This document shows positions 1 through 64,000 of a stretch of DNA of 64,000 nucleotides, one piece after another. Numbering within the stretch: the stretch's first letter is position 1; each line of letters begins with the position of its first letter. A model generated the notes under the pieces. It was given only the letters and a program-made list of their open reading frames with translations. It was not told the origin of the DNA and made no database searches. The position numbers were made by a program, and so were the translations under genes. The stretch comes from Acetobacteraceae bacterium (GTDB taxonomy: Bacteria > Pseudomonadota > Alphaproteobacteria > Acetobacterales > Acetobacteraceae). Where the stretch lies: assembly GCA_965198755.1 (NCBI GenBank), contig OZ240673.1:3145044-3209043 (forward strand), written 5' to 3'.

Positions 1-194
1 CCGGCGCTGGCCGGCCGGCCAGCGCGCGCACGTGCCGGATGTAGGCGGTCCAGGCCTCGCGGTCGTGCTGGGTGAGTGGTCGGGGACGCGGCGCCATGTC
101 CACCAATGTAGCGCAGCCGCCCTGGCATGCACGGCGAGTTTGCTTGAGCCCGGCCGGTGGTTGAGGATCATCGTAGGCTTTTTGGGGTGATGCC

Positions 195-1712
195 GTGGGC
201 AGATTTCACGCAAGTTTCCGCAACGCACCCGAGGCGGCGACGCGCGTCAGCGACGTGGACCCGGATGACGAGGTGCAGGTCACCGTGGTGCTGAAGCCGG
301 CCGCACCGCTGGACGCGGCCACCCATGCCGGCGGACCGGGGATCAGCCGCGAGGCCTACCGCGCGCTGCACGGCACCCCGGAGGCCAGCATCCGGCGCGT
401 CCGCGACGTGGCCGAGAAGTTCGGCCTGACGGTGGTCGAGGAGGATGCCGGCGCCCACCTGGTTAAGCTGCGCGGCACCTACGCCCAGGTGATGGCCGCC
501 TTCCGGCCGGAGCACATCGGCGTCTACACCGAGGCCGGCCGCACCTTCGTGGCACGCTCCGGCCACATCGACGTGCCCGACGAGATCACCGCCGACGTGC
601 TGGCCGTGATGGGCCTGGACCAGCGCCAGGTCGCCAAGGCGCATTTCCGCGCAGCCCCTGCAGCCGCGACGGCGGCCTCCTACACGCCGGCGCAGGTGGC
701 CGCCGCCTACCAGTTCCCCACCGGCGTGGACGGCACCGGCGAGACGGTCGGCATCATCGAGCTCGGCGGCGGCTACGCGGCCTCCGACGTGACCGCGTAT
801 TTCTCCTCGGTGGGCGTGACCCGGACCGGCACGCTGACCTCGGTGGGCGTGGACGGGGCCACCAACGCGGGCGAGGGCGACCCCGACGGCGCGGACGGCG
901 AGGTGCAGCTCGACATCGAGGTGGTGGGCTCGGTGGCCCCGGGTGCCAACATCGTGGTGTATTTCGGCCCCAACCAGGGCAGCGGCTTCCACGACGCGAT
1001 CAGCCAGGCGGTCAACGACACCGCCAACGCCATTTCGGTGATCTCCATCAGCTGGGGCGGTCCGGAGAGCACCTACGCGGCGCAGGACGTTACCGCCTTC
1101 GAGCAGGTGCTGGCCCAGGCGGCCACGCTGGGCATCACCGTGTGCGTGGCCTCCGGCGACAGCGGCTCCTCCGACGGGCTGACCGACGGTGGGAACCACG
1201 TGGACTACCCCGCCTCCAGCGTCAGCGTGCTGGCCTGCGGCGGCACCAGCCTGCCGCACGGAGGGCCGGAGGTGGCGTGGAACGACGGCGCCCAAGGTGC
1301 AAATTCGGGCGGCGCCTCGGGCGGCGGCTACTCGGCGCAGTTCGCGCTGCCGTCATGGCAGAGAGGCACGGTGCAGAACACCAAGCGCGGGGTGCCGGAC
1401 GTGGCCGGCGACGCGGACCCCCAGACCGGCTACCAGGTGAGCGTGGACGGCACCTCCACGGTGATCGGCGGCACCAGCGCGGTGGCACCGCTGTGGGCGG
1501 GGCTGGCGGCGCTGATCAACCAGTCGCTCGGCCGCAAGGTCGGGTTCATCAACCCGGTGCTGTATGCAACCCCGGCGGCGTTGACGGACATCATTTCGGG
1601 CAATAACGGTGCCTACCAGGCGGGGCCCGGCTGGGACCCGGTCACCGGTCTGGGGTCACCTTTGGGAACGCAGGTTCTGGCGGCGTTGCAGGCTTCGGCG
1701 GCAACCAGTTGA
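195..1712 (+). CDS. S53 family peptidase (kumamolisin/sedolisin-like) with prodomain
   Basis: EVQLD (Glu/Asp), ASGDSG oxyanion Asp, GGTSAVAP catalytic Ser, C-terminal GWDPVTGLGSP; no obvious signal peptide. Confidence 0.93.
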   Translation: MGRFHASFRNAPEAATRVSDVDPDDEVQVTVVLKPAAPLDAATHAGGPGISREAYRALHGTPEASIRRVRDVAEKFGLTVVEEDAGAHLVKLRGTYAQVMAAFRPEHIGVYTEAGRTFVARSGHIDVPDEITADVLAVMGLDQRQVAKAHFRAAPAAATAASYTPAQVAAAYQFPTGVDGTGETVGIIELGGGYAASDVTAYFSSVGVTRTGTLTSVGVDGATNAGEGDPDGADGEVQLDIEVVGSVAPGANIVVYFGPNQGSGFHDAISQAVNDTANAISVISISWGGPESTYAAQDVTAFEQVLAQAATLGITVCVASGDSGSSDGLTDGGNHVDYPASSVSVLACGGTSLPHGGPEVAWNDGAQGANSGGASGGGYSAQFALPSWQRGTVQNTKRGVPDVAGDADPQTGYQVSVDGTSTVIGGTSAVAPLWAGLAALINQSLGRKVGFINPVLYATPAALTDIISGNNGAYQAGPGWDPVTGLGSPLGTQVLAALQASAATS

Positions 1713-1844
1713 GGCGGACTGCCCACAAGCGTGCGGGCCGCATGCGACCTGCACGGCACAAGGGGACGCACGCGGCATCGGGGCAGGCAGCGTGCGGCCG
1801 GGAGGCGCCGGGGCGTGCAACACCCTGGCCGGGCGTCGTCAAAG

Positions 1845-2150
1845 CATGCAGCTTCGGAGCGAGCAGCATTTGGGCGCGCAGCGTCGGCGCAAACCATATT
1901 TTCGGAGCAGCGTCGGGCCTAGCAGAACCGGGACACGCCATGTCCAAGCAAGCAGCGTCGAATAAGGCAGCTTCGGAGCAACCGGTATCTGGACGCAGAG
2001 CGTCGGCGCGAGAAGCACCAGGCCAAGCAGCATGGCGCCGAACAGCATCGAGGCGAGCAGCGATAGGGCGAACAGCGACAGGGCGAACAGCGACGCAGCG
2101 AACAGCGATGGGGCGGGAAGCATCGGAGCGAGCAGCGCGGGCAGGTGGTT
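1845..2150. repeat. Degenerate 15-bp tandem repeat (core gcagcgatNgggcga), roughly 20 units
   Basis: Clearest at 2041-2145: aacagcatcgaggcg/agcagcgatagggcg/aacagcgacagggcg/aacagcgacgcagcg/aacagcgatggggcg. Confidence 0.75.
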
Positions 2151-2205
2151 CGGCGATGAGCAGCGCAGCGCCTTTCGGCAGGGCGCTGCACGTCAAGCAG
2201 GCAGC

Positions 2206-3678
2206 GTGACACGTCTGGCCGGGCTGGTCTCGGCGCGGCCAGGCGCCACCGCACTGGCGCTGATCCTGCTGGTGACCGGCCTGCTCTGGCAGAACCAGCG
2301 CGCCCAGAAACTGAACGTGTTCGACCAGCCGTTCTACCTCGGCATCGCCTACGACCTGGTCCACCACGGCCGCTTCTCCGACGGTTACATGTTCGCTGAG
2401 CCCGGGCCGGACGGCGTGCGGCCGGCGGGGATGCGCTTCTCGCCGCTGTGGCCGGGGTTGGTGGCTGCCGCCGCCGAACTGGACGGAAGGTTGCGCGCCG
2501 GCATGGACTGCGTGGTCGGCAGCGCCGGCAAGGATGACACCTGCCCGTCGGCCGCGCCCAGCCTGCGCCTGTTGCAGTTCGCCGAGCTTGCGGGGTTCTT
2601 CTGGCTGGTCTGGTGGATGGGCAACACGGTCGGCGGCGGCGCTGTCGGCTGGCTCAGCCTGCTGCTCGCGCTGGTGACCAGCCCGCTGCTGCTGCGCTCG
2701 GTGGACTACCTGATGACGGAGATGACCTGCCTGTTCCTCTCCACCGCCGCGACCGCCGCCGGCGTGCGCGCGCTTGTAGCGGACTGTGCCGATCCGGCTG
2801 CGGGCGGACCGACCCGCCTGGGCACCGTGTCGCGCAGCTGCCTGGGCTGGGCCTGTGCATCGGGCGCGCTGCTTGGCCTCGCCGCGCTGACCCGGCCGGC
2901 GTTCCTCTACCTGGTGCCGATGACGCTGCTGGCCTTGGCGCTGGCCGCACGCAGGCGCGCCCTGCTGCCGGGCGCCGCCTTTCTGGCTGGCGCGGTGGCC
3001 ACGCTGGCCCCCTGGATCGCGCGCAACGCGGCGGTGCTGGGACACCCGGCGCTGACCTACGGCTACGACAGCCACACCCTGGTGCAGCGCATCGCCTTCG
3101 ACACCATGACCTGGCGCGAGTACGCCCACGCCTACCTGTGCTGGCTGCCGGACGGCACCGCGCTGGGCCGCGACTTCCTCGGCCCGCATGGCTGCGACCG
3201 TTTCGCCTGGGACAACCAGCCCAGCTCGTTCTACGTGCTCGGCTTGCGGCACATGCTGCCGGAAACGCTGGCGGCGGCCGGCGGCTACGACCACCACCTG
3301 CGCTACCTGCTCACCCATTACCTCTTCCGCATGCCGGTCTGGCACGTGCTGGTCTCCATCCCGCTGGCGCTGCGCGGGGCCTACGTGGCGCATTGGTGGG
3401 GTTTCATCCTGCTGCCCGCCGCGCTGGTCTGCACCGTGCTGGCGCTGCGCCGTGCCTGGCGCGGCGGGCAAAGCGGCTGGAGCGCGGCCGCCTTCCTGGT
3501 CATGGCCCTGCCGGCCTGGTTCATGCTGGCGCTGAACGCCGGCGTGGCGGTCAACCAGGTGCGCTACAACCTGCTGCTGATCCTGCCCTATGCGGTCGCC
3601 GGCGGGCTCGGCCTGCGCGTCCTGTGGTTGCGGGCCGGCCTGCGCTTGCCGGTGCCGGAAAACGCCGCCGCGTCGTGA
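2206..3678 (+). CDS. Polytopic membrane protein, GT-C/ArnT-like glycosyltransferase-type fold
   Basis: Multiple TM segments, N-terminal DQPFYL motif, LTRP motif, WIARN; GTG 2206 preferred over ATG 2032, which lies in the tandem repeat. Confidence 0.6.
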   Translation: MTRLAGLVSARPGATALALILLVTGLLWQNQRAQKLNVFDQPFYLGIAYDLVHHGRFSDGYMFAEPGPDGVRPAGMRFSPLWPGLVAAAAELDGRLRAGMDCVVGSAGKDDTCPSAAPSLRLLQFAELAGFFWLVWWMGNTVGGGAVGWLSLLLALVTSPLLLRSVDYLMTEMTCLFLSTAATAAGVRALVADCADPAAGGPTRLGTVSRSCLGWACASGALLGLAALTRPAFLYLVPMTLLALALAARRRALLPGAAFLAGAVATLAPWIARNAAVLGHPALTYGYDSHTLVQRIAFDTMTWREYAHAYLCWLPDGTALGRDFLGPHGCDRFAWDNQPSSFYVLGLRHMLPETLAAAGGYDHHLRYLLTHYLFRMPVWHVLVSIPLALRGAYVAHWWGFILLPAALVCTVLALRRAWRGGQSGWSAAAFLVMALPAWFMLALNAGVAVNQVRYNLLLILPYAVAGGLGLRVLWLRAGLRLPVPENAAAS

Positions 3679-4025
3679 CCCAGGCCCCCCATCCTTTCGT
3701 GCTGGACGGTGTGGTCGCCCGGCTTTATCCCGGCCCCGCGCGGTCCCTCGCCCTCGGGCCCGGCCGGCTCGGGCGTGAAGGTGCGGCCGGCACCGTGCTG
3801 TGGCAGGCCAGCGACGGCATCTACGACCTGGATCTGTTCGCTGCCTTCTGGGCGTATGAGGCAGGGCAGATCGACTGGCTGAGCGGTTTCCTGTGCGACA
3901 CGGCGACGAGCGAGATGTTCCTGCGGCTTGCAGAGCCGGCAGCGGACGAGGAAGAGCCCGAGGAGATCTACGCGCGGGCGTCGATGAACACGCTGGAGAG
4001 CGATTTGCAGGATGAGTATTCTTGA
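3675..4025 (+). CDS. Hypothetical acidic protein (116 aa)
   Basis: GTGA overlap with upstream stop; protein-like composition (LWQASDGIYDLDLFAAFWAYE). Confidence 0.6.
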   Translation: MTQAPHPFVLDGVVARLYPGPARSLALGPGRLGREGAAGTVLWQASDGIYDLDLFAAFWAYEAGQIDWLSGFLCDTATSEMFLRLAEPAADEEEPEEIYARASMNTLESDLQDEYS

Positions 4026-4032
4026 GGGAAAG

Positions 4033-4166
4033 AAAGCAAGCAGTTCTTTTTTGAAAAAAAGAACCAAAAAACTTTTGTTCCCTGGGTACCCGTCTGTGGA
4101 ACGGTCCGCGACAGCCGTGATAAAAGTTTTTTGCTTCTTTTTTTCCAAAAAAGAAGCGCTTCCTTG
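4033..4166 (-). repeat. AT-rich bipartite palindromic element, copy E1
   Basis: GAACC arm left, CGCGACAG + GAAGC arm right. Confidence 0.95.
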
Positions 4167-5489
4167 AGCTTGCTTTCCAACGTAGGCGGCACCCTCCAGA
4201 ACCTGGCCTACACCGGCGTCCAGGCCTGGCCGTTCTCCACCACCACTATCCGCATCGGCGTCACCGGCCTCTCGCGCGCCGGCAAGACCGCCTTCATCAC
4301 CTCGGTCGCCGCCAACCTGATGGCGCGCCGCTGGGTGCTGGCACCTTCGGGCGCCGGCGACGTGCCGCGCTTCGACCAGGCACGCCACCTTGCCCGCCTC
4401 GCCGCCGACCCGCCCACCTGGCCGGAGCGCACGGACGCCGCCTCTCTGCTGGCGCTGACCACCAGCCTACCGCGCGGCCTGCTGCCGGCCCGCCACGTGC
4501 GTCTGGAGTTCCTCGACTATCCGGGCGAGTGGCTGATCGACCTGCCGATGCTGCGCCAGACCTACGCCGAGTGGTCGGACGCCACGCTGCGCCGGCTGGA
4601 ATCCGCGTCCGTGGCGCCGGTGGCCGCCCCGTTCCTCGCCTTCATCGGCGGCATCTCCGCCCGCGCGGCCGCCGACGAGGCGCTGGCCCATGCCGGCACC
4701 CGTCTGTATCGCGAGGTGCTGGGCAAGCTGCGTGACAAAGGCCTCGCCTTTCTGCAGCCCGGCCGTCACGTGATGCCGGCGCCCGGCCCGGAAGCGCCGT
4801 GGATGAGCTTCTTCCCGCTACGCTCGCAGGGAGGGCTGGCGTCACTGCTGACTGACCGCTACGCCGCCTACCTCGGCGCGGTGCGGCGCGACCTCGCCTC
4901 GCCGCTGTTCGCCAACGTGGACCGCCTGGTGATCCTGGCCGACGTGCTGAGCGCGCTGCACGCCGGACGCGACGCGTTCGCCGACATGCGGGCGGCACTC
5001 TCGGCCGCAGCCGGGTCGCTGCGCTGGCAGTTCGACTGGTGGGAGGCGCTGGGCGCGCTGACCGAGCTGCGCCTGCCGCCGCGCATCATCAACCGCGTGG
5101 CGTTTGCCGCCACCAAGTCGGACCACGTGGCCGAACGCCAGCGCGGCAACCTCGCCGCGCTTATGCGCTCACTGGCGCAGGTGCCGGCCACCGGGGTGCG
5201 CAGCACCCACGCCGCCATCGCCTCGGTCCGCTGCACGGAGGATTTCGTCTGGACGCTGGACGGCCGGCCGGTCTCCGCCGTGCGCGGCCGCGTGCTGGGC
5301 CAGCAGGTGATGACGCGCTCCTACCCCGGCGAGGTGCCGGACCAGCCGCCCGGCGACGACTTCTGGGAGCACCCGTTCCTGGCCCTGCCGCAGTTCGAGC
5401 CGATGCGCCTGCCGGACGGCGGCCGTCTCGGCGTGCCCAACGTCGGGCTGGACGCGTTGCTGGCGTTCCTGCTGGAGGATTTGACGTGA
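4164..5489 (+). CDS. ycjX: YcjX family P-loop protein (DUF463)
   Basis: IRIGVTGLSRAGKT Walker A, LDYPGEWLIDLP, FAATKSDHV; start uncertain (TTG 4164/4170 at the edge of E1). Confidence 0.9.
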   Translation: MSLLSNVGGTLQNLAYTGVQAWPFSTTTIRIGVTGLSRAGKTAFITSVAANLMARRWVLAPSGAGDVPRFDQARHLARLAADPPTWPERTDAASLLALTTSLPRGLLPARHVRLEFLDYPGEWLIDLPMLRQTYAEWSDATLRRLESASVAPVAAPFLAFIGGISARAAADEALAHAGTRLYREVLGKLRDKGLAFLQPGRHVMPAPGPEAPWMSFFPLRSQGGLASLLTDRYAAYLGAVRRDLASPLFANVDRLVILADVLSALHAGRDAFADMRAALSAAAGSLRWQFDWWEALGALTELRLPPRIINRVAFAATKSDHVAERQRGNLAALMRSLAQVPATGVRSTHAAIASVRCTEDFVWTLDGRPVSAVRGRVLGQQVMTRSYPGEVPDQPPGDDFWEHPFLALPQFEPMRLPDGGRLGVPNVGLDALLAFLLEDLT

Positions 5490-6547
5490 GCGACACCCGC
5501 CCCGGCGAGCCCCGGCCCCGGCCGCGCATCGAGACGGAGGCGCTGCCTCGTGCTGATGATGTTGCCGGCGCGCGCGGCCGGGGCGCAGCCCGTCCGGAGG
5601 AGCGCCAGACATCGCCCCGTCCGCATATGGACGAGCTTTCCGCGACTGCCGTGCCCGGGGAGGGCCGAGACGTCTCCGAGACCCTGCCGCGTGAGCGCCC
5701 GCCGCGTCCCCGCATCGAGACGGAGGACCTGCCCGCCTCCCGCCTGGAATCCGCGCTGCCGGTCATCGAGCTGGCCGTTCCGACGCGTCGGCAATGGGGC
5801 ATGCCGGCGCTGGTGTTCGGCGGCGCGTCCGTGCTGGTGCTGGGTGCGGCCGGGCTGCAGACGTTCCAGCTGGTGGCCGAGACGTTCGCGCGGTCCGGCT
5901 TTCTGGGCGGCGCGGCAGCGGGCGTAGCCGGCGTGGGCTTCGGCATGATCGGGCTGGGGTTCTGGCGCGAGTGGGCGGCGCTGTCCGCCCTGCGCGGCGT
6001 GGACCGGCTGCGCGCAGCGCTGTCCGGTCAGGACGCGGTGGCGCGGGCGCGCGCCGCGCGGGAGTGGCTGCGCGAGCTGCCCGAAGGACCCGCGCTGCTG
6101 CCCGCGGTGAACGCGGTCAACGACCCGGACGCCATCCTCGCACTGCTGCGCGCCGGGCCGGTGGCCAGCCTGCGCGGCCAGGCCGACGCGCTGGGACGCG
6201 CCGCGGCGTTGCAGTCCGTGGCGGGCATCGCGGCGATGCCGTCGCCGGGGCTGGCCGCGTTGTTCGTGGCGTGGCGCGGGTTGCGCCTGGTACGGCAGGT
6301 GGCCCAGCTGCACGGGTTGCGTCCCGGCGCGCTCGCCACGCTGGGGCTGCTGCGTAGGACGGCGTTGTCCGCTGGTGCTGTGGCTGGTGTGGAGGTGGCG
6401 ACGAACACCGCGGCGCACGCGCTGCTATCCAGCCCGTTGCTGACGCACGTGGCGGGCGAGATGGCAGGCGCGGGGGTGGCGGCGCGGCGGATGCTGGTGC
6501 TGGCCCGGGCGGCGAGCGTTGCGTGCTCGCCGGTGCCGCCGGAGTAA
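5486..6547 (+). CDS. ycjF: YcjF family membrane protein (DUF697)
   Basis: GTGA overlap with ycjX; two TM segments; GEMAGAGVAARRMLVL C-terminus; Pro/Arg-rich N-terminus with PRPRIETE twice. Confidence 0.85.
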   Translation: MSDTRPGEPRPRPRIETEALPRADDVAGARGRGAARPEERQTSPRPHMDELSATAVPGEGRDVSETLPRERPPRPRIETEDLPASRLESALPVIELAVPTRRQWGMPALVFGGASVLVLGAAGLQTFQLVAETFARSGFLGGAAAGVAGVGFGMIGLGFWREWAALSALRGVDRLRAALSGQDAVARARAAREWLRELPEGPALLPAVNAVNDPDAILALLRAGPVASLRGQADALGRAAALQSVAGIAAMPSPGLAALFVAWRGLRLVRQVAQLHGLRPGALATLGLLRRTALSAGAVAGVEVATNTAAHALLSSPLLTHVAGEMAGAGVAARRMLVLARAASVACSPVPPE

Positions 6548-6682
6548 GGCAAGGCAAGCGCTTCTTTTTTGAAAAAAAGAAGCAAAAAACTTTTGTCTCC
6601 GCTGTCGCGTGCTCGCCGGACAGGTCGCCGACAGGGAGCAAAAGTTTTTTGTTCTTTTTTTCAAAAAAGAACTGCTTCCTTC
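6548..6682 (+). repeat. Palindromic element E2, filling the gap between the convergent ycjF and aceA stops
   Basis: GAAGC arm + CTGTCGCG left, GAAC arm right; abuts both stop codons. Confidence 0.95.
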
Positions 6683-8344
6683 CTACCCGAACTGGTTCAT
6701 CGTGTTGTGCGCCCCGCCCGCCTTCAGCGCCGCCTCACCAGCAAAATACTCCTTGTGGTCGTCGCCCACGTCGGAGCCGGCCATGTTCTGGTGCTTCACG
6801 CAGGCGATGCCCTGGCGCAGTTCCTGACGCTGCACGCCCAGCACGTAACCCAGCATGCCCTGGTCGCCGAAATACGTCTTCGACAGGTTGTCCGCCGACA
6901 GCGCGGCCGTGTGGTAGGTCGGCAGCGTGATCAGATGGTGGAAGATGCCGGCGCGCTTTGCCGCGTCCGCCTGGAAGGTGCGGATGCGCTCGTCGGCTTC
7001 CTTGGCCAGCGCGGTCTCGTCGTAGTCCACGCTCATCAGCTTGGCACGATCGTAGGCGGAGACGTCGTGACCCTCGCCCTTCCACGCGTCGTAGACCTGC
7101 TGGCGGAAGTTCAGCGTCCAGTTGAAGCTGGGCGAGTTGTTGTAGGCGAGCTTGGCGTTCGGGATCACCGCGCGGATGCGGTCCATCATGCCGGCGATCT
7201 GGCTCACCTGCGGCTTTTCCGTCTCGATCCACAGCAGGTCGGCGCCGTTCTGCAGCGAGGTGATGCTGTCGAGCACGCAGCGGTCCTCGCCGGTGCCGGC
7301 GCGGAACTGGAACAGGTTGCTGGGCAGGCGTTTCGGCCGCAGCATCTTTCCGTTGCGGTTGATGATGACGTCGCCGTTGCGGGCGTCACCGGGGGCAACC
7401 TCTTCGCAATCGAGGAAGCTGTTGTATTGGTCACCCAGGTCACCGGGCGTGTGGCTGACGGCGATCTGCTTGGTGAGGCCGGCGCCGAGCGAGTCCGTGC
7501 GGGTGACGATGATGCCGTCGTCCACGCCGAGCTCGAGGAAGGCGTAGCGGCAGGCGCGCACCTTGGCGATGAAGTCCTCGTGCGGCACGGTGACCTTGCC
7601 GTCCTGGTGGCCGCACTGCTTCTCGTCGGACACCTGGTTCTCGATCTGCAGCGCGCAGGCGCCGGCTTCGATCATCTTCTTGGCCAGCAGATAGGTGGCC
7701 TCCGCGTTGCCGAAGCCGGCGTCGATGTCGGCGATGATCGGCACCACGTGGGTCTCGTAATTGTCCACGCGGGCCATCAGCTCGGCCTCACGCGCGGCGT
7801 CGCCGGACTTGCGGGCGGCGTCGATCTCGCGGAACATGCCGCCCAGCTCGCGCGCGTCGGCCTGGCGCAGGAAGGTGTAGATCTCCTCGATCAGCTTGGG
7901 CACGGTGGTCTTCTCGTGCATCGACTGGTCAGGCAGCGGGCCGAAATCGCTGCGCAGGGCGGCGACCATCCAGCCGGAGAGGTAGATGTAACGGCGCTTG
8001 GTGGTGCCGAAATGCTTCTTCACCGCGATCATCTGCTGCTGGGCGATGAAGCCGTGCCAGGCGCCGAGCGACTGGGTGTAGAGCGAGGAGTCCGCGTCGT
8101 AGGCCGCCATGTCGGCGCGCATGATGGCGGCCGTGTAGCGGGCAACGTCCAGTCCGGTCTGGAAGCGGTTCTGCAGGCGCATGCGCGCCACGGACTCAGG
8201 GTTGATACCGTTCCAGTTCGACCGCGCCTCGATCAGGTCGGCCGCCTGCGCCTGGTGCTCCTGATAGGCGGACGGACGGCCGCTGGCGGCGGACAACGAA
8301 CCGGTCGAACCTTCGGGGGCAAACAGGGGGACTGGCTTGTTCAT
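6683..8344 (-). CDS. aceA: Isocitrate lyase (long form)
   Basis: IENQVSDEKQCGHQDGK catalytic motif, DIDAGFGN, YNNSPSFNW; ATG 8344 preferred. Confidence 0.97.
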   Translation of the reverse strand: MNKPVPLFAPEGSTGSLSAASGRPSAYQEHQAQAADLIEARSNWNGINPESVARMRLQNRFQTGLDVARYTAAIMRADMAAYDADSSLYTQSLGAWHGFIAQQQMIAVKKHFGTTKRRYIYLSGWMVAALRSDFGPLPDQSMHEKTTVPKLIEEIYTFLRQADARELGGMFREIDAARKSGDAAREAELMARVDNYETHVVPIIADIDAGFGNAEATYLLAKKMIEAGACALQIENQVSDEKQCGHQDGKVTVPHEDFIAKVRACRYAFLELGVDDGIIVTRTDSLGAGLTKQIAVSHTPGDLGDQYNSFLDCEEVAPGDARNGDVIINRNGKMLRPKRLPSNLFQFRAGTGEDRCVLDSITSLQNGADLLWIETEKPQVSQIAGMMDRIRAVIPNAKLAYNNSPSFNWTLNFRQQVYDAWKGEGHDVSAYDRAKLMSVDYDETALAKEADERIRTFQADAAKRAGIFHHLITLPTYHTAALSADNLSKTYFGDQGMLGYVLGVQRQELRQGIACVKHQNMAGSDVGDDHKEYFAGEAALKAGGAHNTMNQFG

Positions 8345-8462
8345 GGGGGCAAATAACCTTATGTCGTAACGACTGTCTATCCATATCGGCTCAAGCGACA
8401 CAGGAAGATAGCTCGCGGGTGCAGCATAAGCCATTTTTTCGTCACTGCGGCGACAGGTAGGG

Positions 8463-8488
8463 TAGTAAAGTTGTAAAGCTTGTAAAAG
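8463..8488 (-). promoter_or_regulatory. Candidate ScfR/RamB operator, three 9-bp-phased TTTAC(A/T)A repeats
   Basis: Top strand tagtaaagttgtaaagcttgtaaaag; lies between divergent aceA and the regulator. Confidence 0.55.
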
Positions 8489-8665
8489 CCCGAGCCAGTT
8501 TGAGACGCACGACTCAGTCGGCACTGGTAGCGTTCGCGTAAAGGAGGCAGCCTGCAAAGTTACCGGAGGTATAATCAGGCGGGTGGGGCGAGAGCCGCGT
8601 CAGATAGACTCGGGGATACTTGGGACGTACATACCGACAGGCCGCGGGGGCCGACCTTAGTGAAG

Positions 8666-8800
8666 AAAGCAAGGCCTTCTTTTTTGGAAAAAAAGAAGCA
8701 AAAAACTTTTGGTCTGGCTGTCGCGGAGTTTCCGGCAGCGCGCGCCAAGGGAATAAAAGTTTTTTGGTTCTTTTTTTCAAAAAAGAACCGCTTGCCTTGC
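8666..8800 (+). repeat. Palindromic element E3
   Basis: Full copy, CTGTCGCGGAGTTTCC spacer type. Confidence 0.95.
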
Positions 8801-8834
8801 CTGCTTTCGGCAAACACCCAGAAAAGCTGACGAC

Positions 8835-10232
8835 ATGGCACGGCCACTCATCGGGCGCACGGTTCGCAGGCTGCGGACCGAGCAGAACCTCTCGCAGCAG
8901 GCGCTCGCCGCCAAGCTGGGCATCTCGCCCAGCTACCTGAACCTCATCGAGCACGACCAGCGCAACGTCACCGCCAGCCTGGTCATCAAGCTGGCCGAGA
9001 TGCTGCGGGTGGACCTTGCGGCCCTGTCCGGCGCGCAGGAGCGCGAGCTCGAGTTTGGCCTGCGCGAGGTGTTCTCCGACCCGCTTCTCGGCACCGAAGC
9101 CATCCCGGACGCCGAGCTGGAAGGCGTGGCCAGCAACCCCAACGCGGCGCGCGCCGTGCTCGCCCTCTACCGTGCCTGGCGGGTGGCGCGCGAGGACGCC
9201 TCCGGCCTGGCTCTGCCCTCCGGCCGGCGCATCCTGCTGCCCAACGAGGAGGCGCGCGACGTCTTCCACGAACGCGGCAACTATTTCGCCGAACTGGAAT
9301 CCGCGGCCGAAGGCATCGCCAACCAGCTGAACGTGACGCCGGCGGAGACCAACCACGCCATCGCCGAACGCCTGCGCCGCCTGCACCAGGTGAGCGTGCG
9401 CGTCAGCCCAATGGAAGACGCGCTGCGCCGCTACGAGCCGGAAACCCGCACGCTCACGCTGTCAGAACAATTACCGCGCGAGAGCCGCGGCTTCCACATG
9501 GCGTTCCAGATCATCCTGCTGGAAGCACGCGACATGGTCGAAGCGCTGCTCACCCGCATCGCACCCAGCTCGCCGGAAGCCGCCAGCCTGATCCGCATCG
9601 GGTTGCTGAACTACGCGGCCGCCGCGCTGCTGATGCCGTACACCGCGTTCCTCGACTCATCGCGTCTGCTGCGGCACGACGTGGACGCGCTCGCCGCCCG
9701 TTTCTGCGTCAGTTTCGAACAGGCCTGCCACCGCCTCAGTACTTTGCAGAAATCCGGCGCGCGCGGCATCCCGTTCTTCTTCCTGCGCGTGGACCCGGCC
9801 GGCAACGTCAGCAAACGTTTCTCCGCCGGCGGCTTTCCGTTCGCGCGCTACGGCGGCAGCTGCCCGCGCTGGGTGGTGCACGCGGCGTTCGCGACACCCG
9901 GCACGCTGCGCGTGCAGGTCGCACAACTGACGGATGGTGCCACGTTCCTCTGCTTCGCCCGTTGCATCGAAGGACCGGCTGCCGCCTGGGGCGAGCCGCC
10001 GCCCACGCACGTGATCGCCATGGGCTGCGACGTGGCGCATGCTGGCGAGGTGGTCTACGGCGACGGGCTGGCACTGGAACAGGCGGCGGTGGGAATCGGG
10101 CTCTCGTGCCGCCTGTGCGACCGGCAGAACTGCCGCAGCCGGGCGTTTCCGCCGCTGGAACATCGGTTGGCACTGGATCCGAACTTGGAGAGTGATAGTC
10201 CTTATCGGTTCGAGCCGGTGGGACGGAAGTAA
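8835..10232 (+). CDS. ramB: Short-chain fatty acyl-CoA regulator (ScfR/RamB family; XRE HTH + IrrE-like + DUF2083)
   Basis: N-terminal HTH (ISPSYLNLIEHDQR), VSFEQACHRLSTLQ, RVDPAGNVSKRFS, CRLCDR; divergent from aceA. Confidence 0.85.
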   Translation: MARPLIGRTVRRLRTEQNLSQQALAAKLGISPSYLNLIEHDQRNVTASLVIKLAEMLRVDLAALSGAQERELEFGLREVFSDPLLGTEAIPDAELEGVASNPNAARAVLALYRAWRVAREDASGLALPSGRRILLPNEEARDVFHERGNYFAELESAAEGIANQLNVTPAETNHAIAERLRRLHQVSVRVSPMEDALRRYEPETRTLTLSEQLPRESRGFHMAFQIILLEARDMVEALLTRIAPSSPEAASLIRIGLLNYAAAALLMPYTAFLDSSRLLRHDVDALAARFCVSFEQACHRLSTLQKSGARGIPFFFLRVDPAGNVSKRFSAGGFPFARYGGSCPRWVVHAAFATPGTLRVQVAQLTDGATFLCFARCIEGPAAAWGEPPPTHVIAMGCDVAHAGEVVYGDGLALEQAAVGIGLSCRLCDRQNCRSRAFPPLEHRLALDPNLESDSPYRFEPVGRK

Positions 10233-10361
10233 GCAAGGCCTTCTTTTCTGAAGAAAAGAAGCAAAAGACTTTTGGTCCTGCTGTCGCGAAGTTTCTGCAA
10301 CGCGCGCTTAAGGGAACAAAAGTTTTTTGGTTCTTTTTTTCAAAAAAGAACCGCTTGCCTT
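10231..10361 (+). repeat. Palindromic element E4
   Basis: Overlaps the regulator's TAA; full copy. Confidence 0.95.
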
Positions 10362-10389
10362 TACTATCACTGGTCGAGATTTCGGGCGA

Positions 10390-10740
10390 TTAATCGATCC
10401 CCGCCAGCACCGCCAACTTCCCGCGCACCTCTGCAAGCACCACCGCCGGCACCGCGCCACCCGCCCAGCTCACCGGCCGCGCCATCGTGTCCACGCTGCG
10501 CACGTGGCTCGTCAGCACCTCGCCGGCCACCGCCAGCCCTGACGGCAACACCACGCTCGTCCCAAACGGACGCACGCGCGACGCGATCGGGCAGACGATC
10601 GCCAACCGCGTCGCCTGCCAGAACGGCCGGGGAGAGATCACCAAAGCAGGCCGCCGGCCGCTCTGTTCACGGCCGATGCGCGGGTCGAAATCCAGCCAGA
10701 TCAGGTCGCCGGCGTTTGGCTCGTAGCCAGGGTCAGTCAA
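10390..10740 (-). CDS. mazF: MazF/PemK family mRNA interferase toxin
   Basis: GDLIWLDFDP, GREQSGRRPALVISP, CPIAS; TTG start overlaps the antitoxin stop. Confidence 0.9.
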   Translation of the reverse strand: MTDPGYEPNAGDLIWLDFDPRIGREQSGRRPALVISPRPFWQATRLAIVCPIASRVRPFGTSVVLPSGLAVAGEVLTSHVRSVDTMARPVSWAGGAVPAVVLAEVRGKLAVLAGID

Positions 10741-10971
10741 CCGCTTCCCGGCCCTGGTCGTCACCCCAGTCGAACGCGTCCGACATGGCTGCCGGCGTCA
10801 GGCCAGCCAGCATCTCCGACAGCTCGGAGCGCACCGGCATGGAGATGACGATGTGGTCGCCCTCGGCCTGCATCTCCACGCGCGCGCCTTCGGTCAGGCG
10901 AAAACGCCCCGCGAGGTCCTTCGGGATGCGCAAGCCAAGGCTGTTGCCCAGCGTGTCAGGTGAACTTGCAT
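10733..10971 (-). pseudogene. mazE: MazE/AbrB antitoxin with a 1-nt deletion at codon 9
   Basis: ATG 10971 gives MQVHLTRW, then the homology (GNSLGLRIPKD...FDWGDDQGRE) continues in another frame; CCC at 10947-10949 where CCCC is needed. Confidence 0.85.
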
Positions 10972-11025
10972 AACTAAAAGATGGCCGGAACGGGACTTCC
11001 ACGCAAGCGCGTCCTCGCGGTGGCG

Positions 11026-11180
11026 AAGGCAAGGCAAGCGGTTCTTTTTTGAAAAAAAGAACCAAAAAACTTTTGGTCTCGTAGGGCGCGGTTTGTTGAA
11101 ACGTGTCGTTCAGCAGTCTGCGACAGCCGAGATAAAAGCTTTTTGCTTCTTTTTCTCGAAAAAGAAGCGCTTGCTTTGCC
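11026..11180 (-). repeat. Palindromic element E5
   Basis: GAACC arm left, CGTGTCGTTCAGC spacer, GAAGC arm right. Confidence 0.95.
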
Positions 11181-11185
11181 TCACC

Positions 11186-13438
11186 TTACGACCGCTTCCC
11201 CTCCACAATCTCCCGCGCCGCGTCCAACCGCGCGCTATACGCATCCAGCGCCGCCGCCGTCGCGTGCGCATATTTGTCAGCGTCCGCCCAGCGGCGTTCC
11301 TCGACCGCCTCGCGCACCGCCGGCAGCGTCTTCGCCGCGTAGCCGGTAAAGCGTCCCGGCGCGAAGATCAGGTTCTTGTACCAAGGCCGCCCAGGCAGGC
11401 CGGCCTCTGGCGCCAGCGTCTGGTCGATCGTCAGCATCGCCTGCTGCAGTTTCGCGAGGCGGTCCGGCGGCAGGCTGGCGCCATCATGGGCCAGCGCCGT
11501 GTCGTAGGCGTGCGCGCTCTGCTTCAGCTTGGTCACCGCGTCGTCGAGCACGGCGAGCTCCACCGCCGGCACCGGACCCAGCGCCTCGGGCGGCGCGCTC
11601 GTCCGCGTCGGGTCGGCGGCCAGCGTGTAGTCGTGCTCGCGCAGCAGGGAGGCCTGCGTCTCGGCGGTCTGCCGCGCGGTCTCGAGCTGCTTTTTCAGAT
11701 CCGTCAGGTAGCCCGCCACCGCATCGGCGAAGTCGCCGGCGCGCTGCTGCGGCAGGGCGGCGTCGGCGATGCGCAGCACCGCGCGGCCGACCGTCTTGGC
11801 CAGCAGCGCGTCGTAGACGAAGCTTGGGTCGACGAAGCGGCTGTGGTGTTCCCAGGTGTCGTAGGCGGAGTGGTAGACGCCGCCGGCCTCGCCCTCGCCG
11901 CCGTAGCCGAAGTTCAGCGCCGGCAGGCCGAGATGCTGCAGGAAGCTGGAGAAGTCCGACCCCGACCCGAGAGCTGCAACCGGGATGTCGCGGCCCGGGT
12001 CGGCGAGCTCGCGGGCGTCGGCCAGCTCGCGCGGTGTCGCACCCGGCTCGGTGGCGCCCACCCGGACGGCGGCGCGCAGGCGATGGGCCACCGAGACGTG
12101 GGTTTCCGGGTCGGTGACGTCGGCGGCCACCCCGCTTACGAAGTGGCGGAAATCCGGGCTGCCGCCGGCGTCGAGCAGGCCGCGGGCGTTCTCGTCGGAG
12201 TTGATGTAGATGACCGCGTGCTTCTTCAGGTCGTCGGCGTGGGTCTCGGCCCACTCGGTCGAGCCGATCAGGCCCGGCTCCTCGGCGTCCCAGCTGGCGT
12301 AGATGATGGTGCGCTTCGGCTTGTAGCCGGCGTGGACCAGACGGCCGATCGCCTGCGCCTCGGCCAGCAGGGCGGACTGGCCGCTCAGCGGGTCGCTGGC
12401 GCCGAACACCCAGCCGTCGTGGTGGTTGCCGCGCACCACCCATTGGTCCGGCAGCTCGGCGCCGCGCATGGTGGCGATCACGTCGTAGATCGTCTTCTGG
12501 CTCCAGTCGGACTTCACCGCCAGGTGCACCGGTGCCGGGCCGGGGCCCACGCGGTAGGTGATCGGCATGGTGCCGCGCCAGTCCGCCGGCACCGGCTGGC
12601 CGCCCATCGTCGCGAGCAGATGGATGGCGTCGGCGTACGAGATGGGCAGCGCCGGTATCTTCAGGATCACCGGCGCGTCTGCGCGGTCGATCCGGTGGGC
12701 CTCGGCGGTGGCACCCACGCCGGGGGTGAGCGGGTCGCCGGGGTAGAGCGGCATGTCGGCCACCGAGCCGCGCTGGATGCCCTGCGGCGGCCGCATCGGG
12801 CCGTTCGGGTAGACGCGGTCCATGCTGTAGCCGTCCTGCGCGGGGTCCGAGTAGATGATGCAGCCGATGGCGCCGTGGTCCTGTGCCAGCTTCGGCTTCA
12901 GGCCGCGCCAGCCGTGGCCGTAGCGGGTGATGACGATCTTGCCGCGCACGTCGACGCCCAGCCGCTCGAGCTGTTTGTAGTCGTCCTGCATGCCGAAGTT
13001 GACGTAGACGAGCGGGGCGGTGACGTCGCCGTCGCCCTGGTAGGCCAGGTAGGCGGGCAGCGCGTCTGCTGTGCGGGCGGAGGTGGCGTCGCCGGGGACG
13101 GCGCGTTCCTGCAAGGTGGCGCGGAACGGGGTAGGAGCGGTGGTCTCCAGCACCTCGGAAAGGGGCGTGGGGTAGAGCACCTGGAAAGTCTCAATGTGGG
13201 CGTCCCAACCCCATTGCTGGAACAAATGCAGCTCGAACTCGGCGTTCGCCTTGTCGTGCGCGGAGCCCACCTGGTTGGGCTCGCTGGCCATCTGCTTCAG
13301 CCAGCCGCCGATCTCGTCGGGTTTGATCTCCGCGTCGAAGCGCTGCTCTAGCGTGGCCTGGTCGGCCTGCGGCTGGGCGTGCAGCAGCACCGGGGCGGCG
13401 AGTGCGATGGTGGCGAGGAGGGCGGTTCGGCGGCGCAT
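11186..13438 (-). CDS. M28 peptidase, glutamate carboxypeptidase II-like (PA + transferrin-receptor dimerization domains), secreted
   Basis: Signal peptide, GNHHDGW, DPLSG, WDAEEPGLIGSTEW, GSGSDF, YHSAYD. Confidence 0.93.
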   Translation of the reverse strand: MRRRTALLATIALAAPVLLHAQPQADQATLEQRFDAEIKPDEIGGWLKQMASEPNQVGSAHDKANAEFELHLFQQWGWDAHIETFQVLYPTPLSEVLETTAPTPFRATLQERAVPGDATSARTADALPAYLAYQGDGDVTAPLVYVNFGMQDDYKQLERLGVDVRGKIVITRYGHGWRGLKPKLAQDHGAIGCIIYSDPAQDGYSMDRVYPNGPMRPPQGIQRGSVADMPLYPGDPLTPGVGATAEAHRIDRADAPVILKIPALPISYADAIHLLATMGGQPVPADWRGTMPITYRVGPGPAPVHLAVKSDWSQKTIYDVIATMRGAELPDQWVVRGNHHDGWVFGASDPLSGQSALLAEAQAIGRLVHAGYKPKRTIIYASWDAEEPGLIGSTEWAETHADDLKKHAVIYINSDENARGLLDAGGSPDFRHFVSGVAADVTDPETHVSVAHRLRAAVRVGATEPGATPRELADARELADPGRDIPVAALGSGSDFSSFLQHLGLPALNFGYGGEGEAGGVYHSAYDTWEHHSRFVDPSFVYDALLAKTVGRAVLRIADAALPQQRAGDFADAVAGYLTDLKKQLETARQTAETQASLLREHDYTLAADPTRTSAPPEALGPVPAVELAVLDDAVTKLKQSAHAYDTALAHDGASLPPDRLAKLQQAMLTIDQTLAPEAGLPGRPWYKNLIFAPGRFTGYAAKTLPAVREAVEERRWADADKYAHATAAALDAYSARLDAAREIVEGKRS

Positions 13439-13504
13439 GCGGCGTGGCTCCGGGGTGGCTGGGCGGAGCCAAGCAGGATTGCGGGGGGCGCGCTACCCGT
13501 TAGG

Positions 13505-13553
13505 GAAGCAAGCAAGGCCTTCTTTTTTGAAAAAAAGAAGCAAAAAACTTTTG
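13505..13553 (+). repeat. Palindromic element half copy E6 (GAAGC arm only)
   Basis: gaagcaagcaaggccttcttttttgaaaaaaagaagcaaaaaacttttg. Confidence 0.85.
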
Positions 13554-13567
13554 ATTTCTGGGCTTGG

Positions 13568-13596
13568 TTGACTTGCAGGGGTGCGCGGGGATAACA
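13568..13596 (+). promoter_or_regulatory. Probable sigma70-type promoter of tRNA-Met
   Basis: TTGACT-17 bp-ATAACA followed by a GC-rich discriminator. Confidence 0.5.
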
Positions 13597-13614
13597 GGCG
13601 CCGCTCTGGCGGAT

Positions 13615-13689
13615 GGCGACGTAGCTCAGCGGTAGAGCAGGGGAATCATAATCCCTTGGTCGGGTGTTCAAGTCACCCCGTCGCTACCA
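13615..13689 (+). tRNA. tRNA-Met(CAT), elongator type
   Basis: Cloverleaf: acceptor GGCGACG/CGTCGCT, anticodon loop ATCATAA, T-arm GGGTG-TTCAAGT-CACCC, encoded CCA. Confidence 0.93.
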
Positions 13690-13709
13690 TCGGATTTTCG
13701 ACTGTTCTC

Positions 13710-13836
13710 AAGCAAGCAAGCGGTTCTTTTTTGAAAAGAGAACCAAAAACTTTGTTTCCTGGGTAGCCGCTGCCGGGGGTTGCGCGACAGCAGGGAAAGA
13801 GTTTTCGCCGCTATTTTCGGAAACGCATGCCTTGCC
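13710..13836 (-). repeat. Palindromic element E7 (right arm eroded)
   Basis: GAACC arm, CGCGACAG, degenerate right arm. Confidence 0.75.
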
Positions 13837-13947
13837 CTCTTCGCTAGGAACTGAGGAAATCGTATCCAGGTTACCTGGTGTCATCTCGCTCGCCGACCGG
13901 GACTGAACAGGCAACGCACAAGCCCTGCCAAGCCAAGGACGCCCACC

Positions 13948-14421
13948 ATGAGGATACTCGCCGCCGGACTGCTTCTCGCATGCCTCGCCGTCCACCCGCA
14001 GCAGGCCGCAGCCACCACCGGCCTCGTCGTGCAGGGCGACAACGCCGGCTTCAAATACGTCCCCGCCCCCGCCTCCCTGCCCAAGGGCACCCAGGTCAGC
14101 AACCTGCTCGGCGACCCCTCCCAGCCCGGCCCCTTCGTGCTACGGCTGATCTTCCCGCCGTACACCGACATTAAGCCGCACACCCACTCCAAGCCGGAAA
14201 CCGTTACAATCCTGTCCGGCTCGATCTACCACGGGCACGGCGCCACGCTGGTCCGCGCGAACGGCACCGAGCTGACCGCCGGCGGCTTCGTCTACCTGCC
14301 GCAAGGCATGCCCCACTCGCTCTGGACCACGGACCAGCAGGCCGTGATCCAGGTTTCCGGCACCGGCCCGTTCGGCCTGCAATACGTCAACCCAGCCGAC
14401 GATCCGAGCCGCGCGAAGTAG
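13948..14421 (+). CDS. Secreted cupin domain protein (DUF4437-like)
   Basis: Signal peptide; PHTHSKPE and GMPHS cupin His motifs. Confidence 0.85.
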   Translation: MRILAAGLLLACLAVHPQQAAATTGLVVQGDNAGFKYVPAPASLPKGTQVSNLLGDPSQPGPFVLRLIFPPYTDIKPHTHSKPETVTILSGSIYHGHGATLVRANGTELTAGGFVYLPQGMPHSLWTTDQQAVIQVSGTGPFGLQYVNPADDPSRAK

Positions 14422-14945
14422 CGCCCACCGCGCTCACTGCACGGGCAGCAAGGTCTCTCCGTCGTGCGGCGTCTGACCCATCCAAGCAGGCTCGCCTTGT
14501 CAGCCCCCGGCGCACACCGGGTGAAGCGGGTGGTTCGTCTCGGCTTGCCGAGAGCGGTTGAGCTTGCAGGCAACGTTGTCTCTGCCGCTCTCGCCGGGGC
14601 GGCGCGTCGGCGGGTGGGTGTTCCCAGCATCTAACGACCTGCCCAAGCCCAGGTCCGGACCTGCACGCCGCGGCGCTGCGGTCCGTCAAGGTTGCAACCG
14701 GCCGCGTCCAGCAGCCGGTCTGACGCAGCAGGCCCTGACCGCCCACCCTGGCCTGCCGATGCGCACACCAACATGCTATCAGCGCCCACAGGCGCGGCAC
14801 CGCCGCCCTCCCAGGAACCCGCCCGCTTCTGTGCAAACGCGCTTTCCGCCCCAGTTTCCGAGACAACGCTCACAAGGGTAGCCATGCACCACAAGGCTCA
14901 CGGCCAAGCCTACCTGCAGCCCCGTTCGCCGGGTCAGCCCCGCCG

Positions 14946-16439
14946 ATGAACGACCTCGCCGGCGTCGCCCAGGCCTTTCAGGACAGCCTGCCCCGCGGTG
15001 CCGAGGTGATCGTCTCGCGCATCGACAGCCTGGACCGCATCGGCGTCCCCGTGGTCCAGGCCGTGCTGCTGGGCCCCGACAGCCCTGCGCTGTCCGGCTA
15101 CGGCTACGGCGTGACCGAGCTGGAGGCACGCGTCGGCGCACTCGGCGAGCTGTGCGAGGAAGCCCATGTCGGCGCCACCATCGCCGCCGCCCCGCAGACC
15201 CTCGCCAGCTATGCAGCCCTGGCCGCGCGCCTGGGCGAACACGCGGTGCTCGACCCGCTGACGCTGTGCCTGCCGGCCGGCTCGGCCTACACGCCCGACA
15301 TGCCGCTCTCCTGGGTCGCCGGCCAGCGCTGGCCGGACGCAGCACCGGTGATGGTGCCGGCCGAGTGGGTGGCGGCGCACCCCTACCAGCTCGCCGCGCC
15401 GGCGCGGCTGATCACGCCCATCACCAACGGCCTGGGCGCCGGCTTCGACCTGCCACACGCTTTGGCGCACGCCTTGATGGAGCTGCTGCAGCGCGACGGC
15501 AACAGCCTCACCTACCGCGCGCTGGACCAGGGCGTGGTGGTCGACCTGCCGCAAGGCGCGCTCGGCGACGTCGACGACCTGCTGGCTCGCCTGCACGCGC
15601 TCGGCATCCGCCCGGTCGTCAAGCTGGCCGACACCAGCTTCGGACTCTCCAACCTCTATGTCATGGGCGATGATGACGGCCCGGCCCACTTCACCCTGCA
15701 GCTCAGCGCCTGCGGCGAGGCGTCCCATCCGGACCGCGCCCGGGCCCTGCGCAAGGCGCTGCTGGAATACATCGGCTCGCGCTCCCGCAAAGCGGCGACG
15801 CACGGTCCGGTGGAGACGGCGCGGCGCGTGCTGCCGCCGGCCTACCTGGCCCGCCTGCTCGCCGTCCCGCCGGCCGCCGAAGAGCCGCGCGCGCTGCAGG
15901 CGATGGCCGAGTGGCTGGGGCTGGACGCGGCAGCCTTGCGCCAGCTGCTGGCCGGCCCGGTGCAGCGCCGCACGCGCGGCATCTCGTTTGCCGACCTGCC
16001 CGACGCACCGGCGGCCGACGTCGCCACCTCCTCCGCCCGGCTCGACTATCTGGCGACCCGGCTGGCGGAAGCCGGGCTCGGCATCGTCTGGGTGGATTGC
16101 TCGCCGGCAGACGGGCCGGTGCGCGTGGTGCGCGCCATCGTGCCGGGACTGGAGAGCGAAACCATGAGCTACCACCGCCTCGGCCGGCGCGGGGTCGCCA
16201 GGCTGCGCGCCCGCCGCGACCCGCTGCTGCTCGACGCACCTCGCGACGGCGCCCTGCGCGTGCGCCTGCGCCCCGAGGACGAGGCAGCCTGCGGCGGGCC
16301 AGCCTGGTTCGACGCGGCACTCGCAGCACGGCTGACCGATCCGCTCTACCCGCTGTATCGTGAATGCGGGCCGTTCGCCGCACAGCGGCTGCTGGCCGGA
16401 AGCCGGCTTCATCGGGCGGATGCTGAAGCTGCGTGCTAG
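14946..16439 (+). CDS. YcaO-like protein (paralogue 1)
   Basis: LDRIGVP, GYG..E..EE, PITNGLGAG, HALMELLQRD, HPDRARALRKALLE, IVPGLE. Confidence 0.85.
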   Translation: MNDLAGVAQAFQDSLPRGAEVIVSRIDSLDRIGVPVVQAVLLGPDSPALSGYGYGVTELEARVGALGELCEEAHVGATIAAAPQTLASYAALAARLGEHAVLDPLTLCLPAGSAYTPDMPLSWVAGQRWPDAAPVMVPAEWVAAHPYQLAAPARLITPITNGLGAGFDLPHALAHALMELLQRDGNSLTYRALDQGVVVDLPQGALGDVDDLLARLHALGIRPVVKLADTSFGLSNLYVMGDDDGPAHFTLQLSACGEASHPDRARALRKALLEYIGSRSRKAATHGPVETARRVLPPAYLARLLAVPPAAEEPRALQAMAEWLGLDAAALRQLLAGPVQRRTRGISFADLPDAPAADVATSSARLDYLATRLAEAGLGIVWVDCSPADGPVRVVRAIVPGLESETMSYHRLGRRGVARLRARRDPLLLDAPRDGALRVRLRPEDEAACGGPAWFDAALAARLTDPLYPLYRECGPFAAQRLLAGSRLHRADAEAAC

Positions 16440-16468
16440 GGGCGTTCGGCTTGCAGTGGCTTCGACCA

Positions 16469-16620
16469 GGCAAGGCAAGCAGTTCTTTTTTGAAAAAAAG
16501 AACCAAAAAACTTTTGTCTCTCTCGGGTGTGCCGTGGTGAGACGCCTTGTTTCAGCCGTCCGCGACAGCGCGCCCAAAAGCTTTTTGCTTCTTTTTCTCG
16601 AAAAAGAAGGCGCTTGCTTT
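16469..16620 (-). repeat. Palindromic element E8
   Basis: Full copy with TGTTTCAGCCGTCCGCGACAG spacer. Confidence 0.95.
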
Positions 16621-16678
16621 CTACTGAGGCGGCGGTCGCAATTGAGAGCGTCTTTCGACTTGCCCGCCCAGTGCACCC

Positions 16679-18445
16679 ATGTCGCGTGACGTTCTGAAGC
16701 GCCCGCCGGCGCACGGCCAGGATGGTGCGGACGGACATCGTCGGCATCGTTCAGCCCATCCGGGTGAGCGCGAACTGGCCGAGCGTGTGGGCTTGCGCCG
16801 GGCCGTGCTGCTTGCGCTGATGCTGGGGGTGGCCGCTTGCCTCGTCTGGCTGGGCGCCGCCGTGCTGGCCCCAGGCGGCTGGACCGCCCTGAAGCTGGCG
16901 CTGCTGCTGTGCCTGGCAGCAAACGCGCCGTGGCTGGGCCTGTCGGCGGCAACTGGGCTGATCGGCTTCTGCGTGCGCATCGGCGCGCGCGACTCCGCCT
17001 GCGCGGTGTTCCCGGCGCTGCGCCTGGTGCGGCCGGACCAGGCGGTCACGTTGCGGACCGCAATCGCCGTCTGCGTGCGCGACGAGGCGGTTGCACCCGT
17101 TTTCGCCAGGCTGGCGCAACTCGGCGCCGATATCGACCATGCCGGGCTGTCCGGCCGCTTCTCGCTGTGCGTGCTGTCCGACACCGCAAGCGACGCGCTG
17201 GCGGAGTCGGAGACCCGCGAAGCCGCTTGCCTGCGCGCTGCGTGCGCCACGCCCGTTCTGTACCGCCGGCGTGCGGCCAACACCGGCTTCAAGGCCGGCA
17301 ACGTGATGTCCTTCCTGGACGAGCACGCGGGCGCCTTCGACCTGCTGGTCTGCCTGGACGCCGACAGCGAGATGACCGCACCCGCCATCCTGCGCCTGGT
17401 GCGGGTGATGCAGGCCGACCCGCGTCTGGCCATCGTGCAGGCCACCTTCCACGGCCAGCCGGCCAGCGCCCTGTTCCCCCGCCTATTCCAGTTCGGCCAG
17501 TTGCAGGGCCTGCGCATCTGGGCGGTGGGGCAGGCCTGGTGGCAGGCCGATAGCGGCCCTTACTGGGGGCACAACGCCGTCGTCCGCGTGGCACCGTTCC
17601 GTGCGCATTGCCGGCTATCCCCGTTGCCGGACGGTGCGGCCATCATGTCGCACGACCACGTGGAGGCCGCGCTGCTGCAGGGTGCCGGCTGGCGCCTGCG
17701 CGTGCTGGCCTGCGACGAGGGCTCGTCCGAAGCCCAGCCGCCGACGCTGCCCGACTACCTCGTCCGCGACCGCCGCTGGGCCGCCGGCAACCTGCAGTAT
17801 CGCTTCCTGCTGCGCCGGCGCGAACTCGGCCGTCTGGGCCGGCTGCAGATGCTTCAGGCAATCCTGCACTATGCGCTGACGCCACTGTGGTTCGCGATGC
17901 TGCCGTTGGCGGCGTTAAACGCCGCCACTGGGGGCGCGGCCCAACTCCGCTGGGGGCGCCTGCTGACCCTGCTGGCGTTCGGCTGGCTGACGCTGCACGC
18001 GCCCAAGCTGCTCGGCATGCTGGAACTGCTGTTGCGCCCCGCGGTCGCCTCGCGTTTTGGCGGCCGGGCTTGCGTGTTGCGCCTGGCCGCGTCCGAGCTG
18101 GTGTTCGCCCAGCTGTTCGATCCCATCATCGCGCTGCACAAGACAGCCGGCGTGCTGCGCCTGGCCGCCGGAGCACCCGGCAGCTGGACCGGGCAGACCC
18201 GCGACGAGCACGCGATCGGCTGGTCGCGCGCTGCAGGGATGTTCTGGCCGCATACGTTGGCGGGCATCGCGCTCGCGGCGGTGTTCGCGGCCGCATCACC
18301 TGCGGCATTGCTGGTTTGTCTGCCGGCGGTGGCGGGATTGATGCTCGCCATACCGTTTGCGGTGTTTTCATCGAAGCAAAGCAAGGCTCTCTTTTTCGAA
18401 AAAAAGAAGCAAAAAACGTTTGGCCGCGCTGTCGCGGACGGCTGA
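16679..18445 (+). CDS. mdoH: Glucan biosynthesis glucosyltransferase MdoH/OpgH-type (GT2); C-terminus derived from element E9
   Basis: GFKAGN, LDADSEM, YWGHNA, SHDHVEA, RDRRWAAGNLQY. Confidence 0.88.
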   Translation: MSRDVLKRPPAHGQDGADGHRRHRSAHPGERELAERVGLRRAVLLALMLGVAACLVWLGAAVLAPGGWTALKLALLLCLAANAPWLGLSAATGLIGFCVRIGARDSACAVFPALRLVRPDQAVTLRTAIAVCVRDEAVAPVFARLAQLGADIDHAGLSGRFSLCVLSDTASDALAESETREAACLRAACATPVLYRRRAANTGFKAGNVMSFLDEHAGAFDLLVCLDADSEMTAPAILRLVRVMQADPRLAIVQATFHGQPASALFPRLFQFGQLQGLRIWAVGQAWWQADSGPYWGHNAVVRVAPFRAHCRLSPLPDGAAIMSHDHVEAALLQGAGWRLRVLACDEGSSEAQPPTLPDYLVRDRRWAAGNLQYRFLLRRRELGRLGRLQMLQAILHYALTPLWFAMLPLAALNAATGGAAQLRWGRLLTLLAFGWLTLHAPKLLGMLELLLRPAVASRFGGRACVLRLAASELVFAQLFDPIIALHKTAGVLRLAAGAPGSWTGQTRDEHAIGWSRAAGMFWPHTLAGIALAAVFAAASPAALLVCLPAVAGLMLAIPFAVFSSKQSKALFFEKKKQKTFGRAVADG

Positions 18446-18512
18446 GACAGCCCGCAACCCAGAGAACAAAAGTCTTTTGCTTCTTTTTTTTCAAAAAAGA
18501 AGGCCTTGCCTT
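18374..18512 (+). repeat. Palindromic element E9, overlapping the mdoH 3' end
   Basis: Two GAAGC-type arms; mdoH stop lies in the spacer. Confidence 0.95.
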
Positions 18513-18625
18513 ACTTTACTAGCGTTTCCGTGAGCGGCAGCCTCCCGGGTTTACACCGCGATGCCGAACCCCATGTGGCCCACACCCGGGCGGTCGGCGT
18601 CCGGGCGGGTTAGGGATGAAAACGC

Positions 18626-19831
18626 ATGCCGGATTTGGGCGTCAGCGAGTCCAACGCAGGACGCCGCCTTGGCGTGCTCGTGGTCGGCGTGGGCGGCGCG
18701 GTCGCCACCACGGCGGTCGCCGGCATCGAGCTACTACGCCGTGGGTCGAACGACTTCGCCGGACTGCCGTTGGCCGACGCCGACGTGCCTGGCCTAGCCG
18801 CCTACCGCAACATGCATTTCGCCGGCTGGGACCTCAACGCCGACGACCTGAGCCACGCAGCCCAGGGCCACCGGGTGCTGGAAGCCGAGCAGGCGAGCCT
18901 GGTGGCCGGCGAGCTCTCGCGCATCCGGCCGTGGCCCGCCGTCGGCAGCACCGATTTTTGCGCCAACGTGGACGGCGCCAACAAGGTGGTCGCCGGCAGC
19001 CACCGCGGCGCCGTCGAGCGCATCCGTCAGGACATCCGCGACTACAAGCAATCCACCGGCATCAGCGACGTGGTGATGATCAACCTCGCCTCCGTGGAAC
19101 GCTGGCCGGCCGACACCGCCGTGCTGGAGGAGGTCGAAGCCTTCGAGCGCGGGCTGGACGACAACAACCCCTCGATCAGCCCGGCGATGCTGTACGCCTA
19201 CGCGTCGATCACCGAGGGCGTGCCCTACGGCAACTTCACCCCGAGCCTGGCCGCCGACATCCCCGCGCTGGTCGCACTCTCCGCCGAGCGCAACGTGCCG
19301 GTAGCCGGCAAGGACGGCAAGACGGGGCAGACGTTCCTCAAGACCGTGCTGGCGCCAGCGCTGCGCGCGCGCTCGCTGTTCGTGGAAGGCTGGTTCAGCA
19401 CCAACATCCTTGGAAACCGCGACGGCCTGGCGCTGGACAACGCCGCCAGCCTGCAGAGCAAGCTCGCCACCAAGGGGTCCGTGCTGGACAACATCCTCGG
19501 CTACAAGGTGGAAAACCACCTGGTGAACATCCAGTACTACAAGCCGCGCGGCGACAACAAGGAAGCCTGGGACAACATCGACATCGTCGGCTTCCTCGGC
19601 CAGAAGATGCAGATCAAGCTGAACTTCCTTTGCCGCGACAGCATCCTGGCCGCCCCGCTGGTGATCGAGATCGCCCGTGTCCTGGACCTCGCACGCCGCC
19701 GCGGCCATGGCGGCATCCAGGAGCAGCTCGGCCTGTTCTTCAAGGCGCCGATGACGCCGGCCGGGTGTCGCGAGGAGCACTCCTTCCCCGTGCAGCAGCA
19801 GGTCCTGCTCGACTGGCTGGTGGCCGCCTAG
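18626..19831 (+). CDS. ino1: Inositol-3-phosphate synthase
   Basis: Rossmann VVGVGGAVA, NFTPS, GKDGKTGQT, NILGNRDG, DNKEAWD, RDSILAAPL. Confidence 0.95.
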   Translation: MPDLGVSESNAGRRLGVLVVGVGGAVATTAVAGIELLRRGSNDFAGLPLADADVPGLAAYRNMHFAGWDLNADDLSHAAQGHRVLEAEQASLVAGELSRIRPWPAVGSTDFCANVDGANKVVAGSHRGAVERIRQDIRDYKQSTGISDVVMINLASVERWPADTAVLEEVEAFERGLDDNNPSISPAMLYAYASITEGVPYGNFTPSLAADIPALVALSAERNVPVAGKDGKTGQTFLKTVLAPALRARSLFVEGWFSTNILGNRDGLALDNAASLQSKLATKGSVLDNILGYKVENHLVNIQYYKPRGDNKEAWDNIDIVGFLGQKMQIKLNFLCRDSILAAPLVIEIARVLDLARRRGHGGIQEQLGLFFKAPMTPAGCREEHSFPVQQQVLLDWLVAA

Positions 19832-19845
19832 GCGCGGTCCGGCCG

Positions 19846-20901
19846 ATGGACAGCCTGCCACCGGTACGGTCAGCGGAGCCCGCCGACCTTGCCGGGATTG
19901 CCTCGCTGGCGGCCGAGCTGGCGACGCTGAAGCGCATCCGCGACGCGCGATCCCCCGAAAGCCTCGCCTCGCTGATGTTTCGGCGCGCCTGGGTAGCGCT
20001 TTGTGCCGGTGTGGCGGTGCGCGACGTGGCGCTGTCCGTCTCCGCCGAGGCGCTGGTCGCGCTTCGCTTGGGCGGCATTGACCGTGCGGTGCTGGTCACG
20101 TCCGGGCTATCGGCCGACGAGGCAGCCGAGGTGCAGACGGCCTCGTTCGACCAGGTGACTGGGAGTATCCTGGCCGGCCAGGATAGGGGTGCGACGGCCG
20201 CCAGCCTGGTCGACGAACTGCGTCGGCGCGTCGGTGGTGAGCAGAGTCGACCCGTCGCTACCGAGCAAGTTCAGCGCGTCCACGCCGAGGACGATCGGCA
20301 TCTCGGCGCCGGGCAAGATCAGCGCGGCGGCGCCGAGCAAGCTGCAGCGGCCCCTGTACCCGCCTTTGTCGAAGCGCTGATCCGCCAGCCGCGCGCCGGC
20401 GCCACCTGCCCCGGCAAGCCGCGCCTGATCCTGGAGCCGCCGGAGGGCCACGGCGACCACTGCCTCGCCGTCGCCGTGCTGGGCGTCGTGCTGTGCGCCG
20501 AGTACGGCGCCGACCCCGCGCCCGTATTCCTCGCCGGCCTCGCTCACCACCTGCACAACGCCACCCTGCCCGACGCCGGGTTCGCCGGCGAGGTGCTGCT
20601 CGGCACCCACCTGATCCCGGTCCTGCGCCGCCTGACCGACCAGGCCCTGGCCACCCTGCCGGCCGGGCTTGCCGCCCACACGCGCGACGCGCTCGCCCTG
20701 GCGGCCGATGCCGGGACGCCGGAGGGGCGCGCCTTCAACGCCGCCGACGTGATCGACCGCATCATGGAGGTGCGCCACTTCGCCGCCGTCGCCGGCTTCA
20801 CCGAGGCGCAGGCGACTGACGACATGGAGCTGGTCCACGCCGGCCCGCTGCAGGATTTCCACTACCAGGTGATGCGCCGCGCAGGGCTGCTACCGGCGTG
20901 A
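19846..20901 (+). CDS. HD-fold (YfbR-like) phosphohydrolase-type protein, apparently duplicated domain
   Basis: QPRAG...EGHGDHCLAVAV...AGLAHHLHNA...FNAADVIDR resembles HD-domain His/Asp spacing; N-half ELATLKRIRDA looks like a degenerate copy. Confidence 0.55.
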   Translation: MDSLPPVRSAEPADLAGIASLAAELATLKRIRDARSPESLASLMFRRAWVALCAGVAVRDVALSVSAEALVALRLGGIDRAVLVTSGLSADEAAEVQTASFDQVTGSILAGQDRGATAASLVDELRRRVGGEQSRPVATEQVQRVHAEDDRHLGAGQDQRGGAEQAAAAPVPAFVEALIRQPRAGATCPGKPRLILEPPEGHGDHCLAVAVLGVVLCAEYGADPAPVFLAGLAHHLHNATLPDAGFAGEVLLGTHLIPVLRRLTDQALATLPAGLAAHTRDALALAADAGTPEGRAFNAADVIDRIMEVRHFAAVAGFTEAQATDDMELVHAGPLQDFHYQVMRRAGLLPA

Positions 20902-22214
20902 CCAGCCCGCCCCCAAACCTGCGCAGCCCGGCAACCGGCGCCGTGCTCACCGCCGGACCGCACGACCTGCACGCCGCCGGCGAGCGCTGGCCGGTGGTGG
21001 ACGGCATCGCCTTCCTGCGCGCCGACCGCCGCGCGCTGGCCGACGCGGCACTGGCCGCGCTGGATGCCGGCGACGCCGAGACCGCCTGTGTCATCCTGCT
21101 GGCGGACCAGGACGGCTGGGCCAGCACGCCACCGCCGGACGAAGCCGCCCGCCGCTTCGCGGTGCGCGAGCGCGCCGCGCTCAGCTTCCGCGCCGCCATG
21201 GATGTGCTGGCGTTCGGGCCGGTGGCCACCTACTTCGCGCACCGCTGGTCCGACCCCACCTTCCTCTCCGGCCTGGCTTTGGCCGAGGCGCACTGGCACG
21301 CGCCGGACCGCATCGTCGAGCTGGCCTGCGGTGCCGGCCACTACCTGCGCGAGTTCGCCCGCGTGCGGCCGCAGGCCGAGATCACCGGCGGCGACCTGGT
21401 GTTCGCCAAGCTGTGGCTGGCGCGGCACTTCGTGGCACCGCAGGCAAAGCTGCTGTGCTTCGACGCGGCGCAGCCCTGGCCGTTACCGGACGCGTCGGCT
21501 GACCTCGTGTTCTGCCACGATGCTTTCTATTTTCTGCCGGATAAGCAGCGTGTGGCGGGGGAGATGCTGCGGGTGGCCGGCGGGCAGGAAGCAAGCGCTT
21601 CTTTTTCGAGAAAAAGAAGCAAAAAGCTTTTGTCTCGGCTATCGCGGACGGCTGAAACGACACGCCTTCCCAACGCGCACCCCCAGGAGCAAAAGTTTTT
21701 TGGTTCTTTTTTTCAAAAAAGAACTGCTTGCCTTGCTTCCGGCCGCATCCTCGTCGGACACGCCCACAACGCCGCCGTGGAAAACCTTTCCCACGGCGCG
21801 CCCCTGCTCCCCGAAGACTACGCAGCGCTATTTGGGCAGGCATTGCTGTACGACGACCGCGAACTGACCACCGCGCTCGCCGAAGCACGCGCCCCGCACC
21901 CGGCAGACGCCGCCAACCTGCAACAGGCGCCAGCCGTGGCGCTGGCGGCCGGTGCGGCTGCAGCCGACGTGCCACGCATGCTGACCGGCGGGCTGGCGAT
22001 GCCGCAGCCGGGGCGGCAGCTGATGCGCAACCCGCTCTATGCCGAAGGCGCGGGCACGTTGCGCTTCCCCTCGCCGCGCTACGAGGCGGAATATGCGTCC
22101 CTGGCCACCTATCGCCCAACCACCGACGCGCCCGCCCGCGCAGTGGCCGGCGACCCGGCGCTGGAGGGCGCCATCCGCCGGCGCGAGCTTCTCGACCTGC
22201 CGGCCGAATGGTGA
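20898..22214 (+). CDS. Class I SAM-dependent methyltransferase with Trm112-like N-terminus and a 52-aa in-frame element insertion
   Basis: LRSPATG...WPVVDGIAFL N-terminus; VELACGAGH motif I; GDL; FCHDAFYF; GTGA overlap with the upstream gene. Confidence 0.85.
   Translation: MTSPPPNLRSPATGAVLTAGPHDLHAAGERWPVVDGIAFLRADRRALADAALAALDAGDAETACVILLADQDGWASTPPPDEAARRFAVRERAALSFRAAMDVLAFGPVATYFAHRWSDPTFLSGLALAEAHWHAPDRIVELACGAGHYLREFARVRPQAEITGGDLVFAKLWLARHFVAPQAKLLCFDAAQPWPLPDASADLVFCHDAFYFLPDKQRVAGEMLRVAGGQEASASFSRKRSKKLLSRLSRTAETTRLPNAHPQEQKFFGSFFQKRTACLASGRILVGHAHNAAVENLSHGAPLLPEDYAALFGQALLYDDRELTTALAEARAPHPADAANLQQAPAVALAAGAAAADVPRMLTGGLAMPQPGRQLMRNPLYAEGAGTLRFPSPRYEAEYASLATYRPTTDAPARAVAGDPALEGAIRRRELLDLPAEW
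21587..21740 (+). repeat. Palindromic element E10, inserted in frame within the methyltransferase
   Basis: Terminal GGAAGCAAG...CTTGCTTCC; reading frame stays open across it. Confidence 0.95.
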
Positions 22215-23281
22215 GCACCGGCGCGCGCCTGGGCTGGGGCATTGCCGGGTGCGGCTGGGTGGCGCGCGACTACGCGGTGCCGGCCATCCGCAAGTCCTCC
22301 AACGGCACCCTGCTGGCGGTGCACGACCAATCCGACGCGGCGCTGGACCGGGCACGGCGGGAATTGGTCGGTGTCGCCTGCCACGCCAGCCTGGACGACT
22401 TTCTGGCTACGCCCGGCCTGCAGGCGGTCTACGTCGCCACGCCCAACCACGCCCACCGCGCGCTGGCCGAACGCGTCGCCGCCGCCGGCCTCGCCGTGCT
22501 GTGCGAGAAGCCGATGGCCACCACGCTGGCGGAGGCTACCCGCATGGTGCGTGCCTGCACCGATGCCGGGGTGCGCTACGCCACCGCCTTCGACCAGCGC
22601 TTCCACCCGGCGCATCGCCACCTGGCGCGCCTGGTGGCGGACGGCGCCATCGGGCGGCCGACCGCCATCCGCATCGTCTACGCCTGCTGGGTGGACGATT
22701 GTTGGGCGCCCGACGCGGTGAGCACCGACAACTGGCGCACCGACCCGGAGCGTGCCGGCGGCGGCGCGCTGTTCGACCTGGCGCCGCACGGGCTGGACCT
22801 CGCCGCGATGATCCTGGGCGAGCGCATCGAGGCCGTCGCCGCCATGGGCCAGTCGCGCGTGCACGGCTACGCCTCGCGCGGGGTGGAGGGGCGCGGCGTG
22901 GAAGATGGGGCGCTGCTGATGGCGCGCTCGGCCTCCGGCGTGCTGCTGCAGATGCACGTGGCCTACAACTGCCCGGAGACGCTGCCGCGCCGCCGGCTGG
23001 AAGTGCTGGGAACGGCGGGGCAGATCGTCGCTACGGACACGATGGGGCAGACGCCGGGCGGCACTTTGGTTTTAACGGATGCGGCGGACGGCGTGGCCCG
23101 TCAGGTGGACGTGCCGGACGCGGAGCGGGCGCCGTTTCTCGGCCAGATGGAGGCGTTTGCCGCCTGCGTGCTGGAGGGTGCGGCGTTTGCGTTCACACCG
23201 GAGCATGATTTGCACACGATGGCGCTTCTGGAGCGTGCGCAGGCAATGGTGGTGGCGACGTTAAAGCGACTGTTTGTCTGA
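22208..23281 (+). CDS. Gfo/Idh/MocA family NAD(P)-dependent oxidoreductase
   Basis: GIAGCGWVA, VATPNHAH, CEKPMA, GGGALFDLAPHGLD. Confidence 0.93.
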   Translation: MVSTGARLGWGIAGCGWVARDYAVPAIRKSSNGTLLAVHDQSDAALDRARRELVGVACHASLDDFLATPGLQAVYVATPNHAHRALAERVAAAGLAVLCEKPMATTLAEATRMVRACTDAGVRYATAFDQRFHPAHRHLARLVADGAIGRPTAIRIVYACWVDDCWAPDAVSTDNWRTDPERAGGGALFDLAPHGLDLAAMILGERIEAVAAMGQSRVHGYASRGVEGRGVEDGALLMARSASGVLLQMHVAYNCPETLPRRRLEVLGTAGQIVATDTMGQTPGGTLVLTDAADGVARQVDVPDAERAPFLGQMEAFAACVLEGAAFAFTPEHDLHTMALLERAQAMVVATLKRLFV

Positions 23282-23393
23282 AACAAAAGAAACAATGCCA
23301 CGTTCACTCCAAAATCCGGCAATCCAGTCCGTCGACTTGCGAGTCATGCTGATGACCTCCGGGCCATCCGCCGGCTTCTCAAGTGACGCCCGT

Positions 23394-23498
23394 AAAGAAA
23401 GCTATTGGTGGCGCTATCGCGGAGTTTCCGGCAGCGCGCGCCCAAGAGAACAAAAGTTTTTTGGTTCTTTTTTTCAAAAAAGAACCGCTTGCTTCCTT
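23394..23498 (+). repeat. Palindromic element E11 (left arm eroded)
   Basis: CTATCGCGGAGTTTCC spacer + intact GAACC arm. Confidence 0.85.
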
Positions 23499-23509
23499 CG
23501 GGTCAGTTC

Positions 23510-24334
23510 ATGCCCCTAACCCCCTTTGCCTGCAGCAACTGCGGCCACTGGCAGCGCTACTTCGCCACCCCGCCGCTCTGCCCTATCTGTTCCGACGTGC
23601 GCAACGATTTGCCGGAGGACGGCTGGGACTTTCGCACGCCGGAGCAGCTGATCCCCACGTTGCAGTTCCACTGGCGCGAGGCGATCCCCGGCGTGTGGGA
23701 GTTCTGGTCCACGCCGCGGTTCGGCCTGGACAGCCACGGCTGGCTGCTGTTGCACGAGTTGGGCAACGTCGCGTTCGAGGCAGCGCCGATCTACAACGAT
23801 GCCCAACTGGCGCAGATACGCGCGCTCGGCGGCATACGGTTTCTGGCGGCGTCGCATCCGCACGGTTACGGCGCGCTGTTCCAGTTGCAGGAGGTGTTCC
23901 AGCCGGAAGCGTTGCTGATCCAGAAGGACGACCTGGACTGGACCAAGGCGTTCCGGGTGACGCTGCCTTACGACGAGACGTTCGAGATCTATACAGGCCT
24001 GACCTTGCACCACGTTGGCGGCCACTATGCCGGGCAGGCGGTGTTGCACGACGCGGAGCGGCGCGCGGTGTTCGCCGGCGACAGCCTGAAGATCGATTTC
24101 GATGCGGCGGGCGAGGCGCAAGGCATTTCCTGCCACAAGGCTTACCACAAGCAGATCCCGCTCTCGCGCGACGAGGCGCGCCGTTACCGCAGCGTCTACG
24201 AGCGGCTGGACTTCACGTCGGTGTTCACCCCGTTCGAGATGGCGACCGACACCGGCACGGCGGCCGCAGTAGCGCTGCTCGACCAGGTGATCGAAGGCCC
24301 GCCGTCCACCAAGCCGATCCCGATCCGCCGATGA
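23510..24334 (+). CDS. MBL-fold metallo-hydrolase-like protein with N-terminal CxxC...CxxC Zn-ribbon
   Basis: CSNCG...CPICSD; ASHPHGYG; GGHYAG; FAGDS. Confidence 0.75.
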   Translation: MPLTPFACSNCGHWQRYFATPPLCPICSDVRNDLPEDGWDFRTPEQLIPTLQFHWREAIPGVWEFWSTPRFGLDSHGWLLLHELGNVAFEAAPIYNDAQLAQIRALGGIRFLAASHPHGYGALFQLQEVFQPEALLIQKDDLDWTKAFRVTLPYDETFEIYTGLTLHHVGGHYAGQAVLHDAERRAVFAGDSLKIDFDAAGEAQGISCHKAYHKQIPLSRDEARRYRSVYERLDFTSVFTPFEMATDTGTAAAVALLDQVIEGPPSTKPIPIRR

Positions 24335-25824
24335 CCCGCGCGATGCCCGAGGCCGCCCGCGCCTACCTCGATTCCATGCCGGCGGGGAGCGTGGACCTGT
24401 TCCCGCTGACCCCGCTGGACCGCACCGGCGTGCCCTGCTGGAACGCGGTGTTCCACGACGCGGCCGCGCAGGCCTGGGTGGGCGTCGCACCGCATGGCGT
24501 CGGCTACGGCAGCACCGACGATGAGGCGATCGTGGGGACCACCGGCGAGCTGGCCGAGGCCATCCACTCGGCGGCGGGCATCTGGCGGCTGGAGCGGCGG
24601 CGGGGCAGCACCACGGACCTGGTGCGCAGCCTGGGTGCCGACGCGGTGGCCGACCCGCTGACCCTGTGCCTGCCGGCCGGGTGCGCGGTGGATGCGGACA
24701 CCGCGCTGGAGTGGGTGCCGACGCGCCGCTACCGCGATGGCGCGACGGTCTGGCTGCCGATCGACATCGCGGCGTGTTCCTACGGCGACCTCTCGCCCGG
24801 CTACACGGCGTTCACCAGCCCGATCACCAACGGGCTGGGTGCAGGGCCGAGCCTGGACTTCGCCATCGGCCACGGGTTGTGCGAGCTGTTCCAGCGCGAC
24901 GGCAACGGGCTGGGCTTCCGCGCCATGGACCGCGGCATCCTGCTGGAGTTCGGCCCCGATTTTCCGCGCGACCCGCGCACCCGCGCGCTGCTGGCGCATC
25001 TGCGCAGTCTGGGCATCGAGGTGCTGGCCAAGTTCGCCGACGACGCGTTCGGCATCGCCAACGTCTACTGCGTCGGCGGCGAGACGGACCGGTCTGCCGC
25101 AGCACCCATCATGGTCACCGCCGCCGGCGAGGCCGCCTCGCCCGACCGCGAGCACGCGCTGCGCAAGGCGGTGCTGGAGTTCGCCGCCGCGCGCGCCCGC
25201 AAGGCGTTCAGCCACGGCGCGCTGGCCGAAGCCGCCCGCGTGGCGCCGGCGCGCTACCTCGAAAGTTTCCGCGCCCGCCAGACGCTGGACGGCGAGGAGG
25301 ACCGCACGATGGCGGCGATGCGCGACTGGCTCGGCCGCGACCAGGCCAGCCTGCGCGCCCTGCTGGCAGACAGCGCGCTGTCCCGCCGCGAGACCAAGCG
25401 CTTCGACGAGCTGCCGCAATGGGACGGCGCACTGTCCGGCACAGCGCTGGTAGCCGAACTGCACCGCCGCCTGGCCGCGCACGGGATGGACGTGCTGGTG
25501 CTGGACTACTCCCCGCCGGACCACCCGGACGTGCACGTGGTGAAAGTGGTGGTGCCAGGGCTGGAGGTAGAGACGATGAGCTATCACCGCATCGGCGAGC
25601 GTGGCGTGCGCAAGCTGCTGGACCGCGGATCGGACCTGGTGGGTTTCGGCCCGCCGCCGCCGGGCGCGCTGCCGGTGCGCCTGCCCGCCGGTGCGGCCGA
25701 GCGGCTGGGCGGCGTGCCGTGGCTCGACGTGGCCGGGGTGGACCGCATCGTGGGCCCGCTCTACCCGCTCTACCGCGAGCCCGAGGTGCACGCGGCGCAG
25801 ATTGCCCTGGAGGCGGTAGCGTGA
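24331..25824 (+). CDS. YcaO-like protein (paralogue 2)
   Basis: LDRTGVP, GVGYG, PITNGLGAG, HGLCELFQRD, RKAVLE, VVPGLE; ATGA overlap with the MBL gene. Confidence 0.85.
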   Translation: MTRAMPEAARAYLDSMPAGSVDLFPLTPLDRTGVPCWNAVFHDAAAQAWVGVAPHGVGYGSTDDEAIVGTTGELAEAIHSAAGIWRLERRRGSTTDLVRSLGADAVADPLTLCLPAGCAVDADTALEWVPTRRYRDGATVWLPIDIAACSYGDLSPGYTAFTSPITNGLGAGPSLDFAIGHGLCELFQRDGNGLGFRAMDRGILLEFGPDFPRDPRTRALLAHLRSLGIEVLAKFADDAFGIANVYCVGGETDRSAAAPIMVTAAGEAASPDREHALRKAVLEFAAARARKAFSHGALAEAARVAPARYLESFRARQTLDGEEDRTMAAMRDWLGRDQASLRALLADSALSRRETKRFDELPQWDGALSGTALVAELHRRLAAHGMDVLVLDYSPPDHPDVHVVKVVVPGLEVETMSYHRIGERGVRKLLDRGSDLVGFGPPPPGALPVRLPAGAAERLGGVPWLDVAGVDRIVGPLYPLYREPEVHAAQIALEAVA

Positions 25825-25854
25825 GGTTCGCCCGGCGGCCCGTGTTGACGAGTA

Positions 25855-25992
25855 GCAAGCAAGGCAAGCAGTTCTTTTTTGAAAAAAAGAACCAAAAAAC
25901 TTTTGTTCCCTTGGGTGCGCGTTGCAGGAAACTCCGCGACAGCAGGGATAAAAGTTTTTTGCTGCTTTTTTTCAAAAAAGCAGGCCTTCCCT
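25855..25992 (-). repeat. Palindromic element E12
   Basis: Full copy; right arm has compensatory GCTGC/GCAG variant. Confidence 0.95.
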
Positions 25993-26137
25993 TTCTTCTA
26001 GAGCATCAACCAACCTTACGGGGCTGCCCGTCGGATGCAGATGCTCGTCAACGGAGGGCGCTGCCGCGTTTTCCGGTCTGCTTGTCCAATTCAACGAGGT
26101 CAGAAAACACTCTAGCGTGTCGGCTTGCCGCGGAGGC

Positions 26138-26962
26138 ATGGGCTTGAGGTTCGCCTACAACACCAACGGCACCGCCAACCACCGGCTGGACGAGGCGATC
26201 GCGCTGATCGCCGACGCCGGCTACGACGGCGTGGCGCTGACTCTCGACATCCACCACCTCGACCCGTTCGCGGGCTTTCGCGCCGAGCTGCGCCGCGTCG
26301 CCGCTCTTCTGCGCGCCCATAGCCTAGGCTGCGTCATCGAGACCGGCGCGCGCTTCCTGCTCGACCCGCGGCAAAAGCACGAGCCTACCCTGGTGACCGC
26401 GGACAGTGAGGGCCGCGCGCGCCGCGTGGCTTTCCTGACCCGCGCGCTGGAAGCGGCCGCTGAGACCGGCGCCGAGGCGATGTCTTTCTGGGCCGGCGTG
26501 CCGAAACCGGGCGTGACCGCGGCGCAGGCGCGCGATTGGGTGGCCGAGGGCGCGGCCGAAATTGCCCGGCGTGCCGAACAGCTCGGGACTGTCGCCGCGC
26601 TTGAGCCGGAACCGGGCATGGCGATCGAGACCGCGGCAGACTGGCAGGCGCTGGCGATCCCCGGCCTGCGCCTGGCGCTGGACACCGGGCACTGCCTGGT
26701 CACCGGCGAGATGGACCCCGCGGACGCGGTGCGCCAGTACGCAAGCGACCTCGGCACCGTGTCGATCGAGGACATGGCGCGCGGCGTGCACGTGCATTTG
26801 CCGTTCGGCGAGGGGGACATGGACCTGCCTGGCGTGCTCGCGGCGTTGCATGAGGTGCGCTTCACCGGCCTGGTCTGCGTGGAGCTGTCGCGGGAGAGCC
26901 ACCGGGCGGACACGATGGTGCCGGGTGCGTTGGCGTGGCTGCGGGATCGGGTGGCGTCCTGA
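26138..26962 (+). CDS. Sugar phosphate isomerase/epimerase (AP endonuclease 2 TIM barrel)
   Basis: GGAGG RBS; AYNTNG, LEPEPGM, LDTGH, IEDM, HLPFGEGD, VELSR. Confidence 0.9.
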   Translation: MGLRFAYNTNGTANHRLDEAIALIADAGYDGVALTLDIHHLDPFAGFRAELRRVAALLRAHSLGCVIETGARFLLDPRQKHEPTLVTADSEGRARRVAFLTRALEAAAETGAEAMSFWAGVPKPGVTAAQARDWVAEGAAEIARRAEQLGTVAALEPEPGMAIETAADWQALAIPGLRLALDTGHCLVTGEMDPADAVRQYASDLGTVSIEDMARGVHVHLPFGEGDMDLPGVLAALHEVRFTGLVCVELSRESHRADTMVPGALAWLRDRVAS

Positions 26963-26966
26963 TGCG

Positions 26967-27100
26967 AAGCAAGACCTTCTTTTCTGAAGAAAAGAAGCAA
27001 AAGACTTTTGCTTCCGCTGTCGCGGACTCTCCCACGAGCGCGCGGCAGCGGAAACAAAAGTTTTTTGGTTCTTTTTTTCAAAAAAGAACTGCTTGCCTGC
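26967..27100 (+). repeat. Palindromic element E13
   Basis: Full copy between the TIM-barrel and GT4 genes. Confidence 0.95.
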
Positions 27101-27104
27101 CTTC

Positions 27105-28322
27105 ATGAGGATCTGTTTCGTCAGCCGCCGCTACTTCCCGGCGATCTCCGGCATGAGCGTCTACGCGCAGAACCTGCTCCGCGAACTCGCCAGCGCCGGC
27201 CACGACGTAACGATGATCAGCCAATACCGCGGCGACGATTACGGCCGCGCCGTCTACGGCGGCGGCCCGCCCCCCGCGGTGCCCGGCGTGCGCGTCTTCG
27301 GCCTGGAGCAGCTCGGCGAGCAGTCGACCGGCGACTTCGAGCGTGACGTCGCCGTGATGGTGGAGGCGATCTGCGCCGAACACACGCGCGCGCCGTTCGA
27401 CGTGCTGCACGCGCAATACGGCTACCCGACCGGCTGGGCGGTCATGCTGGCGGCCCGGCGGCTGGGGCTGCCGAGCGTGGTCTCCATCCAGGGCGGCGAC
27501 GGGCACTGGGTGGGCTCGTGTTGCGAGACGCACCGCCTGGCGATGATACGCGTGCTGGACCACGCGGGCGCGGTGCTGATCGGCTGCCGCTCGTTTGCAG
27601 AGGAGGTGTGCGGGCGGCTGGGCACCGATCCTGGACGCTTCACCATCGTGCCGGGCGCGGTGGAGACCGACCGATTCACCCCGGCCGCCCGGCCGGTGGG
27701 CGCCGCGCCGGTGCTGCTGTATCACGGCCGGATCGACGCGCGGAAAGGTGCGCTGGACCTGCTGGACGCGGCCAGGCTGCTCGCCGACGAGGGCGCGGCC
27801 TTTTCACTGGTGTATTCGGGCATCGGCCCGGATCACGGGCGCGTCGCGGCGCGCATCACCGAACTGGGCCTGGGCGGGCGCGTGCGGATGACCGGCTACG
27901 TCAACTACGCGGACGTGCCGGCGGTGTATCACCAGGCGGACGTGTTCGTTTCGCCCACCTATGCCGAGGGGTTCTCCAACACCATCCTCGAAGCGATGGC
28001 ATCCGGCCTGGCCTGCGTCTCCTGCCGCGTCGTGGGCGTCATGGACTGCCTGCGGGACGGCGAGAACGGGCTGCTGAACGAGCCGGGCGACATACCCGCC
28101 TTGGCCGCCTCGCTGCGCCGGCTGCTGGCTGAGCCGGACCTGCGGCGCCGGCTGGCGCAGGCGGGGCTGGAGGAGTGCCGGCGCCTCTACTCGTGGCCGG
28201 CGGTCGGGCGGCAGATCATGCAGGTCTACGCCGACACGGTGCGGCGAGCGCCGGACCTGGGCTTCTCCACCGAGCTGCCGATGACGCCGTGCCGTTTCCG
28301 GGCGGACCCGCACCTCCTGTGA
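27105..28322 (+). CDS. GT4 family glycosyltransferase
   Basis: HAQYG, GRIDARKG, EGFSNTILEAMASG. Confidence 0.93.
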   Translation: MRICFVSRRYFPAISGMSVYAQNLLRELASAGHDVTMISQYRGDDYGRAVYGGGPPPAVPGVRVFGLEQLGEQSTGDFERDVAVMVEAICAEHTRAPFDVLHAQYGYPTGWAVMLAARRLGLPSVVSIQGGDGHWVGSCCETHRLAMIRVLDHAGAVLIGCRSFAEEVCGRLGTDPGRFTIVPGAVETDRFTPAARPVGAAPVLLYHGRIDARKGALDLLDAARLLADEGAAFSLVYSGIGPDHGRVAARITELGLGGRVRMTGYVNYADVPAVYHQADVFVSPTYAEGFSNTILEAMASGLACVSCRVVGVMDCLRDGENGLLNEPGDIPALAASLRRLLAEPDLRRRLAQAGLEECRRLYSWPAVGRQIMQVYADTVRRAPDLGFSTELPMTPCRFRADPHLL

Positions 28323-29071
28323 CGCGCACGGCGCTGTTCCTCTCGCCGCACCTGGACGACGTAGTGTTTTCCTGCGGCGGCCTGGCCGCGGTGCTGCACG
28401 ACCGCGGCTGGCGCACGGTGCTGGCGACCGCGTTCACCGCGACCGTGACGCCCGTCACCGGCTTCGCGCTCGCCTGCCAGCTCGACAAGGGGTTGCCCGC
28501 GGAGACCGATTACATGGCCCTGCGCCGCGCCGAAGACCACGCGGCCGCGGCCATCCTTGGGTTCACCGACGTGCGCCACCTCGGCCTGCCCGAAGCACCG
28601 CATCGTGGTTACGACAGCGCGCGCGCCCTGTTCGGCGGCGTCCGCGACGACGACATCATCGTGCAGGCGCTCGCGGCACACCTGACGGCGCTGCAAAGCG
28701 AATTCGCGCCGAACCTTGTGCTGGCTCCACAGGGTTTGGGCAGCCACGTCGACCACCGGCAGGTGGTGCGCGCAATCACCGAAACGGTGGACGCGCCGCT
28801 CGCCTGGTACCGCGACACGCCTTACGCGATGCGCCACCAGGACGCGCCGCCGCCGCACGTGGCTCGGCTTGCGGAGATGCGGTTTCCGGTCGGCAGCGCG
28901 TTGGACCGCAAGCTGCGTGCCGCCTGCGCCTACGTCAGCCAAGTCGGTTTCCAGTTCGGCGGGCCCGAACAGACACAAACCGCATTGCGCGCGTTCGCTG
29001 CCGCTGAAGCCGGAGGTGGCGGGTTTGCAGAACGACTGGCCGTGTCGGTCGGGGCGGACGGTTCACTTTGA
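28319..29071 (+). CDS. PIG-L family deacetylase
   Basis: SPHLDDVVFSCGG, RRAED, SHVDH; GTGA overlap with GT4. Confidence 0.92.
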   Translation: MTRTALFLSPHLDDVVFSCGGLAAVLHDRGWRTVLATAFTATVTPVTGFALACQLDKGLPAETDYMALRRAEDHAAAAILGFTDVRHLGLPEAPHRGYDSARALFGGVRDDDIIVQALAAHLTALQSEFAPNLVLAPQGLGSHVDHRQVVRAITETVDAPLAWYRDTPYAMRHQDAPPPHVARLAEMRFPVGSALDRKLRAACAYVSQVGFQFGGPEQTQTALRAFAAAEAGGGGFAERLAVSVGADGSL

Positions 29072-29108
29072 GCCGGTTGGTTGGTTTGACTGTTTGTGTT
29101 GATCGGGG

Positions 29109-29156
29109 AGCAAGGTAAGCAGTTCTTTTTTGAAAAAAAGAACCAAAAAACTTTTG
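29109..29156 (-). repeat. Palindromic element half copy E14a (GAACC arm)
   Basis: gcaaggtaagcagttcttttttgaaaaaaagaaccaaaaaacttttg. Confidence 0.85.
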
Positions 29157-29308
29157 CTCCCGTACAGTGCGTGCTGATGGAAAGGTGTCGTTTAATCAGT
29201 GGCGGCGCGCACGTGCGCATTTGGCGCGCACGCAGATCTCTAATGCTTTGCAGCATGGTGTAGCAGCGGCGCAGGTCTGACCTTGCAAGTGCAGCAAACG
29301 CAATGCCT

Positions 29309-29415
29309 GCATAAAAACGTCTGTCCCTGCTGTCGCGCTAGCTCCAACAACGCGCACCTGAGGGAACAAAAGTTTTTTGGTTCTTTTTCTCAAAAAAGAA
29401 CCGCTTGCCTTGCTT
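29309..29415 (+). repeat. Palindromic element E14b (left arm eroded)
   Basis: CTGTCGCG + intact GAACC arm. Confidence 0.85.
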
Positions 29416-29445
29416 GTCACCGGTCGCGATCTCGCCCCACTGACG

Positions 29446-29832
29446 TCAGGCGACGACACGCGCCAGCATTGGCCCCAGCGGCCCCCCGCCGAAGATATGG
29501 ACGTGGAAGTGCGGCACCTCCTGATGTGCATCGTGTCCCATGTTGGCCAGGATGCGGTAGCCTGGGTCTTCAAGCCCCAGGTCGCGCGCGACCGCAGCGA
29601 CCGCGCGGAAGAAGCCCGCAACCGTTTCAGGCGGCGCATGCGCGGCGAAGTCCGCCAGCGACACGTGCCGTGTCTTCGGGATCACCAGCACGTGCACCGG
29701 CGCCTGCGGGTTGATGTCGTGGAACGCGAGCGCGTGCTCGTCCTCATACACACGCCGGCTCGGGATTTCGCCGCGCAGGATGCGCGCGAAGATGTTGGAG
29801 TCGTCGTAAGGACCTAGACCCGGGACAGGCAT
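29446..29832 (-). CDS. hinT: Histidine triad (HIT) nucleotide-binding protein
   Basis: NIFARILRGEIP, DINPQAPVHVLVIPK, QEVPHFHVHIFGG. Confidence 0.95.
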   Translation of the reverse strand: MPVPGLGPYDDSNIFARILRGEIPSRRVYEDEHALAFHDINPQAPVHVLVIPKTRHVSLADFAAHAPPETVAGFFRAVAAVARDLGLEDPGYRILANMGHDAHQEVPHFHVHIFGGGPLGPMLARVVA

Positions 29833-29923
29833 TGCTCAGCTCCTACAGGGACCATTACAAATCTTCTTTTGCACGCTTGGGCCTTAGAGTGCGGGCCGGC
29901 TTTGACTCGCTTTCGGACAAGAG

Positions 29924-30075
29924 AAAGCAAGGCAAGCAGTTCTTTTTGAAAAAAAGAACCAAAAAACTTTTGTTCCCTTGGGGCGCGCGTTGGTGAGACG
30001 TGTCGTTTCAGCCGCCCGCGACAACCGGGACAAAAGCTTTTTGCTTCTTTTTCTCGAAAAAGAAGGCCTTGCTTC
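29924..30075 (-). repeat. Palindromic element E15
   Basis: Full copy, CGTGTCGTTTCAGCC spacer. Confidence 0.95.
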
Positions 30076-30110
30076 TACTCGCTAAAAAACAACCAAGCAT
30101 GCCCAGGCTC

Positions 30111-30692
30111 TCACCTGCACGCGCTCAACGGCCACACGTCCACTGCAAGCCAGTGCAACCGTGACTCTGCCTCCAACCGCGTTCCGTGCAGCGCGAACAC
30201 CACCACGCAGCCCACCAGCAGAACCCACGGCGACGCCGGCCGCGCCTGCCTTACTCCCGCCAGGCGTCGCATCAGCACCGCGCCGGCCACGCCGACGACG
30301 GCGCCGATCAGCACGTCGCCCACCGTGTGCACGTGGAGCATCAGCCGCGTCAGCCCCACCACCGCCGCGAACGCCCCGCCCAGGCAGGCCGCCACCAGCG
30401 TGCCGGCGGTCGAGCGCGTTGCCAGCAGCGCGAGCAGCCCGCCGTACACCACGGCGGCCGTGGCCGTGTGGCCGCTTGGGCTGACCACGCCCGTCCAGGC
30501 CAGCTGCGACGCGCAGGCAAAGGCCACCAGCTTCAGCACCAGCATGACGCCCAGCACGCCGGCGACGGCAGCCCCCCAGGCCAGCGCGCCGCGTCGCCAG
30601 CCCAGCCCGGCCAGCACCAGCAGCACGTAGGCGGCCAACGGCAGGACCACCGCTTGGTCGGCAAAATCCGTCAGGAACTGCACCTGCTTCAC
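30111..30692 (-). CDS. PAP2 family membrane phosphatase
   Basis: SPSGH, TRLMLHVHTVGDV. Confidence 0.85.
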   Translation of the reverse strand: MKQVQFLTDFADQAVVLPLAAYVLLVLAGLGWRRGALAWGAAVAGVLGVMLVLKLVAFACASQLAWTGVVSPSGHTATAAVVYGGLLALLATRSTAGTLVAACLGGAFAAVVGLTRLMLHVHTVGDVLIGAVVGVAGAVLMRRLAGVRQARPASPWVLLVGCVVVFALHGTRLEAESRLHWLAVDVWPLSACR

Positions 30693-30769
30693 AGCGCGGC
30701 AGGTTGCCGGTAACCGCCCGATCCCCCAGGGTGCGGCCGGTTAACGCCTACGCGCAGTGGAGACCACCT

Positions 30770-32419
30770 GTGAGCGCCCCCGCGGAACCCGGCTTCGGTT
30801 ATGACTACCCCCTGATCATCAAGAACCTGCTGGTGACACCGCTTCGGCAGTGTCCCAACCAGGAGATCGTCTACCGCGACCTGCGCCGCTTCACCTACCG
30901 CCATTTTGGAGAGCGCCTGGCCCGCTTCGGCAGCGCGCTCGCACGGCTGGGCGTGCGCCACGGCGACGTGGTTGGCGTAATGGATTGGGACAGCCACCGC
31001 TACCTGGAGAGCTTCTTCGCCATCCCGATGTCGGGTGCCACGCTGCTGACGGTCAACGTGCGCCTGTCTGCCGAACAGATCCTCTACACGCTGAACCACG
31101 CGCAGGCGCGGGTGATCCTGTGCAACGCGGAGTTCTTCTCCGTGCTGCAGACGTTGCGGCCGTTGCTGACGCATGCGGAGATCTTCGTCTGCCTCAGCGA
31201 GGACGGTGTCCTCCCCGGCGCGCATGTGAACAGCGCATCCGCGCCAGACGCGCATGCGGACAGCTCGTTCGCCTGGGATGGCGAGTACGAGGCGCTGCTG
31301 GCAGCCGCCGACCCGGCGCACGAGTTCCCCGACTTCGACGAGCGCACCACGGCCACCACCTTCTACACCACCGGTACCACCGGCAACCCGAAGGGCGTCT
31401 ACTACTCGCACCGGCAGGTGGTGCTGCACACGCTGTCCGGCCTGGGCAACATGGAGTTCAGAGCGGACGACGTCTACATGCCGATCACCCCGATGTTCCA
31501 CGTGCACGGCTGGGGCAACCCATTCAACGCCACCGCGCGCGGGCTCAAGCAGGTCTACCCCGGGCGCTACCAGCCGGACACCCTGGTCGAGCTGTTCGTG
31601 CGCGAGGGCGTCACCTTTTCGCATTGCGTGCCGACCATCCTGCAGATGTTCCTCGACGCGGCCGAGGGCGTCGACCTGAGCAAATGGCGGGTGATCATCG
31701 GCGGCTCGCAGATGCCGCGCGCGCTCGCCCGCGCGGCGCTGGACCGCGGCGTGGACGTCTACTCCGGTTACGGCATGTCGGAGACCGGGCCGATCGTGAC
31801 GCTCGCCCGCGTCCCGCCGGAGCTGCGCGACGGCGGGCAGGGCGAGCTCACCTACCGCTGCCGCGCCGGCCGCCCGGTGCCGCTGTGCGATGTGCGCATC
31901 ATGGACCCCGAGATGCGTGAGCTGCCGCATGACGGCGTGTCGACCGGCGAAGTGGTGATGCGCTCGCCGTGGCTGACGCAAGGCTATCTCGGCAACGCGG
32001 AGGCGAGCCGCGCGCTGTGGCACGGCGGCTGGCTGCACACCGGCGACATCGGCTTCATCGACCCGCACGGCTTCCTGCAGATCACCGACCGAATCAAGGA
32101 CGTGGTGAAGACCGGTGGCGAGTGGGTCAGCAGCCTGCAGCTCGAGGACATCATCGCCGAGCACCCGAGCGTGGGCGAGGTCGCGGTGATCGGGGTTGCC
32201 GACGAACGCTGGGGCGAACGGCCGCTGGCGATCATCGTGCCGAAGCAAGGTGTCGCACCAGACGAAGCCGGCCTGCGCGCGCACGTGATGACGCGCGTGG
32301 AACAGGGCATCATTTCGAAGTTCGCCGTGCCGGACAGGATGGAGTTCGTGGACCACATCGCCAGGACCAGCGTCGGCAAGCTGGACAAGAAGGCATTGCG
32401 CGCGCAGTTCGGGCCATGA
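30770..32419 (+). CDS. Medium/long-chain fatty acyl-CoA ligase (AlkK/DmdB-like)
   Basis: YTTGTTGNPKG, GYGMSE, WLHTGD, DRIKDVVKTGGE; GTG 30770 with GGAG RBS. Confidence 0.93.
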   Translation: MSAPAEPGFGYDYPLIIKNLLVTPLRQCPNQEIVYRDLRRFTYRHFGERLARFGSALARLGVRHGDVVGVMDWDSHRYLESFFAIPMSGATLLTVNVRLSAEQILYTLNHAQARVILCNAEFFSVLQTLRPLLTHAEIFVCLSEDGVLPGAHVNSASAPDAHADSSFAWDGEYEALLAAADPAHEFPDFDERTTATTFYTTGTTGNPKGVYYSHRQVVLHTLSGLGNMEFRADDVYMPITPMFHVHGWGNPFNATARGLKQVYPGRYQPDTLVELFVREGVTFSHCVPTILQMFLDAAEGVDLSKWRVIIGGSQMPRALARAALDRGVDVYSGYGMSETGPIVTLARVPPELRDGGQGELTYRCRAGRPVPLCDVRIMDPEMRELPHDGVSTGEVVMRSPWLTQGYLGNAEASRALWHGGWLHTGDIGFIDPHGFLQITDRIKDVVKTGGEWVSSLQLEDIIAEHPSVGEVAVIGVADERWGERPLAIIVPKQGVAPDEAGLRAHVMTRVEQGIISKFAVPDRMEFVDHIARTSVGKLDKKALRAQFGP

Positions 32420-33540
32420 ACGCGACACACTGGTTCCTGCACCACCTGCTGGACGCGGTCCTGATGTCGGCAAGCATGTTTTGGGACGTCGCCTGGAGCC
32501 TAGTGCTGGGTTTCGTCATCTCCGGCCTGCTGCAGGTGGTGGTCTCGCAAGAGCGGCTGCAGCGCGCGCTGGGCGGCAATGGGTTGCGGCAGGTGGCCCT
32601 TGCCACCGGCTTCGGCGCCGCGAGCTCGAGCTGCTCCTACGCGTCGGCCGCCATCAGCCGCACGCTGTTCAGCGGTGGCGCCGGGCTGGTGCCGTCGCTG
32701 GCGTTCCTGATGGCGTCTACCAACCTGGTGGTCGAGCTCGGCGTGGTGCTGTGGCTGCTGATGGGGTGGCAGTTCACCGCGGCCGAGTGGCTGGGCGGTC
32801 TGGTGCTGATCGGCATCATGTGGGCGCTGGTGCGGCTGACCTACCCGGCCGCCCTGGCCGAGCAGGCGCGGGCGCACGCCGCCGGCGCCGGCGGCCACGG
32901 CCATGCCGGCCCACCAGTGCCGGGCGACACGCTGTGGCAGAAGCTGCGGCAACCGCAAACGCCGGTGCGGGTGGCGCAAAGCGTGGTGATGGACGCGCGC
33001 ATGTTGTGGAAGGACCTGGCTATCGGCTTCGTGGTGGCCGGCGTGCTCGCCGCGTTCGTGCCGCCGGAGGTTTGGTCGCACCTGTTCCTGCACCACAGCG
33101 CGCCCTGGGTGCGAGTGCTGGGCAACGCGGTGATCGGGCCGCTGCTGGCCATCGTCACCTTCGTCTGCTCGATCGGCAACGTGCCAATGGCGGCCATCCT
33201 GTGGGCCGGCGGCGCAGGCTTCGGCGGCGTGCTGTCGTTCCTCTACGCGGACCTGATCGTGCTGCCGTTGCTCGACGTCTACCGCCGCTACTACGGCTGG
33301 CGGTTCGCCGCCTACATCTTCTGCGTGTTCTTCGTCGCCATGGCGGCCAGCGGCGTGGTGATGGACCTGGTGTTCCACGCGGCGGGGCTGGTGCCGCACG
33401 CGCGGCCGGACATCCGGGCGCATGTCGAGCATTTCTCGTTGAACTATACGTTCTGGCTGAACGTGGTGTTCGGGGCGCTGGCTGTGTGGTTGTGGCGGAA
33501 GGCTCGCGTCGGCGAGATGGCGCAGCGTTGTTGCCATTGA
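32416..33540 (+). CDS. Putative permease (DUF318/ArsP-like) with Cys/His motifs
   Basis: SSSCSYAS, FVCSIGNVP, GGHGH loop, ends RCCH; ATGA overlap. Confidence 0.8.
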   Translation: MNATHWFLHHLLDAVLMSASMFWDVAWSLVLGFVISGLLQVVVSQERLQRALGGNGLRQVALATGFGAASSSCSYASAAISRTLFSGGAGLVPSLAFLMASTNLVVELGVVLWLLMGWQFTAAEWLGGLVLIGIMWALVRLTYPAALAEQARAHAAGAGGHGHAGPPVPGDTLWQKLRQPQTPVRVAQSVVMDARMLWKDLAIGFVVAGVLAAFVPPEVWSHLFLHHSAPWVRVLGNAVIGPLLAIVTFVCSIGNVPMAAILWAGGAGFGGVLSFLYADLIVLPLLDVYRRYYGWRFAAYIFCVFFVAMAASGVVMDLVFHAAGLVPHARPDIRAHVEHFSLNYTFWLNVVFGALAVWLWRKARVGEMAQRCCH

Positions 33541-33560
33541 GACCAGACGTAGGCGCAAAG

Positions 33561-33680
33561 TAAGCAAGGCCTTCTTTTTTGAAAAAAAGAAGCAAAAAAC
33601 TTTTGGTCCGGCTGTCGCGGAGTTTTCTGCAGCCCGCGTGCAGATTGCTACGGTCTTTTCAAAACCTGTTTGCCTGCCTT
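33561..33680 (+). repeat. Palindromic element E16 (right arm eroded)
   Basis: GAAGC arm + CTGTCGCGGAG. Confidence 0.85.
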
Positions 33681-33762
33681 CATCAGTCAGGATCTCGGGG
33701 CTTGTACATTGTTGTACCAACAGCCCGAAACACTGACTCCTGCGATGGCCGACGGCGCGACG

Positions 33763-33894
33763 GCAAGGCCTTCTTTCGAGAAAAGGAAGCAAAGAGCTTT
33801 TGTCACTGCTGTCGCGGACTCTCCGACAGCGTACGCCCAAGGAGCAAAAGTTTTTTGGTTCTTTTTTTCAAAAAAGAACTGCTTGCCTTGCTTG
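33763..33894 (+). repeat. Palindromic element E17
   Basis: Full copy. Confidence 0.92.
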
Positions 33895-33960
33895 CACCGG
33901 TCAACGTCTCGGGCGGCTAGTATTAGTACGCGCATTCGTTCTGCGATAGCATGCCACGCG

Positions 33961-34058
33961 CCCTGTCGCGGTCGCATTAAGCAACACGCTTCAACAACGC
34001 GCACCAACGAGAGCACAGGTTTTTTGGTTCTTTTTCTTCAAAAAAGAACCGTTTGCCT
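33961..34058 (+). repeat. Palindromic element E18 (left arm lost)
   Basis: CTGTCGCG at 33963; GAACC arm abuts the stop of the TPR gene. Confidence 0.8.
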
Positions 34059-35438
34059 TCACGCCCGCTGCCGCAGCGCCACGCTCACCTGCTCCAGCAC
34101 CGGCGCCCACTCCGTCGGCTTAGACTGCCGGAACAGGCGCAGGCTCGGATACCAAGGGTTGTCCGCACGATCGAGCAGCCAGCGCCAATCGGCGGGCTCC
34201 GGCACCAGCACCCAGGCCTCTCGGCCGAGTGCTCCGGCCAGGTGCACGACAGCGGTGTCCACCGCGATGACGAGGTCCAGGTTTTCCATGGCAGCGCCGG
34301 TCTCCGCAAAATCGGTGAGTTCCTGCGAGAGGTCGGTGAAGTGCGGCTGGGAGGCGGCGAACGCGCGGTCCTCGTCCGGGAATGGCTTCTGCAGGCCGAA
34401 GAAGTCCACCCCTGGCACCGCGAGGATCGGTGCGAGCGTCGACATACGGGTGGAGCGGCGCAAGTTGTTGGGGTGCGTCGGGCGGCCGGACCAGGCCAGG
34501 CCCACGCGCAGGCGGCGTTGCGGCTGGAGCTGCTCCAGGCGTTGCCGCCAATGGACCACGCGGTTGGGGTTGACGGTGACGTAGGGAATGGACGCCGGGA
34601 TGCTGGAGAGCTCGGTGCCGAAGATCTGCGGCAGGCTGGAGAGCAGCACGTAGGCGTCGTGCGGCGGGGCGTCGGCCCAGCGGTCAAAACAGAGATCGAC
34701 GTCCGGGTGGTGGCCGAGCAGGGCGGTCACCTCCGGGCCCCAGCCGATGGCGAGTTTAGGCACACGCTGTTTCACCCAGGGGATGTATCGGGCGAACTGG
34801 ATCATGTCGCCGAAGCCCTGGTCGGCCACCAGCACCAGCGTGCCGCCCGGCAGGTGCATGCCGTTCCACTGCGCCGCGGTCATCTTGGGCAGGGTGCCGC
34901 GCGCCTGGTCCAGCTTGTTGCGCCAGGCGTATTCCAGCCAGCCGGGCTGGTATTCGCCGGTGGACAGGAGCAGCTCGCCCAATCCCATGTGGGCCGGCGC
35001 ACTTTCCGGCTCGCGCGCCATTGCCTCGCGGTAGCGCAGCGAGGCGAGGTCGCGTTCGCCGCGGGTCAGGTGGGTCAGTGCCAGCTCCACCCGGTGGGCG
35101 GCGGTGTCCGGGCTGGTGCGCACCGCTTCCAGGCCGGAGGCGAGCGCCTCGTCGAGCATGTTCTTGCCGCGGTAGAGGGCGCACAGGTTGAGGTGCCAGT
35201 TGCCGACGTTGGGCTGCTTGGCGAGCGCGGATTTCAGGTGCTCGATCGCCTCATCGGCACGACCTTCCTGGCCAAGGATGCCGCCGAGCAGGCCCAGCGC
35301 GCCGGGCAGGTCGGGCTGGGCGGCCAACAGGTCGCGGCAGATGCCGATGGCCTCGTTGATTCGGCGCAGCTTGGCGGCCTGGAGTGCGCGGGTCAGCGCC
35401 TGGTCGGGCGTCTCCTTCTGCGCCGTACTGTCTGACAT
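34059..35438 (-). CDS. TPR-repeat protein with C-terminal GT9-like glycosyltransferase domain
   Basis: N-terminal TPR helices; DQGFGDMIQFARY, VGLAWSG, LDLVIAVDTAVVHLAGALG. Confidence 0.88.
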   Translation of the reverse strand: MSDSTAQKETPDQALTRALQAAKLRRINEAIGICRDLLAAQPDLPGALGLLGGILGQEGRADEAIEHLKSALAKQPNVGNWHLNLCALYRGKNMLDEALASGLEAVRTSPDTAAHRVELALTHLTRGERDLASLRYREAMAREPESAPAHMGLGELLLSTGEYQPGWLEYAWRNKLDQARGTLPKMTAAQWNGMHLPGGTLVLVADQGFGDMIQFARYIPWVKQRVPKLAIGWGPEVTALLGHHPDVDLCFDRWADAPPHDAYVLLSSLPQIFGTELSSIPASIPYVTVNPNRVVHWRQRLEQLQPQRRLRVGLAWSGRPTHPNNLRRSTRMSTLAPILAVPGVDFFGLQKPFPDEDRAFAASQPHFTDLSQELTDFAETGAAMENLDLVIAVDTAVVHLAGALGREAWVLVPEPADWRWLLDRADNPWYPSLRLFRQSKPTEWAPVLEQVSVALRQRA

Positions 35439-35521
35439 GGGCTGGGCTGGTCCTTGTTGGCGACGCGAACCGTTCTAGCCAGGAGCTATGCGAAACGAAA
35501 GTGGCTCGGCGGAACCACAGC

Positions 35522-35563
35522 GAAGCAAGCGCTTCTTCTCGAAGAAGGAAGCTCAAACTTTTG
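35522..35563 (+). repeat. Palindromic element half copy E19 (eroded)
   Basis: gaagcaagcgcttcttctcgaagaaggaagctcaaacttttg. Confidence 0.7.
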
Positions 35564-35589
35564 ATCCCTCGGTGGCGTCGTTGACGCAT

Positions 35590-36325
35590 GCGATTTTGTA
35601 TTTGTTGCTGTTTGTGGCTGCGCTGTTTGCCGGGGCGCAGAACGCACAAGCCGGCAGCGGGTCGTTCATTACGTTCCGGCACTACTGCTGGCCGGCTTGG
35701 GCGCGCGCGCGGCCAACATCACCTCGTCGGTTTGCGCTGTTTCCGGGGCAGTTGACGGCGCAGCCTTGTTCGCCGGACCGAAGAAGCGAGCGTGCGCTCC
35801 CTCGTGCTGACCAGCCTGATAGGCAGCGACCTCGGCGCGCTGCTGCTTCTGCTTCTGCTGCTGCTGCTGCTGGCGACGCCGGACAGCTTCTTTCAGCCGG
35901 TGCCGTTCCTCGTGTTGTTGCGCCAGGAGTGTGCGCCCAGAGAAACGTTTTGCGGCGGAATAGCGCGGGTGCCGCGCATCGATCGCCCCGGGGCGCCGCG
36001 TTTGCCCAGTTCGGCATTGCGATCTATGGCGGATTTGGCGGCTGGATCGGGATGCTGATGCTCGCTGCGTTGACGCTGGCCGGGTGGCCGGCAGCCCCGG
36101 CTGCGGCGACGAAGGAACGTGCTTGCCGGCGTGACGAACGCCTCTGCGGTGTTGATTTTTGCTTTCTTACGGGACGTGCGTTGGGCGGCCGACCTGGCCG
36201 TCATCCTCGGTGCGATCATCGGCGGACGGGCGGGCGCGTGGATGGTGTTGCGAGTGAGCGAAAGCTGCGCGCGGGGGATGTTGTGCTGGACGTGGCGTCA
36301 CGATCGGGCTGTTTGTCCAACAAGA
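35590..36325 (+). pseudogene. TauE/SafE sulfite exporter family pseudogene, several frameshifts
   Basis: Fragments in different frames: AGAQNAQAGSGSFITF, AANITSS, ALFPGQLT, LATPDSFF, QFGIAIYGG, NASAVLIFA, GAIIGG. Confidence 0.75.
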
Positions 36326-36680
36326 GCTTCTTCTTTGGAGAAGAAAGCGGTGCAGGTCCCGGCGCGGCCGCCTTCTTCGCTGCGACCCGACGACGGCTGC
36401 ATTCTCCGGCTTTCTTCGATGTCGGCTTTTCGTTCGGCCGTTCGGCCTGCTCAAGGCTTGCGCAGCGACCGCCGCAGGCGGCTCGGCCTTGAACAGGCTG
36501 GACGGCCGAGCGACGATCGCGAGTCGAAGGGAGCTTCCACGTGGGTCAAGACGCGCCCAACGTGGGCTCGGATCCGCCGCTCAAAACATTTGTGTGCTTG
36601 CTCTTGCAAACCCATCCGGAGACGGATGCCAAAAAGACCGAAGCTATGTTAGTTCTTGCTCCAGATACCAACCATTTGCC

Positions 36681-37652
36681 TCACGGCACCAGCACAGTGC
36701 TCCCTGTGGTCTGCCGCGCCTCCAGCGCCGCGTGGGCGGCAGCTGCGTCGTTTAACGGGAACGTCTGGCTCGCGCCGGCCTTTACCGCGCCGCTGGCGAT
36801 CACGGCGAACAGGTCGGCCGCCATGCGCTCGAGGTCTGAGCGTTTGGCGGTGTAGGTCGCCAAGCTCGGCCGGGTGATGAAAAGGCTGCCCTTTGCCGCC
36901 AGCATGCTGGGCTCGATCGGCGGCACCGAGCCGGACGAGGACCCGAAAGTGACCATCAGCCCGAGCGGCGCCAGACAATCCATGCTCGCCTGAAAGCTAT
37001 CCTTGCCGACGCTGTCGTAGACGACGGGGACCATGGCGCCGCCGGTCAGCCGCTTGACCTCGGCTGCCAGAGACTGGTGACCGACGACCACATGCGCGGC
37101 GCCATGCCGGGCGGCGAGTTCGGCCTTGGCTTCGGTGGAGACCACGCCGATGACGGTAGCACCGATGTGCTTCGCCCATTGGCAGAGCAGCAAGCCCACG
37201 CCGCCTGCTGCCGCATGCACGACGATCGTCTCGCCTCTCTGCAGGTGATGCGTCCGGTGCAGGAGATACTGTGCCGTGAGGCCCTGCAGCATCACCGAAG
37301 CTGCGGTGTTGAAGTCGATGCTGTCCGGCAAACAGATCAGGCGGTCGGCCTGGATAACGCGGTTAGTGGCGTAGGCGCCGAGCGGCCCGGCGTAGGCAAC
37401 GCGGTCGCCGACCGCGATGCTGTCCACACCGGAGCCGATCGCGGTGACGACGCCAGCACCTTCCTGGCCGATGACGGCGGGAAAACCGGGTACCTTGTAG
37501 TGGCCGGTGCGGAAGTAGACGTCGATGTAGTTGAGACCGATCGCGTGCTGCTGCACCAGCGCCTCGCCCGGGCCGGGATCCGGCAGGGGCACGTCATCCC
37601 AGCGAAGCACGTCCGGCCCGCCATAGCTGTGGATGCGGATTGCTTTGCTCAT
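36681..37652 (-). CDS. qor: NADPH:quinone oxidoreductase
   Basis: GLNYIDVYFRTG, HAAAGGVG, YDSVGKD, TTGSTVL. Confidence 0.95.
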   Translation of the reverse strand: MSKAIRIHSYGGPDVLRWDDVPLPDPGPGEALVQQHAIGLNYIDVYFRTGHYKVPGFPAVIGQEGAGVVTAIGSGVDSIAVGDRVAYAGPLGAYATNRVIQADRLICLPDSIDFNTAASVMLQGLTAQYLLHRTHHLQRGETIVVHAAAGGVGLLLCQWAKHIGATVIGVVSTEAKAELAARHGAAHVVVGHQSLAAEVKRLTGGAMVPVVYDSVGKDSFQASMDCLAPLGLMVTFGSSSGSVPPIEPSMLAAKGSLFITRPSLATYTAKRSDLERMAADLFAVIASGAVKAGASQTFPLNDAAAAHAALEARQTTGSTVLVP

Positions 37653-38122
37653 TGGACCTCCAGGTGCGCAGCCAACGGCAGCGGACCTTGCTCAAGCGTC
37701 AGTAGCCACCGTTTAGTTTCGAAACCGTCACCGCCCGAGTAGCCGCCGAGGCCGGTCTTGCCAACGACGCGGTGGCACGGGATGATGATGGGGATCGGGT
37801 TGGCAGCGTTGGCGCTACCGACCGAGCGCGCCGAGCCGCCGGCGCGTGCCATTAGGCCGGTGTAGGACACCGTCTGGCCGTAAGGAATGTCTTGCAAGGC
37901 CTGCCACACGGCGCGGCGATAGGTGCTGCCACCTGGCGCCAGCGGAAGGTCGAAGCTGCGGCGCTCTCCGTCGAAGTAGGCTTGCAGCTGGTCCCGGCCG
38001 CGCATCAGGAGCGCCGTCGCTGCCTGGTCCCGGCCGAAGCCCCAATCGAGGGACACGATGGCGCCATCCTCCTCAGACAAGGTCAACGCGCCAAGCGGCG
38101 TGTGGAACGAGAGCTGCGGCAT
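37649..38122 (-). CDS. ogt: Methylated-DNA--protein-cysteine methyltransferase
   Basis: IPYGQTVSY, NPIPIIIPCHRV. Confidence 0.95.
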   Translation of the reverse strand: MPQLSFHTPLGALTLSEEDGAIVSLDWGFGRDQAATALLMRGRDQLQAYFDGERRSFDLPLAPGGSTYRRAVWQALQDIPYGQTVSYTGLMARAGGSARSVGSANAANPIPIIIPCHRVVGKTGLGGYSGGDGFETKRWLLTLEQGPLPLAAHLEVQ

Positions 38123-38225
38123 GGCGGATGACTACGCCCGGCAGGCGTGCCGCGCCAGGGGCTTTGACGCCTTGTGCCACTCCGGCGCGGCCACAACATC
38201 GAACCCTCCAAGCGGGAACCCTGCC

Positions 38226-38564
38226 ATGGCCACACGCCTCGCCAACGATCCGGAGCTGACCTTCACTTTCCACGTCTTCGTTTGCACGAACCGGCGGCCG
38301 GAGGGACACGCGCGGGGAAGCTGCGCCGCCAAGGGCGCCGAGCGGTTGCGCGACTACATGAAGGCGCGGGCCAAGGAGTTGGGCTTGCCGGACACGCGCA
38401 TCAACACGGCCGGGTGTCTCGACCGCTGCGAACTCGGCCCGTGCATCGTAGTCTACCCGGACGGTATTTGGTACAGCGTAGCGACCACTGCGGATGTGGA
38501 TGCGGTTCTGGCCGAGCACCTGCAGGCAGGCGGGCGGGCGCGCGCTTTGATGCTGGACCAATGA
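38226..38564 (+). CDS. Thioredoxin-like [2Fe-2S] ferredoxin
   Basis: VCTN...GSC...GCLDRCELGP...YPDGIWY. Confidence 0.9.
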   Translation: MATRLANDPELTFTFHVFVCTNRRPEGHARGSCAAKGAERLRDYMKARAKELGLPDTRINTAGCLDRCELGPCIVVYPDGIWYSVATTADVDAVLAEHLQAGGRARALMLDQ

Positions 38565-39862
38565 CCGGCGGGCGGTCTGACCGTGACACGATCTTCGCCT
38601 TGGCGACCGGCGCAGGGCGCAGCGCGGTCGCGATCATGCGTTTGTCCGGAGAAGCGTCAGCGCGCATCACTGCCGCGATGTGCGGCAGCGTGCCGCCTGC
38701 CCGCCGGGCAACGTTGCGGCCCGTATATGGGCCGGGCGGGGCCTTGCTGGACCGGGGGCTGGTCCTGTGGATGCCGGGGCCGGCCAGCTATACGGGGGAG
38801 GACACGGCGGAGCTCCACCTTCACGGGAGCATCGCTGTTACAAACGCAGTGGCGCGGGCGTTAGTGGAACTCGGTGCACGGCCTGCCGAGCCGGGCGAGT
38901 TCACGCGACGCGCCTTCCTGGCAGGACGGATGGACTTGCTGGAAGCCGAAGCGGTTGCCGACCTGGTTGCGGCGGACACCGAGACGCAACGCGTGCAGGC
39001 GCTTGGCCGCATGGGCGGCGCGGCGGGAGGACTGGTGCATGACTGGTCGGACCGGCTGACCCGGTGCCTTGCCTTTCAGGAAGCAACCATCGACTTTCCC
39101 GACGAGGCGTCGGAGCAGCCCGGGCAGCGCACCGCCGACGAGATCGGGGCGCTGGCCGAGGAGATCACGGGCCACCTGGCGCACGCACCTGTAAGCGAGC
39201 GTGTGCGGCACGGCGTGGTGGTCGCTATCTCGGGCGAGCCTAACGTGGGCAAGTCCTCGTTGTTCAACGCGCTCGCCGAACGTGAGGCGGCGATCGTCTC
39301 GCCGATGCCTGGTACCACGCGTGACGTGCTGGAGGTGGCACTCGACCTGGGCGGCGTTGCGGTGACGCTGGTCGATACGGCCGGGCTGCGCGAGACGAGC
39401 GATCCGCTCGAGGCGGAGGGCGTGCGGCGGGCCAGGGCACGCGCCGCCTCGGCACACCTGGTTCTGGAAGTGGTCCAAGCCGGGACGACCTGCGCCGCTT
39501 CGGTGGCGGCTGCGGACGTGATCAGAATTGCCAGCAAAATCGACCTCGCGGCGGCGCCGGACGGCGTTCTTGGCGTCAGCGTGGTGACGGGTGAAGGTCT
39601 GGACGTGCTGAAATCCCGCCTGTTGGAGCACGCATCCCGGCTGACCGGACGTGGTGAGGCAGCGCTGTTCGCGCGCGCGCGCCAGGTCGCAGCGTTGCGG
39701 GAGGTGTCAGACGGGCTGCAGGCGGCGACGGTGGCTTTGATGCCCGAGTTGCGGGCGGAGGAATTGCGGACAGCGCTGGCTGCGCTGGGCCGCCTGGCTG
39801 GCCGCATCGATACCGAAGCCGTGCTCGATGTGGTATTCGGTGCGTTTTGCATCGGCAAGTAG
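38561..39862 (+). CDS. mnmE: tRNA modification GTPase
   Basis: [33 protein letters not shown]. Confidence 0.97.
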
Positions 39863-39870
39863 GATCGGTG

Positions 39871-41739
39871 ATGCCGGACGAGGCTGATTTCGACGTGGTT
39901 GTCGTAGGGGGCGGGCACGCGGGGACGGAGGCTGCGGCCGTAGCGGCTCGGATGGGCCCGCGCACGTTGCTGGTGACGCAGCAGCTTGGCCGCATCGGGG
40001 AGTTGTCGTGCAACCCCTCGATTGGGGGCATCGGCAAGGGGCACCTCGTCCGGGAGATCGACGCGCTGGACGGCATCATGGGCCGGGCGGCCGACGAGGC
40101 CGGTATCCACTTCAAAATGCTCAACCGCAGCAAGGGCGCTGCGGTGCGCGGAATGCGCGCGCAGGTGGACCGGGCCGCCTACCGTCTGGCGGTGCAGCGC
40201 CTGCTGAGCGAGACGCGCGGGCTCGTGCAGGAGGAAGATCAGGTTGTCGGCCTGGTCATCAAGCGCGGGCGGATCACCGGTGTCGTCCTGGGCTCAGGCA
40301 AGACGCTCACCTGCCGCGCTGTGGTAGTCACCACGGGGACGTTCCTGAACGGCGTGATCCATGTCGGTCATGCGCAAAGTCCGGCCGGACGCATGGGAGA
40401 GCCACCGTCGACCCGACTGGCAGAAAGCTTCCGGCAACTGGGGCTGCCGATGGGCCGGCTAAAAACCGGCACGCCGCCTAGGCTCGACCGCCGCTCCATC
40501 GACTGGGACGCATTGCCGGAAGATTGGGGCGATGCCGTGCCGGAGCTGTTCAGCGTGCTCAGCCGCGGCCTGGTTCAGCCACAAATCGAGTGTCGCGTCA
40601 CCCGCACCACACCGGCTACGCACGCCTTGATCCGTGCCAACCTGACCGCATCGGCGATGTATGGTGGCGCAATCAGCGGCAAGGGGCCCCGCTACTGTCC
40701 GTCCATTGAGGACAAGGTCGTCCGGTTCGGCGACCGCGACGGTCACCAGATTTTTCTCGAACCTGAAGGATTGCCGGGATCGGCCGACGGCGAGGTTGTC
40801 TATCCGAACGGACTCTCGACCAGCTTGCCCGCGTTGCTTCAGGCAGACATGCTGTCCACTGTGCCGGGACTGGAACGCGCCCGCATGGTCCGGCCCGGCT
40901 ATGCCGTGGAATACGACTACGTCGATCCGACGTGTCTGCAACCTAGCCTGCAGACCAAAGCGGTCGCAGGCTTGCTCCTGGCGGGGCAGATCAACGGCAC
41001 CACCGGATACGAAGAGGCGGCTGCGCAAGGCGTGTTGGCCGGCATCAACGCGGCTCGGCTCGCGGCGGGGCTCGATGTGATCTTGCTCGACCGGGCCTCG
41101 AGCTACATTGGCGTCATGGTCGATGACCTGACATCCCAGGGCGTCTCCGAACCATATCGGATGCTTACCTCCCGGGCGGAGTATCGCTTGTCCATACGTT
41201 GTGACAACGCCGATCTCCGACTAACTCCGCTGGGAATGACGATCGGCTGCGTCGGCGACACGCGGGCGCGCAGCTACTTGGCATTTGAGGCCGAGTTGAG
41301 CGTCGCCCGCGGCCGAGCCGAGCAGGATACGCTCACGCCGTCGGAGCTGGGGCGGGTGGGTATCAATGTCTCACAGGACGGCATTGCAAAGCGGCTGCAG
41401 GATGCGCTGGTCAAAACCGACGACATCGCCCTGATCGGCCGGGCTTTCCCATGGTTCGCGGCGATGTCTGCGCGCGTCCGGGATCAGATGGTCACGACCG
41501 CTCTGTATGAGGGCTACATAGCAAGGCAAGACGCTCAAATTCGTCAGTTCCGCAGGTCGGAGACGGCCAGCATCCCTGCAGATTTGGACTACAACGTCAT
41601 CCCTGCGCTCGGAACTGAAGCGTGCGAACGCTTGAGTAAAGCGCGACCTAAGTCGATCGGCGCGCTGACGAGAGTTCCGGGCCTGACACCATCAGCTTCA
41701 CTGGCAGTGATGGCTTATGTTAGGAGGTCAGCCGAGTGA
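39871..41739 (+). CDS. mnmG: tRNA uridine-5-carboxymethylaminomethyl modification enzyme
   Basis: [38 protein letters not shown]. Confidence 0.97.
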
Positions 41740-42344
41740 GTGTTTCACGTGAAACACTCGTCGAGGCGCCCAATGTTTCACGTGAAACACGAGAGAGACT
41801 TGAGGTGCTGGAGCGCCTAATCCGCTTATGGAATCGTAGGATCAACCTCATCAGCCGCACGGACGAGCCCGTTCTCTGGAAACGCCACATCAGCGATTCG
41901 CTGCAGTTGACACAGTTCATACCGCCTGAAACCACCTCCGCAATCGACATTGGCTCAGGCGCCGGGTTTCCCGGCCTGGTACTTGCCATAGCTACCAACA
42001 TCCCGTTTATCCTCGTCGACTCCGACGCTCGAAAAGCCGCCTTCCTTGTCGAAGCATCACGCGTAACATCCGCGCCGGCACGCGTTGTCAACGCCCGGAT
42101 TGAAACCGCTTGCCTTGTCCCCGCTTCCCTCGTCACCGCTCGTGCGCTTGCACCACTGTCTCAAATCCTTCCCTGGGCCGCGCCGAACCTGACAGAAGGC
42201 GGAACCCTCCTCCTTCTGAAAGGCAAATCGGTCAAACGGGAGGTTGAGGAGGCGTCTGCCGCATGGACCATGCACGTCGACCACCGTATAAGCGCCACCG
42301 GAGACGGCGTCATGTTGCGGATCACTAGGATTGCTCGTGCCTGA
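41736..42344 (+). CDS. rsmG: 16S rRNA m7G527 methyltransferase
   Basis: [26 protein letters not shown]. Confidence 0.95.
41741..41756. promoter_or_regulatory. parS centromere-like site 1 (inside rsmG)
   Basis: Perfect palindrome TGTTTCACGTGAAACA. Confidence 0.95.
41774..41789. promoter_or_regulatory. parS centromere-like site 2 (inside rsmG)
   Basis: Perfect palindrome TGTTTCACGTGAAACA. Confidence 0.95.
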
Positions 42345-43131
42345 AGATGACAGCCGACAAACCAGGATCCTGGCCATCGCCAACCAGAAGGGCGGCGTTG
42401 GTAAGACAACAACGGCGATCAACGTAGCAACCGGCTTTGCACAGAACCGCCAGCGCGTCCTGCTGCTTGATCTTGATCCGCAAGGCAACGCCTCGACTGG
42501 GCTTGGGTTAGATCGCGCGAGCCGAGGGGCAGGCACTTACGCCATGCTGCTGGAGGGCCGAACTGCCCTGTCGCTTATCCAACCGACGCTGATCCCAAAC
42601 CTCGACATCATCTCGGCGGACCCAGACCTCGCAGGCGCCGAGGTTGAGCTAGTGTCAATGGATCAACGCGAGTACCGGCTTGCCCAATCGCTTCGCGACG
42701 TCAGCGGCTACACCCACATCATCATCGACTGCCCGCCCAGCCTGAGCCTGCTGACCCTCAACGGCCTGGTTGCAGCTACCTCGGTGGTGGTGCCGCTGCA
42801 ATGCGAGTTCTTCGCGCTTGAAGGAATCAGCCAACTGGTCAAAACGATTGAGCTAGTCAAGCGCAGCCTCAACCCGAGGTTGACACTACAGGGCATCGTG
42901 CTGACCATGTTTGACCGCCGGAACAACCTCTCCGACCTGGTTGCAGCAGACGCGCGCAGCTTCTTCGGCGACAGGGTATACGACACCATGATCCCTCGGA
43001 ACATCCGCATCTCCGAAGCCCCGAGCCACGGCAAGCCAGTGCTCATCTACGACCGCAATTCGGCCGGCGCGCTCGCCTACAGCAAGCTCGCCACCGAGAT
43101 GCTCGCGCGCGAAGAAGCGACGGTCCGATGA
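42331..43131 (+). CDS. parA: Chromosome partitioning ATPase
   Basis: NQKGGVGKTTT, DLDPQGNAS, DCPPSL, EAPSHG. Confidence 0.97.
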   Translation: MLVPEDDSRQTRILAIANQKGGVGKTTTAINVATGFAQNRQRVLLLDLDPQGNASTGLGLDRASRGAGTYAMLLEGRTALSLIQPTLIPNLDIISADPDLAGAEVELVSMDQREYRLAQSLRDVSGYTHIIIDCPPSLSLLTLNGLVAATSVVVPLQCEFFALEGISQLVKTIELVKRSLNPRLTLQGIVLTMFDRRNNLSDLVAADARSFFGDRVYDTMIPRNIRISEAPSHGKPVLIYDRNSAGALAYSKLATEMLAREEATVR

Positions 43132-43985
43132 GCGGCAATCCACGTCTCGGCAAAGGCCTGGCGGCCCTGATGGGCGACATGCCAGCGCGTGCGGAAGCAG
43201 TGCCGCCGCAAACTGGTATTCGCAGCCTCGCCATCGAGGCGCTCGAACCCGGTCCGTTTCAGCCGCGCAGCAGCTTCAACGCGGAAAGCCTTGCAGAACT
43301 GGTCGATTCGGTGCGGGCGCAGGGGGTTCTCCAGCCGCTCCTGGCTCGCAGCAACCCCGCTAAGCCGGGCCAATACCAGATCATCGCCGGCGAACGCCGC
43401 TGGCGAGCGGCGCAACAGGCTGGCCTGCACGAGGTGCCGGTGCTGCTGAGGGAACTGTCCGACGCCGACGCAATGGCAGCTTCCCTGGTGGAAAACCTGC
43501 AACGGCAGGACCTCAATCCGATCGAGGAGGCTGAAGGCTTCCGGCGCCTGCAGGACGAGTTCGGCCTGACACAGGAAGAACTCGGGCAGGCAGTCGGCAA
43601 ATCTCGCAGCCACGTGGCCAACATCTTGCGCCTGCTGCAGCTTCCCCCCAGCGTGCGACGCGACGTCCAGGATGGCCGGTTAACATCCGGACACGCGCGC
43701 GCCCTGCTCGCCCACCCCGACCCGGAGCAAGCTGCGAGACAGGTCATCTCCCGCGGGCTGAACGTGCGCCAGACGGAAGCCCTTGCGGCAAGCCGCCCGG
43801 CAGAGATGCCTGCGCCTAAAGAGCGTGTTCGGGATCCTGAGACCGAAGCTTTGCAACGCGACCTGTCCGAACGGCTGGGCTTGACCGTGCAGATCAGCTT
43901 CGACGGCAAGGGTGGAACAGTCAGCTTGAAATACAAGAACCTCGATCAGCTTGATGGACTAATTGCTTTGTTGACGCCGAGCTAA
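43128..43985 (+). CDS. parB: Chromosome partitioning CTPase
   Basis: LGKGL, QPR, IIAGERRWRAA, ENLQRQDLNPIEEA. Confidence 0.97.
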   Translation: MSGNPRLGKGLAALMGDMPARAEAVPPQTGIRSLAIEALEPGPFQPRSSFNAESLAELVDSVRAQGVLQPLLARSNPAKPGQYQIIAGERRWRAAQQAGLHEVPVLLRELSDADAMAASLVENLQRQDLNPIEEAEGFRRLQDEFGLTQEELGQAVGKSRSHVANILRLLQLPPSVRRDVQDGRLTSGHARALLAHPDPEQAARQVISRGLNVRQTEALAASRPAEMPAPKERVRDPETEALQRDLSERLGLTVQISFDGKGGTVSLKYKNLDQLDGLIALLTPS

Positions 43986-44050
43986 GGCAAGCAAGGCCTT
44001 CTTTTTCGAGAAAAAGAAGCAAAAAGCTTTTGTCCTCGCTGTCGCAGACG
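43986..44050 (+). repeat. Palindromic element half copy E20
   Basis: GAAGC arm + CTGTCGCA, abuts the parB stop. Confidence 0.85.
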
Positions 44051-44149
44051 GTTGAACGAAGTGCTTTAACGCGGCACACAACGAATCCTGATTCTGTATT
44101 GAACGCCAAGTAGATTGTATGAACCATCGGCGATTGTGACTCGTGGCAG

Positions 44150-44308
44150 AAAGCAAGCAGTCCGTTTTTGAACAGAAGGACCAAAAAACTTTTGTTCCTC
44201 CGCGCTTGCAGCAGTCGAGTATCCCCGGGCAAAAGCGCGTGCTGAAAATGCGAAGAGAAGCAAAAGTTTTTTGCTTCTTTTTTTCAAAAAAGAAGGCCTT
44301 GCTTGCTT
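44150..44308 (-). repeat. Palindromic element E21
   Basis: Left arm GTCC/GGAC variant, right GAAGC-type arm. Confidence 0.85.
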
Positions 44309-44325
44309 CTACTACTCGGCTTGTA

Positions 44326-45324
44326 CTACGGTCTACCTCGGCGAGCCAGAATAGCCACCAGCCGCCTCGCAATCAACTCCGGCCGGCTTCCCGTACGTTT
44401 GCACGCCAACTCCGCCTGCCGCACGTCCTCAATTGCCCGTAGCAACCCTGCGCCGGACCATCGCGACAGGCTGGACGTGGTCTCTGCAACAGCCCGGTAG
44501 TAAACCGGCGGCCGCATCGTCCGGACAGCGTCGGCAGCTGACATTCCTGCCTCCATCCGTAGCCGCGCCTGATGATACTTCTGCAGTTGTCCGAGCAGCA
44601 TGCGGAGCACCGCCACCCCGTTCAGGCCGTCCAGCATCGCCGCTTCCAGCGCCGCGTCGGCAGCCACCGGGTCGCCGCGCAACGCCGCTTGCAGACTGTC
44701 TTCAGCGCTGCCGGCGCCACCCTCGCCAGTGCAGGCACGCGCGTCTTCGAGGCTCACCTCGCCGCCTTCGCCGGCAAATAGGGCCAGCTTCTCCACACCG
44801 GCGCGTGTCTGTGCCCTGTCGCCACCTAGTACTTGGCCCAGCCACGCCAGCGCGTCCGTGTCGATGGTCACGCGCGACTGGGCCAGGCCCGCCTTGATCA
44901 CGTCGGCCAAACCCCTGCCCTCGTCTGGGTAGCAGCCAATCGCCACGGCGTCCGGCGCCGCCTCAGCAAAGCTGCGGAGTTTGCCCCGTCCCAGCCCGGC
45001 CGCCTCCAATACTAGCAGCGCACCCCCTGGCCCCTTCAGTGCGTTGCTTGCGTGCGGCAAGATAGCATCGGCCGCGTCACGCACCACGATCACGCGCCGC
45101 CCGCCGATCATTGACAACGCGGCCATCTCCCCCGGTACCTGCGCCCAGCCTTCACGGGTCAGTTCGGACACTAAAAACGGATCGCTGAGGCTTCCCGCAA
45201 CCTTCCGTGTCAGCGCTTGAGAGCGCTCACGGATCAACCCCTCGTCATCGCCATAGAGGAGCGCCAGCCGGCAGGCCCCCGGGTTTGCCAGGAATCCCGC
45301 AACCTGCCGTGCATCCAGCTTCAC
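44326..45324 (-). CDS. holA: DNA polymerase III delta subunit
   Basis: LLYGDDEGL, EMAALSM, EKLALF; holA-lptE-leuS order. Confidence 0.92.
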   Translation of the reverse strand: MKLDARQVAGFLANPGACRLALLYGDDEGLIRERSQALTRKVAGSLSDPFLVSELTREGWAQVPGEMAALSMIGGRRVIVVRDAADAILPHASNALKGPGGALLVLEAAGLGRGKLRSFAEAAPDAVAIGCYPDEGRGLADVIKAGLAQSRVTIDTDALAWLGQVLGGDRAQTRAGVEKLALFAGEGGEVSLEDARACTGEGGAGSAEDSLQAALRGDPVAADAALEAAMLDGLNGVAVLRMLLGQLQKYHQARLRMEAGMSAADAVRTMRPPVYYRAVAETTSSLSRWSGAGLLRAIEDVRQAELACKRTGSRPELIARRLVAILARRGRP

Positions 45325-45842
45325 CCCGGAGCCTTCGCCCCTGCCGTCCGGTCGAAATACACGCCGAGGGCCAGCGCAATCTGATTAGCCAGCGCCTCGG
45401 CCTGACGCCGCTGCGTCTCTTCCTGCTCCAGGGTTGCGTAGAAGAACTGCTCGTCGAGGATGTTGTAGCCGTCCAGGCTACGGGCGGTTCCGCTCGCCAG
45501 TGTCGCGGCGGGATTGTCCACCAGGTGCAGCGACCAGGTAGCGGTGCTGATGTCCCGGTTGCGAGTGGTTGAGTTGTCGGCCTGCACGTTCAAGCCCTGC
45601 ACGCTTTCTGCGAAGCCCACGCTCAGGCTGTACCGCTTCGGCGTATCGGCCGACGATCCCTCCAAGCGAGCCTGCAGCGCCTGCCGCAACAATTGGCCCG
45701 GCCGGTTTGGAATCAGGCCGACATAGACTTCCGCCAGCCTTGCCTGGCCGGCGCCGGCGCTGACAGTCCCGTAGACCGGGTGGAAACCGCAGGCGGACGT
45801 CGCTGCAGCACAACCGATCACCAAGACGCGCCGGGTTATCAT
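45321..45842 (-). CDS. lptE: LPS assembly lipoprotein
   Basis: Lipobox [10 protein letters not shown]; position between leuS and holA. Confidence 0.88.
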
Positions 45843-48433
45843 CCGGCGACCACGAAGTTGACGATCTTGTCGGGCACGTGGATGCGTTTGACGATCCGCC
45901 GCCCCTCGAGCTGCCGCGCAACGTTCGGCTCGGCCTCTGCCGCGGCGATCACTTCGGCGGCCGGCGCGCCGGGTGCCGCCTCGATCGTGCCGCGCAGCTT
46001 GCCCATGATCTGCACCGCGATCGTCACCGCCTGTAACGCCAGCAGCGCGGGCTCAGCCTTAGGCCAGGGCTGGACCGCCAGCAATCCGGCCCCGCCCAGT
46101 CGCGCGAAAATCTCTTCGGCCAGATGCGGCATCATCGGGTAGACTAGCCGTGCGGCCACTTCGCTCGCTTCCCGGCGGGCAAACGCCATGCCGTCTGCCT
46201 CGGCAGTCCGGTCGGACTCCGCAATAGCGCCGGCCAGCTCGTAGATGCGCGCGACCGCCACGTTGAAGGTGAACCCCTCCAGCGCGTGCGTCACCGCGGC
46301 GATGGTCCGATGCGTCGTACGCCGTAGGGCCGTCGCCTCGGGCGCGCACGTCTCAGGCACCTCCGGCCGAACGCCGCAGGAGGGCTCCGCCAGGCGATAC
46401 AGCCGCTGGACAAAACGATAGGCGCCGACCACGCCGGCTTCCGTCCACTCGATGTCGCGTTCCGGCGGGTTGTCGGACAGGATGAACCAACGGGCCGTGT
46501 CGGCCCCGTAACGGTCTATGATGCCGCCAGGGTCTACGGTGTTGCGCTTGGACTTGCTCATCGCCTCCACGCGCCCCACCACCACGGGGCGGCCGCTCGC
46601 ACGCTCCACCGCTGCGCCGTGGCTCTGCTCCACCTCGTCCGGATACAGCCAGCGCCCGTCCTCGCTCTTGTAGCTGGCGTGGGTCACCATGCCTTGAGTG
46701 AACAGCCCGGCAAACGGTTCGGCTTGTGCCACGTAGCCGCTCGCCCGCATCGCGCGGGTGAAGAAGCGAGCGTAGAGCAGGTGCAGGATCGCGTGCTCGA
46801 TCCCGCCGATATACTGGTCCACCGGCAACCAGCCATCCACCGCCGCGCGCACCGTCGGCGTCGCCGCCCCCGGGCTGCAGAACCGCGCGAAGTACCACGA
46901 GCTGTCAACGAAGGTGTCGAACGTGTCCGTCTCGCGGGTCGCTGCCGCACCGCAGGCCGGGCACGCCACGTGCTTCCAGGTCGGGTGGTGGTCCAGCGGG
47001 TTGCCTGGCCGGTCGAACGTCACGTCCTCCGGCAGGCGTAGCGGCAGCTGGTCGTCGGGCACCGGCACCACGCCGCAGGACCCGCAGTGGATCACCGGGA
47101 TCGGGCAGCCCCAGTAGCGCTGCCGGCTGACACCCCAGTCGCGCAGGCGCCAATTCACCACGCTCTCGCCCCAGCCCATTTCCGTCAGCCGGCCGATCGC
47201 TGCTTGTTTGGCGTCCTCGATCGTCCTCCCGTCGAGGAACCCAGAGTTAGCGATCCGCCCGGCGCCGTCGAACGCCCGCTCGCCCACCTGGAAGGCGGCC
47301 GGGTCCTCGCCGTCCGGCACCACCACCACCGGCACTTCCAGCCCATATTTGCGGGCGAAATCCAGGTCGCGCTGGTCGTGCGCCGGGCAGCCGTAAATGG
47401 CGCCGGTGCCATATTCCATCAGCACGAAGTTGGCGATCCAGACGGGGAAGGACTGGTCCGGCAGAAACGGGTGCCGCACACACAACCCGGTGTCGTAGCC
47501 GCGCTTCTCGGCCTGTTCCAGCGCCACCTCGCTGGTGCCCAAGCCGCGGCACTCCGCCACGAACGCCGCTGCCCCCGCGTCGCGCGCTGCCACCGCCAGC
47601 GCCAGCGGGTGCTCGGCCGCCAGGGCGACGAACGACATGCCGAACAGCGTGTCCGGCCGGGTGGTGAACACCTCCACCTCGGCAATCCCCGCCTCCTCGG
47701 CCGCGAGCGGAAACCGCAGCCTCGCCCCCTCGCTGCGGCCGATCCACTTGGCCTGCATGGTGCGCACCCGCTCGGGCCAGCGGTCCAGCCCGTCCAGCGC
47801 GGCCAGCAGCTCCGGCGCGAACTTGGTGATCCGCATCGACCACTGGGCTAGCTTCTTCTTCTCGACCAGCGCGCCGGACCGCCAGCCACGCCCGTCGATC
47901 ACCTGCTCGTTGGCCAGCACCGTCCCGTCCACCGGGTCCCAGTTGACGAACGACTCGCGGCGTTCCGCCAGCCCCGCCGCCAGGAACGCCAGAAACAGCC
48001 GCTGCTGCTGGCCGTAATACTCCGGGTCGCAGGTGGCGAACTCGCGCCGCCAGTCGATCGACAGCCCCATCCGCTTCAGCTCGGCCCGCATTGCCGCGAT
48101 GTTGGCCCGCGTCCACTCGCCGGGATGCACCCCACGCTCCCGCGCCGCGTTCTCCGCCGGCAGGCCGAACGCGTCCCACCCCATCGGATGCAGCACCTGG
48201 TAGCCACGCGCCCGCTTGTAGCGCGCCACCACGTCGCCCAGCGTGTAGTTGCGCACGTGGCCCATGTGGATCTTGCCGCTGGGATAAGGAAACATCTCCA
48301 GCACGTAGTATTTAGGGCGGTCGCTCGCGGGGATGTCGTCCACCGCGAAACAGCCGGCTTCGTTCCAGGCGTGCTGCCATTGCGGCTCGGCGCTGGCAAA
48401 ATCGTAGACCGCTGGGGGAGAGGCTTCGTTCAT
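45839..48433 (-). CDS. leuS: Leucine--tRNA ligase
   Basis: [13 protein letters not shown] (HIGH), GGIEHA, AMSKS (KMSKS); ATG 48433 preferred. Confidence 0.98.
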
Positions 48434-48454
48434 CGACGGAGACCTACCAGAAGG

Positions 48455-48493
48455 GAGCGCTGCTTTTTTGAAAAAAAGCAAAAAACGTTTGCT
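48455..48493 (+). repeat. Palindromic element half copy E22 (eroded)
   Basis: agcgctgcttttttgaaaaaaagcaaaaaacgtttg. Confidence 0.7.
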
Positions 48494-49010
48494 ACTGAGT
48501 GCCTTGGGCCCGCAGCTCGCGGGCGTGGGCGAGGATCTTGCTCTCGATGTCGGTGGCAGTGGCGGGGTTGACGGGTGCGTCTTCCCATTGGCCGCCGGCT
48601 TCCCTGGTCTGGCGGAAGATCGTCACCCGCAAGCCGTCCGAGCGCAGCTCGCGGCCCAGGACGTACGCCATCGCCTTGAAGCGTTCGTTGCTGGTCGTGG
48701 GCGGCTGATACCAGTCGGTCACTATCACGCCGCCGAACGGGTCCGTCGAGGCGAAGGGCATGAACCGCAGCGTGTCCAGCGCGCCGCGCCAGAGATACTT
48801 GTTCACCTGCAGGCCGCTATTGGCCTCCTGCTGCGCGTTGCTCTGGCCGCGCCCGGGCACGATCGGCGGCGGCAGCCCGTTCGGGTCTGCGAACTCCGCG
48901 TTGGCCAGCGGCTTGGCCGAACCCTTGTTGCTGTCGCCCCCACAGCCGGAAACGGCCAAGGCCAATACGAGAACGACGAAACTCGGCGAACGAAAAGGGG
49001 CGCGGGGCAT
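48492..49010 (-). CDS. DUF3576 family lipoprotein
   Basis: Lipobox LAVSGC; [25 protein letters not shown]. Confidence 0.9.
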
Positions 49011-49357
49011 GGTGTCCTGATGGTCACACGCCGGCGCGTCTCGCCGGCAGGGTGCTTCTGTAACCTTTGCGGGTTGGGGCGCCAAGCAGGGAAGGCAAGA
49101 AGTTCGTTTTCGAAGACAGCGGGTTCAAGTTCCGAAGCGAACACCCTGGCGAGAAGCTGTGTGACGCGCGCGCCTGCGACGCGCGCCGGTCGTCTGTCCA
49201 GATGGCCTGTTCAAGGCGAGGCCGCCTCTGACTGCCCTCGGCGGCGGCTCAAGCGAGCCCTGAGCAGCCTTTCGGACAGCCAAGCTGCTGACATCGGAGA
49301 AAACCTCGGAGCGCGACCAGGGTGGGGCAGAGGTATTGGCCAAGAAACTCGAGCTCG

Positions 49358-49460
49358 CCGAACCAAAAACTTTAGTCCCCTTGCGCATCCGCCGGCTGAA
49401 CGGTCCGCGACAGCCGAAACAAAAGTTTTTTGCTTCTTTTTTTCAAAAAAGAAACGCTTC
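49358..49460 (-). repeat. Palindromic element E23 (left arm eroded)
   Basis: CGCGACAG + right arm, which supplies the stop of the thiamine-phosphate-synthase-like gene. Confidence 0.85.
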
Positions 49461-50027
49461 GACACCTCCCACGCCAACCAGCACTGCCCCAGGCAACCGC
49501 CTCACATTCCGCCCGCTGACACCCCCCAGCGCCAGCACCGCCCCCTCCTGCCCGCGCACCATGCCTGCCCAGCGCAGCGGCCCCAGAGACCGCGCTCCAG
49601 GATGGCTCACTGTCGGGAACACCGGCGAGAGAAACACCAGCGCCCCGGCGGCCAGCCCCGCGCGCAACTCACGCGCGCCGTGCGCGGATGCGGTGGTCAG
49701 CCGGCCAGGAAGCGGGCGCACCCGGCCAGGCCGGCCGCCTCTCAGGTGCTGCCCGGCGGCAACCGAAGCGGCCAGACGCGGGTCACCTGCCACCGTGAGC
49801 GCGATCCGCCGCGCCCGGCACAGCGCTGCCACCCGCCGGGCCAGTGCTGCGCGTCCCTCTACCCCGTCATGGCGGAACACCACGCCGCACAGCCCCGGCG
49901 GCAAGCGTGCGATGGCCGGCAACGGGTCCGGCAGCCGTGCAGCGTCGGTGAACAGCCACAGCACCGGCGTGGTGAGCCGCCTGCGCGCCTTGACCGCACG
50001 CGCCCACGCAACCAGCCTAACATCCAT
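49443..50027 (-). CDS. Thiamine phosphate synthase (TMP-TENI) family protein
   Basis: LWLFTD, VVFRH, TASAH, LSPVFPTVSH, LALGGV. Confidence 0.8.
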   Translation of the reverse strand: MDVRLVAWARAVKARRRLTTPVLWLFTDAARLPDPLPAIARLPPGLCGVVFRHDGVEGRAALARRVAALCRARRIALTVAGDPRLAASVAAGQHLRGGRPGRVRPLPGRLTTASAHGARELRAGLAAGALVFLSPVFPTVSHPGARSLGPLRWAGMVRGQEGAVLALGGVSGRNVRRLPGAVLVGVGGVEAFLF

Positions 50028-50721
50028 GGACGCAGCTCCTCCCGCCCAGGATCATCCCGTCCTGCTCCGCCCCGCGCTCGAGGCCGTGCGTGCCCGTATC
50101 GACGCCGCCGCACGCGCGGTTGGCCGGCAGCCAAGCGAGGTCACCCTGGTTGCCGTCTCCAAGACGCATCCTGCAGAGCTCGTCCAGCAAGCCCTGGACT
50201 GCGGCCAACTCGCGTTCGGCGAGAACCGCGTGCAGGAGGCGGCTGCCAAGTTCGCCGGCCTGCGTGACGCCAACCCCGGGCTGCGCCTGCACCTGATCGG
50301 CGGGTTGCAGACCAACAAGGCGGCCGACGCGGTGCGCGTCGCCGACGTGATCGAGAGCCTCGACCGGCCGCGCCTCGCCGACGCGATCGCCGCAGCCGCC
50401 GAACGCGCCGGGCGTTGCCCCGACCTGCTGGTGCAGGTGAACATCGGCGACGAGCCGCAAAAATCCGGCATTCCGCGTGACCAGGCCAGCGCCTTCATCG
50501 GCCACTGCCGCAGCCGCTTCGGCGCCGCCCTGCGCGGACTGATGTGCATCCCGCCCGCAGGCGAGGACCCGGCACCGCATTTCCGCAGGCTCGCCGCCTT
50601 GCAGGCCGACCACGGCCTGGAGGTGCTCTCCATGGGCATGTCGGGCGATTTCGAAACCGCCATCGCCTGCGGCGCCACGCTGGTGCGCGTGGGATCGGCC
50701 ATCTTCGGCATGCGCGGTTAA
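50026..50721 (+). CDS. yggS: PLP homeostasis protein
   Basis: VAVSKT, FGENRVQE, HLIGGLQTNK, GLMCIPP, SMGMSGDF, VRVGSAIFG. Confidence 0.95.
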   Translation: MDAAPPAQDHPVLLRPALEAVRARIDAAARAVGRQPSEVTLVAVSKTHPAELVQQALDCGQLAFGENRVQEAAAKFAGLRDANPGLRLHLIGGLQTNKAADAVRVADVIESLDRPRLADAIAAAAERAGRCPDLLVQVNIGDEPQKSGIPRDQASAFIGHCRSRFGAALRGLMCIPPAGEDPAPHFRRLAALQADHGLEVLSMGMSGDFETAIACGATLVRVGSAIFGMRG

Positions 50722-50856
50722 CCATATCCATGTTGCACCGCCAGGCGCATCCATCGTAGAGCGGCGCCCGTGCAGACCGCCCATATCACAAGCCGCCTGC
50801 ACGTGCGGCCAAACCGGGCGCGCGCATGCCTGGGCAGCCCTGACCAGAGTTGATCC

Positions 50857-52764
50857 ATGTCCGCCACCGCCCAGCTGTCCCACGCCGACACAGCAAAACT
50901 CCAGCGCGGCCTGCCGAAGATGGGCGCGCTGCTCGGCGTGCTGGGCGTGGTCTACGGCGACATCGGCACCAGCCCGCTCTACGCGCTCAAGGCGACGGTG
51001 GCCCTGTTCAACCCGCTCAAGATCAGTGACGGCGAGATCCTCGGCTGCCTTTCGCTGATCTTCTGGTCGCTGATCCTCATCGTCACGGTGAAATACGTGA
51101 TGCTGGTGATGCGGGCCGACAACCGCGGCGAAGGCGGCATTCTCGCACTGATGGCGCTGGCCCAGCGCGTGGTGACCACGCCCAGGCTGCACCGCATCGT
51201 GGCGCTGATCGGCATCGGCGGCGCCTGCCTGATCTTCGGCGACGGCGTGATCACGCCTGCCGTCTCCGTGCTCGGCGCCATCGAGGGGCTCGAGGTCACC
51301 ATCCCGCAGGCGAGCTCGCTCGTCCTGCCGCTCTCCATCGCCATCATCCTCGCCCTGTTCGCGGTGCAGTCGCGCGGCACCGGCGCGGTCGGGCGCATCT
51401 TCGGGCCGGTGATGGTGGTCTGGTTCGCCACCATCGGCGTGCTGGGTGCGCTCGAGATCGCGCGCGAGCCCTTCGTGTTGCAGGCCATGCTGCCGCAGCA
51501 GGGCATCATCTTCATCATCCACCACGGCTTGTTCGCCTTCGTGGCGCTGGGCGCCGTGGTGCTGGCGGTGACCGGTGCGGAGGCGCTGTACGCCGACATG
51601 GGCCATTTCGGCGCCAGCCCCATCCGCTACGCCTGGCTGTTCTTCGTGCTGCCGTGCCTGCTGCTCAACTATTTCGGCCAGGGCGCGCTGATCATCTCCA
51701 ACCGCGCGGCCGCCGAGAACCCGTTCTTCCTGCTCGGCCCGCTGTGGCTGCGCCTGCCGCTGCTGATCCTGGCCGCTATGGCATCGGTCATCGCCAGCCA
51801 GGCGCTGATCTCCGGCGGCTACTCCATCGCGCGGCAATGCATGCAGATGGGATTCCTGCCTCGGATGGCGGTGCGCCACACCAGCACCACCGAGGAAGGC
51901 CAGATCTACCTGCCGCAGGTGAACAACGCATTGCTCGTCGGCGTGCTGATCCTGGTGCTGGCGTTCCGCAGCAGTGACGCGCTGGCCTCGGCCTACGGCA
52001 TCGCGGTGACCGGCACGTTCCTGTGCACCTGCGTGCTGGCCACCATCGTCTTCCGCCGGCAATTCGGCTGGCCGCGCTGGGCCGCGCTGGGCGTGTGGGG
52101 CGGCTTCTTCCTGATCGACTTCGTGTTCTTCTCCGCCAACTCGCTGAAGGTGATCGAAGGCGGCTGGGTGCCGCTGGTGCTCGGCATCGCCCTGATGGCG
52201 ATGATGACTACCTGGAAGGCCGGCCGCGACCTGATGTTGAGCCGCTGGAAGCAGGACAGCCTGCCATTGGCGAGCTTCCTCGCCCGCCTGCCGCAGTCGC
52301 GCACCATCCGCGTGCCTGGCCTGGCCGTGTTCCTGACCGGCAACCCGGACTACGTGCCCGCCGCCCTGCTGCACAACCTCAAGCACAACAAGGTACTGCA
52401 CGAGCGCGTGCTGTTCGTCACCGTCTCCACGCTGGACGAACCCGAAGCCGGCGCCGCGCGGCGCACCGAGGTGACCGAACTCGCACCCGGTATCCACCGC
52501 GTGCAGCTGCGCTACGGCTTCATGGAAAGCCCCAACGTGCCGCGCGCGCTGGAGGACCTGAAGTCCCGCGGGGTGGACTACGACGCGATGCAGGTGAGCT
52601 ACTTCCTCGGCCGCGAAGTGTTGGTGCGCGCGATGGCGCCGAAGATGTCGACTTGGCGGACCTGGCTGTTCCTGCTGATGGCACGCAATGCGGTGCCGGC
52701 TACGGAGTTCTTCAGGATACCGAGCGATCGGGTGGTGGAGCTCGGGGTGAGAGTCGCGATTTAG
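50857..52764 (+). CDS. kup: KUP/HAK/KT potassium transporter
   Basis: [44 protein letters not shown]. Confidence 0.97.
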
Positions 52765-52902
52765 GCAAGGAAGCAAGCGGTTCTTTTTTGAAAAAAAGAA
52801 CCAAAAAACTTTTGTTCCCTTGAGTACTCGCTGAAGGAAACTCCGCGACAGCCGGACCAAAAGTTTTTTGCTGCTTTTTTTCAAAAAAGCAGGCCTTGCT
52901 TT
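52765..52902 (-). repeat. Palindromic element E24
   Basis: Full copy; abuts the kup TAG. Confidence 0.95.
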
Positions 52903-52929
52903 CTGCCCCGAACGCGGCCCGCCCGCATC

Positions 52930-53499
52930 GTGCGGCGGCCTTCAACGAGCGAGGAGACCACCCCTATATCGCCCGAGAAAAATGATCGCGTTGGCCAACA
53001 AACTTGGCACTTGGCGCAAATCAACGTCGGTCGGCTCGTGGTACCTCGGGGCCATCCGGGCGTGGCACCCTTCTTCGACGCGCTGGACCGGATCAACGCG
53101 CTCGCCGACGCCTCGCAAGGTCTGATCTGGCGGCTGCAGGACGAAAGCGGCAACGCGACCGGCCTGCAGACGACCGCCGACCCGTTGTTCATCGTCAACA
53201 TGTCGGTCTGGGCGGATGCCGAGCAGCTCTTTGCGTTCGTCTACCGCAGCGCGCACGCACCGGAGATGGCCCGCCGCCGCGAGTATTTCGAACGTTTCGA
53301 GGGTGCGTACCAGGCATTGTGGTGGGTGCCTGCAAGCCACCGCCCGACGATCGACGAAGGCCTCGCGCGGCTTTGGCGCCTCGACCGTTACGGGCCTACA
53401 CCGCAGGCTTTCACCTTCAAGTCACGCTTCCCCCACCCGGATGCGGAAGGTGCGCCGGTCGACATGCAGCCTGATCCCTGGTGCGTCGGGCGGGCGTGA
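52930..53499 (+). CDS. DUF3291 family protein
   Basis: WHLAQINVG, NMSVW, ALWWVPASHRPT, GPTPQAFTF; start uncertain. Confidence 0.85.
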   Translation: MRRPSTSEETTPISPEKNDRVGQQTWHLAQINVGRLVVPRGHPGVAPFFDALDRINALADASQGLIWRLQDESGNATGLQTTADPLFIVNMSVWADAEQLFAFVYRSAHAPEMARRREYFERFEGAYQALWWVPASHRPTIDEGLARLWRLDRYGPTPQAFTFKSRFPHPDAEGAPVDMQPDPWCVGRA

Positions 53500-53518
53500 C
53501 CGGCACGCCGATTTAGCA

Positions 53519-53663
53519 GAAGCAAGGCCTTCTTCTTCGAAAGAAAGAAGCAATAGGCTTTTGTGCGCGCTGTCGCGGACAGCTGAAACGACACGCCTCC
53601 GCACAGCACAGGCGACGGAGACAAGACTTTGTGGTTCTTTTTTCAAGAAGAACCGCTTGCTTG
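53519..53663 (+). repeat. Palindromic element E25
   Basis: Full copy, GCTGAAACGACACG spacer. Confidence 0.9.
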
Positions 53664-53700
53664 TCTGAGGTCCGGCAAAACCTGCAAACACCCGCTCTCA

Positions 53701-54871
53701 TACCAACCGCCCAATAGGATGACTCGCGATTGTACCCACGCGGCTGATTTTGTGATTCTCTGGTCTGGTCATCCGATTCGGGGGTCAGAAATGAGCAAGC
53801 CGGTGCCGGTCACGCGTCTAGACAGATCAGCTTTTGACCTGCGCCGTGAGGCGTCGCGCTGCAATGATGGAGCGGTCGTGCGGCGCTTATTGGCGATTGC
53901 GCTCGTGCTGGAAGGGCGGCCGCGGACCGAGGCCGCCGAGGCCTGCGGCATGGACCGGCAGACGCTGCGCGATTGGGTGCACCACTACAACGAGGAAGGC
54001 CTCGACGGCCTGGCCAACCGTCGCAGTCCAGGCCGTCCGGCGCAGTTGACGCCTGAGCAGCTCGCGGCGTTCAAGGCGCTGGTGGAGCAAGGTCCCGATC
54101 TGGCGCGGGACGGCGTTGTCCGTTGGCGATGCAGCGATCTGCAGGCGCGCCTGCAGTCGGACTTCGCTGTGCACTATCATGAACGCAGCGTCGGCAAGTT
54201 GCTGGCCAGGCTGGCGTTCCGCAAGCTGAGCGTACGGCCGTTCCATCCCGAGCAGGACCCGGCCGCCCAGGCGACACACAAAAAAACTTTGCCGACCTGA
54301 TCGCGGCCGCCCTGCCGCCCCATGCCGCCGGCAAACCGCTCGAGATCTGGTGGCAGGATGAAGCCCGCGTCGGCCAGCAGGGCACGCTGACCCGCGTGTG
54401 GGCGCCGCGCGGCAGCAGACCGGCTGCACCGCGCGATCGCCGCTACACCTGGGCCTACCTATTTGGCGCGGTGTGCCCGGCGCGCGGCGTGGGTGCGGGG
54501 ATCGTCATGCCTTCGGTCAACCTGGAAGCCATGAGCCAGCATCTTGCTGAAGTCAGCCGCCATGTTGCACCTGGCGCCCACTGCCTGATGCAGGTCGACG
54601 GCGCCGGCTGGCATCGGCCGTCCGAGCGCCTGATCGTGCCCTCAAACATCACGCTACTGACCTTGCCGCCCTACTCGCCGGAACTCAATCCGGTTGAGAA
54701 TGTCTGGCAATACCTCCGCAGTAATTGGCTCAGCCATCGCGTGTGGGACAGCTACGAAGAGATTGTCGACGCCTGCTGTGTCGCATGGAACGCATTGATG
54801 GCCATGCCAGAACGGCTAACCTCAATCGCCACCCGAGAATGGGCACAGGTCAGCGTTTAGGGCGGTTGGTA
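53701..54871 (+). mobile_element. IS630 family insertion sequence
   Basis: Terminal inverted repeats TACCAACCGCCC (53701) / GGGCGGTTGGTA (54860-54871), TA at both ends. Confidence 0.92.
53791..54860 (+). CDS. IS630 transposase as orfA (53791-54300) + orfB joined by a probable -1 frameshift
   Basis: HTH/winged helix in orfA; A7C at 54280-54287; -1 frame gives KNFADL...WWQDEAR...VDGAGWH...SPELNPVE (DDE). Confidence 0.9.
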
Positions 54872-54917
54872 TTACATCGCTTGTGTAATGCCAATAGGCC
54901 TGAAGGTTGACCGTTTC

Positions 54918-55054
54918 AAAGCAAGCAAGGCTTCTTTTTTGAAAAAAAGAAGCAAAAAACTTTTGACTCCGCTGTCGCGGACCTGTCCGGAGAGCGCGCG
55001 ACAGCGGAGTCAAAAGTTTTTTGGTCCTTTTTTTCAAAAAAGGACTGCTTGCTT
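54918..55054 (+). repeat. Palindromic element E26 with a perfect 26-bp internal inverted repeat
   Basis: 54954-54979 is the exact reverse complement of 54997-55022. Confidence 0.95.
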
Positions 55055-55084
55055 CTATCATAAAAGCATCGACGCCAACTGGTA

Positions 55085-55924
55085 CTAGGCTTGCTTTTCT
55101 GCAAGTCGCCGCGCTGCGCGCTCGACGTAAGTGCGGTCGACATCGACCCCGATCCCGGAACATCCCAGCTGCTCGGCCGCCAGCAGCGTCGTGCCGGTCC
55201 CCATGAACGGGTCCAGCACCAGCGCGTCCGCTTTGCCGTGCAGCATGATGCAGCGTTCCGGCAGCGACACCGGAAACCCCGCCGGGTGGTCGAACTTCTC
55301 CGTGCGCGACTGCACCGTTTTGTAGGGCAGGAACCAGACGTTGCCGGCGCACCGGCGGTCCCGCGCGTGCCCCCAGCGTGCGATGTTGGATTTGTGCTTG
55401 AACGGCACACCGACGGCGAGGCGGTCGATCGCCGTCCGGCCGGATTTGGTGAAGTGGAAGATGGCCTCGTGGTTGTTGTTGAGGAAGCGCGCGCTGTTGA
55501 TCGGCTTGAAGTGCCCGAACGTGTCCTCACCCACGCTGACCGACTTCACCCAGACGATCTGGTTCTGCAACGTGAGCGCGCGCCTGAACTGTGACGCAAC
55601 TTCCATGGCGATCCACGGGTCCACGTTCGTGCTGCCGACGTTGAGAAACAGCGCGCCGTCATCCCGCAGCACGCGCGCGATCTCGGCGGCGACGCAGCCC
55701 ATCCAGTCCAGGTAGGCGGCTTTCGGCATCCTATCGTCATGCGTGGAGTAGGCGACGCCGATGTTGTACGGCGGCGAGGTAACGCAGACGTCCACGCACC
55801 CGACGTCAAGCCGGCGCAAGTGTTCCAGGCAGTCGCCCAGGTGAAGCGTCTGCCGGCCCACCGACCAGCAAGTCGCGCCGAGTGTGGTGTCGCGCCGCGC
55901 TGCCCGGGCTGCTTCGATGCGCAT
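55085..55924 (-). CDS. Orphan amino-DNA methyltransferase (beta class, N4-C/N6-A)
   Basis: GDC, TSPPY (motif IV) before HPAGFP and DPFMGTGT (motif I). Confidence 0.9.
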   Translation of the reverse strand: MRIEAARAARRDTTLGATCWSVGRQTLHLGDCLEHLRRLDVGCVDVCVTSPPYNIGVAYSTHDDRMPKAAYLDWMGCVAAEIARVLRDDGALFLNVGSTNVDPWIAMEVASQFRRALTLQNQIVWVKSVSVGEDTFGHFKPINSARFLNNNHEAIFHFTKSGRTAIDRLAVGVPFKHKSNIARWGHARDRRCAGNVWFLPYKTVQSRTEKFDHPAGFPVSLPERCIMLHGKADALVLDPFMGTGTTLLAAEQLGCSGIGVDVDRTYVERAARRLAEKQA

Positions 55925-56004
55925 TGGTCCCGGCCATCCTCATGTGCGACCAGGCAAAGTCCACACCGCATGCCCGCGCCGCAAGCCCCCTCATGCAGAA
56001 CCAA

Positions 56005-56071
56005 ACCGCGACAGCCGTCCCAAAAGCTTTTTGCTTCTTTTTCTCGAAAAAGAAGGCCTTGCTTGCTTGCC
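56005..56071 (-). repeat. Palindromic element half copy E27
   Basis: CGCGACAG + GAAGC-type arm. Confidence 0.85.
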
Positions 56072-56073
56072 TC

Positions 56074-56847
56074 TTACTGCGCCACGAAAACAAACACCCG
56101 ATGCCCCACCTTCAGCATCGTCCCTGGAAACTGCCGCGCCAGCAACCGCCTCAGCGCCGCGTCGAACCGCTCCAGCTCCCCCTTGTCCATCGCCGGCGCC
56201 CCGCGCTGGCTGGCCCGCACGCGCCCGCGCCAGGCGCCCGGCGTGTAGGACAATTCGGCGGTGAACCCGAACACCTCCCAGCGCGTGAACCCGGCCAGCA
56301 CCAGCTCCTCCGTCCAGTCCGGAAAGACGAAGCTGCTGGGCCCGTCCTCGCCGGGGCCGTAGCGGTCCAGCAGGCGCAGCGTGGCGGCCCCGACGGACCC
56401 TGGTGCCGCGTGCCAGTCCAGGTGTGCCACCACCAGCCGCCCGCCTGGCCGCAGCAGCCGCCGCGCTTCCCGTGCGGCGGCCGGCCGGTTGAACAGGTGC
56501 CAGGCGGTGCCGGCCGCAACCACGTCGAAGCTGGTGTCGGGCAACTTCGTCGCCTCCGCCCGAACCCGCACGTAGGTGGGGCGCACCACCTCGCCGGCGT
56601 TGGCCCGCTCGGCCACCGCGAGCAGGCGAGCGGAGAAGTCCACGCCGGTCACCAGGCAGCCGCGCCGGGCGAACTCGCGCGCCAGCAGGCCGGTGCCGGT
56701 GCCCATGTCCAGCAAGCGCTGGCCGGGCAAGCCGATCTGCATGGCGTGCAGGCGGCGGAAGAACTCGGGCGGGAAGCCCTGGCGGTGGGCGGCGTAGTCT
56801 TCCGCGGCCAGGCCGTAATCGATCGGGGTGTCGTATGGCCTTGGCAT
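56074..56847 (-). CDS. Class I SAM-dependent methyltransferase
   Basis: LDMGTGTG, GVDFS, SFDVVAAGTAWH, LRPGG; ATG 56847. Confidence 0.9.
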   Translation of the reverse strand: MPRPYDTPIDYGLAAEDYAAHRQGFPPEFFRRLHAMQIGLPGQRLLDMGTGTGLLAREFARRGCLVTGVDFSARLLAVAERANAGEVVRPTYVRVRAEATKLPDTSFDVVAAGTAWHLFNRPAAAREARRLLRPGGRLVVAHLDWHAAPGSVGAATLRLLDRYGPGEDGPSSFVFPDWTEELVLAGFTRWEVFGFTAELSYTPGAWRGRVRASQRGAPAMDKGELERFDAALRRLLARQFPGTMLKVGHRVFVFVAQ

Positions 56848-56852
56848 GAGAA

Positions 56853-56978
56853 AGGAAGGAAGGCCTTCTTTTTCGAGGAAAGAAGCAGAAAGCTTTTGTT
56901 GCGGCTGTCGCGGACCGGTCTGCACAGGTGTACTCAGGAAACAAAAGTTACGCGGTTCTTCAAAAAGAACATCCTTCC
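56853..56978 (+). repeat. Palindromic element E28 (right arm eroded)
   Basis: GAAGC arm + CTGTCGCGG. Confidence 0.8.
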
Positions 56979-56995
56979 TCCTGCAAAGTCAGCCC

Positions 56996-57511
56996 ATGCC
57001 CGACCCAGCCCCAGGCGCCAGCCTTCTTTTCCTGCGCGAGGAGCAGGTGCGACAGGCACAGGATCTGCTGTTCCTGGCCTGGCGCGACCTATCCGCCAGC
57101 GTGGACCCCGTGCTGCAGGAGCTGGGGCTGGGCCGCGCCCACCACCGCGTGCTGCACATGGTCGGCCGCGCGCCGGGCCTGACCGTCACCGACCTGCTCG
57201 ACGTACTCGGCATCACCAAGCAGAGCCTCTCGCGCGTGCTCGTGCCGCTACAGGACCAGGGCCTCATCAGCCAGACGCCCGGCCGCGCCGACCGCCGCCA
57301 GCGCCTGCTTCGCCTGACACCGGCCGGCGAGGCGCTGGAACGCCGCTTGTTCGAGTGCCAGCGCGAACGCCTGCTCGCCGCCTACCGGGAAGCCGGCGGT
57401 CCGGCGGTGGACGGCTTCCGCCGCGTGCTGCGGGCGATGATCGGCCGGCCTGGCCAGGCGTGGCTCGACGAAACGGGTGATGCGGGGCGCGGGACGCGTG
57501 CTAGGGTTTAG
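56996..57511 (+). CDS. MarR family regulator (PetP-like)
   Basis: GRAHHRVLH, LGITKQSLSRVL, DRRQRLLRLT. Confidence 0.9.
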   Translation: MPDPAPGASLLFLREEQVRQAQDLLFLAWRDLSASVDPVLQELGLGRAHHRVLHMVGRAPGLTVTDLLDVLGITKQSLSRVLVPLQDQGLISQTPGRADRRQRLLRLTPAGEALERRLFECQRERLLAAYREAGGPAVDGFRRVLRAMIGRPGQAWLDETGDAGRGTRARV

Positions 57512-57647
57512 GAAGTAAGAAAGGCGTTCTTTTTTGAAAAAAAGAACCAAAAAACTTTTATCACCTGGCGCGCGCGTTGCGGGAGACTCCGCGACAGCGC
57601 GGGACAAACGTTTTTTGCTTCTTTTTTTCACAAAAGAAGAATCTGCC
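57512..57647 (-). repeat. Palindromic element E29
   Basis: Full copy; abuts the MarR TAG. Confidence 0.9.
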
Positions 57648-57658
57648 GGGCCTCTCCG

Positions 57659-58354
57659 ATGACCGAAGACTCCCACATCCTGGTCGTCGACGACGACTCC
57701 CGCCTGCGCACCCTCCTCAGCCGCTACCTCGCCGAAAACGGCTTCCGCGTCAGCACCGCCAGCACCGCCGGCGACGCGCGCGACAAGATGCGCTTCCTGG
57801 CCCCCGACGCCCTCGTGCTCGACGTGATGATGCCCGGCGAAACCGGCCTCGCGCTGACCGCCTCGCTGCGCGCCGAACGCGCCGGCGTACCCATCCTGCT
57901 GCTGACCGCCCGCGGGGCCCCGGAAGACCGCATCGCCGGCTTCGAAAGCGGCGCCGACGACTACCTCGGCAAACCCTTCGAGCCGCGCGAACTCGTCCTG
58001 CGCCTGCGCGCCATGCTGCGCCGCTCCGCCGCCGCCCCGGCCGAGCCCAGCACCGGCCCGCTTCGCCTAGGCCCGCTCAGCTTCGACCAGGCGCGCGCCG
58101 AACTCTCCGGCCCGGACGGCCCGATGCACCTCACCGGCGGCGAGAGCGCGCTGCTCGCCGCCCTGGCCGCCAAGCCCAACGAGGTGCTCTCCCGCGAAGA
58201 CATCGCCGCGGCGCTGGCCATGGACGAAACCGGCGAACGCGCCATCGACGTGCAGGTGACCCGCCTGCGCCGCAAGATCGAGGCCGACCCGCGTGAGCCG
58301 CGCTTCCTGCACACGGTGCGCGGGCGTGGCTACACACTCAAGCCAGGGATTTGA
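57659..58354 (+). CDS. OmpR family response regulator (PetR-like)
   Basis: VVDDD, LDVMMPG, LLTA, GADDYLGKPF, TVRGRGY. Confidence 0.95.
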   Translation: MTEDSHILVVDDDSRLRTLLSRYLAENGFRVSTASTAGDARDKMRFLAPDALVLDVMMPGETGLALTASLRAERAGVPILLLTARGAPEDRIAGFESGADDYLGKPFEPRELVLRLRAMLRRSAAAPAEPSTGPLRLGPLSFDQARAELSGPDGPMHLTGGESALLAALAAKPNEVLSREDIAAALAMDETGERAIDVQVTRLRRKIEADPREPRFLHTVRGRGYTLKPGI

Positions 58355-58383
58355 CGGGGTATGCCGAAAGTCCGAGGCAAGTT

Positions 58384-58433
58384 AAGGCAAGGCAAGCAGT
58401 TCTTTTTTGAAAAAAAGAACCAAAAAACTTTTG
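58384..58433 (-). repeat. Palindromic element half copy E30
   Basis: GAACC arm. Confidence 0.85.
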
Positions 58434-58656
58434 CTTTTTTAGGGCGCGCGCTGGTGCGGCTTGCGGTTTCGGCTTTCACCGACCGGCCGGCTCGACCGTC
58501 AGGAATGGGCCGCCCCACCCGCCCATCAGGTCAGTGGGCGTTCCTCAAGCCGTCATCCAAACGAACTTGGCGTCACCTGCCCGAAACCTGTTGGACCATA
58601 CCCGCAGCCCGAGACGCTAAGTCATTCAGGCCTGCGAGGATCTCGGCCGACGGAGA

Positions 58657-58795
58657 AAAGGCAAGGCCTGCTTCTTTAAAGATAAGCAGCAAAAAACTTT
58701 TGCTCCTGCTGTCGCGGACTCTCCCCCACCATGCTCTCCAAGAAACAAAAGTTTTTTGGTTCTCTTTTTCAAAAAAGAACCGCTTGCCTTGCTTT
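58657..58795 (+). repeat. Palindromic element E31
   Basis: GCAGC-variant arm + CTGTCGCGG + GAACC arm. Confidence 0.9.
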
Positions 58796-58879
58796 CCACC
58801 GCTCAATGTTTCGGGACCTCGGGCATGACGCTGCCCTTAGGCAAGCGTCGGCCGTCATTACGGGCTCGGCCACTCACGC

Positions 58880-60313
58880 ATGGCCGCGCCTGACATGCCC
58901 GACACCTCGCCCGCCTCACCAGCGCCCCAGCACAACGTCGCCAGCCAGACGCTGACCAAGCGCGCCCGCAGCCGCCTCTCCGCCACCTGGGAACGCCCAG
59001 CCCGCAAGATCCTCCCGCGCAGCCTGCTCGGCCGCTCGCTGCTGATCATCCTGATCCCGCTCCTCGCCGTGCAGGCGATCGCGCTGCTCATCTTCTACGG
59101 CAGCCACCTGAACCTCATCTCCCGCCGCCTGTCCGGCGCCGTCGCGGGCGAGATCGCCCAGACCATCCGCCTGCTGGCCTCCACCGACGATGCCGGCGAC
59201 CAGGCCTGGATCCTGCGCACCAGCCTGCGCGACTTCGACCTGCGCATGCACGTCCGCCCCGGCGCTCACCTGGTCCCCCACACCCACGTCAACATCCTCG
59301 GCCCGATGGACGACGACCTGGCCGTGGCCCTGAAGGAACGCGTGGTGCTCCCCTTCGCCATGGACTGGACGCACGACCCCAGCTCCGTGCTGATCGACGT
59401 GCAGCTCCCCCCCACCATCATGCACGGTGGCGTGCTGCACGTGGAGGCGCCGCGCAAGCGCCTCTACACCAGCATGATCTACGTCTACGTGCTGTGGCTC
59501 GGCGGCTCCTCCATCCTGCTGTTCAGCATCGCCGCGCTGTTCATGCGCAACCAGGTGCGCGCCATCCGCCGCCTGGCCGCCGCCGCCGAGAATTTCGGCC
59601 TCGGCCGCGACACCGGCGCCATCCGCCCGGAAGGAGCCACCGAAGTCCGCAAGGCCGCTACCGCCTTCAACCGCATGCAGGAACGCATCCGCCGCTTCCT
59701 CACCCAGCGCACCGAAATGCTGGCCGGCGTCAGCCACGACCTGCGCACCCCGCTCACCCGCCTGCGCCTGGCACTGGCCATGCTGCCGGCCGAAGGCGAG
59801 CTGGCCGCCGAAGCCGCCGAGATGACCGCCGACGTGGAGGAGATGGAGCGGATGATCAGCGGCTACCTCGCCTTTGCCCGCGGCGAGCAGGCCGAACAGG
59901 CCCAGCCGGTGAACCTGCCCCTGATGCTGGAGGACGTCGCCGCCAATGCCCGCCGCGCCGGCGCCGAAGTGGGCGTGGACGTGCCCGAACCGCTCATTGT
60001 GCAGCTGCGCCAGGACGCCATGCGCCGCGCGCTCACCAACCTGGTCGACAACGCCCGCCGCTACGCTGGGCGCATCAGCCTCTCTGCGCTGGCCGTCGGC
60101 CGGTCCGTGCTGGTGATGGTGGACGACAACGGGCCGGGCATTCCGCTGGATCGGCGGGAGAGCGTGTTCCGGCCGTTCGAGAGCGGGGCTGCCGGTGGGA
60201 CGGGGCTTGGGCTCACCATCGCGCGGGACATCGTGCGCGCGCATGGGGGGGATATTACGCTGGAGGACAGTCCGCTCGGGGGGCTTAGGGCGAGGGTGCG
60301 GTTGCCGGTTTAG
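58880..60313 (+). CDS. EnvZ-like sensor histidine kinase (2 TM, HAMP, HisKA, HATPase)
   Basis: GVSHDLRTPL, NLVDNA, DDNGPG, GTGLGL. Confidence 0.95.
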   Translation: MAAPDMPDTSPASPAPQHNVASQTLTKRARSRLSATWERPARKILPRSLLGRSLLIILIPLLAVQAIALLIFYGSHLNLISRRLSGAVAGEIAQTIRLLASTDDAGDQAWILRTSLRDFDLRMHVRPGAHLVPHTHVNILGPMDDDLAVALKERVVLPFAMDWTHDPSSVLIDVQLPPTIMHGGVLHVEAPRKRLYTSMIYVYVLWLGGSSILLFSIAALFMRNQVRAIRRLAAAAENFGLGRDTGAIRPEGATEVRKAATAFNRMQERIRRFLTQRTEMLAGVSHDLRTPLTRLRLALAMLPAEGELAAEAAEMTADVEEMERMISGYLAFARGEQAEQAQPVNLPLMLEDVAANARRAGAEVGVDVPEPLIVQLRQDAMRRALTNLVDNARRYAGRISLSALAVGRSVLVMVDDNGPGIPLDRRESVFRPFESGAAGGTGLGLTIARDIVRAHGGDITLEDSPLGGLRARVRLPV

Positions 60314-60469
60314 AAGGCAAGCAAGGCCTTCTTTTTCGAGAGAAAGAAGCAAAAAGCTTTTATTACGGCTGTCGCGGACAACTGAACGACGAGTCTCAAC
60401 CCGGCACACCCCACGGAGACAAAAGTTTTTTGGTTCTTTTTTTCAAAAAAGAACTGCTTGCTTGCTTCC
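60314..60469 (+). repeat. Palindromic element E32
   Basis: Full copy; abuts the kinase TAG. Confidence 0.95.
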
Positions 60470-60523
60470 CTCCGCGCGCCCGTGGCGCTTTAACACGTTG
60501 AGCAACTTACCATATCGGTCAGC

Positions 60524-61483
60524 ATGGCCGCAGACCCGTACACCACGCTGGGCGTCAAGCGCGACGCGACCGCAGCACAGCTCAAATCCGCCTACCTCAA
60601 GCTCGCCAAGAAGCACCACCCGGACCTCAACCCCGGTGACAAGAAGGCCGAGGAGCGCTTCAAGTCGATCAGCGCCGCGCACGACCTGCTGAGCGACGCG
60701 GAGAAGCGTGCCCGCTTCGACTCCGGCGAGATCGACGCCACGGGCCAGCCGCAAGGTCCGCGCGGCGGCGGCGAACGCAGCTTCTACCGCGGGTTCGCCG
60801 ACGGCGAGCAGGGTGCCCGCTACCAGGCCGGCCCCGGTTTCGGCGGCAATTTCGGCGGCGGCCAGGAAGGCCTGCACGACATCTTTGCCGACCTGTTCGC
60901 CAACGCACGCCGCGGCGGCGGCCAGACAAGGGACGACCCGATGCGCGGCCAGGACCAGCGCTACCAGCTCAGCGTCTCGTTCGTTGAGGCAGCCCTCGGC
61001 GCCAGCCGCCGCCTCACCCTGCCGGATGGCCGCACGCTGGACGTGACCGTGCCGCCCGGGCTGGAGGATGGCCAGACCCTGCGCCTGCGTGGCCAGGGCT
61101 CGGCCGGCTGGAACGGAGGCCAGCCCGGCGACGCGATGATCGAGGTCAGCGTTCTCGCCCACCCGTTCTTCCGACGCGAGGGGACGGACATCCACCTCGA
61201 CCTGCCGATCACCGCCGCCGAAGCCGCCCTCGGCGCCAAGGTGGCGGTGCCCACGCCGGCCGGCCCGGTGCAGATGAGCATCCCGCGCCACTCCGATGCC
61301 GGCCGCCAGCTGCGCCTGCGCGGGCGGGGCATCGCGGCGCACGGCGGCAAGCCGGCGGGCGACCTGTACGTCACGCTGAAGCTGGTTCTCGGCACGCCGG
61401 ACCAGGCGCTGGAAGACGCGCTGGCCGCCTTCTACGAACGCCACCCGATCGACCCACGCGCCCACATGAGCGAGGCCGCATGA
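60524..61483 (+). CDS. cbpA: DnaJ-class chaperone without Zn finger (CbpA-like)
   Basis: J domain HPD, G/F-rich linker, LRLRGQG, GDLYV. Confidence 0.88.
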   Translation: MAADPYTTLGVKRDATAAQLKSAYLKLAKKHHPDLNPGDKKAEERFKSISAAHDLLSDAEKRARFDSGEIDATGQPQGPRGGGERSFYRGFADGEQGARYQAGPGFGGNFGGGQEGLHDIFADLFANARRGGGQTRDDPMRGQDQRYQLSVSFVEAALGASRRLTLPDGRTLDVTVPPGLEDGQTLRLRGQGSAGWNGGQPGDAMIEVSVLAHPFFRREGTDIHLDLPITAAEAALGAKVAVPTPAGPVQMSIPRHSDAGRQLRLRGRGIAAHGGKPAGDLYVTLKLVLGTPDQALEDALAAFYERHPIDPRAHMSEAA

Positions 61484-61791
61484 TCACCATCCAGACCGTC
61501 TGCCAGGTCGTTCCCGGCCTGTCCGAGGAGACGCTGCGCTACTGGCTCGACCAGGATTGGGTGCGCCCGGTCCAGGAAAGCGGCGAGCCGGAGTTCGGCG
61601 AGATCGACGTGGCGCGGATCAGGCTAATCCTGGAGTTGCACACCGAGCTGGAGGTGGACGAGCCTACCTTGCCGCTGGTGCTTTCGTTGCTGGACCAGCT
61701 TTATACCACGCGGCGGCAGCTGCGGCTGGTGCTGGATAGTTTGGAGGCGCCGGTTCGGGAGAGTTTGGCGGAGCAACTAAGCAAGAGGTAA
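61480..61791 (+). CDS. cbpM: Chaperone modulator CbpM (MerR-like)
   Basis: ATGA overlap; WLDQDWVRP, DVARIRLI, VLSLLDQ. Confidence 0.88.
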   Translation: MITIQTVCQVVPGLSEETLRYWLDQDWVRPVQESGEPEFGEIDVARIRLILELHTELEVDEPTLPLVLSLLDQLYTTRRQLRLVLDSLEAPVRESLAEQLSKR

Positions 61792-62036
61792 AAGCAAGGC
61801 ATTCTTTTTCGAGAAAAAGAAGCAAAAAGCTTTTGTTGCGGCTGTCGCGGACGGCTGAAACGACACGTTTCACCCCGGCGTATCCGACGACAGCAGACGT
61901 TTTTTCTGGTGCCACTTGAGACGCCGGCGAACGGCCCGGACGTCACCAGCCCAACGCGCGAGTCGACCGACGGGTGTGCCGGGTTCTCGGCTGGACGGAG
62001 TATTGGTTCTTTTTCAAAAGAGAACCGCTTGCTTGC
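61791..62036 (+). repeat. Palindromic element E33 with an extended spacer
   Basis: GAAGC arm + CTGTCGCGGACGGCTGAAACGACACG; eroded GAACC arm at 61998-62036. Confidence 0.8.
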
Positions 62037-62073
62037 GCCTTGCCATCGCGACCGATCACGGCAAGTCTGGCCT

Positions 62074-62751
62074 ATGGTGTCCATCATCCTCGCTGCGGCC
62101 GCTTTCGCTGCCATCCACCTCGGCGTCTCCGGTACGTCGCTGCGCAACCGGATCGTCGCCGCGATTGGCCTGACCCCTTACATGGTGGTGTTCTCGGTGG
62201 CCTCGGTCGCTACGATCATTTGGCTGGTCGGCGCCTACAACAGCGCGCCATACGTGGCCACCTGGGGCCAGCTGCAGTGGTGGAAGCCGTTCGCCATCGC
62301 GCTGATGCTGCCGGCGTTCCTGCTGGTGGTGGTGGGGCTGACCACGCCAAACCTCACTTCCGTGGCGCAGGACAAGCTTGCTGCCGAGGAGCCGCGCGGC
62401 ATCGTGCGGATTACCCGGCATCCGTTCCTGATCGGCACTGCGCTGTGGGCGACGATCCACCTGATCGGCAACGGCGACGTGGCCTCGCTGCTGTTCTTCG
62501 CCTCGCTGCTGCTCGTGTGCCTGGCCGGCACCGTTTCGATCGATGCAAAGCGGGCGCGCGCGCTGGGTGAGGAGTGGCAGGGTTTTGCGCGGCGCACGTC
62601 CATCCTGCCGTTCGCTGCCATCGCCGCCGGCCGCAACGCGTGGCGCCCGGGTGAGCTCGGCTGGTGGCGGCCCGCCGCGGGCCTCGGCGCCTATGCGCTA
62701 ATGCTGGGCGGGCACGCGCACATCGTAGGCGTGTCTCCCTGGCCCGTGTGA
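62074..62751 (+). CDS. NnrU family membrane protein
   Basis: GIVRITRHPFL, WATIHLIGNG, SIDAKR, TSILPF. Confidence 0.88.
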   Translation: MVSIILAAAAFAAIHLGVSGTSLRNRIVAAIGLTPYMVVFSVASVATIIWLVGAYNSAPYVATWGQLQWWKPFAIALMLPAFLLVVVGLTTPNLTSVAQDKLAAEEPRGIVRITRHPFLIGTALWATIHLIGNGDVASLLFFASLLLVCLAGTVSIDAKRARALGEEWQGFARRTSILPFAAIAAGRNAWRPGELGWWRPAAGLGAYALMLGGHAHIVGVSPWPV

Positions 62752-62814
62752 AAGCTGTTCCGTTCGTGTCAGGAAAACGATCTTTTTGTCCGCCGCCAAG
62801 TCGTGCGGGCTAGT

Positions 62815-62871
62815 CCGCGATAGCCGGACCAAAAGCTTTTTGCTTCTTTTTCTCGAAAAAGAAGCGCTTTC
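62815..62871 (-). repeat. Palindromic element half copy E34
   Basis: CGCGATAG + GAAGC arm. Confidence 0.8.
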
Positions 62872-62886
62872 TTCTCCGGAATTTTC

Positions 62887-64000
62887 ATGCGCGCCCTGAT
62901 CTCAGTCTCCGACAAGACCGGCCTGATCCCGTTCGCCCGGTCTCTAGCCACGCTCGGCATCGAGCTCATTTCCACCGGCGGCTCGGCGCGCGCTCTGCGT
63001 GACGCCGACATCGCTGTCACCGACGTGAGCGCTTACACCGGTTTTCCGGAAATCCTGGACGGACGCGTAAAGACGCTGGTGCCGCAGATCCACGGCGGCA
63101 TCCTCGGCCGGCGCGACCTGCCCGAGCATGTGGCACAGATGCAGGCGCACGACATCGCCGCGATCGACCTGGTGATCGTCAACCTCTACCCGTTCGAGGC
63201 GAGGGTGGCCGCCGGCGCCGCCTGGGACGAGTGTGTGGAGAACATCGATATCGGCGGGCCCGCGCTGATCCGTGCTGCGGCGAAGAACCACGACTTCGTC
63301 ACCGTGCTGACAGACCCTGCACAATACGACGAGGTGCTGGCCGAACTGCAGGCGGACGGCGATACGGGCCAGGCACTGCGCCGCCGCCTGGCCGCTGCGG
63401 CGTACGCGCGGACTGCCGCCTACGACGCCGCCATTGCCGCGTGGTTCGCCGTGCAATCCGGCGAGAGCTTTCCGCAACGCCTCACCATCGCCGCCACGCT
63501 GACGCAGACTCTGCGTTACGGTGAGAACCCGCATCAGCAGGCAGCGCTTTACACGACGGCAGCGCGCGCCGGCGTGGCGCAGGCCGAGCAGGTGCAGGGC
63601 AAGGAGTTGTCTTACAACAACATCAACGATACCGACGCTGCCTTCGAATGCGTGGCGGAGTTCGAAGCGCCGGCCATCGTCATCGTCAAGCACGCCAACC
63701 CGTGCGGTGTGGCGGTGGCGCAAGACTTGGCGGCTGCATGGGAAGCGGCGTTGCGGTGCGACCCGACCTCGGCGTTCGGCGGCATCGTCGCCGCCAACCG
63801 CACGCTGGACGCGGAGACGGCGAGCAGGATTGCGCAGATCTTCACCGAGGTGATCGTGGCGCCGGACGCGACGCCAGACGCACGCGCCGTGTTGGCGAAG
63901 AAGAAGAATTTGCGCCTGCTGCTGACAGGCGGTTTAGCTAATGCAGGGGCGCCTGGCCTGACCTGTCGCAGCATTGCCGGCGGCCTGCTCGTGCAGTCGC
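62887..64000 (+). CDS. purH: Bifunctional AICAR transformylase/IMP cyclohydrolase, 5' part (runs off the window)
   Basis: [60 protein letters not shown]. Confidence 0.97.

Follow-up and report, generated by a model that had tools for sequence, protein, structure and literature searches.

The two YcaO genes of this locus are members of one uncharacterized Acetobacteraceae YcaO subfamily, and the second YcaO in the lineage of the window (the whole 64,000-nucleotide stretch analyzed) looks like a lineage-specific addition. We favor, with moderate confidence, a reading in which a single YcaO uses ATP to activate a carbonyl of a carbohydrate or cyclitol intermediate, the two clades of the subfamily, A and B, are alternative occupants, and the pair results from combined modules.

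YcaO1 (14946..16439, plus strand; clade A; E 4e-49) and YcaO2 (24331..25824, plus strand; clade B; E 5e-52), the latter occupying the position conserved for YcaO in the cluster described below, match the Pfam family PF02624 end to end and are 43% identical over 486 aligned residues, which bears out the preliminary description of two paralogous open reading frames of 497 amino acids each. The motifs it quoted are all present (GYG, GELCEE/GELAEA, PITNGLGAG, ELLQRD/ELFQRD, EYIGSR/EFAAAR, and VPGLExETMSYHR), and, as it stated, a Pro-rich C terminus is absent, with no PxPxP in either protein. The equal length it pointed out is real, and it is coincidental, since the subfamily spans about 483 to 533 amino acids (pI 5.4-5.7). 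YcaO1 runs from ATG to stop; for YcaO2, an upstream start at 23383 in a mechanical open reading frame was rejected, as the ATG at 24331, which shares 4 nt with the stop of the preceding gene (23510..24334), fits the 497-residue homologs. Both copies in the two-copy lineage are under purifying selection (dN/dS of 0.16 for YcaO1 and 0.09-0.13 for YcaO2, window versus the relatives L007/L010).

That the two proteins represent a distinct subfamily, as had been proposed, follows from their scores far below the curated cutoffs of all three NCBIfam YcaO models (TIGR03266, archaeal thioamidation type, 98 and 62 bits versus 365; TIGR00702, E. coli YcaO type, 65.6 and 60.1 versus 75.65; TIGR03604, azoline-forming type, 90 and 92 versus 219), from a nearest structure that is only 19% identical, and from altered motifs that are fixed across a family of more than 1,000 proteins. 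The family splits into sister clades A and B, which share about 43% identity, and among everything sampled it is found almost only in the Acetobacteraceae.

Active-site residues were mapped onto E. coli YcaO (EcYcaO) via hhalign, a weak match (probability 19%), and onto MjYcaO, LynD, TruD, MusD, and MkYcaO via HMMER. In EcYcaO numbering, both paralogs share the changes K61 to Tyr, S71 to Gly, E202 to Gln, R286 to Lys, and Q293 to Gly/Ala, and both retain E75, E78, E199, R203, E290, and R295; the R79 equivalent is Glu in clade A and Ala in clade B, and that of N187 is Phe/Leu/Val in clade A and Pro in clade B. Among 128 distinct family sequences drawn from related loci, G64, E68, E71, E179, Q182, R183, D184, K270, E274, and R279 are invariant, and Tyr54 occurs in all but one (127/128). 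The same replacements in both paralogs, noted earlier, are thus confirmed, and because they are fixed in the family they are not chance. The change of ExxER to ELCEE/ELAEA removes only the Arg, both metal-binding Glu residues being kept. Three clade-specific positions adjoin the active-site motifs: 72 (Glu in all A, Ala in all B), 167 (Phe/Leu/Val versus Pro), and 277 (Gly versus Ala). The clearest departure from the canonical motifs is the Gln at the position of EcYcaO Glu202; all solved YcaOs alignable at the ExxERD-type motif have Glu there. An Ala variant of EcYcaO E202 is an impaired enzyme (PMC13063428), and ATP use by the subfamily is therefore an assumption.

The genomic setting is a conserved Acetobacteraceae cluster of about 10 genes, all on the plus strand in the window. 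In all architectures it opens with a myo-inositol-phosphate synthase homolog (18626..19831; NAD_binding_5, E 8e-61; Inos-1-P_synth, E 1e-31); a mechanical 761-residue open reading frame in another frame (18616-20901) was rejected as a gene. The following gene product (19846..20901; weak Pfam HD) joins a helical domain at the N terminus to an HD phosphohydrolase domain of the YfbR/HDDC2-like kind; its AF2 model (pLDDT 80) matches HD-domain proteins in Foldseek (probability 1.0, TM 0.64-0.70), a JGI source calls it a "YfbR-like HD superfamily hydrolase," and residues of about 134-166 form a disordered insert specific to the lineage. Next come a SAM-dependent methyltransferase (20898..22214; Methyltransf_11/25) and a Gfo/Idh/MocA NAD(P) oxidoreductase (22208..23281, start ATG 22208; GFO_IDH_MocA plus C-terminal domains), the latter of the inositol or sugar dehydrogenase type by its best, below-cutoff NCBIfam matches to xylose and inositol dehydrogenases. 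A 274-residue protein (23510..24334), marked by a zinc-ribbon-like CxxC...CPxC motif at its N terminus and by weak similarity to the metallo-beta-lactamase fold (Lactamase_B, E 4e-4, under the gathering score), sometimes precedes the YcaO gene; it is missing from many clade-B clusters (L090-L096, L137, and others). Beyond YcaO2 lie a xylose-isomerase-like TIM barrel (26117..26962; AP_endonuc_2, E 3e-35; weak IolO/IolE-type NCBIfam matches), of sugar or inosose isomerase, epimerase, or dehydratase type; a GT4 glycosyltransferase distantly like MshA/BshA/PIG-A (27093..28322; Glycos_transf_1, Glyco_trans_4_4; MshA 79.7 and BshA 76.5 bits, both under cutoff); and an MshB/BshB-like PIG-L family N-acetylglucosaminyl deacetylase (28319..29071; PIG-L, E 2e-16; weak BshB1/BshB2). 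The usual last member is an OpgH-like GT2. The preliminary description had missed this carbohydrate/cyclitol, rather than RiPP, context.

In the window, the clade-B cluster lacks its own downstream GT2, and a YcaO-A plus GT2 module lies directly upstream, its GT2 being an OpgH/MdoH-like membrane glycosyltransferase (16679..18445, plus strand; Glyco_trans_2_3) that exceeds the NF003962 MdoH cutoff (405.8 versus 328 bits). Farther upstream are a small cupin protein with a signal-peptide-like N terminus (13948..14421, plus strand; Cupin_2/Cupin_7), kept ahead of YcaO-A by the two-copy relatives L007, L010, and L139 and of uncertain membership in the YcaO system, and, at the edge of the locus, a tRNA-Met (13615..13689, plus strand; ARAGORN; Rfam tRNA, 66 bits). 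The intergenic gaps are filled by an AT-rich palindromic (MITE/REP-like) element, defined by repeat families D1-D4 and inverted pairs, having no assigned strand, and present about 11 times (16469..16633; also 13506-13586 and 13710-13762, flanking the tRNA; 18375-18526, 21585-21748, 23398-23509, 25847-26008, 26963-27113, 29097-29161, 29313-29425, and 29925-30089); its core has 24 matches in the window versus 0 expected. The last ~70 nt of the GT2 gene lie within the element, and, by comparison with the L005 ortholog and by the repeat coordinates, the copy at 21585-21748 gives the methyltransferase an in-frame insertion of ~52 residues.

Comparison of loci gives no support to the proposed heterodimer or two-step scheme as a property of the subfamily. 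Where gene context could be read, about 96 related loci have exactly one YcaO per cluster, A or B, and both clades occur together only in the window and its close relatives L007, L010, and L139, in a count of linked loci whose retrieval by similarity to YcaO1 and YcaO2 themselves favored the finding of two-copy relatives. Tallied by YcaO sequence, there are 43 type I, 36 type II, and 17 type III loci, 14 YcaO-A plus GT2 pairs that stand alone, and 3 loci with two copies, L139 being a fourth. The same cluster carries a single clade-A YcaO in Belnapia, Rhodopila, Craurococcus, Roseomonas, and others and a single clade-B YcaO in Acidisphaera and many metagenome contigs. Because nearly all clusters hold a single YcaO, the pair is best seen as a lineage-specific addition, not an obligate two-enzyme machine. 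An obligate YcaO1/YcaO2 heterodimer is unlikely; the YcaOs known to us are homodimers.

The paralogs may nonetheless cooperate in this lineage, as a heterodimer or through two successive ATP-dependent steps on one intermediate. Both are intact and under selection, their linked arrangement is preserved in four related genomes, and the clade-fixed differences at 72, 167, and 277 could mean different specificities. Bottromycin-type clusters, likewise with two partner-less YcaO paralogs, provide a precedent, one standalone enzyme forming a thiazoline and the other a macroamidine. However, bottromycin is a RiPP, and its biosynthesis involves a precursor peptide, radical-SAM methyltransferases, and a P450. 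The window locus has none of these, and most relatives have one YcaO, of either clade. YcaO-A, moreover, accompanies GT2, not YcaO-B. We regard cooperation as unlikely, even though the two copies, both under purifying selection, may divide labor in this lineage.

The origin of the pair is suggested by the NJ tree, in which YcaO1 is sister to standalone YcaO-A plus GT2 pairs and YcaO2 to GT2-less clade-B clusters (L005), with ordinary type II clusters as the next branch; L136 and L138 are additional clade-B clusters without GT2. The YcaO-A plus GT2 pair stands alone in L008, L009, L011-L019, L021, L024, L045, L048, and L070. YcaO-A could be a redundant passenger that came with a GT2 replacing the lost one and that duplicates YcaO-B function: the clades occupy the same slot in different genomes, the nearest clade-B clusters lack GT2, and YcaO-A and GT2 evolve faster (90% and 84% amino acid identity to L007) than B-cluster genes (98% for YcaO-B and INO1). 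Yet a dN/dS of 0.16 indicates ongoing constraint, all signature residues are retained, and the two genes stay paired even without any other cluster gene in the vicinity, which suggests that YcaO-A has its own role with GT2; we find a passenger quite improbable. Some of these pairs sit far from inositol genes, and the substrate of YcaO-A may therefore have nothing to do with inositol.

The closest known system is the archaeal McrA-glycine thioamidation YcaO of M. jannaschii (MJ1094; PDB 6PE3/6PEU) and M. kandleri (6CI7/6CIB). MjYcaO is the best match in sequence (phmmer E 1.6e-10; profile E 4e-21) and in fold (Foldseek E 4e-19, TM 0.80, for the YcaO1 AF2 model, pLDDT 91); further Foldseek matches include LynD, MkYcaO, EcYcaO, and McbD. 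Like the archaeal enzymes, the subfamily is a standalone minimal domain without a fused E1-like domain or a Pro-rich C terminus. Unlike them, it lacks a TfuA neighbor, has Gln for the second Glu of ExxERD and GYG for GKG, carries a conserved C-terminal extension of ~90 residues ending in YPLYRE, and is found among alphaproteobacterial carbohydrate genes rather than in methanogenesis. With azoline-forming cyclodehydratases (SagD/BalhD/McbD/LynD/TruD) it shares the YcaO domain, with PxxNG and (V)PG(L/M) in register, but not the E1-like/Ocin-ThiF partner or fusion, the dehydrogenase, or a Cys/Ser/Thr-rich precursor open reading frame.

To our knowledge, all YcaO chemistry characterized so far takes place on peptide or protein backbones. 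The subfamily could thus modify a protein or peptide encoded elsewhere (as a backbone thioamide, azoline, or amidine), with the sugar genes co-located for regulatory or unrelated reasons. The McrA-type nature of the closest structure fits such a role. EcYcaO (PDB 4Q84-4Q86; reported pI 4.4), which shares the fold, the ATP/Mg-binding framework, and the absence of an adjacent precursor-peptide gene, is now assigned to thioamidation of uL16 Met82, and both its substrate and those of the archaeal McrA enzymes are encoded far away (PMC13063428), for which reason a missing nearby peptide gene is no proof. Nevertheless, the subfamily has no counterpart to the long C-terminal domain found in the 586-residue EcYcaO, differs from it in pI, and scores under the thioamidation, TOMM, and EcYcaO-type model cutoffs. 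Neither a small-ORF family common to the loci nor a conserved precursor-peptide ORF was found, and Pfam matches of called neighbor genes gave no sign of a partner of the TfuA, E1-like/Ocin-ThiF, or dehydrogenase type. Across many genera and in both divergent clades, the YcaO gene is instead embedded in the sugar cluster, often joined to its neighbors by overlapping stop and start codons. Peptide modification is accordingly a doubtful alternative.

As regards a carbohydrate or cyclitol substrate, the pathways to mycothiol, bacillithiol, and GPI anchors employ, in their early steps, Ino1, an MshA/BshA/PIG-A GT4, and an MshB/BshB/PIG-L deacetylase. The similar co-occurrence of inositol-phosphate synthase, GT4, PIG-L, and phosphohydrolase suggests, by analogy, a cluster core leading from GlcNAc-inositol(-P) to GlcN-inositol. 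All matches to these pathways, however, are far under equivalog cutoffs, an MshC/BshC-type ligase is absent, and the alphaproteobacterial cluster adds the dehydrogenase, TIM barrel, methyltransferase, YcaO, and OpgH-like GT2. The conserved cluster would make an inositol- and amino-sugar-containing glycoconjugate, with YcaO as a fixed component whose substrate, judging from the gene neighborhood, would be nonribosomal. Each YcaO would bind ATP/Mg through a modified site, with three of the four canonical Glu residues kept and the fourth fixed as Gln, and would O-phosphorylate a carbonyl-derived oxyanion, the oxygen then being replaced as in other YcaOs. The most likely substrate would be a GlcNAc-inositol-type intermediate, through its acetamido group, or an amide that the PIG-L-exposed GlcN amine attacks, and the product would be an amidine, oxazoline, or similar.

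In this scenario, clades A and B would fill one YcaO role, normally once per cluster, and the two-copy state would reflect the joining of a YcaO-A plus GT2 module, its members probably functionally tied, to a clade-B cluster without its own GT2. If genomes with standalone pairs always carry a clade-B cluster elsewhere, the two-YcaO system would be more common than the linked loci suggest.

Judged by profile scores, YcaO1 (YcaO-A; 14946-16439, plus strand, 497 aa) and YcaO2 (YcaO-B; 24331-25824, plus strand, 497 aa) belong to the YcaO superfamily but to none of its curated functional families. Both cover model positions 2-325 of 325 in PF02624, with scores of 168.1 bits (E = 4e-49) for YcaO1 and 177.6 bits (E = 5e-52) for YcaO2 against a gathering score of 25.7. 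When an AlphaFold2 model of YcaO1 based on a 24-sequence alignment (pLDDT 91, pTM 0.91) was compared with the PDB using Foldseek, the top 41 matches were all YcaO proteins, the best being the archaeal thioamide YcaO MjYcaO (E = 4e-19, TM 0.80, 19% identity), followed by LynD, the archaeal MkYcaO, MusD, TruD, the Escherichia coli protein EcYcaO, and McbD. The exclusion from the curated families follows from the three NCBIfam YcaO models, all of which score YcaO1 and YcaO2 below cut-off: 89.7 and 92.1 bits versus 219.25 for TIGR03604 (TOMM SagD, the azoline-forming cyclodehydratase), 98 and 61.9 bits versus 365 for TIGR03266 (McrA thioamidation), and 65.6 and 60.1 bits versus 75.65 for TIGR00702 (YcaO-type kinase domain, EcYcaO type). 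Considering these scores, the low identity to the nearest structure and the signature residues described below, the preliminary description was correct in proposing a distinct subfamily. YcaO1 and YcaO2 also differ from EcYcaO in length, the latter having 586 aa with a long C-terminal domain, and in pI (5.7 and 5.4, compared to a reported 4.4 for EcYcaO; PMC13063428).

The two proteins share 43% identity across 486 residues, and a midpoint-rooted neighbor-joining tree splits their relatives cleanly into clade A, containing YcaO1, and clade B, containing YcaO2. Among the candidates scored, 1,093 relatives of YcaO1 and 1,811 of YcaO2 were found at an E value of 1e-5 or lower, the named ones being Acetobacteraceae (Roseomonas, Belnapia, Craurococcus, Paracraurococcus, Rhodopila, Roseicella, Dankookia, and Acidisphaera). 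Scanning a single genome for each GTDB species yielded 346 loci, and the 80 closest to YcaO1 were all from Acetobacteraceae or Rhodospirillales except for one metagenome-assembled genome (MAG) labeled Janthinobacterium lividum; many of these 80 were lichen-associated MAGs. The equal length of the two proteins, to which attention had been drawn, is real but coincidental, as lengths within the family span roughly 483 to 533 aa.

In this window of about 68% G+C, the gene calls themselves required attention. The mechanical open reading frame of YcaO2 extends from 23383 to 25824 (813 aa), yet the ATG at 24331 is judged to be the real start, because the resulting length equals that of homologs (P0121 and the gene call in the related locus L007) and because this start and the stop of the preceding gene, read in a different frame, overlap by 4 nt. 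We rejected the longer frame as a gene; the approximately 0.9 kb preceding the ATG overlaps, in another frame, the gene for a zinc-ribbon/metallo-beta-lactamase (MBL)-like protein (23510-24334). Likewise rejected was 18616-20901 (761 aa) as a single gene, the first 1.2 kb of which overlaps the inositol-phosphate synthase gene (18626-19831) in another frame and of which only the last part, 19846-20901, is a gene, encoding an HD-domain protein. Both long frames are high-GC run-ons.

All of the ATP/Mg motifs quoted in the preliminary description were found in both sequences. Their placement was obtained with HMMER against MjYcaO, LynD, TruD, MusD, and MkYcaO and with hhalign against EcYcaO from MG1655; the latter match is weak overall (probability 19%), yet it places the motifs in the same register as HMMER does. 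As canonical ATP/Mg2+ ligands we take E75, E78, E199, E202, and their neighbors in EcYcaO. The subfamily keeps E75 (Glu68), E78 (Glu71), E199 (Glu179), R203 (Arg183), E290 (Glu274), and R295 (Arg279), and it replaces K61 by Tyr54, S71 by Gly64, S184 by Gly164, E202 by Gln182, R286 by Lys270, and Q293 by Gly or Ala. R79 becomes Glu in clade A and Ala in clade B, while N187 becomes Phe, Leu, or Val in clade A and Pro in clade B. The changes at K61, S71, E202, and R286 are fixed family-wide, and those at R79 and N187 are fixed within each clade. Across the 128 distinct family sequences from related loci, no variation occurs at G64, E68, E71, E179, Q182, R183, D184, K270, E274, or R279, Tyr54 is shared by 127 sequences, and a C-terminal YPLYRE is almost invariant; this conservation marks the altered motifs as a genuine family signature instead of chance variation. 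The position of E202 is occupied by Glu in every solved YcaO that aligns at that motif, and E202A is the variant that disables EcYcaO in a 2026 study of uL16 thioamidation (PMC13063428). A Gln fixed in place of Glu at a canonical metal ligand also offers a naturally occurring test of how the YcaO ATP site works. The Pro-rich C terminus is absent, as had been stated: neither protein contains PxPxP, the C termini reading ...YPLYRECGPFAAQRLL... in YcaO1 and ...YPLYREPEVHAAQIALEAVA in YcaO2.

The genes surrounding the two YcaO genes encode carbohydrate and cyclitol enzymes. Downstream of YcaO1 lie genes for an OpgH/MdoH-like membrane glycosyltransferase (GT2; 16679-18445), which passes NCBIfam NF003962, for the myo-inositol-phosphate synthase homolog (INO1), for the conserved protein whose C-terminal half has a YfbR/HDDC2 HD phosphohydrolase-like fold (HD), for a SAM methyltransferase (20898-22214), for a Gfo/Idh/MocA dehydrogenase (22208-23281), and for the zinc-ribbon protein, which matches the MBL fold weakly. 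YcaO2 is followed by genes for a xylose-isomerase-like TIM barrel (26117-26962), a GT4 glycosyltransferase (27093-28322), and a PIG-L deacetylase (28319-29071). YcaO is embedded in this same gene set, whose members in most cases overlap at their stop and start codons, in Belnapia, Rhodopila, and Acidisphaera, and the set was likewise present in every other sufficiently long locus that we examined, standalone YcaO-A and GT2 pairs excepted. In many clade B clusters, including L090-L096, L098, L099, L103, L105, L108, L109, and L137, the zinc-ribbon/MBL-like gene is missing between the dehydrogenase and YcaO genes, and the pathway can therefore dispense with this protein. The HD-domain protein carries a lineage-specific low-complexity insert (residues ~134-166, pLDDT <50) that separates its helical N-terminal domain from the HD domain and is missing in the L005 ortholog. 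Upstream, on the minus strand, are a HTH/Peptidase_M78/ScfRs-type regulator (8835-10232) and an M28/PA/TFR-dimer peptidase (11186-13438).

Searches for the companions of peptide-modifying YcaO proteins were negative. The Pfam matches of neighboring proteins in 15 annotated loci included no TfuA, E1-like/Ocin-ThiF, or azoline dehydrogenase, and those in the window likewise included no TfuA, a common though not universal neighbor of thioamide-forming YcaO genes. Clustering of 4,854 intergenic small open reading frames from all loci, performed to find precursor peptides, returned no family that spanned architectures or included the window, the largest families being antisense shadows of conserved genes. 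A precursor of the kind that accompanies amidine-forming YcaO proteins (bottromycin BotCD/PurCD, klebsazolicin KlpD, and streptamidine AmdY) was likewise not seen among them. Between 13000 and 30500, Rfam matched only a tRNA and subthreshold hairpins and no riboswitch, and a scan for promoters and terminators found nothing exceeding shuffled expectation. Members of the subfamily carry public names such as [quoted passage not shown] [quoted passage not shown] and "YcaO-related McrA-glycine thioamidation protein"; neither the curated cut-offs nor the genomic context supports the SagD, S12 methylthiotransferase, or McrA thioamidation designations. Full-text literature searches combining YcaO with inositol, Acetobacteraceae, or non-peptidic and non-RiPP roles retrieved no description of the subfamily and no link between YcaO and inositol.

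When the proteins of the window served as tblastn queries to type every fetched locus, five architectures emerged, the counts of which are approximate, as a few entries represent the same locus fetched twice. Type I (43 entries; the named Roseomonas, Belnapia, and Craurococcus group) has the order INO1, HD, methyltransferase, dehydrogenase, MBL, YcaO-A, TIM barrel, GT4, and PIG-L, with GT2 further on. Type II (36 entries) keeps this order but has YcaO-B in the slot, ends in a distantly related GT2, and often lacks MBL, and type III (17 entries) carries the set from INO1 to PIG-L uninterrupted by YcaO, followed by YcaO-A and GT2. Type IV, in which a cupin gene, YcaO-A, and GT2 precede the INO1-to-PIG-L cluster with YcaO-B in its slot, comprises only four loci (the window, L007, L010, and L139), and in type V (14 entries) the YcaO-A and GT2 pair stands alone among polysaccharide genes. 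The proposal that the two proteins act as a heterodimer or a sequential pair is not supported as a family property, with 43, 36, and 17 single-YcaO entries of types I, II, and III facing four linked two-copy loci, a rarity that is all the more telling since it was similarity to these very proteins that guided the retrieval of loci. An obligate A:B heterodimer is unlikely, as one YcaO per cluster is the rule; a lineage-specific division of labor between YcaO1 and YcaO2 is possible.

The relationships of the parts argue for a composite origin of the two-copy locus. YcaO1 and its GT2 are closest to the type V pairs (65 to 70% and 60 to 67%), while YcaO2 and the cyclitol genes are closest to clade B clusters without a downstream GT2 (L005, L136, and L138) and next closest to ordinary type II clusters (L090, L091, and L126). 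In the simplest history, a clade B cluster would have lost its own GT2 and would now be served by the YcaO-A and GT2 module that, in the lineage of the window, sits directly upstream. A type V pair and a clade B cluster also occur under the same assembly accession in ERZ25067493 (L009 and L136) and GCA_030012885.1 (L008 and L137), both of which look metagenome-scale, given two contigs at 25x versus 5x coverage in the former and contig numbers in the thousands in the latter. The flanking regulator and peptidase genes recur in L007 (as fragmented gene calls) and L139, pointing to one insertion context for the two-copy lineage. At the junction of the module and the clade B cluster, between GT2 and the inositol-phosphate synthase gene, L139 has an extra 274-aa gene (7012-7836, minus strand) without a Pfam match.

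In this locus of 68% G+C, nearly all gaps between genes are occupied by an AT-rich palindromic repeat with the core CAAAAGTTTTTTGGTTCTTTTTTTCAAAAAAGAAC, usually in inverted pairs of about 150 nt (13506-13586, 13710-13762, 16469-16633, 18375-18526, 21585-21748, 23398-23509, 25847-26008, 26963-27113, 29097-29161, 29313-29425, and 29925-30089). The core matches 24 times in the whole window, against an expectation of 0, and the repeat, which explains the subthreshold Rfam hairpins, looks like a MITE/REP-type element. As copies bound the YcaO1-GT2 module, it could have mediated the arrival of this module. The copy at 21585-21748 lies in frame within the methyltransferase gene and adds about 52 residues just past the SAM-binding domain; this insert is missing in the L005 ortholog, and the gene calls in L007 and L139 are similarly long (441 and 431 aa). 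The last ~70 nt of the GT2 frame (18375-18445) also fall within a copy, so that the C-terminal tail of the protein is repeat encoded and may no longer be the ancestral tail.

Both YcaO copies are maintained. Between the window and L007 or L010, dN/dS is 0.16 for YcaO-A and 0.09 to 0.13 for YcaO-B, with similar values for neighboring genes, and the signature residues are all kept in both copies; these two observations rule out a pseudogene or decaying duplicate, and by these measures neither copy is decaying. Amino acid identity between these genomes is 90% for YcaO-A and 84% for its GT2, compared to 98% for YcaO-B and INO1.

The subfamily combines a YcaO fold and a fixed, altered metal/ATP site with a neighborhood containing no peptide substrate, and its association with the carbohydrate/cyclitol cluster and an OpgH-like GT2 is obligatory; it looks like a carbohydrate-pathway enzyme. 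If established YcaO chemistry applies, ATP would be used to O-phosphorylate the tetrahedral oxyanion that arises at a carbonyl, and phosphate would subsequently be lost. By analogy, INO1, GT4, HD, and PIG-L appear to mirror the logic of Ino1/MshA/phosphatase/MshB and of PIG-A/PIG-L, and this mycothiol/GPI-type logic predicts conversion of a GlcNAc-inositol(-phosphate) to a GlcN-inositol core; tailoring of its cyclitol would fall to the dehydrogenase, TIM barrel, and methyltransferase. The acetamido group would be the only amide predicted from the gene set, and the deacetylase would expose an amine nucleophile; our best guess for the YcaO step, based on these two features, is amidine or oxazoline formation on an amino-sugar/cyclitol conjugate. 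The tight pairing of YcaO-A with GT2 makes the substrate or product of this glycosyltransferase a candidate target of YcaO-A. Tentatively, and with less than even confidence, we read the whole as the first YcaO clade with a native carbohydrate/cyclitol substrate instead of a peptide or protein backbone, which might, for example, convert the acetamido group of GlcNAc-inositol to an amidine or oxazoline at the expense of ATP or join the amine of GlcN to an amide, the Gln in place of E202 reflecting a retuned Mg/ATP site. In the lineage of the window, the two clades would then act on two different amides, the first linked to the cyclitol genes and the second to the OpgH-like GT2.

To our knowledge, all characterized YcaO chemistry (azolines, thioamides, amidines, and peptidase activity) takes place on ribosomal peptides or proteins, and a YcaO gene is therefore treated as a RiPP flag in genome mining. 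One survey, for instance, covers a YcaO-encoding biosynthetic gene cluster of Roseomonas mucosa in its discussion of RiPP clusters and of the chemistry of azol(in)e peptides (PMC8776678). Here, a large and sharply defined YcaO subfamily forms part of a conserved gene cluster for inositol and amino sugars that many Acetobacteraceae carry, numerous lichen-associated MAGs among them, and these YcaO genes should not be named RiPP cyclodehydratases or "S12 methylthiotransferase accessory factor." Should the substrate prove to be a sugar amide, the scope of ATP-dependent amide activation would widen to include carbohydrate metabolism, and the cluster would hint that these bacteria make a novel glycoconjugate containing inositol.

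Follow-up and report, generated by a model that had tools for sequence, protein, structure and literature searches.

A conserved operon of Acetobacteraceae joins inositol synthase, glycosyltransferase, and deacetylase genes to a YcaO gene

Nine plus-strand genes of an Acetobacteraceae bacterium, located at positions 18626-29071 of a 64,000-nucleotide stretch of DNA (the whole stretch analyzed, hereafter the window), form one conserved, translationally coupled operon. The operon is real, strongly conserved, and apparently undescribed; a literature search revealed nothing on it. It joins starter enzymes of the mycothiol and aminoglycoside type (inositol synthase, sugar transferase, and deacetylase) to an ATP-using YcaO. 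We give an even chance to the reading that this cytoplasmic operon makes a tailored hexosaminyl-cyclitol, a pseudodisaccharide of the GlcN-inositol type.

Gene content and organization

Genes were called at 18626-29071 by GC3 frame analysis together with Pfam searches, and the nine genes spanned this interval exactly. They are listed below with an element lying inside one of them and two genes located outside the operon.

14946-16439, plus strand: YcaO1, the second YcaO ("type B"; PF02624, 168 bits)
16679-18445, plus strand: OpgH/MdoH-like membrane GT2 glucosyltransferase (NCBIfam NF003962, 405.8 bits, cut-off 328)
18626-19831, plus strand: Ino1, myo-inositol-1-phosphate synthase, MIPS (PF07994, 206.7 bits; PF01658, 109.4 bits)
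19846-20901, plus strand: HD-like protein (Pfam HD at E 0.006 only; fold from AF2/Foldseek)
20898-22214, plus strand: SAM-dependent class I methyltransferase (PF08241, 46.4 bits; PF13649, 43.5 bits)
21585-21748, plus strand: MITE/REP-like palindromic element within the methyltransferase gene (alignment, terminal hairpins, GC3)
22208-23281, plus strand: Gfo/Idh/MocA NAD(P) oxidoreductase, GFO (PF01408, PF22725, PF02894)
23510-24334, plus strand: MBL-fold protein with a zinc ribbon (AF2 and Foldseek)
24331-25824, plus strand: YcaO2, the in-operon YcaO ("type A"; PF02624, 177.6 bits, positions 2-325 of 325)
26138-26962, plus strand: xylose-isomerase-like TIM barrel, AP_endonuc_2 (PF01261, 122.8 bits)
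27105-28322, plus strand: GT4 retaining GT-B glycosyltransferase (PF00534, 117 bits; PF13579, 84 bits)
28319-29071, plus strand: PIG-L/LmbE-family metal-dependent de-N-acetylase (PF02585, 62.1 bits)

Start and stop codons overlapped between operon genes: the start of YcaO2 overlapped the stop of the MBL-fold gene (ATGA), and the GT4 stop was overlapped by the PIG-L start. Compact versions of the operon occurred in relatives. Transmembrane segments were absent from all nine proteins. The only sequencing runs located appear to be of DNA.

A preliminary description of this DNA had named Ino1, an HD-fold protein, a GT4, and a PIG-L protein, and all four were recovered on the plus strand of the interval. 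It had also named a YcaO pair, one member of which lies in the operon and the other outside it. Four of the nine genes had been overlooked, those for the methyltransferase, the Gfo/Idh/MocA oxidoreductase, the MBL-fold protein, and the TIM barrel.

MITE-like elements split the genes of the window into blocks. The MITE/REP-like element of the methyltransferase gene sits in frame and adds ~49 amino acids; both terminal hairpins are present, the GC3 signal collapses there, and in the alignment, the window and one other locus (L001) alone carried the insertion.

Occurrence in other genomes

The closest relatives of the source organism were lichen-associated Acetobacteraceae MAGs, in agreement with its earlier placement in the Alphaproteobacteria. 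Cultured Acidisphaera (among them sp. L21), Belnapia, Roseicella, and Paracraurococcus also carried the operon, as did an Acuticoccus genome. Seven core genes (HD-like protein, methyltransferase, GFO, YcaO, TIM barrel, GT4, and PIG-L) occurred together in all 51 genome loci anchored on YcaO and, with the HD-like gene as anchor, in 27 of 30 metagenome loci. Ino1 was found in 51/51 and 26/30 of these loci, respectively, the MBL-fold gene in 31/51 and 17/30, and the methyltransferase in 51/51 YcaO-anchored loci. YcaO itself was present in 29 of the 30 HD-anchored loci (51/51 in the other set, where it served as the anchor). The gene set stayed colinear across loci, and the flanking genes were not conserved. 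Recurrence of this colinear arrangement in 51/51 and 27/30 loci, located with independent anchors, puts the co-location far beyond chance.

In 69 of 92 loci, the gene directly following PIG-L, in the same orientation, encoded an OpgH-like GT2; 22 of the 92 had no GT2 nearby. In the window, this gene lies upstream of the operon, kept after rearrangement; its product has hydrophobic segments and is 57% identical to the GT2 closing the Belnapia operon. The Acidisphaera GT2 scored 608.8 bits against NCBIfam MdoH, above the cut-off. A GalE-like epimerase was detected in about 10 loci. In one variant locus, a DHQS-like sugar-phosphate cyclase replaced Ino1, with the HD-like protein, GFO, an MBL::YcaO fusion, GT4, and PIG-L retained; like the PALP, PIG-L::YcaO, GFO::YcaO, and YcaO::TIM variants it was a singleton, and some of these could be assembly frameshifts.

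Enzymes of the operon

Ino1 was not the actinobacterial equivalog (TIGR03450, 26.6 bits vs. a cut-off of 638). The GT4 had as its best PDB relatives sucrose-phosphate synthase (SPS, 6kih), MshA (7qsg/3c4q), and BshA (5d00), followed by PimA; the first three all glycosylate small soluble acceptors. It scored 79.8 bits against the MshA profile (cut-off 462.5) and 76.5 bits against BshA (cut-off 273.7), its acceptor domain was not alignable to MshA, and it carried a family-specific invariant motif, QGGDGHWxGxCCxxH. The zinc motifs of PIG-L, SPHLDD and HVDH, were intact and conserved (BshB1, 28.9 bits; cut-off 182.5).

No Pfam or NCBIfam family reached threshold for the HD-like protein. Its AF2 model (pLDDT 81.5) consists of an N-terminal helical domain and a C-terminal HD phosphohydrolase fold of the YfbR/HDDC2 type, with 1xx7 (TMt 0.71), HDDC2 (4dmb), 3kh1, and OxsA (5tk7) as best Foldseek matches; residues ~138-166 form a low-confidence, lineage-specific insertion. 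Residues H202, D204, H205, H234, H235, H237, N238, D243, D301, and D304 were invariant. A phosphatase role is uncertain, because the "HD" dyad reads H-N and because the gene is kept in the DHQS-type variant, where no cyclitol phosphate would have to be removed.

The methyltransferase had a conserved N-terminal extension, and a PDB search gave no sequence relative. The best PDB relative of GFO was 1,5-anhydro-D-fructose reductase (4koa/2glx, 131 bits), a keto-pyranose reductase; inositol dehydrogenases scored ~69 bits and IolG (TIGR04380) 109 bits, under the cut-off. Its substrate is probably a keto-sugar or an inosose. The TIM barrel kept E/D/H/E-type motifs (EPEPGM, DTGH, HxHLPFGEGDMD, VELSRESH), its named matches were weak (IolO, 23.9 bits; 3lmz), and it is a putative isomerase, epimerase, or eliminase. 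Since the scores to MshA, BshA, BshB1, mycothiol Ino1, and IolG lay far below the cut-offs, substrates could be assigned at the superfamily level only.

YcaO proteins and the MBL-fold partner

YcaO, together with its MBL-fold partner, is an integral part of the operon. The motifs GELAEA, TNGLGAG, ELxQRDG, GEAAS, and ALRKA of YcaO2 were invariant. NCBIfam matches were to SagD-type and McrA-thioamidation YcaOs, including TIGR03266, and the sole, weak sequence relative in the PDB was MJ1094 of M. jannaschii, a thioamide-forming archaeal YcaO that works without TfuA. Three YcaO subtypes occupied differing cluster positions by lineage, and only one locus (L142) lacked YcaO in the cluster.

The two YcaOs of the window were 43% identical. 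YcaO1 shared 58-62% identity with the YcaO inside the Belnapia operon (L083) and with those inside the operons of four further loci (L121, L132, L134, and L136). Among 80 YcaO2-anchored genome loci it was held only by L001 (91%), the other matches at ~40-46% being cross-hits on YcaO2. We therefore rejected a two-subunit pair; both proteins are lineage variants of one operon-associated enzyme.

The candidate partner of YcaO is instead the MBL-fold protein encoded just upstream. Fusions of the two (MBL::YcaO) were present in at least six protein clusters (P0380, P0387, P0400, P0414, P0451, and P0463), one having seven full-length members on separate contigs. The MBL-fold model (pLDDT 92.4, AF2) matched 2p97 (TMt 0.82) and many other MBLs in Foldseek; the protein has an N-terminal CxxC...CxxC zinc ribbon and reads SHPHGYG where HxHxDH is expected. 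No TfuA or E1-like partner was found in the operon loci. A PIG-L::YcaO fusion was present in one genome, Acuticoccus sp. (WP_420391781.1).

Proposed biosynthesis and alternative explanations

By family homology, Ino1 would convert glucose-6-phosphate to inositol-3-phosphate, and GT4 would attach an N-acetylhexosamine, donated by a UDP-sugar, to the cyclitol or its phosphate. The HD-like protein would then take off the phosphate, and PIG-L would remove the N-acetyl group to leave a free amine. On the same grounds, GFO and the TIM barrel may oxidize a ring carbon and isomerize or epimerize it, in the manner of IolG/IolI or of a 3-keto-glycoside dehydrogenase and its eliminase partner, and the methyltransferase would add an O- or N-methyl group. 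More speculatively, MBL and YcaO could use ATP to form an O-phosphorylated tetrahedral adduct on a small molecule. Its target might be the sugar acetamide, giving an amidine, thioamide, or cyclic imidate, or the adduct might be one of the freed amine or ammonia with a carbonyl or amide; a C=N or C=S bond would be formed by both routes. ATP-dependent amide, amine, or carbonyl chemistry of MBL and YcaO on a non-peptide substrate is thus a speculative assignment; to our knowledge, all YcaOs characterized so far act on peptide or protein backbones, and such a substrate would be unprecedented. The earlier proposal that a YcaO modifies the amine or amide holds in that YcaO is a pathway member and the PIG-L::YcaO fusion fits, and it fails as to the YcaO pair. 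Because the nine proteins are soluble and an OpgH-like GT2 follows the operon in most genomes, the product may serve as a soluble solute against stress, or it may prime or decorate a periplasmic glucan.

The preliminary description had suggested, beside a stress protectant, a low-molecular-weight thiol similar to mycothiol or bacillithiol, with YcaO in place of the Cys ligase. Its starting point was sound: Ino1, GT4, the HD-like protein, and PIG-L resemble the first four mycothiol steps, their order mimics MshA, MshA2, and MshB, and the top five PDB relatives of GT4 include both MshA and BshA. YcaO uses ATP as MshC does, and its closest solved relative forms a thioamide; however, a thioamide, if made, is not a thiol, and in their known reactions YcaO enzymes activate the carbonyl of an amide rather than the carboxylate of an amino acid. 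No MshC/BshC-like gene was found in the operon, as had been noted, and none was found in ~130 related loci or among 35 scanned window proteins; GNAT, cysteine desulfurase, rhodanese, sulfur carrier, and TfuA were likewise found in 0 of ~130 loci. Ino1, GT4, and PIG-L fall far below the mycothiol/bacillithiol equivalog cut-offs, and such a scheme has no use for the four additional tailoring genes that are conserved, so a thiol product is very improbable. The four overlooked genes and the DHQS-like cyclase variant speak for a cyclitol tailored in the way of aminoglycoside pseudodisaccharides, not for a redox thiol. Aminotransferase, sulfur gene, Cys ligase, and a universal precursor peptide were all absent from the operon.

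An envelope product is unlikely, though the best placed of the alternatives to the hexosaminyl-cyclitol reading. It would be a glycolipid of the GPI-like GlcN-(phosphatidyl)inositol type, or else an inositol glycoside serving as primer or cap, which the OpgH-like synthase would extend to a periplasmic glucan. GT4, PIG-L, and inositol also follow the PIG-A/PIG-L logic of GPI anchors, PimA is among the relatives of GT4, and the GT2 gene near many operons and the GalE-like gene of about 10 loci would suit such a product. On the other hand, CDP-alcohol phosphatidyltransferase (PI synthase) and OpgG were absent from every locus read, the operon proteins lack transmembrane segments, and 22/92 loci have no nearby GT2. 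The YcaO matches and the known peptide substrates of the family would fit RiPP or protein modification, with the sugar and inositol genes decorating the product or merely co-regulated, and in one subclade an acidic ORF of 65-75 amino acids is conserved upstream of Ino1. This ORF is missing in the window, L001, L003, L006, and Acidisphaera and in 65 of 123 Ino1-holding loci, and compact operons are too tightly packed to hold a precursor gene. E1-like/Ocin-ThiF, TfuA, dehydrogenase, protease, and transporter genes are all absent, and the fusion partners of YcaO are the MBL and PIG-L enzymes, not a peptide-recognition domain; we consider this explanation quite improbable. Finally, the blocks delimited by MITE-like elements could suggest genes that are neighbors by chance or shared ancestry alone. 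The set is kept despite 43-60% identity, relocation of YcaO, wholly different flanks, and its spread over two orders of Alphaproteobacteria, and cluster members are fused with one another. The synteny statistics refute such a neighborhood, whose probability we regard as negligible, and bear out the earlier view that the genes act as one functional unit.

Relation to known systems

The operon shares a MIPS, a GT4, a phosphatase-type protein, and a PIG-L/LmbE deacetylase with the mycothiol pathway of Actinobacteria (Ino1, MshA, MshA2, MshB, MshC, and MshD). It lacks the MshC Cys ligase and the MshD acetyltransferase, its Ino1, GT4, and PIG-L are not equivalogs, and it adds YcaO, MBL, methyltransferase, Gfo/Idh/MocA, and TIM-barrel proteins. 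The msh genes are scattered in the genome, whereas the operon genes form a single unit, in Alphaproteobacteria.

The neighboring GT2 resembles OpgH/MdoH of osmoregulated periplasmic glucan (OPG) synthesis and passes the NCBIfam MdoH cut-offs, but it is shorter (560-614 amino acids), has no adjoining OpgG/OpgD, and is linked to an inositol-aminosugar operon, a linkage not described for OPG. A Gfo/Idh/MocA oxidoreductase paired with an AP_endonuc_2 TIM barrel is also found in IolG/IolI, LgdA/LgdB, and DgpA/DgpBC; GFO matched IolG, levoglucosan dehydrogenase, and DgpA at the family level, all under equivalog cut-offs, and unlike in those pairs its setting is biosynthetic, not catabolic. With the YcaO superfamily (azoline cyclodehydratases, thioamide-forming YcaOs of the TfuA-associated and stand-alone kinds, as in Gly thioamidation of McrA, and the amidine-forming YcaOs of bottromycin), the operon YcaO shares the full-length domain and ATP/Mg-type motifs. 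Unlike known YcaOs, it is accompanied by neither a gene for a peptide substrate nor an E1-like protein or TfuA; its partner is an MBL-fold zinc-ribbon protein, and it lies in a carbohydrate/cyclitol operon.

In aminoglycoside biosynthesis, 2-DOS and UDP-GlcNAc are converted to N-acetylparomamine by the GT4 enzymes KanF/BtrM/NeoD and then to paromamine by the PIG-L-family deacetylases KanN/BtrD/NeoL. The KanF step has been described (PMC5461906). The operon resembles this pseudodisaccharide assembly, with myo-inositol-derived aminocyclitol pathways as related cases, in the succession of a dedicated cyclase making the cyclitol, a GT4 adding GlcNAc, and de-N-acetylation. Gfo/Idh/MocA cyclitol dehydrogenases and methyltransferases are typical of aminoglycoside pathways as well, and the variant operon begins, like 2-DOS pathways, with a DHQS-like cyclase. 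Unlike aminoglycoside clusters, the operon has no aminotransferase, second glycosyltransferase, resistance gene, or export gene, and its YcaO and MBL proteins have no counterpart there. Aminoglycoside clusters are sporadic, whereas this operon sits in a housekeeping context on the chromosome and is conserved vertically.

Gene content of the operon

Genes were called by third-position GC (G+C content of the window ~68%), and the calls were checked with Pfam and NCBIfam. The Ino1, GT4 glycosyltransferase, HD-fold protein, and PIG-L deacetylase genes that the preliminary description placed between 18626 and 29071 were all confirmed. The genes fill this interval exactly, from the start of Ino1 to the stop of PIG-L, and there are nine of them, all on the plus strand, not five. 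Start and stop codons overlap at the HD-like/methyltransferase, methyltransferase/oxidoreductase, MBL/YcaO2, and GT4/PIG-L junctions.

Genes of the operon and the two genes upstream of it (window coordinates)
14946-16439, second YcaO (YcaO1), upstream of the operon and adjoining GT2; 43% identity to YcaO2
16679-18445, OpgH/MdoH-like glucosyltransferase (GT2); NF003962, 405.8 bits (cut-off 328)
18626-19831, plus strand, Ino1/MIPS
19846-20901, plus strand, HD-like protein (HD)
20898-22214, plus strand, SAM methyltransferase (MT)
22208-23281, plus strand, Gfo/Idh/MocA oxidoreductase (GFO)
23510-24334, plus strand, MBL-fold protein (MBL)
24331-25824, plus strand, YcaO2
26138-26962, plus strand, xylose-isomerase-like TIM barrel (TIM)
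27105-28322, plus strand, GT4
28319-29071, plus strand, PIG-L

The remainder of the scanned window was chromosomal housekeeping (LeuRS, Kup K+ transporter, isocitrate lyase, and others). Genes for a HIT-family protein (minus strand), a PAP2 phosphatase (minus strand), and an AMP-binding ligase (plus strand) follow PIG-L at 29446-32419; they are common only to the window and the related MAG L001 and lie outside the conserved unit. A ScfR-type regulator (HTH, M78 peptidase, and ScfRs domains) was found in the 8835-10764 region, adjoining an isocitrate-lyase-family gene (6683-8557), and a MazF/PemK toxin gene at 10390-10764. In the ~520 nt 5' of YcaO1 (14422-14945), neither a coding signal nor an Rfam family was detected. 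This stretch could serve as a promoter or leader; alternatively, it could be left over from a rearrangement by which a YcaO-GT2 pair of the Belnapia type came to lie upstream of the type A operon. Sequencing runs covering the region had flat gene depth and the look of DNA metagenomes, and were therefore uninformative on expression.

Conservation and distribution

The operon is conserved, with YcaO as a member. A profile scan of species-representative genomes revealed at least 549 stretches encoding a YcaO2 relative, and the best 80 of these were examined. Nearly all of the 80 loci came from Acetobacteraceae or Rhodospirillales; many were lichen MAGs, the cultured Acidisphaera sp. L21 was among them, and every named genome belonged to a lichen, soil, or crust alphaproteobacterium. 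Cultured carriers were Belnapia sp. F-4-1, Acidisphaera sp. L21, Roseicella aquatilis, and Paracraurococcus lichenis. An Acuticoccus genome (Hyphomicrobiales) also carried the operon, which is therefore not restricted to a single family.

Comparison of the window proteins with the loci by tblastn gave the colinear order Ino1-HD-MT-GFO-[MBL]-YcaO-TIM-GT4-PIG-L, with the full gene set in all YcaO-anchored loci that had enough flank (51/51). Among independent metagenome contigs anchored on the HD-like gene, YcaO was present in 29/30 loci and all seven core genes (HD, MT, GFO, YcaO, TIM, GT4, and PIG-L) in 27/30. According to the gene lists of Acidisphaera L21, Belnapia sp. F-4-1, and two MAGs, the genes overlap tightly and the flanks are unrelated. 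Compact nine-gene versions occur, as in L006 and L081. No published description of the operon was found in literature searches on YcaO with inositol or with Acetobacteraceae genera, on stand-alone or small-molecule YcaO, and on MIPS with lichen or Acetobacteraceae.

YcaO subtypes and their MBL-fold partner

Both YcaO proteins of the window match the ATP-binding domain PF02624 over positions 2-325 of 325 (177.6 bits for YcaO2 and 168.1 bits for YcaO1), and the acidic and Arg motifs were invariant in 21 sequences. Three YcaO subtypes are attached to the operon. Type A, that of YcaO2, is located between GFO/MBL and TIM. Type B has 58-62% identity to YcaO1; it lies inside the operon in Belnapia and at its end, behind PIG-L and a GalE-like epimerase, in loci L121, L132, L134, and L136. 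Type C is ~45% identical to both. The window holds both YcaO1 and YcaO2, and YcaO1 with its neighbouring GT2 is similar to the genes of the Belnapia type (62% identity for YcaO and 57% for GT2). Since the three subtypes occur at one operon, YcaO1 and YcaO2 are variants of a single function that differ by lineage, and not two subunits. A role for YcaO1 as a second subunit was rejected, since this paralogue represents another lineage variant and is missing from the other loci.

An exhaustive search of 1.84 billion representative proteins with a YcaO profile (E <= 1e-30) yielded 159 clusters, six of which contained MBL::YcaO fusions (P0380, P0387, P0400, P0414, P0451, and P0463); cluster P0387, an 830-aa fusion, had seven full-length members on separate contigs. 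This type of fusion is robust, and MBL and YcaO are coupled. Fusions of PIG-L::YcaO (Acuticoccus), GFO::YcaO, and YcaO::TIM were found once each and could be frameshift merges. The MBL gene was present in roughly 60% of loci. The earlier proposal that the YcaO belongs to the pathway is borne out by its position inside the operon across loci and by these fusions. Of the proposed "YcaO pair", the presence of two YcaO genes stands; a YcaO plus an MBL-fold partner describes the system better.

YcaO enzymes are known for the ATP-dependent activation of backbone amides in peptides. No universal small ORF or precursor peptide was found across the operon loci, and no E1-like/Ocin-ThiF or TfuA Pfam domain among the operon neighbours read; a YcaO-dependent RiPP cluster would have both a clustered precursor peptide and such a partner protein. 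The sole conserved small ORF encodes an acidic protein of 65-75 aa (pattern M..DEAI.AAKRVAESEGL...HGGDHSV...DMRD), 200-550 nt 5' of Ino1 on the same strand, as in L048:4497-4703, L055:5289-5510, and L024:4873-5097. It occurred in only 58/123 loci, is confined to one operon subclade, and is absent from the window, and therefore it is no universal precursor. Downstream hits among the small ORFs were rejected as antisense to the GT2 gene.

Properties of the individual proteins

Ino1 had strong matches to the generic MIPS Pfam domains and only 26.6 bits to TIGR03450 (cut-off 638); judged by these profiles, it is a clear MIPS and not of the actinobacterial type. The HD-like protein matched no curated family, and Pfam HD only at E 0.006. 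The C-terminal half of its AlphaFold model (pLDDT 81.5) resembles HD phosphohydrolases of the YfbR/HDDC2/OxsA type (Foldseek probability 1.0 and TMt 0.71 against 1xx7), and the protein has a further helical domain at its N terminus. Where the H...HD...D metal site of such enzymes has the H-D dyad, H237-N238 is invariant here. A MIOX-like oxygenase was rejected, the Foldseek matches being phosphohydrolases of the above type and not MIOX. In the window lineage, the protein has an extra ~45-residue segment of low complexity and low model confidence (residues ~138-166, nt ~20257-20345) with an atypical GC3 frame signal; the segment is missing from most orthologues (~300 aa).

PDB sequence searches gave nothing useful for the methyltransferase or for the HD-like protein, whether queried as a single sequence or as a profile, and only one weak match for the TIM barrel, which retains a metal-site pattern and has no close named relative. 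GFO was closest to 1,5-anhydro-D-fructose reductase (131 bits), followed by inositol dehydrogenases (~69 bits). The best solved relatives of GT4 were sucrose-phosphate synthase, MshA, and BshA, then PimA; the first three belong to the retaining type and have small soluble molecules as acceptors. When the inositol-phosphate-binding residues of MshA were sought in GT4, the alignment with MshA structures was confined to the C-terminal donor domain. PIG-L has the features of a PIG-L/LmbE deacetylase, namely the Pfam domain (PF02585, 62.1 bits) and HPDD-type and HxxH zinc motifs, here SPHLDD and HVDH, conserved across 72 sequences. The MBL-fold protein model (pLDDT 92.4) matched 2p97 in Foldseek (TMt 0.82); the protein has an N-terminal CxxC...CxxC ribbon, and SHPHGYG replaces HxHxDH. 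None of the nine operon proteins has transmembrane segments.

Accessory genes and variant loci

In 69/92 loci, the OpgH-like GT2 lies behind PIG-L in the same orientation, with a median gap of ~160 nt; in the window and L001, it lies upstream of the operon instead. About ten loci have a GalE or SDR epimerase behind PIG-L.

Two singleton loci were of special composition. L142 (8859-14877) contains Ino1-HD-MT-GFO-MBL and, immediately behind, a PALP-fold PLP enzyme, and lacks YcaO, TIM, GT4, and PIG-L. This layout suggests two modules, one for the cyclitol and one for the aminosugar and YcaO. In the IS-flanked L166 (6556-14609), one among 166 loci, a DHQS-like cyclase (NF004852, 464 bits) replaces Ino1 and is followed by the HD-like gene, GFO, an MBL::YcaO fusion, GT4, and PIG-L; Ino1, the methyltransferase, and the TIM barrel are absent. 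This suggests that the cyclitol source is exchangeable and the downstream chemistry retained. The retention of the HD-like gene in L166 puts in question a simple role of its product as an inositol-phosphate phosphatase.

Repeat elements

A MITE/REP-like element of ~150 nt with AT-rich terminal inverted repeats (core GTTCTTTTTTGAAAAAAGAAC) occupies nearly every intergenic region of the window. The element gave 75 strand matches in 64 kb vs. 0.03 expected and is located at ~40 sites (for example, 13506-13762, 16469-16633, 18375-18526, 21585-21748, 23413-23509, 25858-26007, 26963-27113, 29109-29161, 29329-29425, and 29926-30089). The element folds as a long hairpin (z = -3.96). Its word depth in metagenome contigs was 10,000-35,000 vs. 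50-100 for genes, from which a copy number in the hundreds follows, and the elements are sites of contig breaks. The elements cut the operon into blocks, leaving gene order unchanged. The copy at 21585-21748 lies in frame within the methyltransferase gene (20898-22214) and adds ~49 residues without a stop codon; this insertion is common to the window and L001 and absent from all other orthologues. It recalls the Rickettsia palindromic elements, which insert into ORFs. A tRNA-Met (CAT) gene (13615-13689) lies between two half-copies of the element, with a small cupin gene (13948-14421) just downstream.

Proposed pathway

We give about even chances to the general reading of the locus as a tailored aminosugar-cyclitol biosynthetic operon. 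The tailoring genes missed earlier (methyltransferase, GFO, MBL, and TIM barrel) point to a modified aminosugar-cyclitol. Judged by protein family, Ino1 would form Ins-3-P, GT4 would transfer a HexNAc to this cyclitol, free or phosphorylated, the HD-fold enzyme would dephosphorylate, and PIG-L would de-N-acetylate. GFO and the TIM barrel may carry out oxidation, isomerisation, or epimerisation, and the methyltransferase probably methylates.

That YcaO and its MBL zinc-ribbon partner use a carbohydrate or cyclitol, and not a peptide, as substrate is a tentative and somewhat doubtful proposal. Speculatively, they would phosphorylate a tetrahedral adduct on the small molecule, with its acetamide or an amine-carbonyl adduct as the target, and the bond formed would be of the C=N or C=S type. 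In a hexosaminyl-inositol, the acetamide of GlcNAc might become an amidine, thioamide, or cyclic imidate. Alternatively, an amine might be joined to an inosose or an amide through an ATP-driven C=N bond, and this reaction might take the place of the missing aminotransferase. The operon could yield a soluble protectant, or else a molecule that primes or decorates the glucan of the OpgH-like enzyme; the link to this glucan synthase suggests a role in desiccation or osmotic-stress tolerance or in the cell envelope.

The YcaO is fixed in a sugar/cyclitol operon without a peptide gene, and its MBL-fold partner is of a new kind. If the proposal is true, this YcaO would be the first with a small molecule as substrate, and the products would form a new class of aminocyclitol glycosides, widespread in lichen and soil-crust Acetobacteraceae. 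The operon makes the search for what may be the first YcaO substrate other than a peptide concrete and testable.

Comparison with known pathways

The mycothiol-like logic proposed in the preliminary description stands in part: the unit is real and its core plausible, and the equivalog tests fail. GT4 scored 79.8 bits against TIGR03449 for MshA, the UDP-GlcNAc:Ins-3-P transferase (cut-off 462.5), and Ino1 likewise fell below the actinobacterial-type model TIGR03450. The bacillithiol models gave 76.5 bits for BshA (cut-off 273.7) and 28.9 bits for BshB1 (cut-off 182.5). In agreement with the earlier observation, neither an MshC-like nor a BshC-like Cys ligase was found at the operon, in the Pfam-listed related loci, or among the 35 scanned window proteins; the MshD acetyltransferase was likewise absent from all three. 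The loci examined contained no Cys ligase, GNAT, or sulfur-transfer protein, so that the thiol product suggested previously is unsupported.

For OPG synthesis by OpgH with periplasmic OpgG/OpgD, GT2 passes the OpgH cut-off, and no OpgG was found in the loci read. GlcN-PI synthesis of the GPI type is at odds with the soluble operon proteins and with the lack of a PI/PIP synthase (CDP-alcohol phosphatidyltransferase) in any locus examined. The core of aminoglycoside/aminocyclitol synthesis, a cyclitol cyclase (MIPS, or the DHQS-like enzyme in L166) with GT4 and a PIG-L-family deacetylase, is present. No aminocyclitol-forming PLP aminotransferase occurred in the loci read, the only PLP enzyme being the PALP-fold protein of L142.

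To our knowledge, the mycothiol phosphatase MshA2 has never been identified, and the HD-fold protein is a candidate for a phosphatase of this kind. In aminoglycoside pseudodisaccharide assembly, the deacetylase acts after the GT4 step. This latter step, that of KanF, is the transfer of GlcNAc to a cyclitol by a GT4 enzyme (PMC5461906). The operon differs from the mycothiol pathway by lacking the Cys ligase and acetyltransferase and from the aminoglycoside pathway by lacking aminotransferases; because of these absences and the failed equivalog tests, it is, as judged from gene content, a member of neither. Its early steps resemble mycothiol synthesis and, equally, aminoglycoside pseudodisaccharide assembly.

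Follow-up and report, generated by a model that had tools for sequence, protein, structure and literature searches.

The 64,000-nt stretch of DNA analyzed here (the window) carries at positions 20898 to 22214, on the forward strand, the gene of a class I SAM-dependent methyltransferase of 438 amino acids, as assigned from the open reading frame (ORF), Pfam, AlphaFold2, Foldseek, and ca. 1,300 homologs retrieved from 5.8 billion proteins. The protein consists of a small N-terminal β domain followed by a Rossmann-like core and a C-terminal extension. Over residues 137 to 227, three Pfam profiles scored above their gathering thresholds, namely, Methyltransf_11 (46.4 bits; cutoff, 21.2), Methyltransf_25 (43.5 bits; cutoff, 27), and Methyltransf_31 (31.7 bits; cutoff, 27), and the glycine-rich motif I reads VELACGAGH (residues 139 to 147). 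The AlphaFold2 model of the whole protein, based on a 25-sequence alignment, had a mean pLDDT of 83 and a pTM of 0.84, with values of >90 in the methyltransferase core. Its Foldseek matches were class I methyltransferases, i.e., RlmA(I), AtmM, RebM, DnrK, and YcgJ (probability of 1.00). The gene belongs to an inositol-related, biosynthetic operon whose order is YcaO, GT2 glycosyltransferase, myo-inositol-1-phosphate synthase, an unknown protein, the methyltransferase, a GFO/IDH/MocA oxidoreductase, a metallo-β-lactamase-fold match (weak, below threshold), a second YcaO, a xylose-isomerase-like TIM barrel, a GT4 glycosyltransferase, and a PIG-L deacetylase.

Between the methyltransferase residues EMLRVAGG and GRILVGH lies a segment of 156 nt (21585 to 21740, forward strand), that is, 52 codons specifying residues 230 to 281. 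The preliminary description had given it as an in-frame insertion of exactly this size, and the reading frame of the gene is indeed open throughout. The segment is a copy of a repeated element (nhmmer E value of 1e-44 against the repeat profile), and the G+C content, 67% for the window, is ca. 50% across it. The encoded peptide, which runs from QEAS to CLAS, has 11 lysine or arginine residues versus 3 glutamates and a net charge of +8. If the insert is read through, the peptides VAGGQEASASFSR and TACLASGR are expected across its two junctions. At the RNA level, the 176-nt stretch from 21575 to 21750, which includes the insert, is predicted to form one long hairpin, with a folding energy of -84 kcal/mol (z = -7.2 versus dinucleotide shuffles).

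The left arm of the insert comprises a terminal inverted repeat (GGAAGCAAG, 21588 to 21596, complementary to 21732 to 21740), a local hairpin containing T5 and A5 (CTTCTTTTT-CGAG-AAAAAGAAG, 21598 to 21619), and a small palindrome (CAAAAAGCTTTTG, 21620 to 21632). A G+C-rich center, variable in the alignment of 21 full-length copies, extends from 21633 to 21689, starts with GCTATCGCGGACGGCTGAAACGACACG, and includes a piece of ca. 15 nt that is specific to the long form of the repeat. The right arm consists of a small palindrome with A4 and T6 (CAAAAGTTTTTTG, 21690 to 21702), a local hairpin with T7 and A6 (GTTCTTTTTTT-C-AAAAAAGAAC, 21703 to 21724), and the right terminal inverted repeat (CTTGCTTCC, 21732 to 21740). 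The three homopolymers to which the preliminary description had drawn attention are all present at the lengths it gave within 21696 to 21720 (T6 at 21696 to 21701, T7 at 21707 to 21713, and A6 at 21715 to 21720), and the left arm also carries T5, A5, A5, and T4 tracts. Promoter and terminator consensus scans of the insert matched nothing, and no Rfam family and no known ribozyme or intron family matched it either. A hit to the MIR2646 microRNA precursor (31.5 bits versus a gathering score of 245) was discarded as a generic match to a long hairpin.

The insert splits Kagan-Clarke motif III (LRVAGG|GRILV) in the loop between αD and β5. The placement before β5, proposed earlier from the letters alone, agrees with the AlphaFold2 model, in which helix αD (residues 216 to 227) is followed by residues 234 to 279 with a pLDDT of <50, i.e., low predicted order, and then by strand β5 (residues 283 to 290). 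When the 52 residues were removed, the Methyltransf_31 and Methyltransf_23 profiles rejoined and spanned the junction, with scores rising from 31.7 to 36.1 bits and from 17.2 to 20.8 bits, respectively. In the class I methyltransferase fold, helix-to-strand loops lie across the sheet from the SAM site. Given that the model places the disordered segment in such a loop, away from the SAM pocket, it is plausibly tolerated by the enzyme.

The insertion is genuine and not an assembly artifact. It was seen in five independent assemblies from different samples and assemblers, and contigs from four public runs (Logan contigs) cross both junctions of the insert with zero mismatches. Short-read contigs that end inside the repeat make misjoins conceivable in principle, but with this agreement among assemblies and runs, it is extremely improbable that the highly repeated sequence was misassembled here. 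Nor is there much room for the related possibility that the interrupted gene is a pseudogene, which we consider just as improbable. In comparisons among the four insert-bearing orthologs, the codons flanking the insert had dN/dS values of 0.13 to 0.17 at dS values of 0.36 to 0.53, which excludes decay. Judging from these ratios, the host gene is alive and has been under strong purifying selection long after the insertion, and the degradation that the preliminary description had named as a ground for abandoning its reading is not seen.

An alignment with orthologs, which had been suggested as a check, was carried out at the protein and DNA levels, and the distant orthologs lack the segment, so that the other ground named there for abandoning the reading is not seen either. 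All but three of the best 120 homologs are 348 to 409 amino acids long, and more than 110 of the 120 are devoid of the segment. In an alignment of 25 sequences, it was found only in P0001, P0002, and P0003, of which the first is 99.5% identical (sister strain) and the other two are 87% identical, while the rest read RVAG-x-GRVLVGH. Similarly, among 80 loci from species-representative genomes, labeled almost all as lichen-derived or uncultured Acetobacteraceae or Rhodospirillales, 79 lacked the segment and only L006 (85% identity) had the longer gene. In DNA alignments, the site and the orientation of the insert were shared by the window, its sister strain L206, L001, L002, and L006, and a clean empty site was found in L004, L007, and L009. 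The shared site and orientation, together with the clean empty sites, indicate that the segment is derived and entered the gene once, in the last ancestor shared by a small clade. Five extra residues (GGTAS) in the loop of L004, the nearest insert-free ortholog, are unlikely to be an excision scar, given that the 13.9 kb of L004 contain no copy of the repeat and that its genes still adjoin one another.

Using the insert as the seed, iterated nhmmer searches detected 36 repeat loci in the window, which add up to 4,147 nt (6.5% of the window) or ca. one copy per 1.8 kb. The repeat is an AT-rich, palindromic unit of ca. 135 to 155 nt. Twenty-one of the loci are full-length copies (133 to 165 nt), with a short form of ca. 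133 to 143 nt and a long form of ca. 150 to 165 nt that differ by an internal piece of ca. 15 nt (GGCTGAAACGACACG); the methyltransferase copy is of the long form. The left half of the consensus reads AAGCAAG(G/C), CTTCT6-G-A7GAAG, and CAAAAAACTTTTG up to the variable G+C-rich center, and the right half reads CAAAAGTTTTTTG, GTTCT7-C-A6GAAC, and (T/C)GCTTGC(C)TT. The family also breaks short-read contigs, whose ends fall inside the repeat.

We analyzed covariation in 86 distinct copies of full length, taken from the window and from related loci. The terminal inverted repeats AAGCAAG...CTTGCTT were paired in 85% of cells over the 86 copies. The closing pair of the left 22-nt hairpin was C-G in 42 copies and G-C in 34 (paired in 79 of 85), and that of the right 22-nt hairpin was G-C in 61 and C-G in 20 (paired in 83 of 84). 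In contrast, arm-to-arm pairing at the same positions gave C·C or G·G mismatches, with only 18 of 85 copies paired. Since the closing pairs covary locally and mismatch over the long range, the unit combines two hairpin modules, inverted relative to each other, with terminal inverted repeats, and it resembles a REP pair or BIME as much as a MITE. The terminal inverted repeats, the small size (133 to 165 nt), and the lack of a transposase are what would be expected of a MITE; no transposase was found among the part of the window's genes scanned with Pfam. Around the 21 full-length copies, there was no consistent flanking direct repeat indicative of a target-site duplication, although in copies this old, a short duplication may no longer be recognizable. 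The GGCCG that flanks the methyltransferase copy was rejected as such a duplication because its removal would break the frame. Over six frames, the repeat has 4.8 stop codons versus 7.1 in dinucleotide shuffles, a modest deficit in copies that share ancestry and are not independent, so we make no claim of selection for coding capacity.

Against genes modeled by codon usage, 35 of the 36 window loci fall between genes or just overlap a gene end. They occupy tandem, convergent, and divergent spacers, often 0 to 8 nt past a stop codon, and the sole mid-gene copy is that in the methyltransferase (21589 to 21735). Two siblings lie close by. The GT2 glycosyltransferase gene (16787 to 18445) owes its last ca. 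21 codons and its stop codon to the copy at 18377 to 18512, and a partial copy at 23397 to 23494 sits in the intergenic gap directly downstream of the next operon gene. In the repeat-free relative L004, the genes of the operon overlap or abut, whereas in the repeat-rich clade, copies of the repeat occupy the spacers between them.

A scan for further in-frame copies, another of the checks proposed at the outset, returned none in mid-gene in the window, in 626 kb of metagenome loci, or in 1.84 billion proteins. The metagenome set was obtained by an exact-match scan of JGI contigs with a 35-nt core (120 loci with 215 copies), and the only ORFs that ran through one of these copies with coding potential on both sides belonged to the methyltransferase event (window, L001, L002, and L006). 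Six further copies with coding-like DNA close on both sides (window position 48452; L106, L105, L159, L139, L195, and L042) all proved to be intergenic: the stop codon of the upstream gene coincides with the repeat boundary or lies slightly within it, and the following gene begins directly behind the repeat. Among ca. 238 copies in ca. 0.7 Mb, there was thus no second mid-gene, in-frame copy, and the rate for the family is <1%.

At the protein level, a HMMER profile of the element-encoded peptide had 518 hits among the 1.84 billion representative proteins, a search that misses insertions whose cluster representative lacks the insert, as is the case for the methyltransferase itself. The best 150 of the 518 hits were mostly ORFs of <120 amino acids. 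No Pfam domain was found in ten longer hits (P0170, P0171, P0172, P0177, P0197, P0209, P0213, P0233, P0246, and P0285). Internal insertion was discarded for these ten and for P0174, P0184, P0189, P0299, and P0251, most of which look like high-G+C DNA translated out of frame; the exceptions are P0177 and P0233, seemingly genuine proteins whose C-terminal tail is encoded by the element (terminal fusions). A word-index search with the 52-residue insert retrieved only “hypothetical proteins” of 41 to 90 amino acids and missed the methyltransferases, so it is uninformative on long proteins. About half of the six-frame readings of the 21 full-length window copies are open; the frame used by the insert is free of stops in 16 of them and the length is a multiple of three in 10, from which about a quarter of insertions into genes would be expected to preserve an ORF. 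The family is extremely dense and otherwise almost wholly extragenic, and the methyltransferase copy is a rare tolerated insertion.

We found no paper describing this element, and the family appears to be undescribed. Among the closest known systems, the Correia elements of Neisseria are ca. 100 to 155 bp long, have terminal inverted repeats, occur in a long and a short form distinguished by an internal segment, are abundant between genes, and form hairpins in mRNA; they also have a TA target duplication and promoter and IHF sites. The present repeat is similar in size range, terminal inverted repeats, two length forms, intergenic abundance, and mRNA hairpins, but no target duplication was detected in the 21 copies and no promoter-like site in the insert.

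The likeness to Rickettsia palindromic elements (RPEs), advanced in the preliminary description, holds in part. Both are palindromic repeats of ca. 150 nt with an open reading frame, and both show in-frame entry into an unrelated metabolic gene, where the added peptide is compatible with the fold and is retained across species. Here, the segment lies between a helix and a strand and is itself of low confidence or disordered in the AlphaFold2 model, i.e., at a fold-compatible surface site, as described for RPEs. What does not carry over is the frequency in genes. According to the review PMC10969869, which summarizes Ogata et al. 2000 and 2002, nearly half of the RPEs of three families are in frame in genes, while in the present family this is the exception, one event among the ca. 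238 copies. The host also differs, being not Rickettsia but a free-living or lichen-associated member of the Acetobacteraceae with 67% G+C. The mechanism of the methyltransferase insertion resembles that of RPE insertions.

The ERIC/RU-1, RU-2, and RU-3 repeats (Delihas 2007, PMC2759123) are likewise mainly intergenic, MITE-like repeats of 100 to 170 bp that carry open frames and occasionally fuse into annotated genes, also at their termini, for which the C terminus of the GT2 glycosyltransferase provides a counterpart here. They are of another sequence family and host clade, and the density in the window is far higher. REP elements and BIMEs (PMC3733652) share with our repeat the short covarying hairpin modules (22 nt here), arranged as inverted pairs around a variable center, the location mostly directly downstream of genes, and the very high copy number. 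REP elements have a conserved GTAG or CGTC head adjoining the palindrome (PMC3733652), but neither motif is present in our consensus (AAGCAAGCAC-TTCTTTTTTGAAAAAAAGAAG-CAAAAAACTTTTG), whose stems are almost pure A/T and to which terminal inverted repeats are added.

Among the insert-bearing lineages, the insert has changed in length by +3 nt (L001 and L006) and by -30 nt (L002, where the right hairpin module and 10 codons are deleted in frame), and no stop codon was found in any of them. By comparison, 11 of 14 internal indels in orthologous intergenic copies of the same genomes were not multiples of three. Between the window and its sister strain, there were 305 substitutions in 21.3 kb, of which two, and no indel, fell in the insert. 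The dN/dS values of the insert peptide (0.36 to 0.85) suggest that its sequence is weakly constrained, and the pattern as a whole indicates that its frame is kept by purifying selection on the enzyme. A kept frame and the absence of stops are predicted by read-through translation and would be needless if the segment were removed from the RNA. Most likely, then, translation of the insert yields a disordered loop of basic charge (+8) where the fold permits one, as with RPEs and the ERIC repeats of enterobacteria. A protein without the insert, through its removal or skipping after transcription (intron-like excision or translational bypass), could be imagined since a very stable hairpin brings the ends of the insert together. 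We give this possibility next to no credence, given that a length divisible by three and a stop-free frame hold in all lineages and that no known ribozyme or intron family matches the insert.

It had also been proposed that slippage in the T6, T7, and A6 tracts shifts the frame and switches the methyltransferase off and on at high frequency. The tracts do exist, and their lengths do differ among copies, as reported earlier (the copy at 18481 to 18512 has T8). Moreover, homopolymer lengths in intergenic copies at 18484, 25966, and 29145 differ between the window and the sister strain, which are 1.4% apart. Slippage therefore happens in intergenic copies, but in the gene it is not seen or not tolerated. 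In the assemblies and contigs of five lineages on which this comparison rests, with dS values of up to ca. 0.5, all inserts are in frame and the tracts are either of unchanged length or interrupted by substitutions (TTTTTC and TTTTCTT in L001). The longest tract has 7 nt, while the A/T tracts of known contingency loci usually have 9 nt or more. Strong purifying selection on the flanks is also atypical for a locus that is often off. The switch is not supported and is very unlikely.

All nine copies in the operon, including that at 23397 to 23494, are found at orthologous positions in four genomes (the window, L001, L002, and, as far as its locus extends, L006). Their p-distances to the window were mostly 0.10 to 0.20, versus mostly 0.13 to 0.30 (range, 0.09 to 0.34) for the third codon positions of neighboring genes and 0.24 to 0.27, plus many gaps, for nonrepeat intergenic DNA. 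For the insert, the p-distance was 0.09 to 0.14 versus 0.26 to 0.29 at third codon positions. That the insert evolves more slowly than synonymous sites is not predicted for a pure passenger and counts against our preferred explanation, given below, as does a hairpin of ca. -65 kcal/mol within the mRNA, which may affect expression. Since the intergenic copies are equally slow, the rate is not specific to the methyltransferase copy and would indicate nucleotide-level constraint or gene conversion across the whole family.

These rates bear on whether the insert has been exapted, acquiring a function of its own either as protein (a basic loop that binds a partner, a membrane, or nucleic acid) or as an RNA or DNA hairpin that sets mRNA processing or stability in the operon, like REP or Correia elements. 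The hairpin potential is kept in three lineages (-58 to -65 kcal/mol), with one pair of changes in L006 that is compensatory for the long hairpin. Retention in all five lineages and a substitution rate about half that of third codon positions and nonrepeat intergenic DNA point in the same direction. However, the slow rate is shared with the intergenic copies, L002 lacks the whole right hairpin module and 10 codons in a gene that is still under selection, and there are uncompensated mismatches in the local hairpins of L001, L002, and L006. The dN/dS values of the insert peptide (0.36 to 0.85) also argue against it, and quasi-palindromes can yield apparently compensatory changes by template switching, with no need for selection. 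We therefore consider exaptation unlikely. About equally doubtful is a broader version in which the family as a whole would be a genomic module kept by selection and not selfish junk, and the methyltransferase copy would be retained for the same job in the operon; this job may be, for example, to direct the processing or stability of RNA or to bind a protein. The conservation of copies at orthologous positions across species, the rate of about half the neutral one, and the covarying 22-nt hairpins are consistent with it. If it were true, the 52-residue loop of the enzyme would be an accepted price, or the basic loop would have been exapted.

The explanation that we prefer, and hold to be probable, is that the insert is a tolerated passenger of the RPE/ERIC type in a permissive loop, its frame being kept by selection, and not a switch. 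An AT-rich palindromic repeat of ca. 150 nt, which in this lichen-associated Acetobacteraceae lineage was amplified to ca. one copy per 1.8 kb, entered the αD-β5 loop of the methyltransferase a single time, in an ancestor shared by a small clade. With a length of 156 to 159 nt, a multiple of three, and a frame of the element without stops, the ribosome would read straight through. The enzyme would thereby have gained a strongly basic, probably disordered loop of 52 residues on the far side of the sheet from the SAM site, which it would tolerate, and purifying selection on the enzyme has since held the insert in frame. We infer that the insert is tolerated without a function of its own.

If so, the gain of protein segments from short palindromic repeats in the style of RPEs would also operate in a high-G+C environmental alphaproteobacterium, in a case in which the age of the insert, the selection on its frame, and its structural position can be read from comparative data. 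The gene also offers a clean natural experiment for gauging what a methyltransferase with a Rossmann fold can accommodate at motif III. Attention is further drawn to a repeat family, apparently undescribed, that accounts for several per cent of the genome in Acetobacteraceae associated with lichens and mosses and that seeds hundreds of spurious “hypothetical proteins” in public databases.

The palindromic repeat, an AT-rich element made of two 22-nt hairpin arms and a variable centre, occupies 6.5% of the window, with 36 loci or about one copy per 1.8 kb (for example, 4033-4165, 6549-6681, 25859-25993, 52771-52902 and 60319-60463). Two length classes were distinguished, a short one of ca. 133 to 143 nt and a long one of ca. 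150 to 165 nt. The contigs retrieved from JGI metagenomes were also rich in the element (215 copies in 626 kb). No match was found among Rfam families, nor did we find any paper describing it. The longest stretch without a copy (35582-43989, 8.4 kb) contains the conserved genes mnmE, mnmG, parA and parB, and the cumulative GC skew reaches its maximum near 40 to 42 kb; the chromosomal replication origin may lie close to this stretch. A tRNA gene (13615-13686) is flanked by copies at 13510-13560 and 13714-13837. The beginning of a long open reading frame overlaps a separate run of direct repeats with a 15-nt period (1761-2144; one such unit is GCGAACAGCGACAGG).

Among 86 full-length copies from the window and related loci, the closing pair of the A/T-rich 22-nt hairpin covaries between C-G and G-C in each arm, while pairing of one arm with the other is mismatched at these same positions. 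Therefore, the local hairpins are the conserved units of the element, as they are in REP elements. Within the methyltransferase insert, they are located at 21598-21619 and 21703-21724.

The GT2 glycosyltransferase gene (16787-18445) runs on into the copy at 18377-18512, which provides its final ca. 21 residues and stop codon. This tail is common to L001, a related locus, and L206, the sister strain, and differs in the related locus L002. In public protein collections, hundreds of "hypothetical proteins" of 40 to 110 amino acids are translated copies of the repeat (518 matches at an E value of ≤0.001; P0121-P0306), that is, annotation noise arising from its open frames.

The nearest insert-free methyltransferase orthologue (L004, 2687-3871) has five additional residues (GGTAS) exactly in the insertion loop. 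That they are the scar of an excised repeat seems unlikely, because the L004 locus has no repeat copy at all. In the window, the inositol-related cluster that holds the methyltransferase gene includes two YcaO paralogues of 497 amino acids each (14946-16439 and 24331-25824), which account for the direct repeats 15468-15544/24871-24947 and 15703-15813/25115-25225.

Comparison with L206, a strain 1.4% apart, revealed homopolymer length differences in intergenic copies at 18484 (T8/T7), 25966 (a TTT deletion) and 29145 (one A), and none in the methyltransferase copy. When the operon (14900-30100) was compared with L001, L002 and L006, all nine of its copies were found to occupy orthologous sites in as many as four genomes, with a divergence about half that of third codon positions or of intergenic DNA outside the repeats. 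This slow divergence suggests either nucleotide-level constraint or gene conversion.
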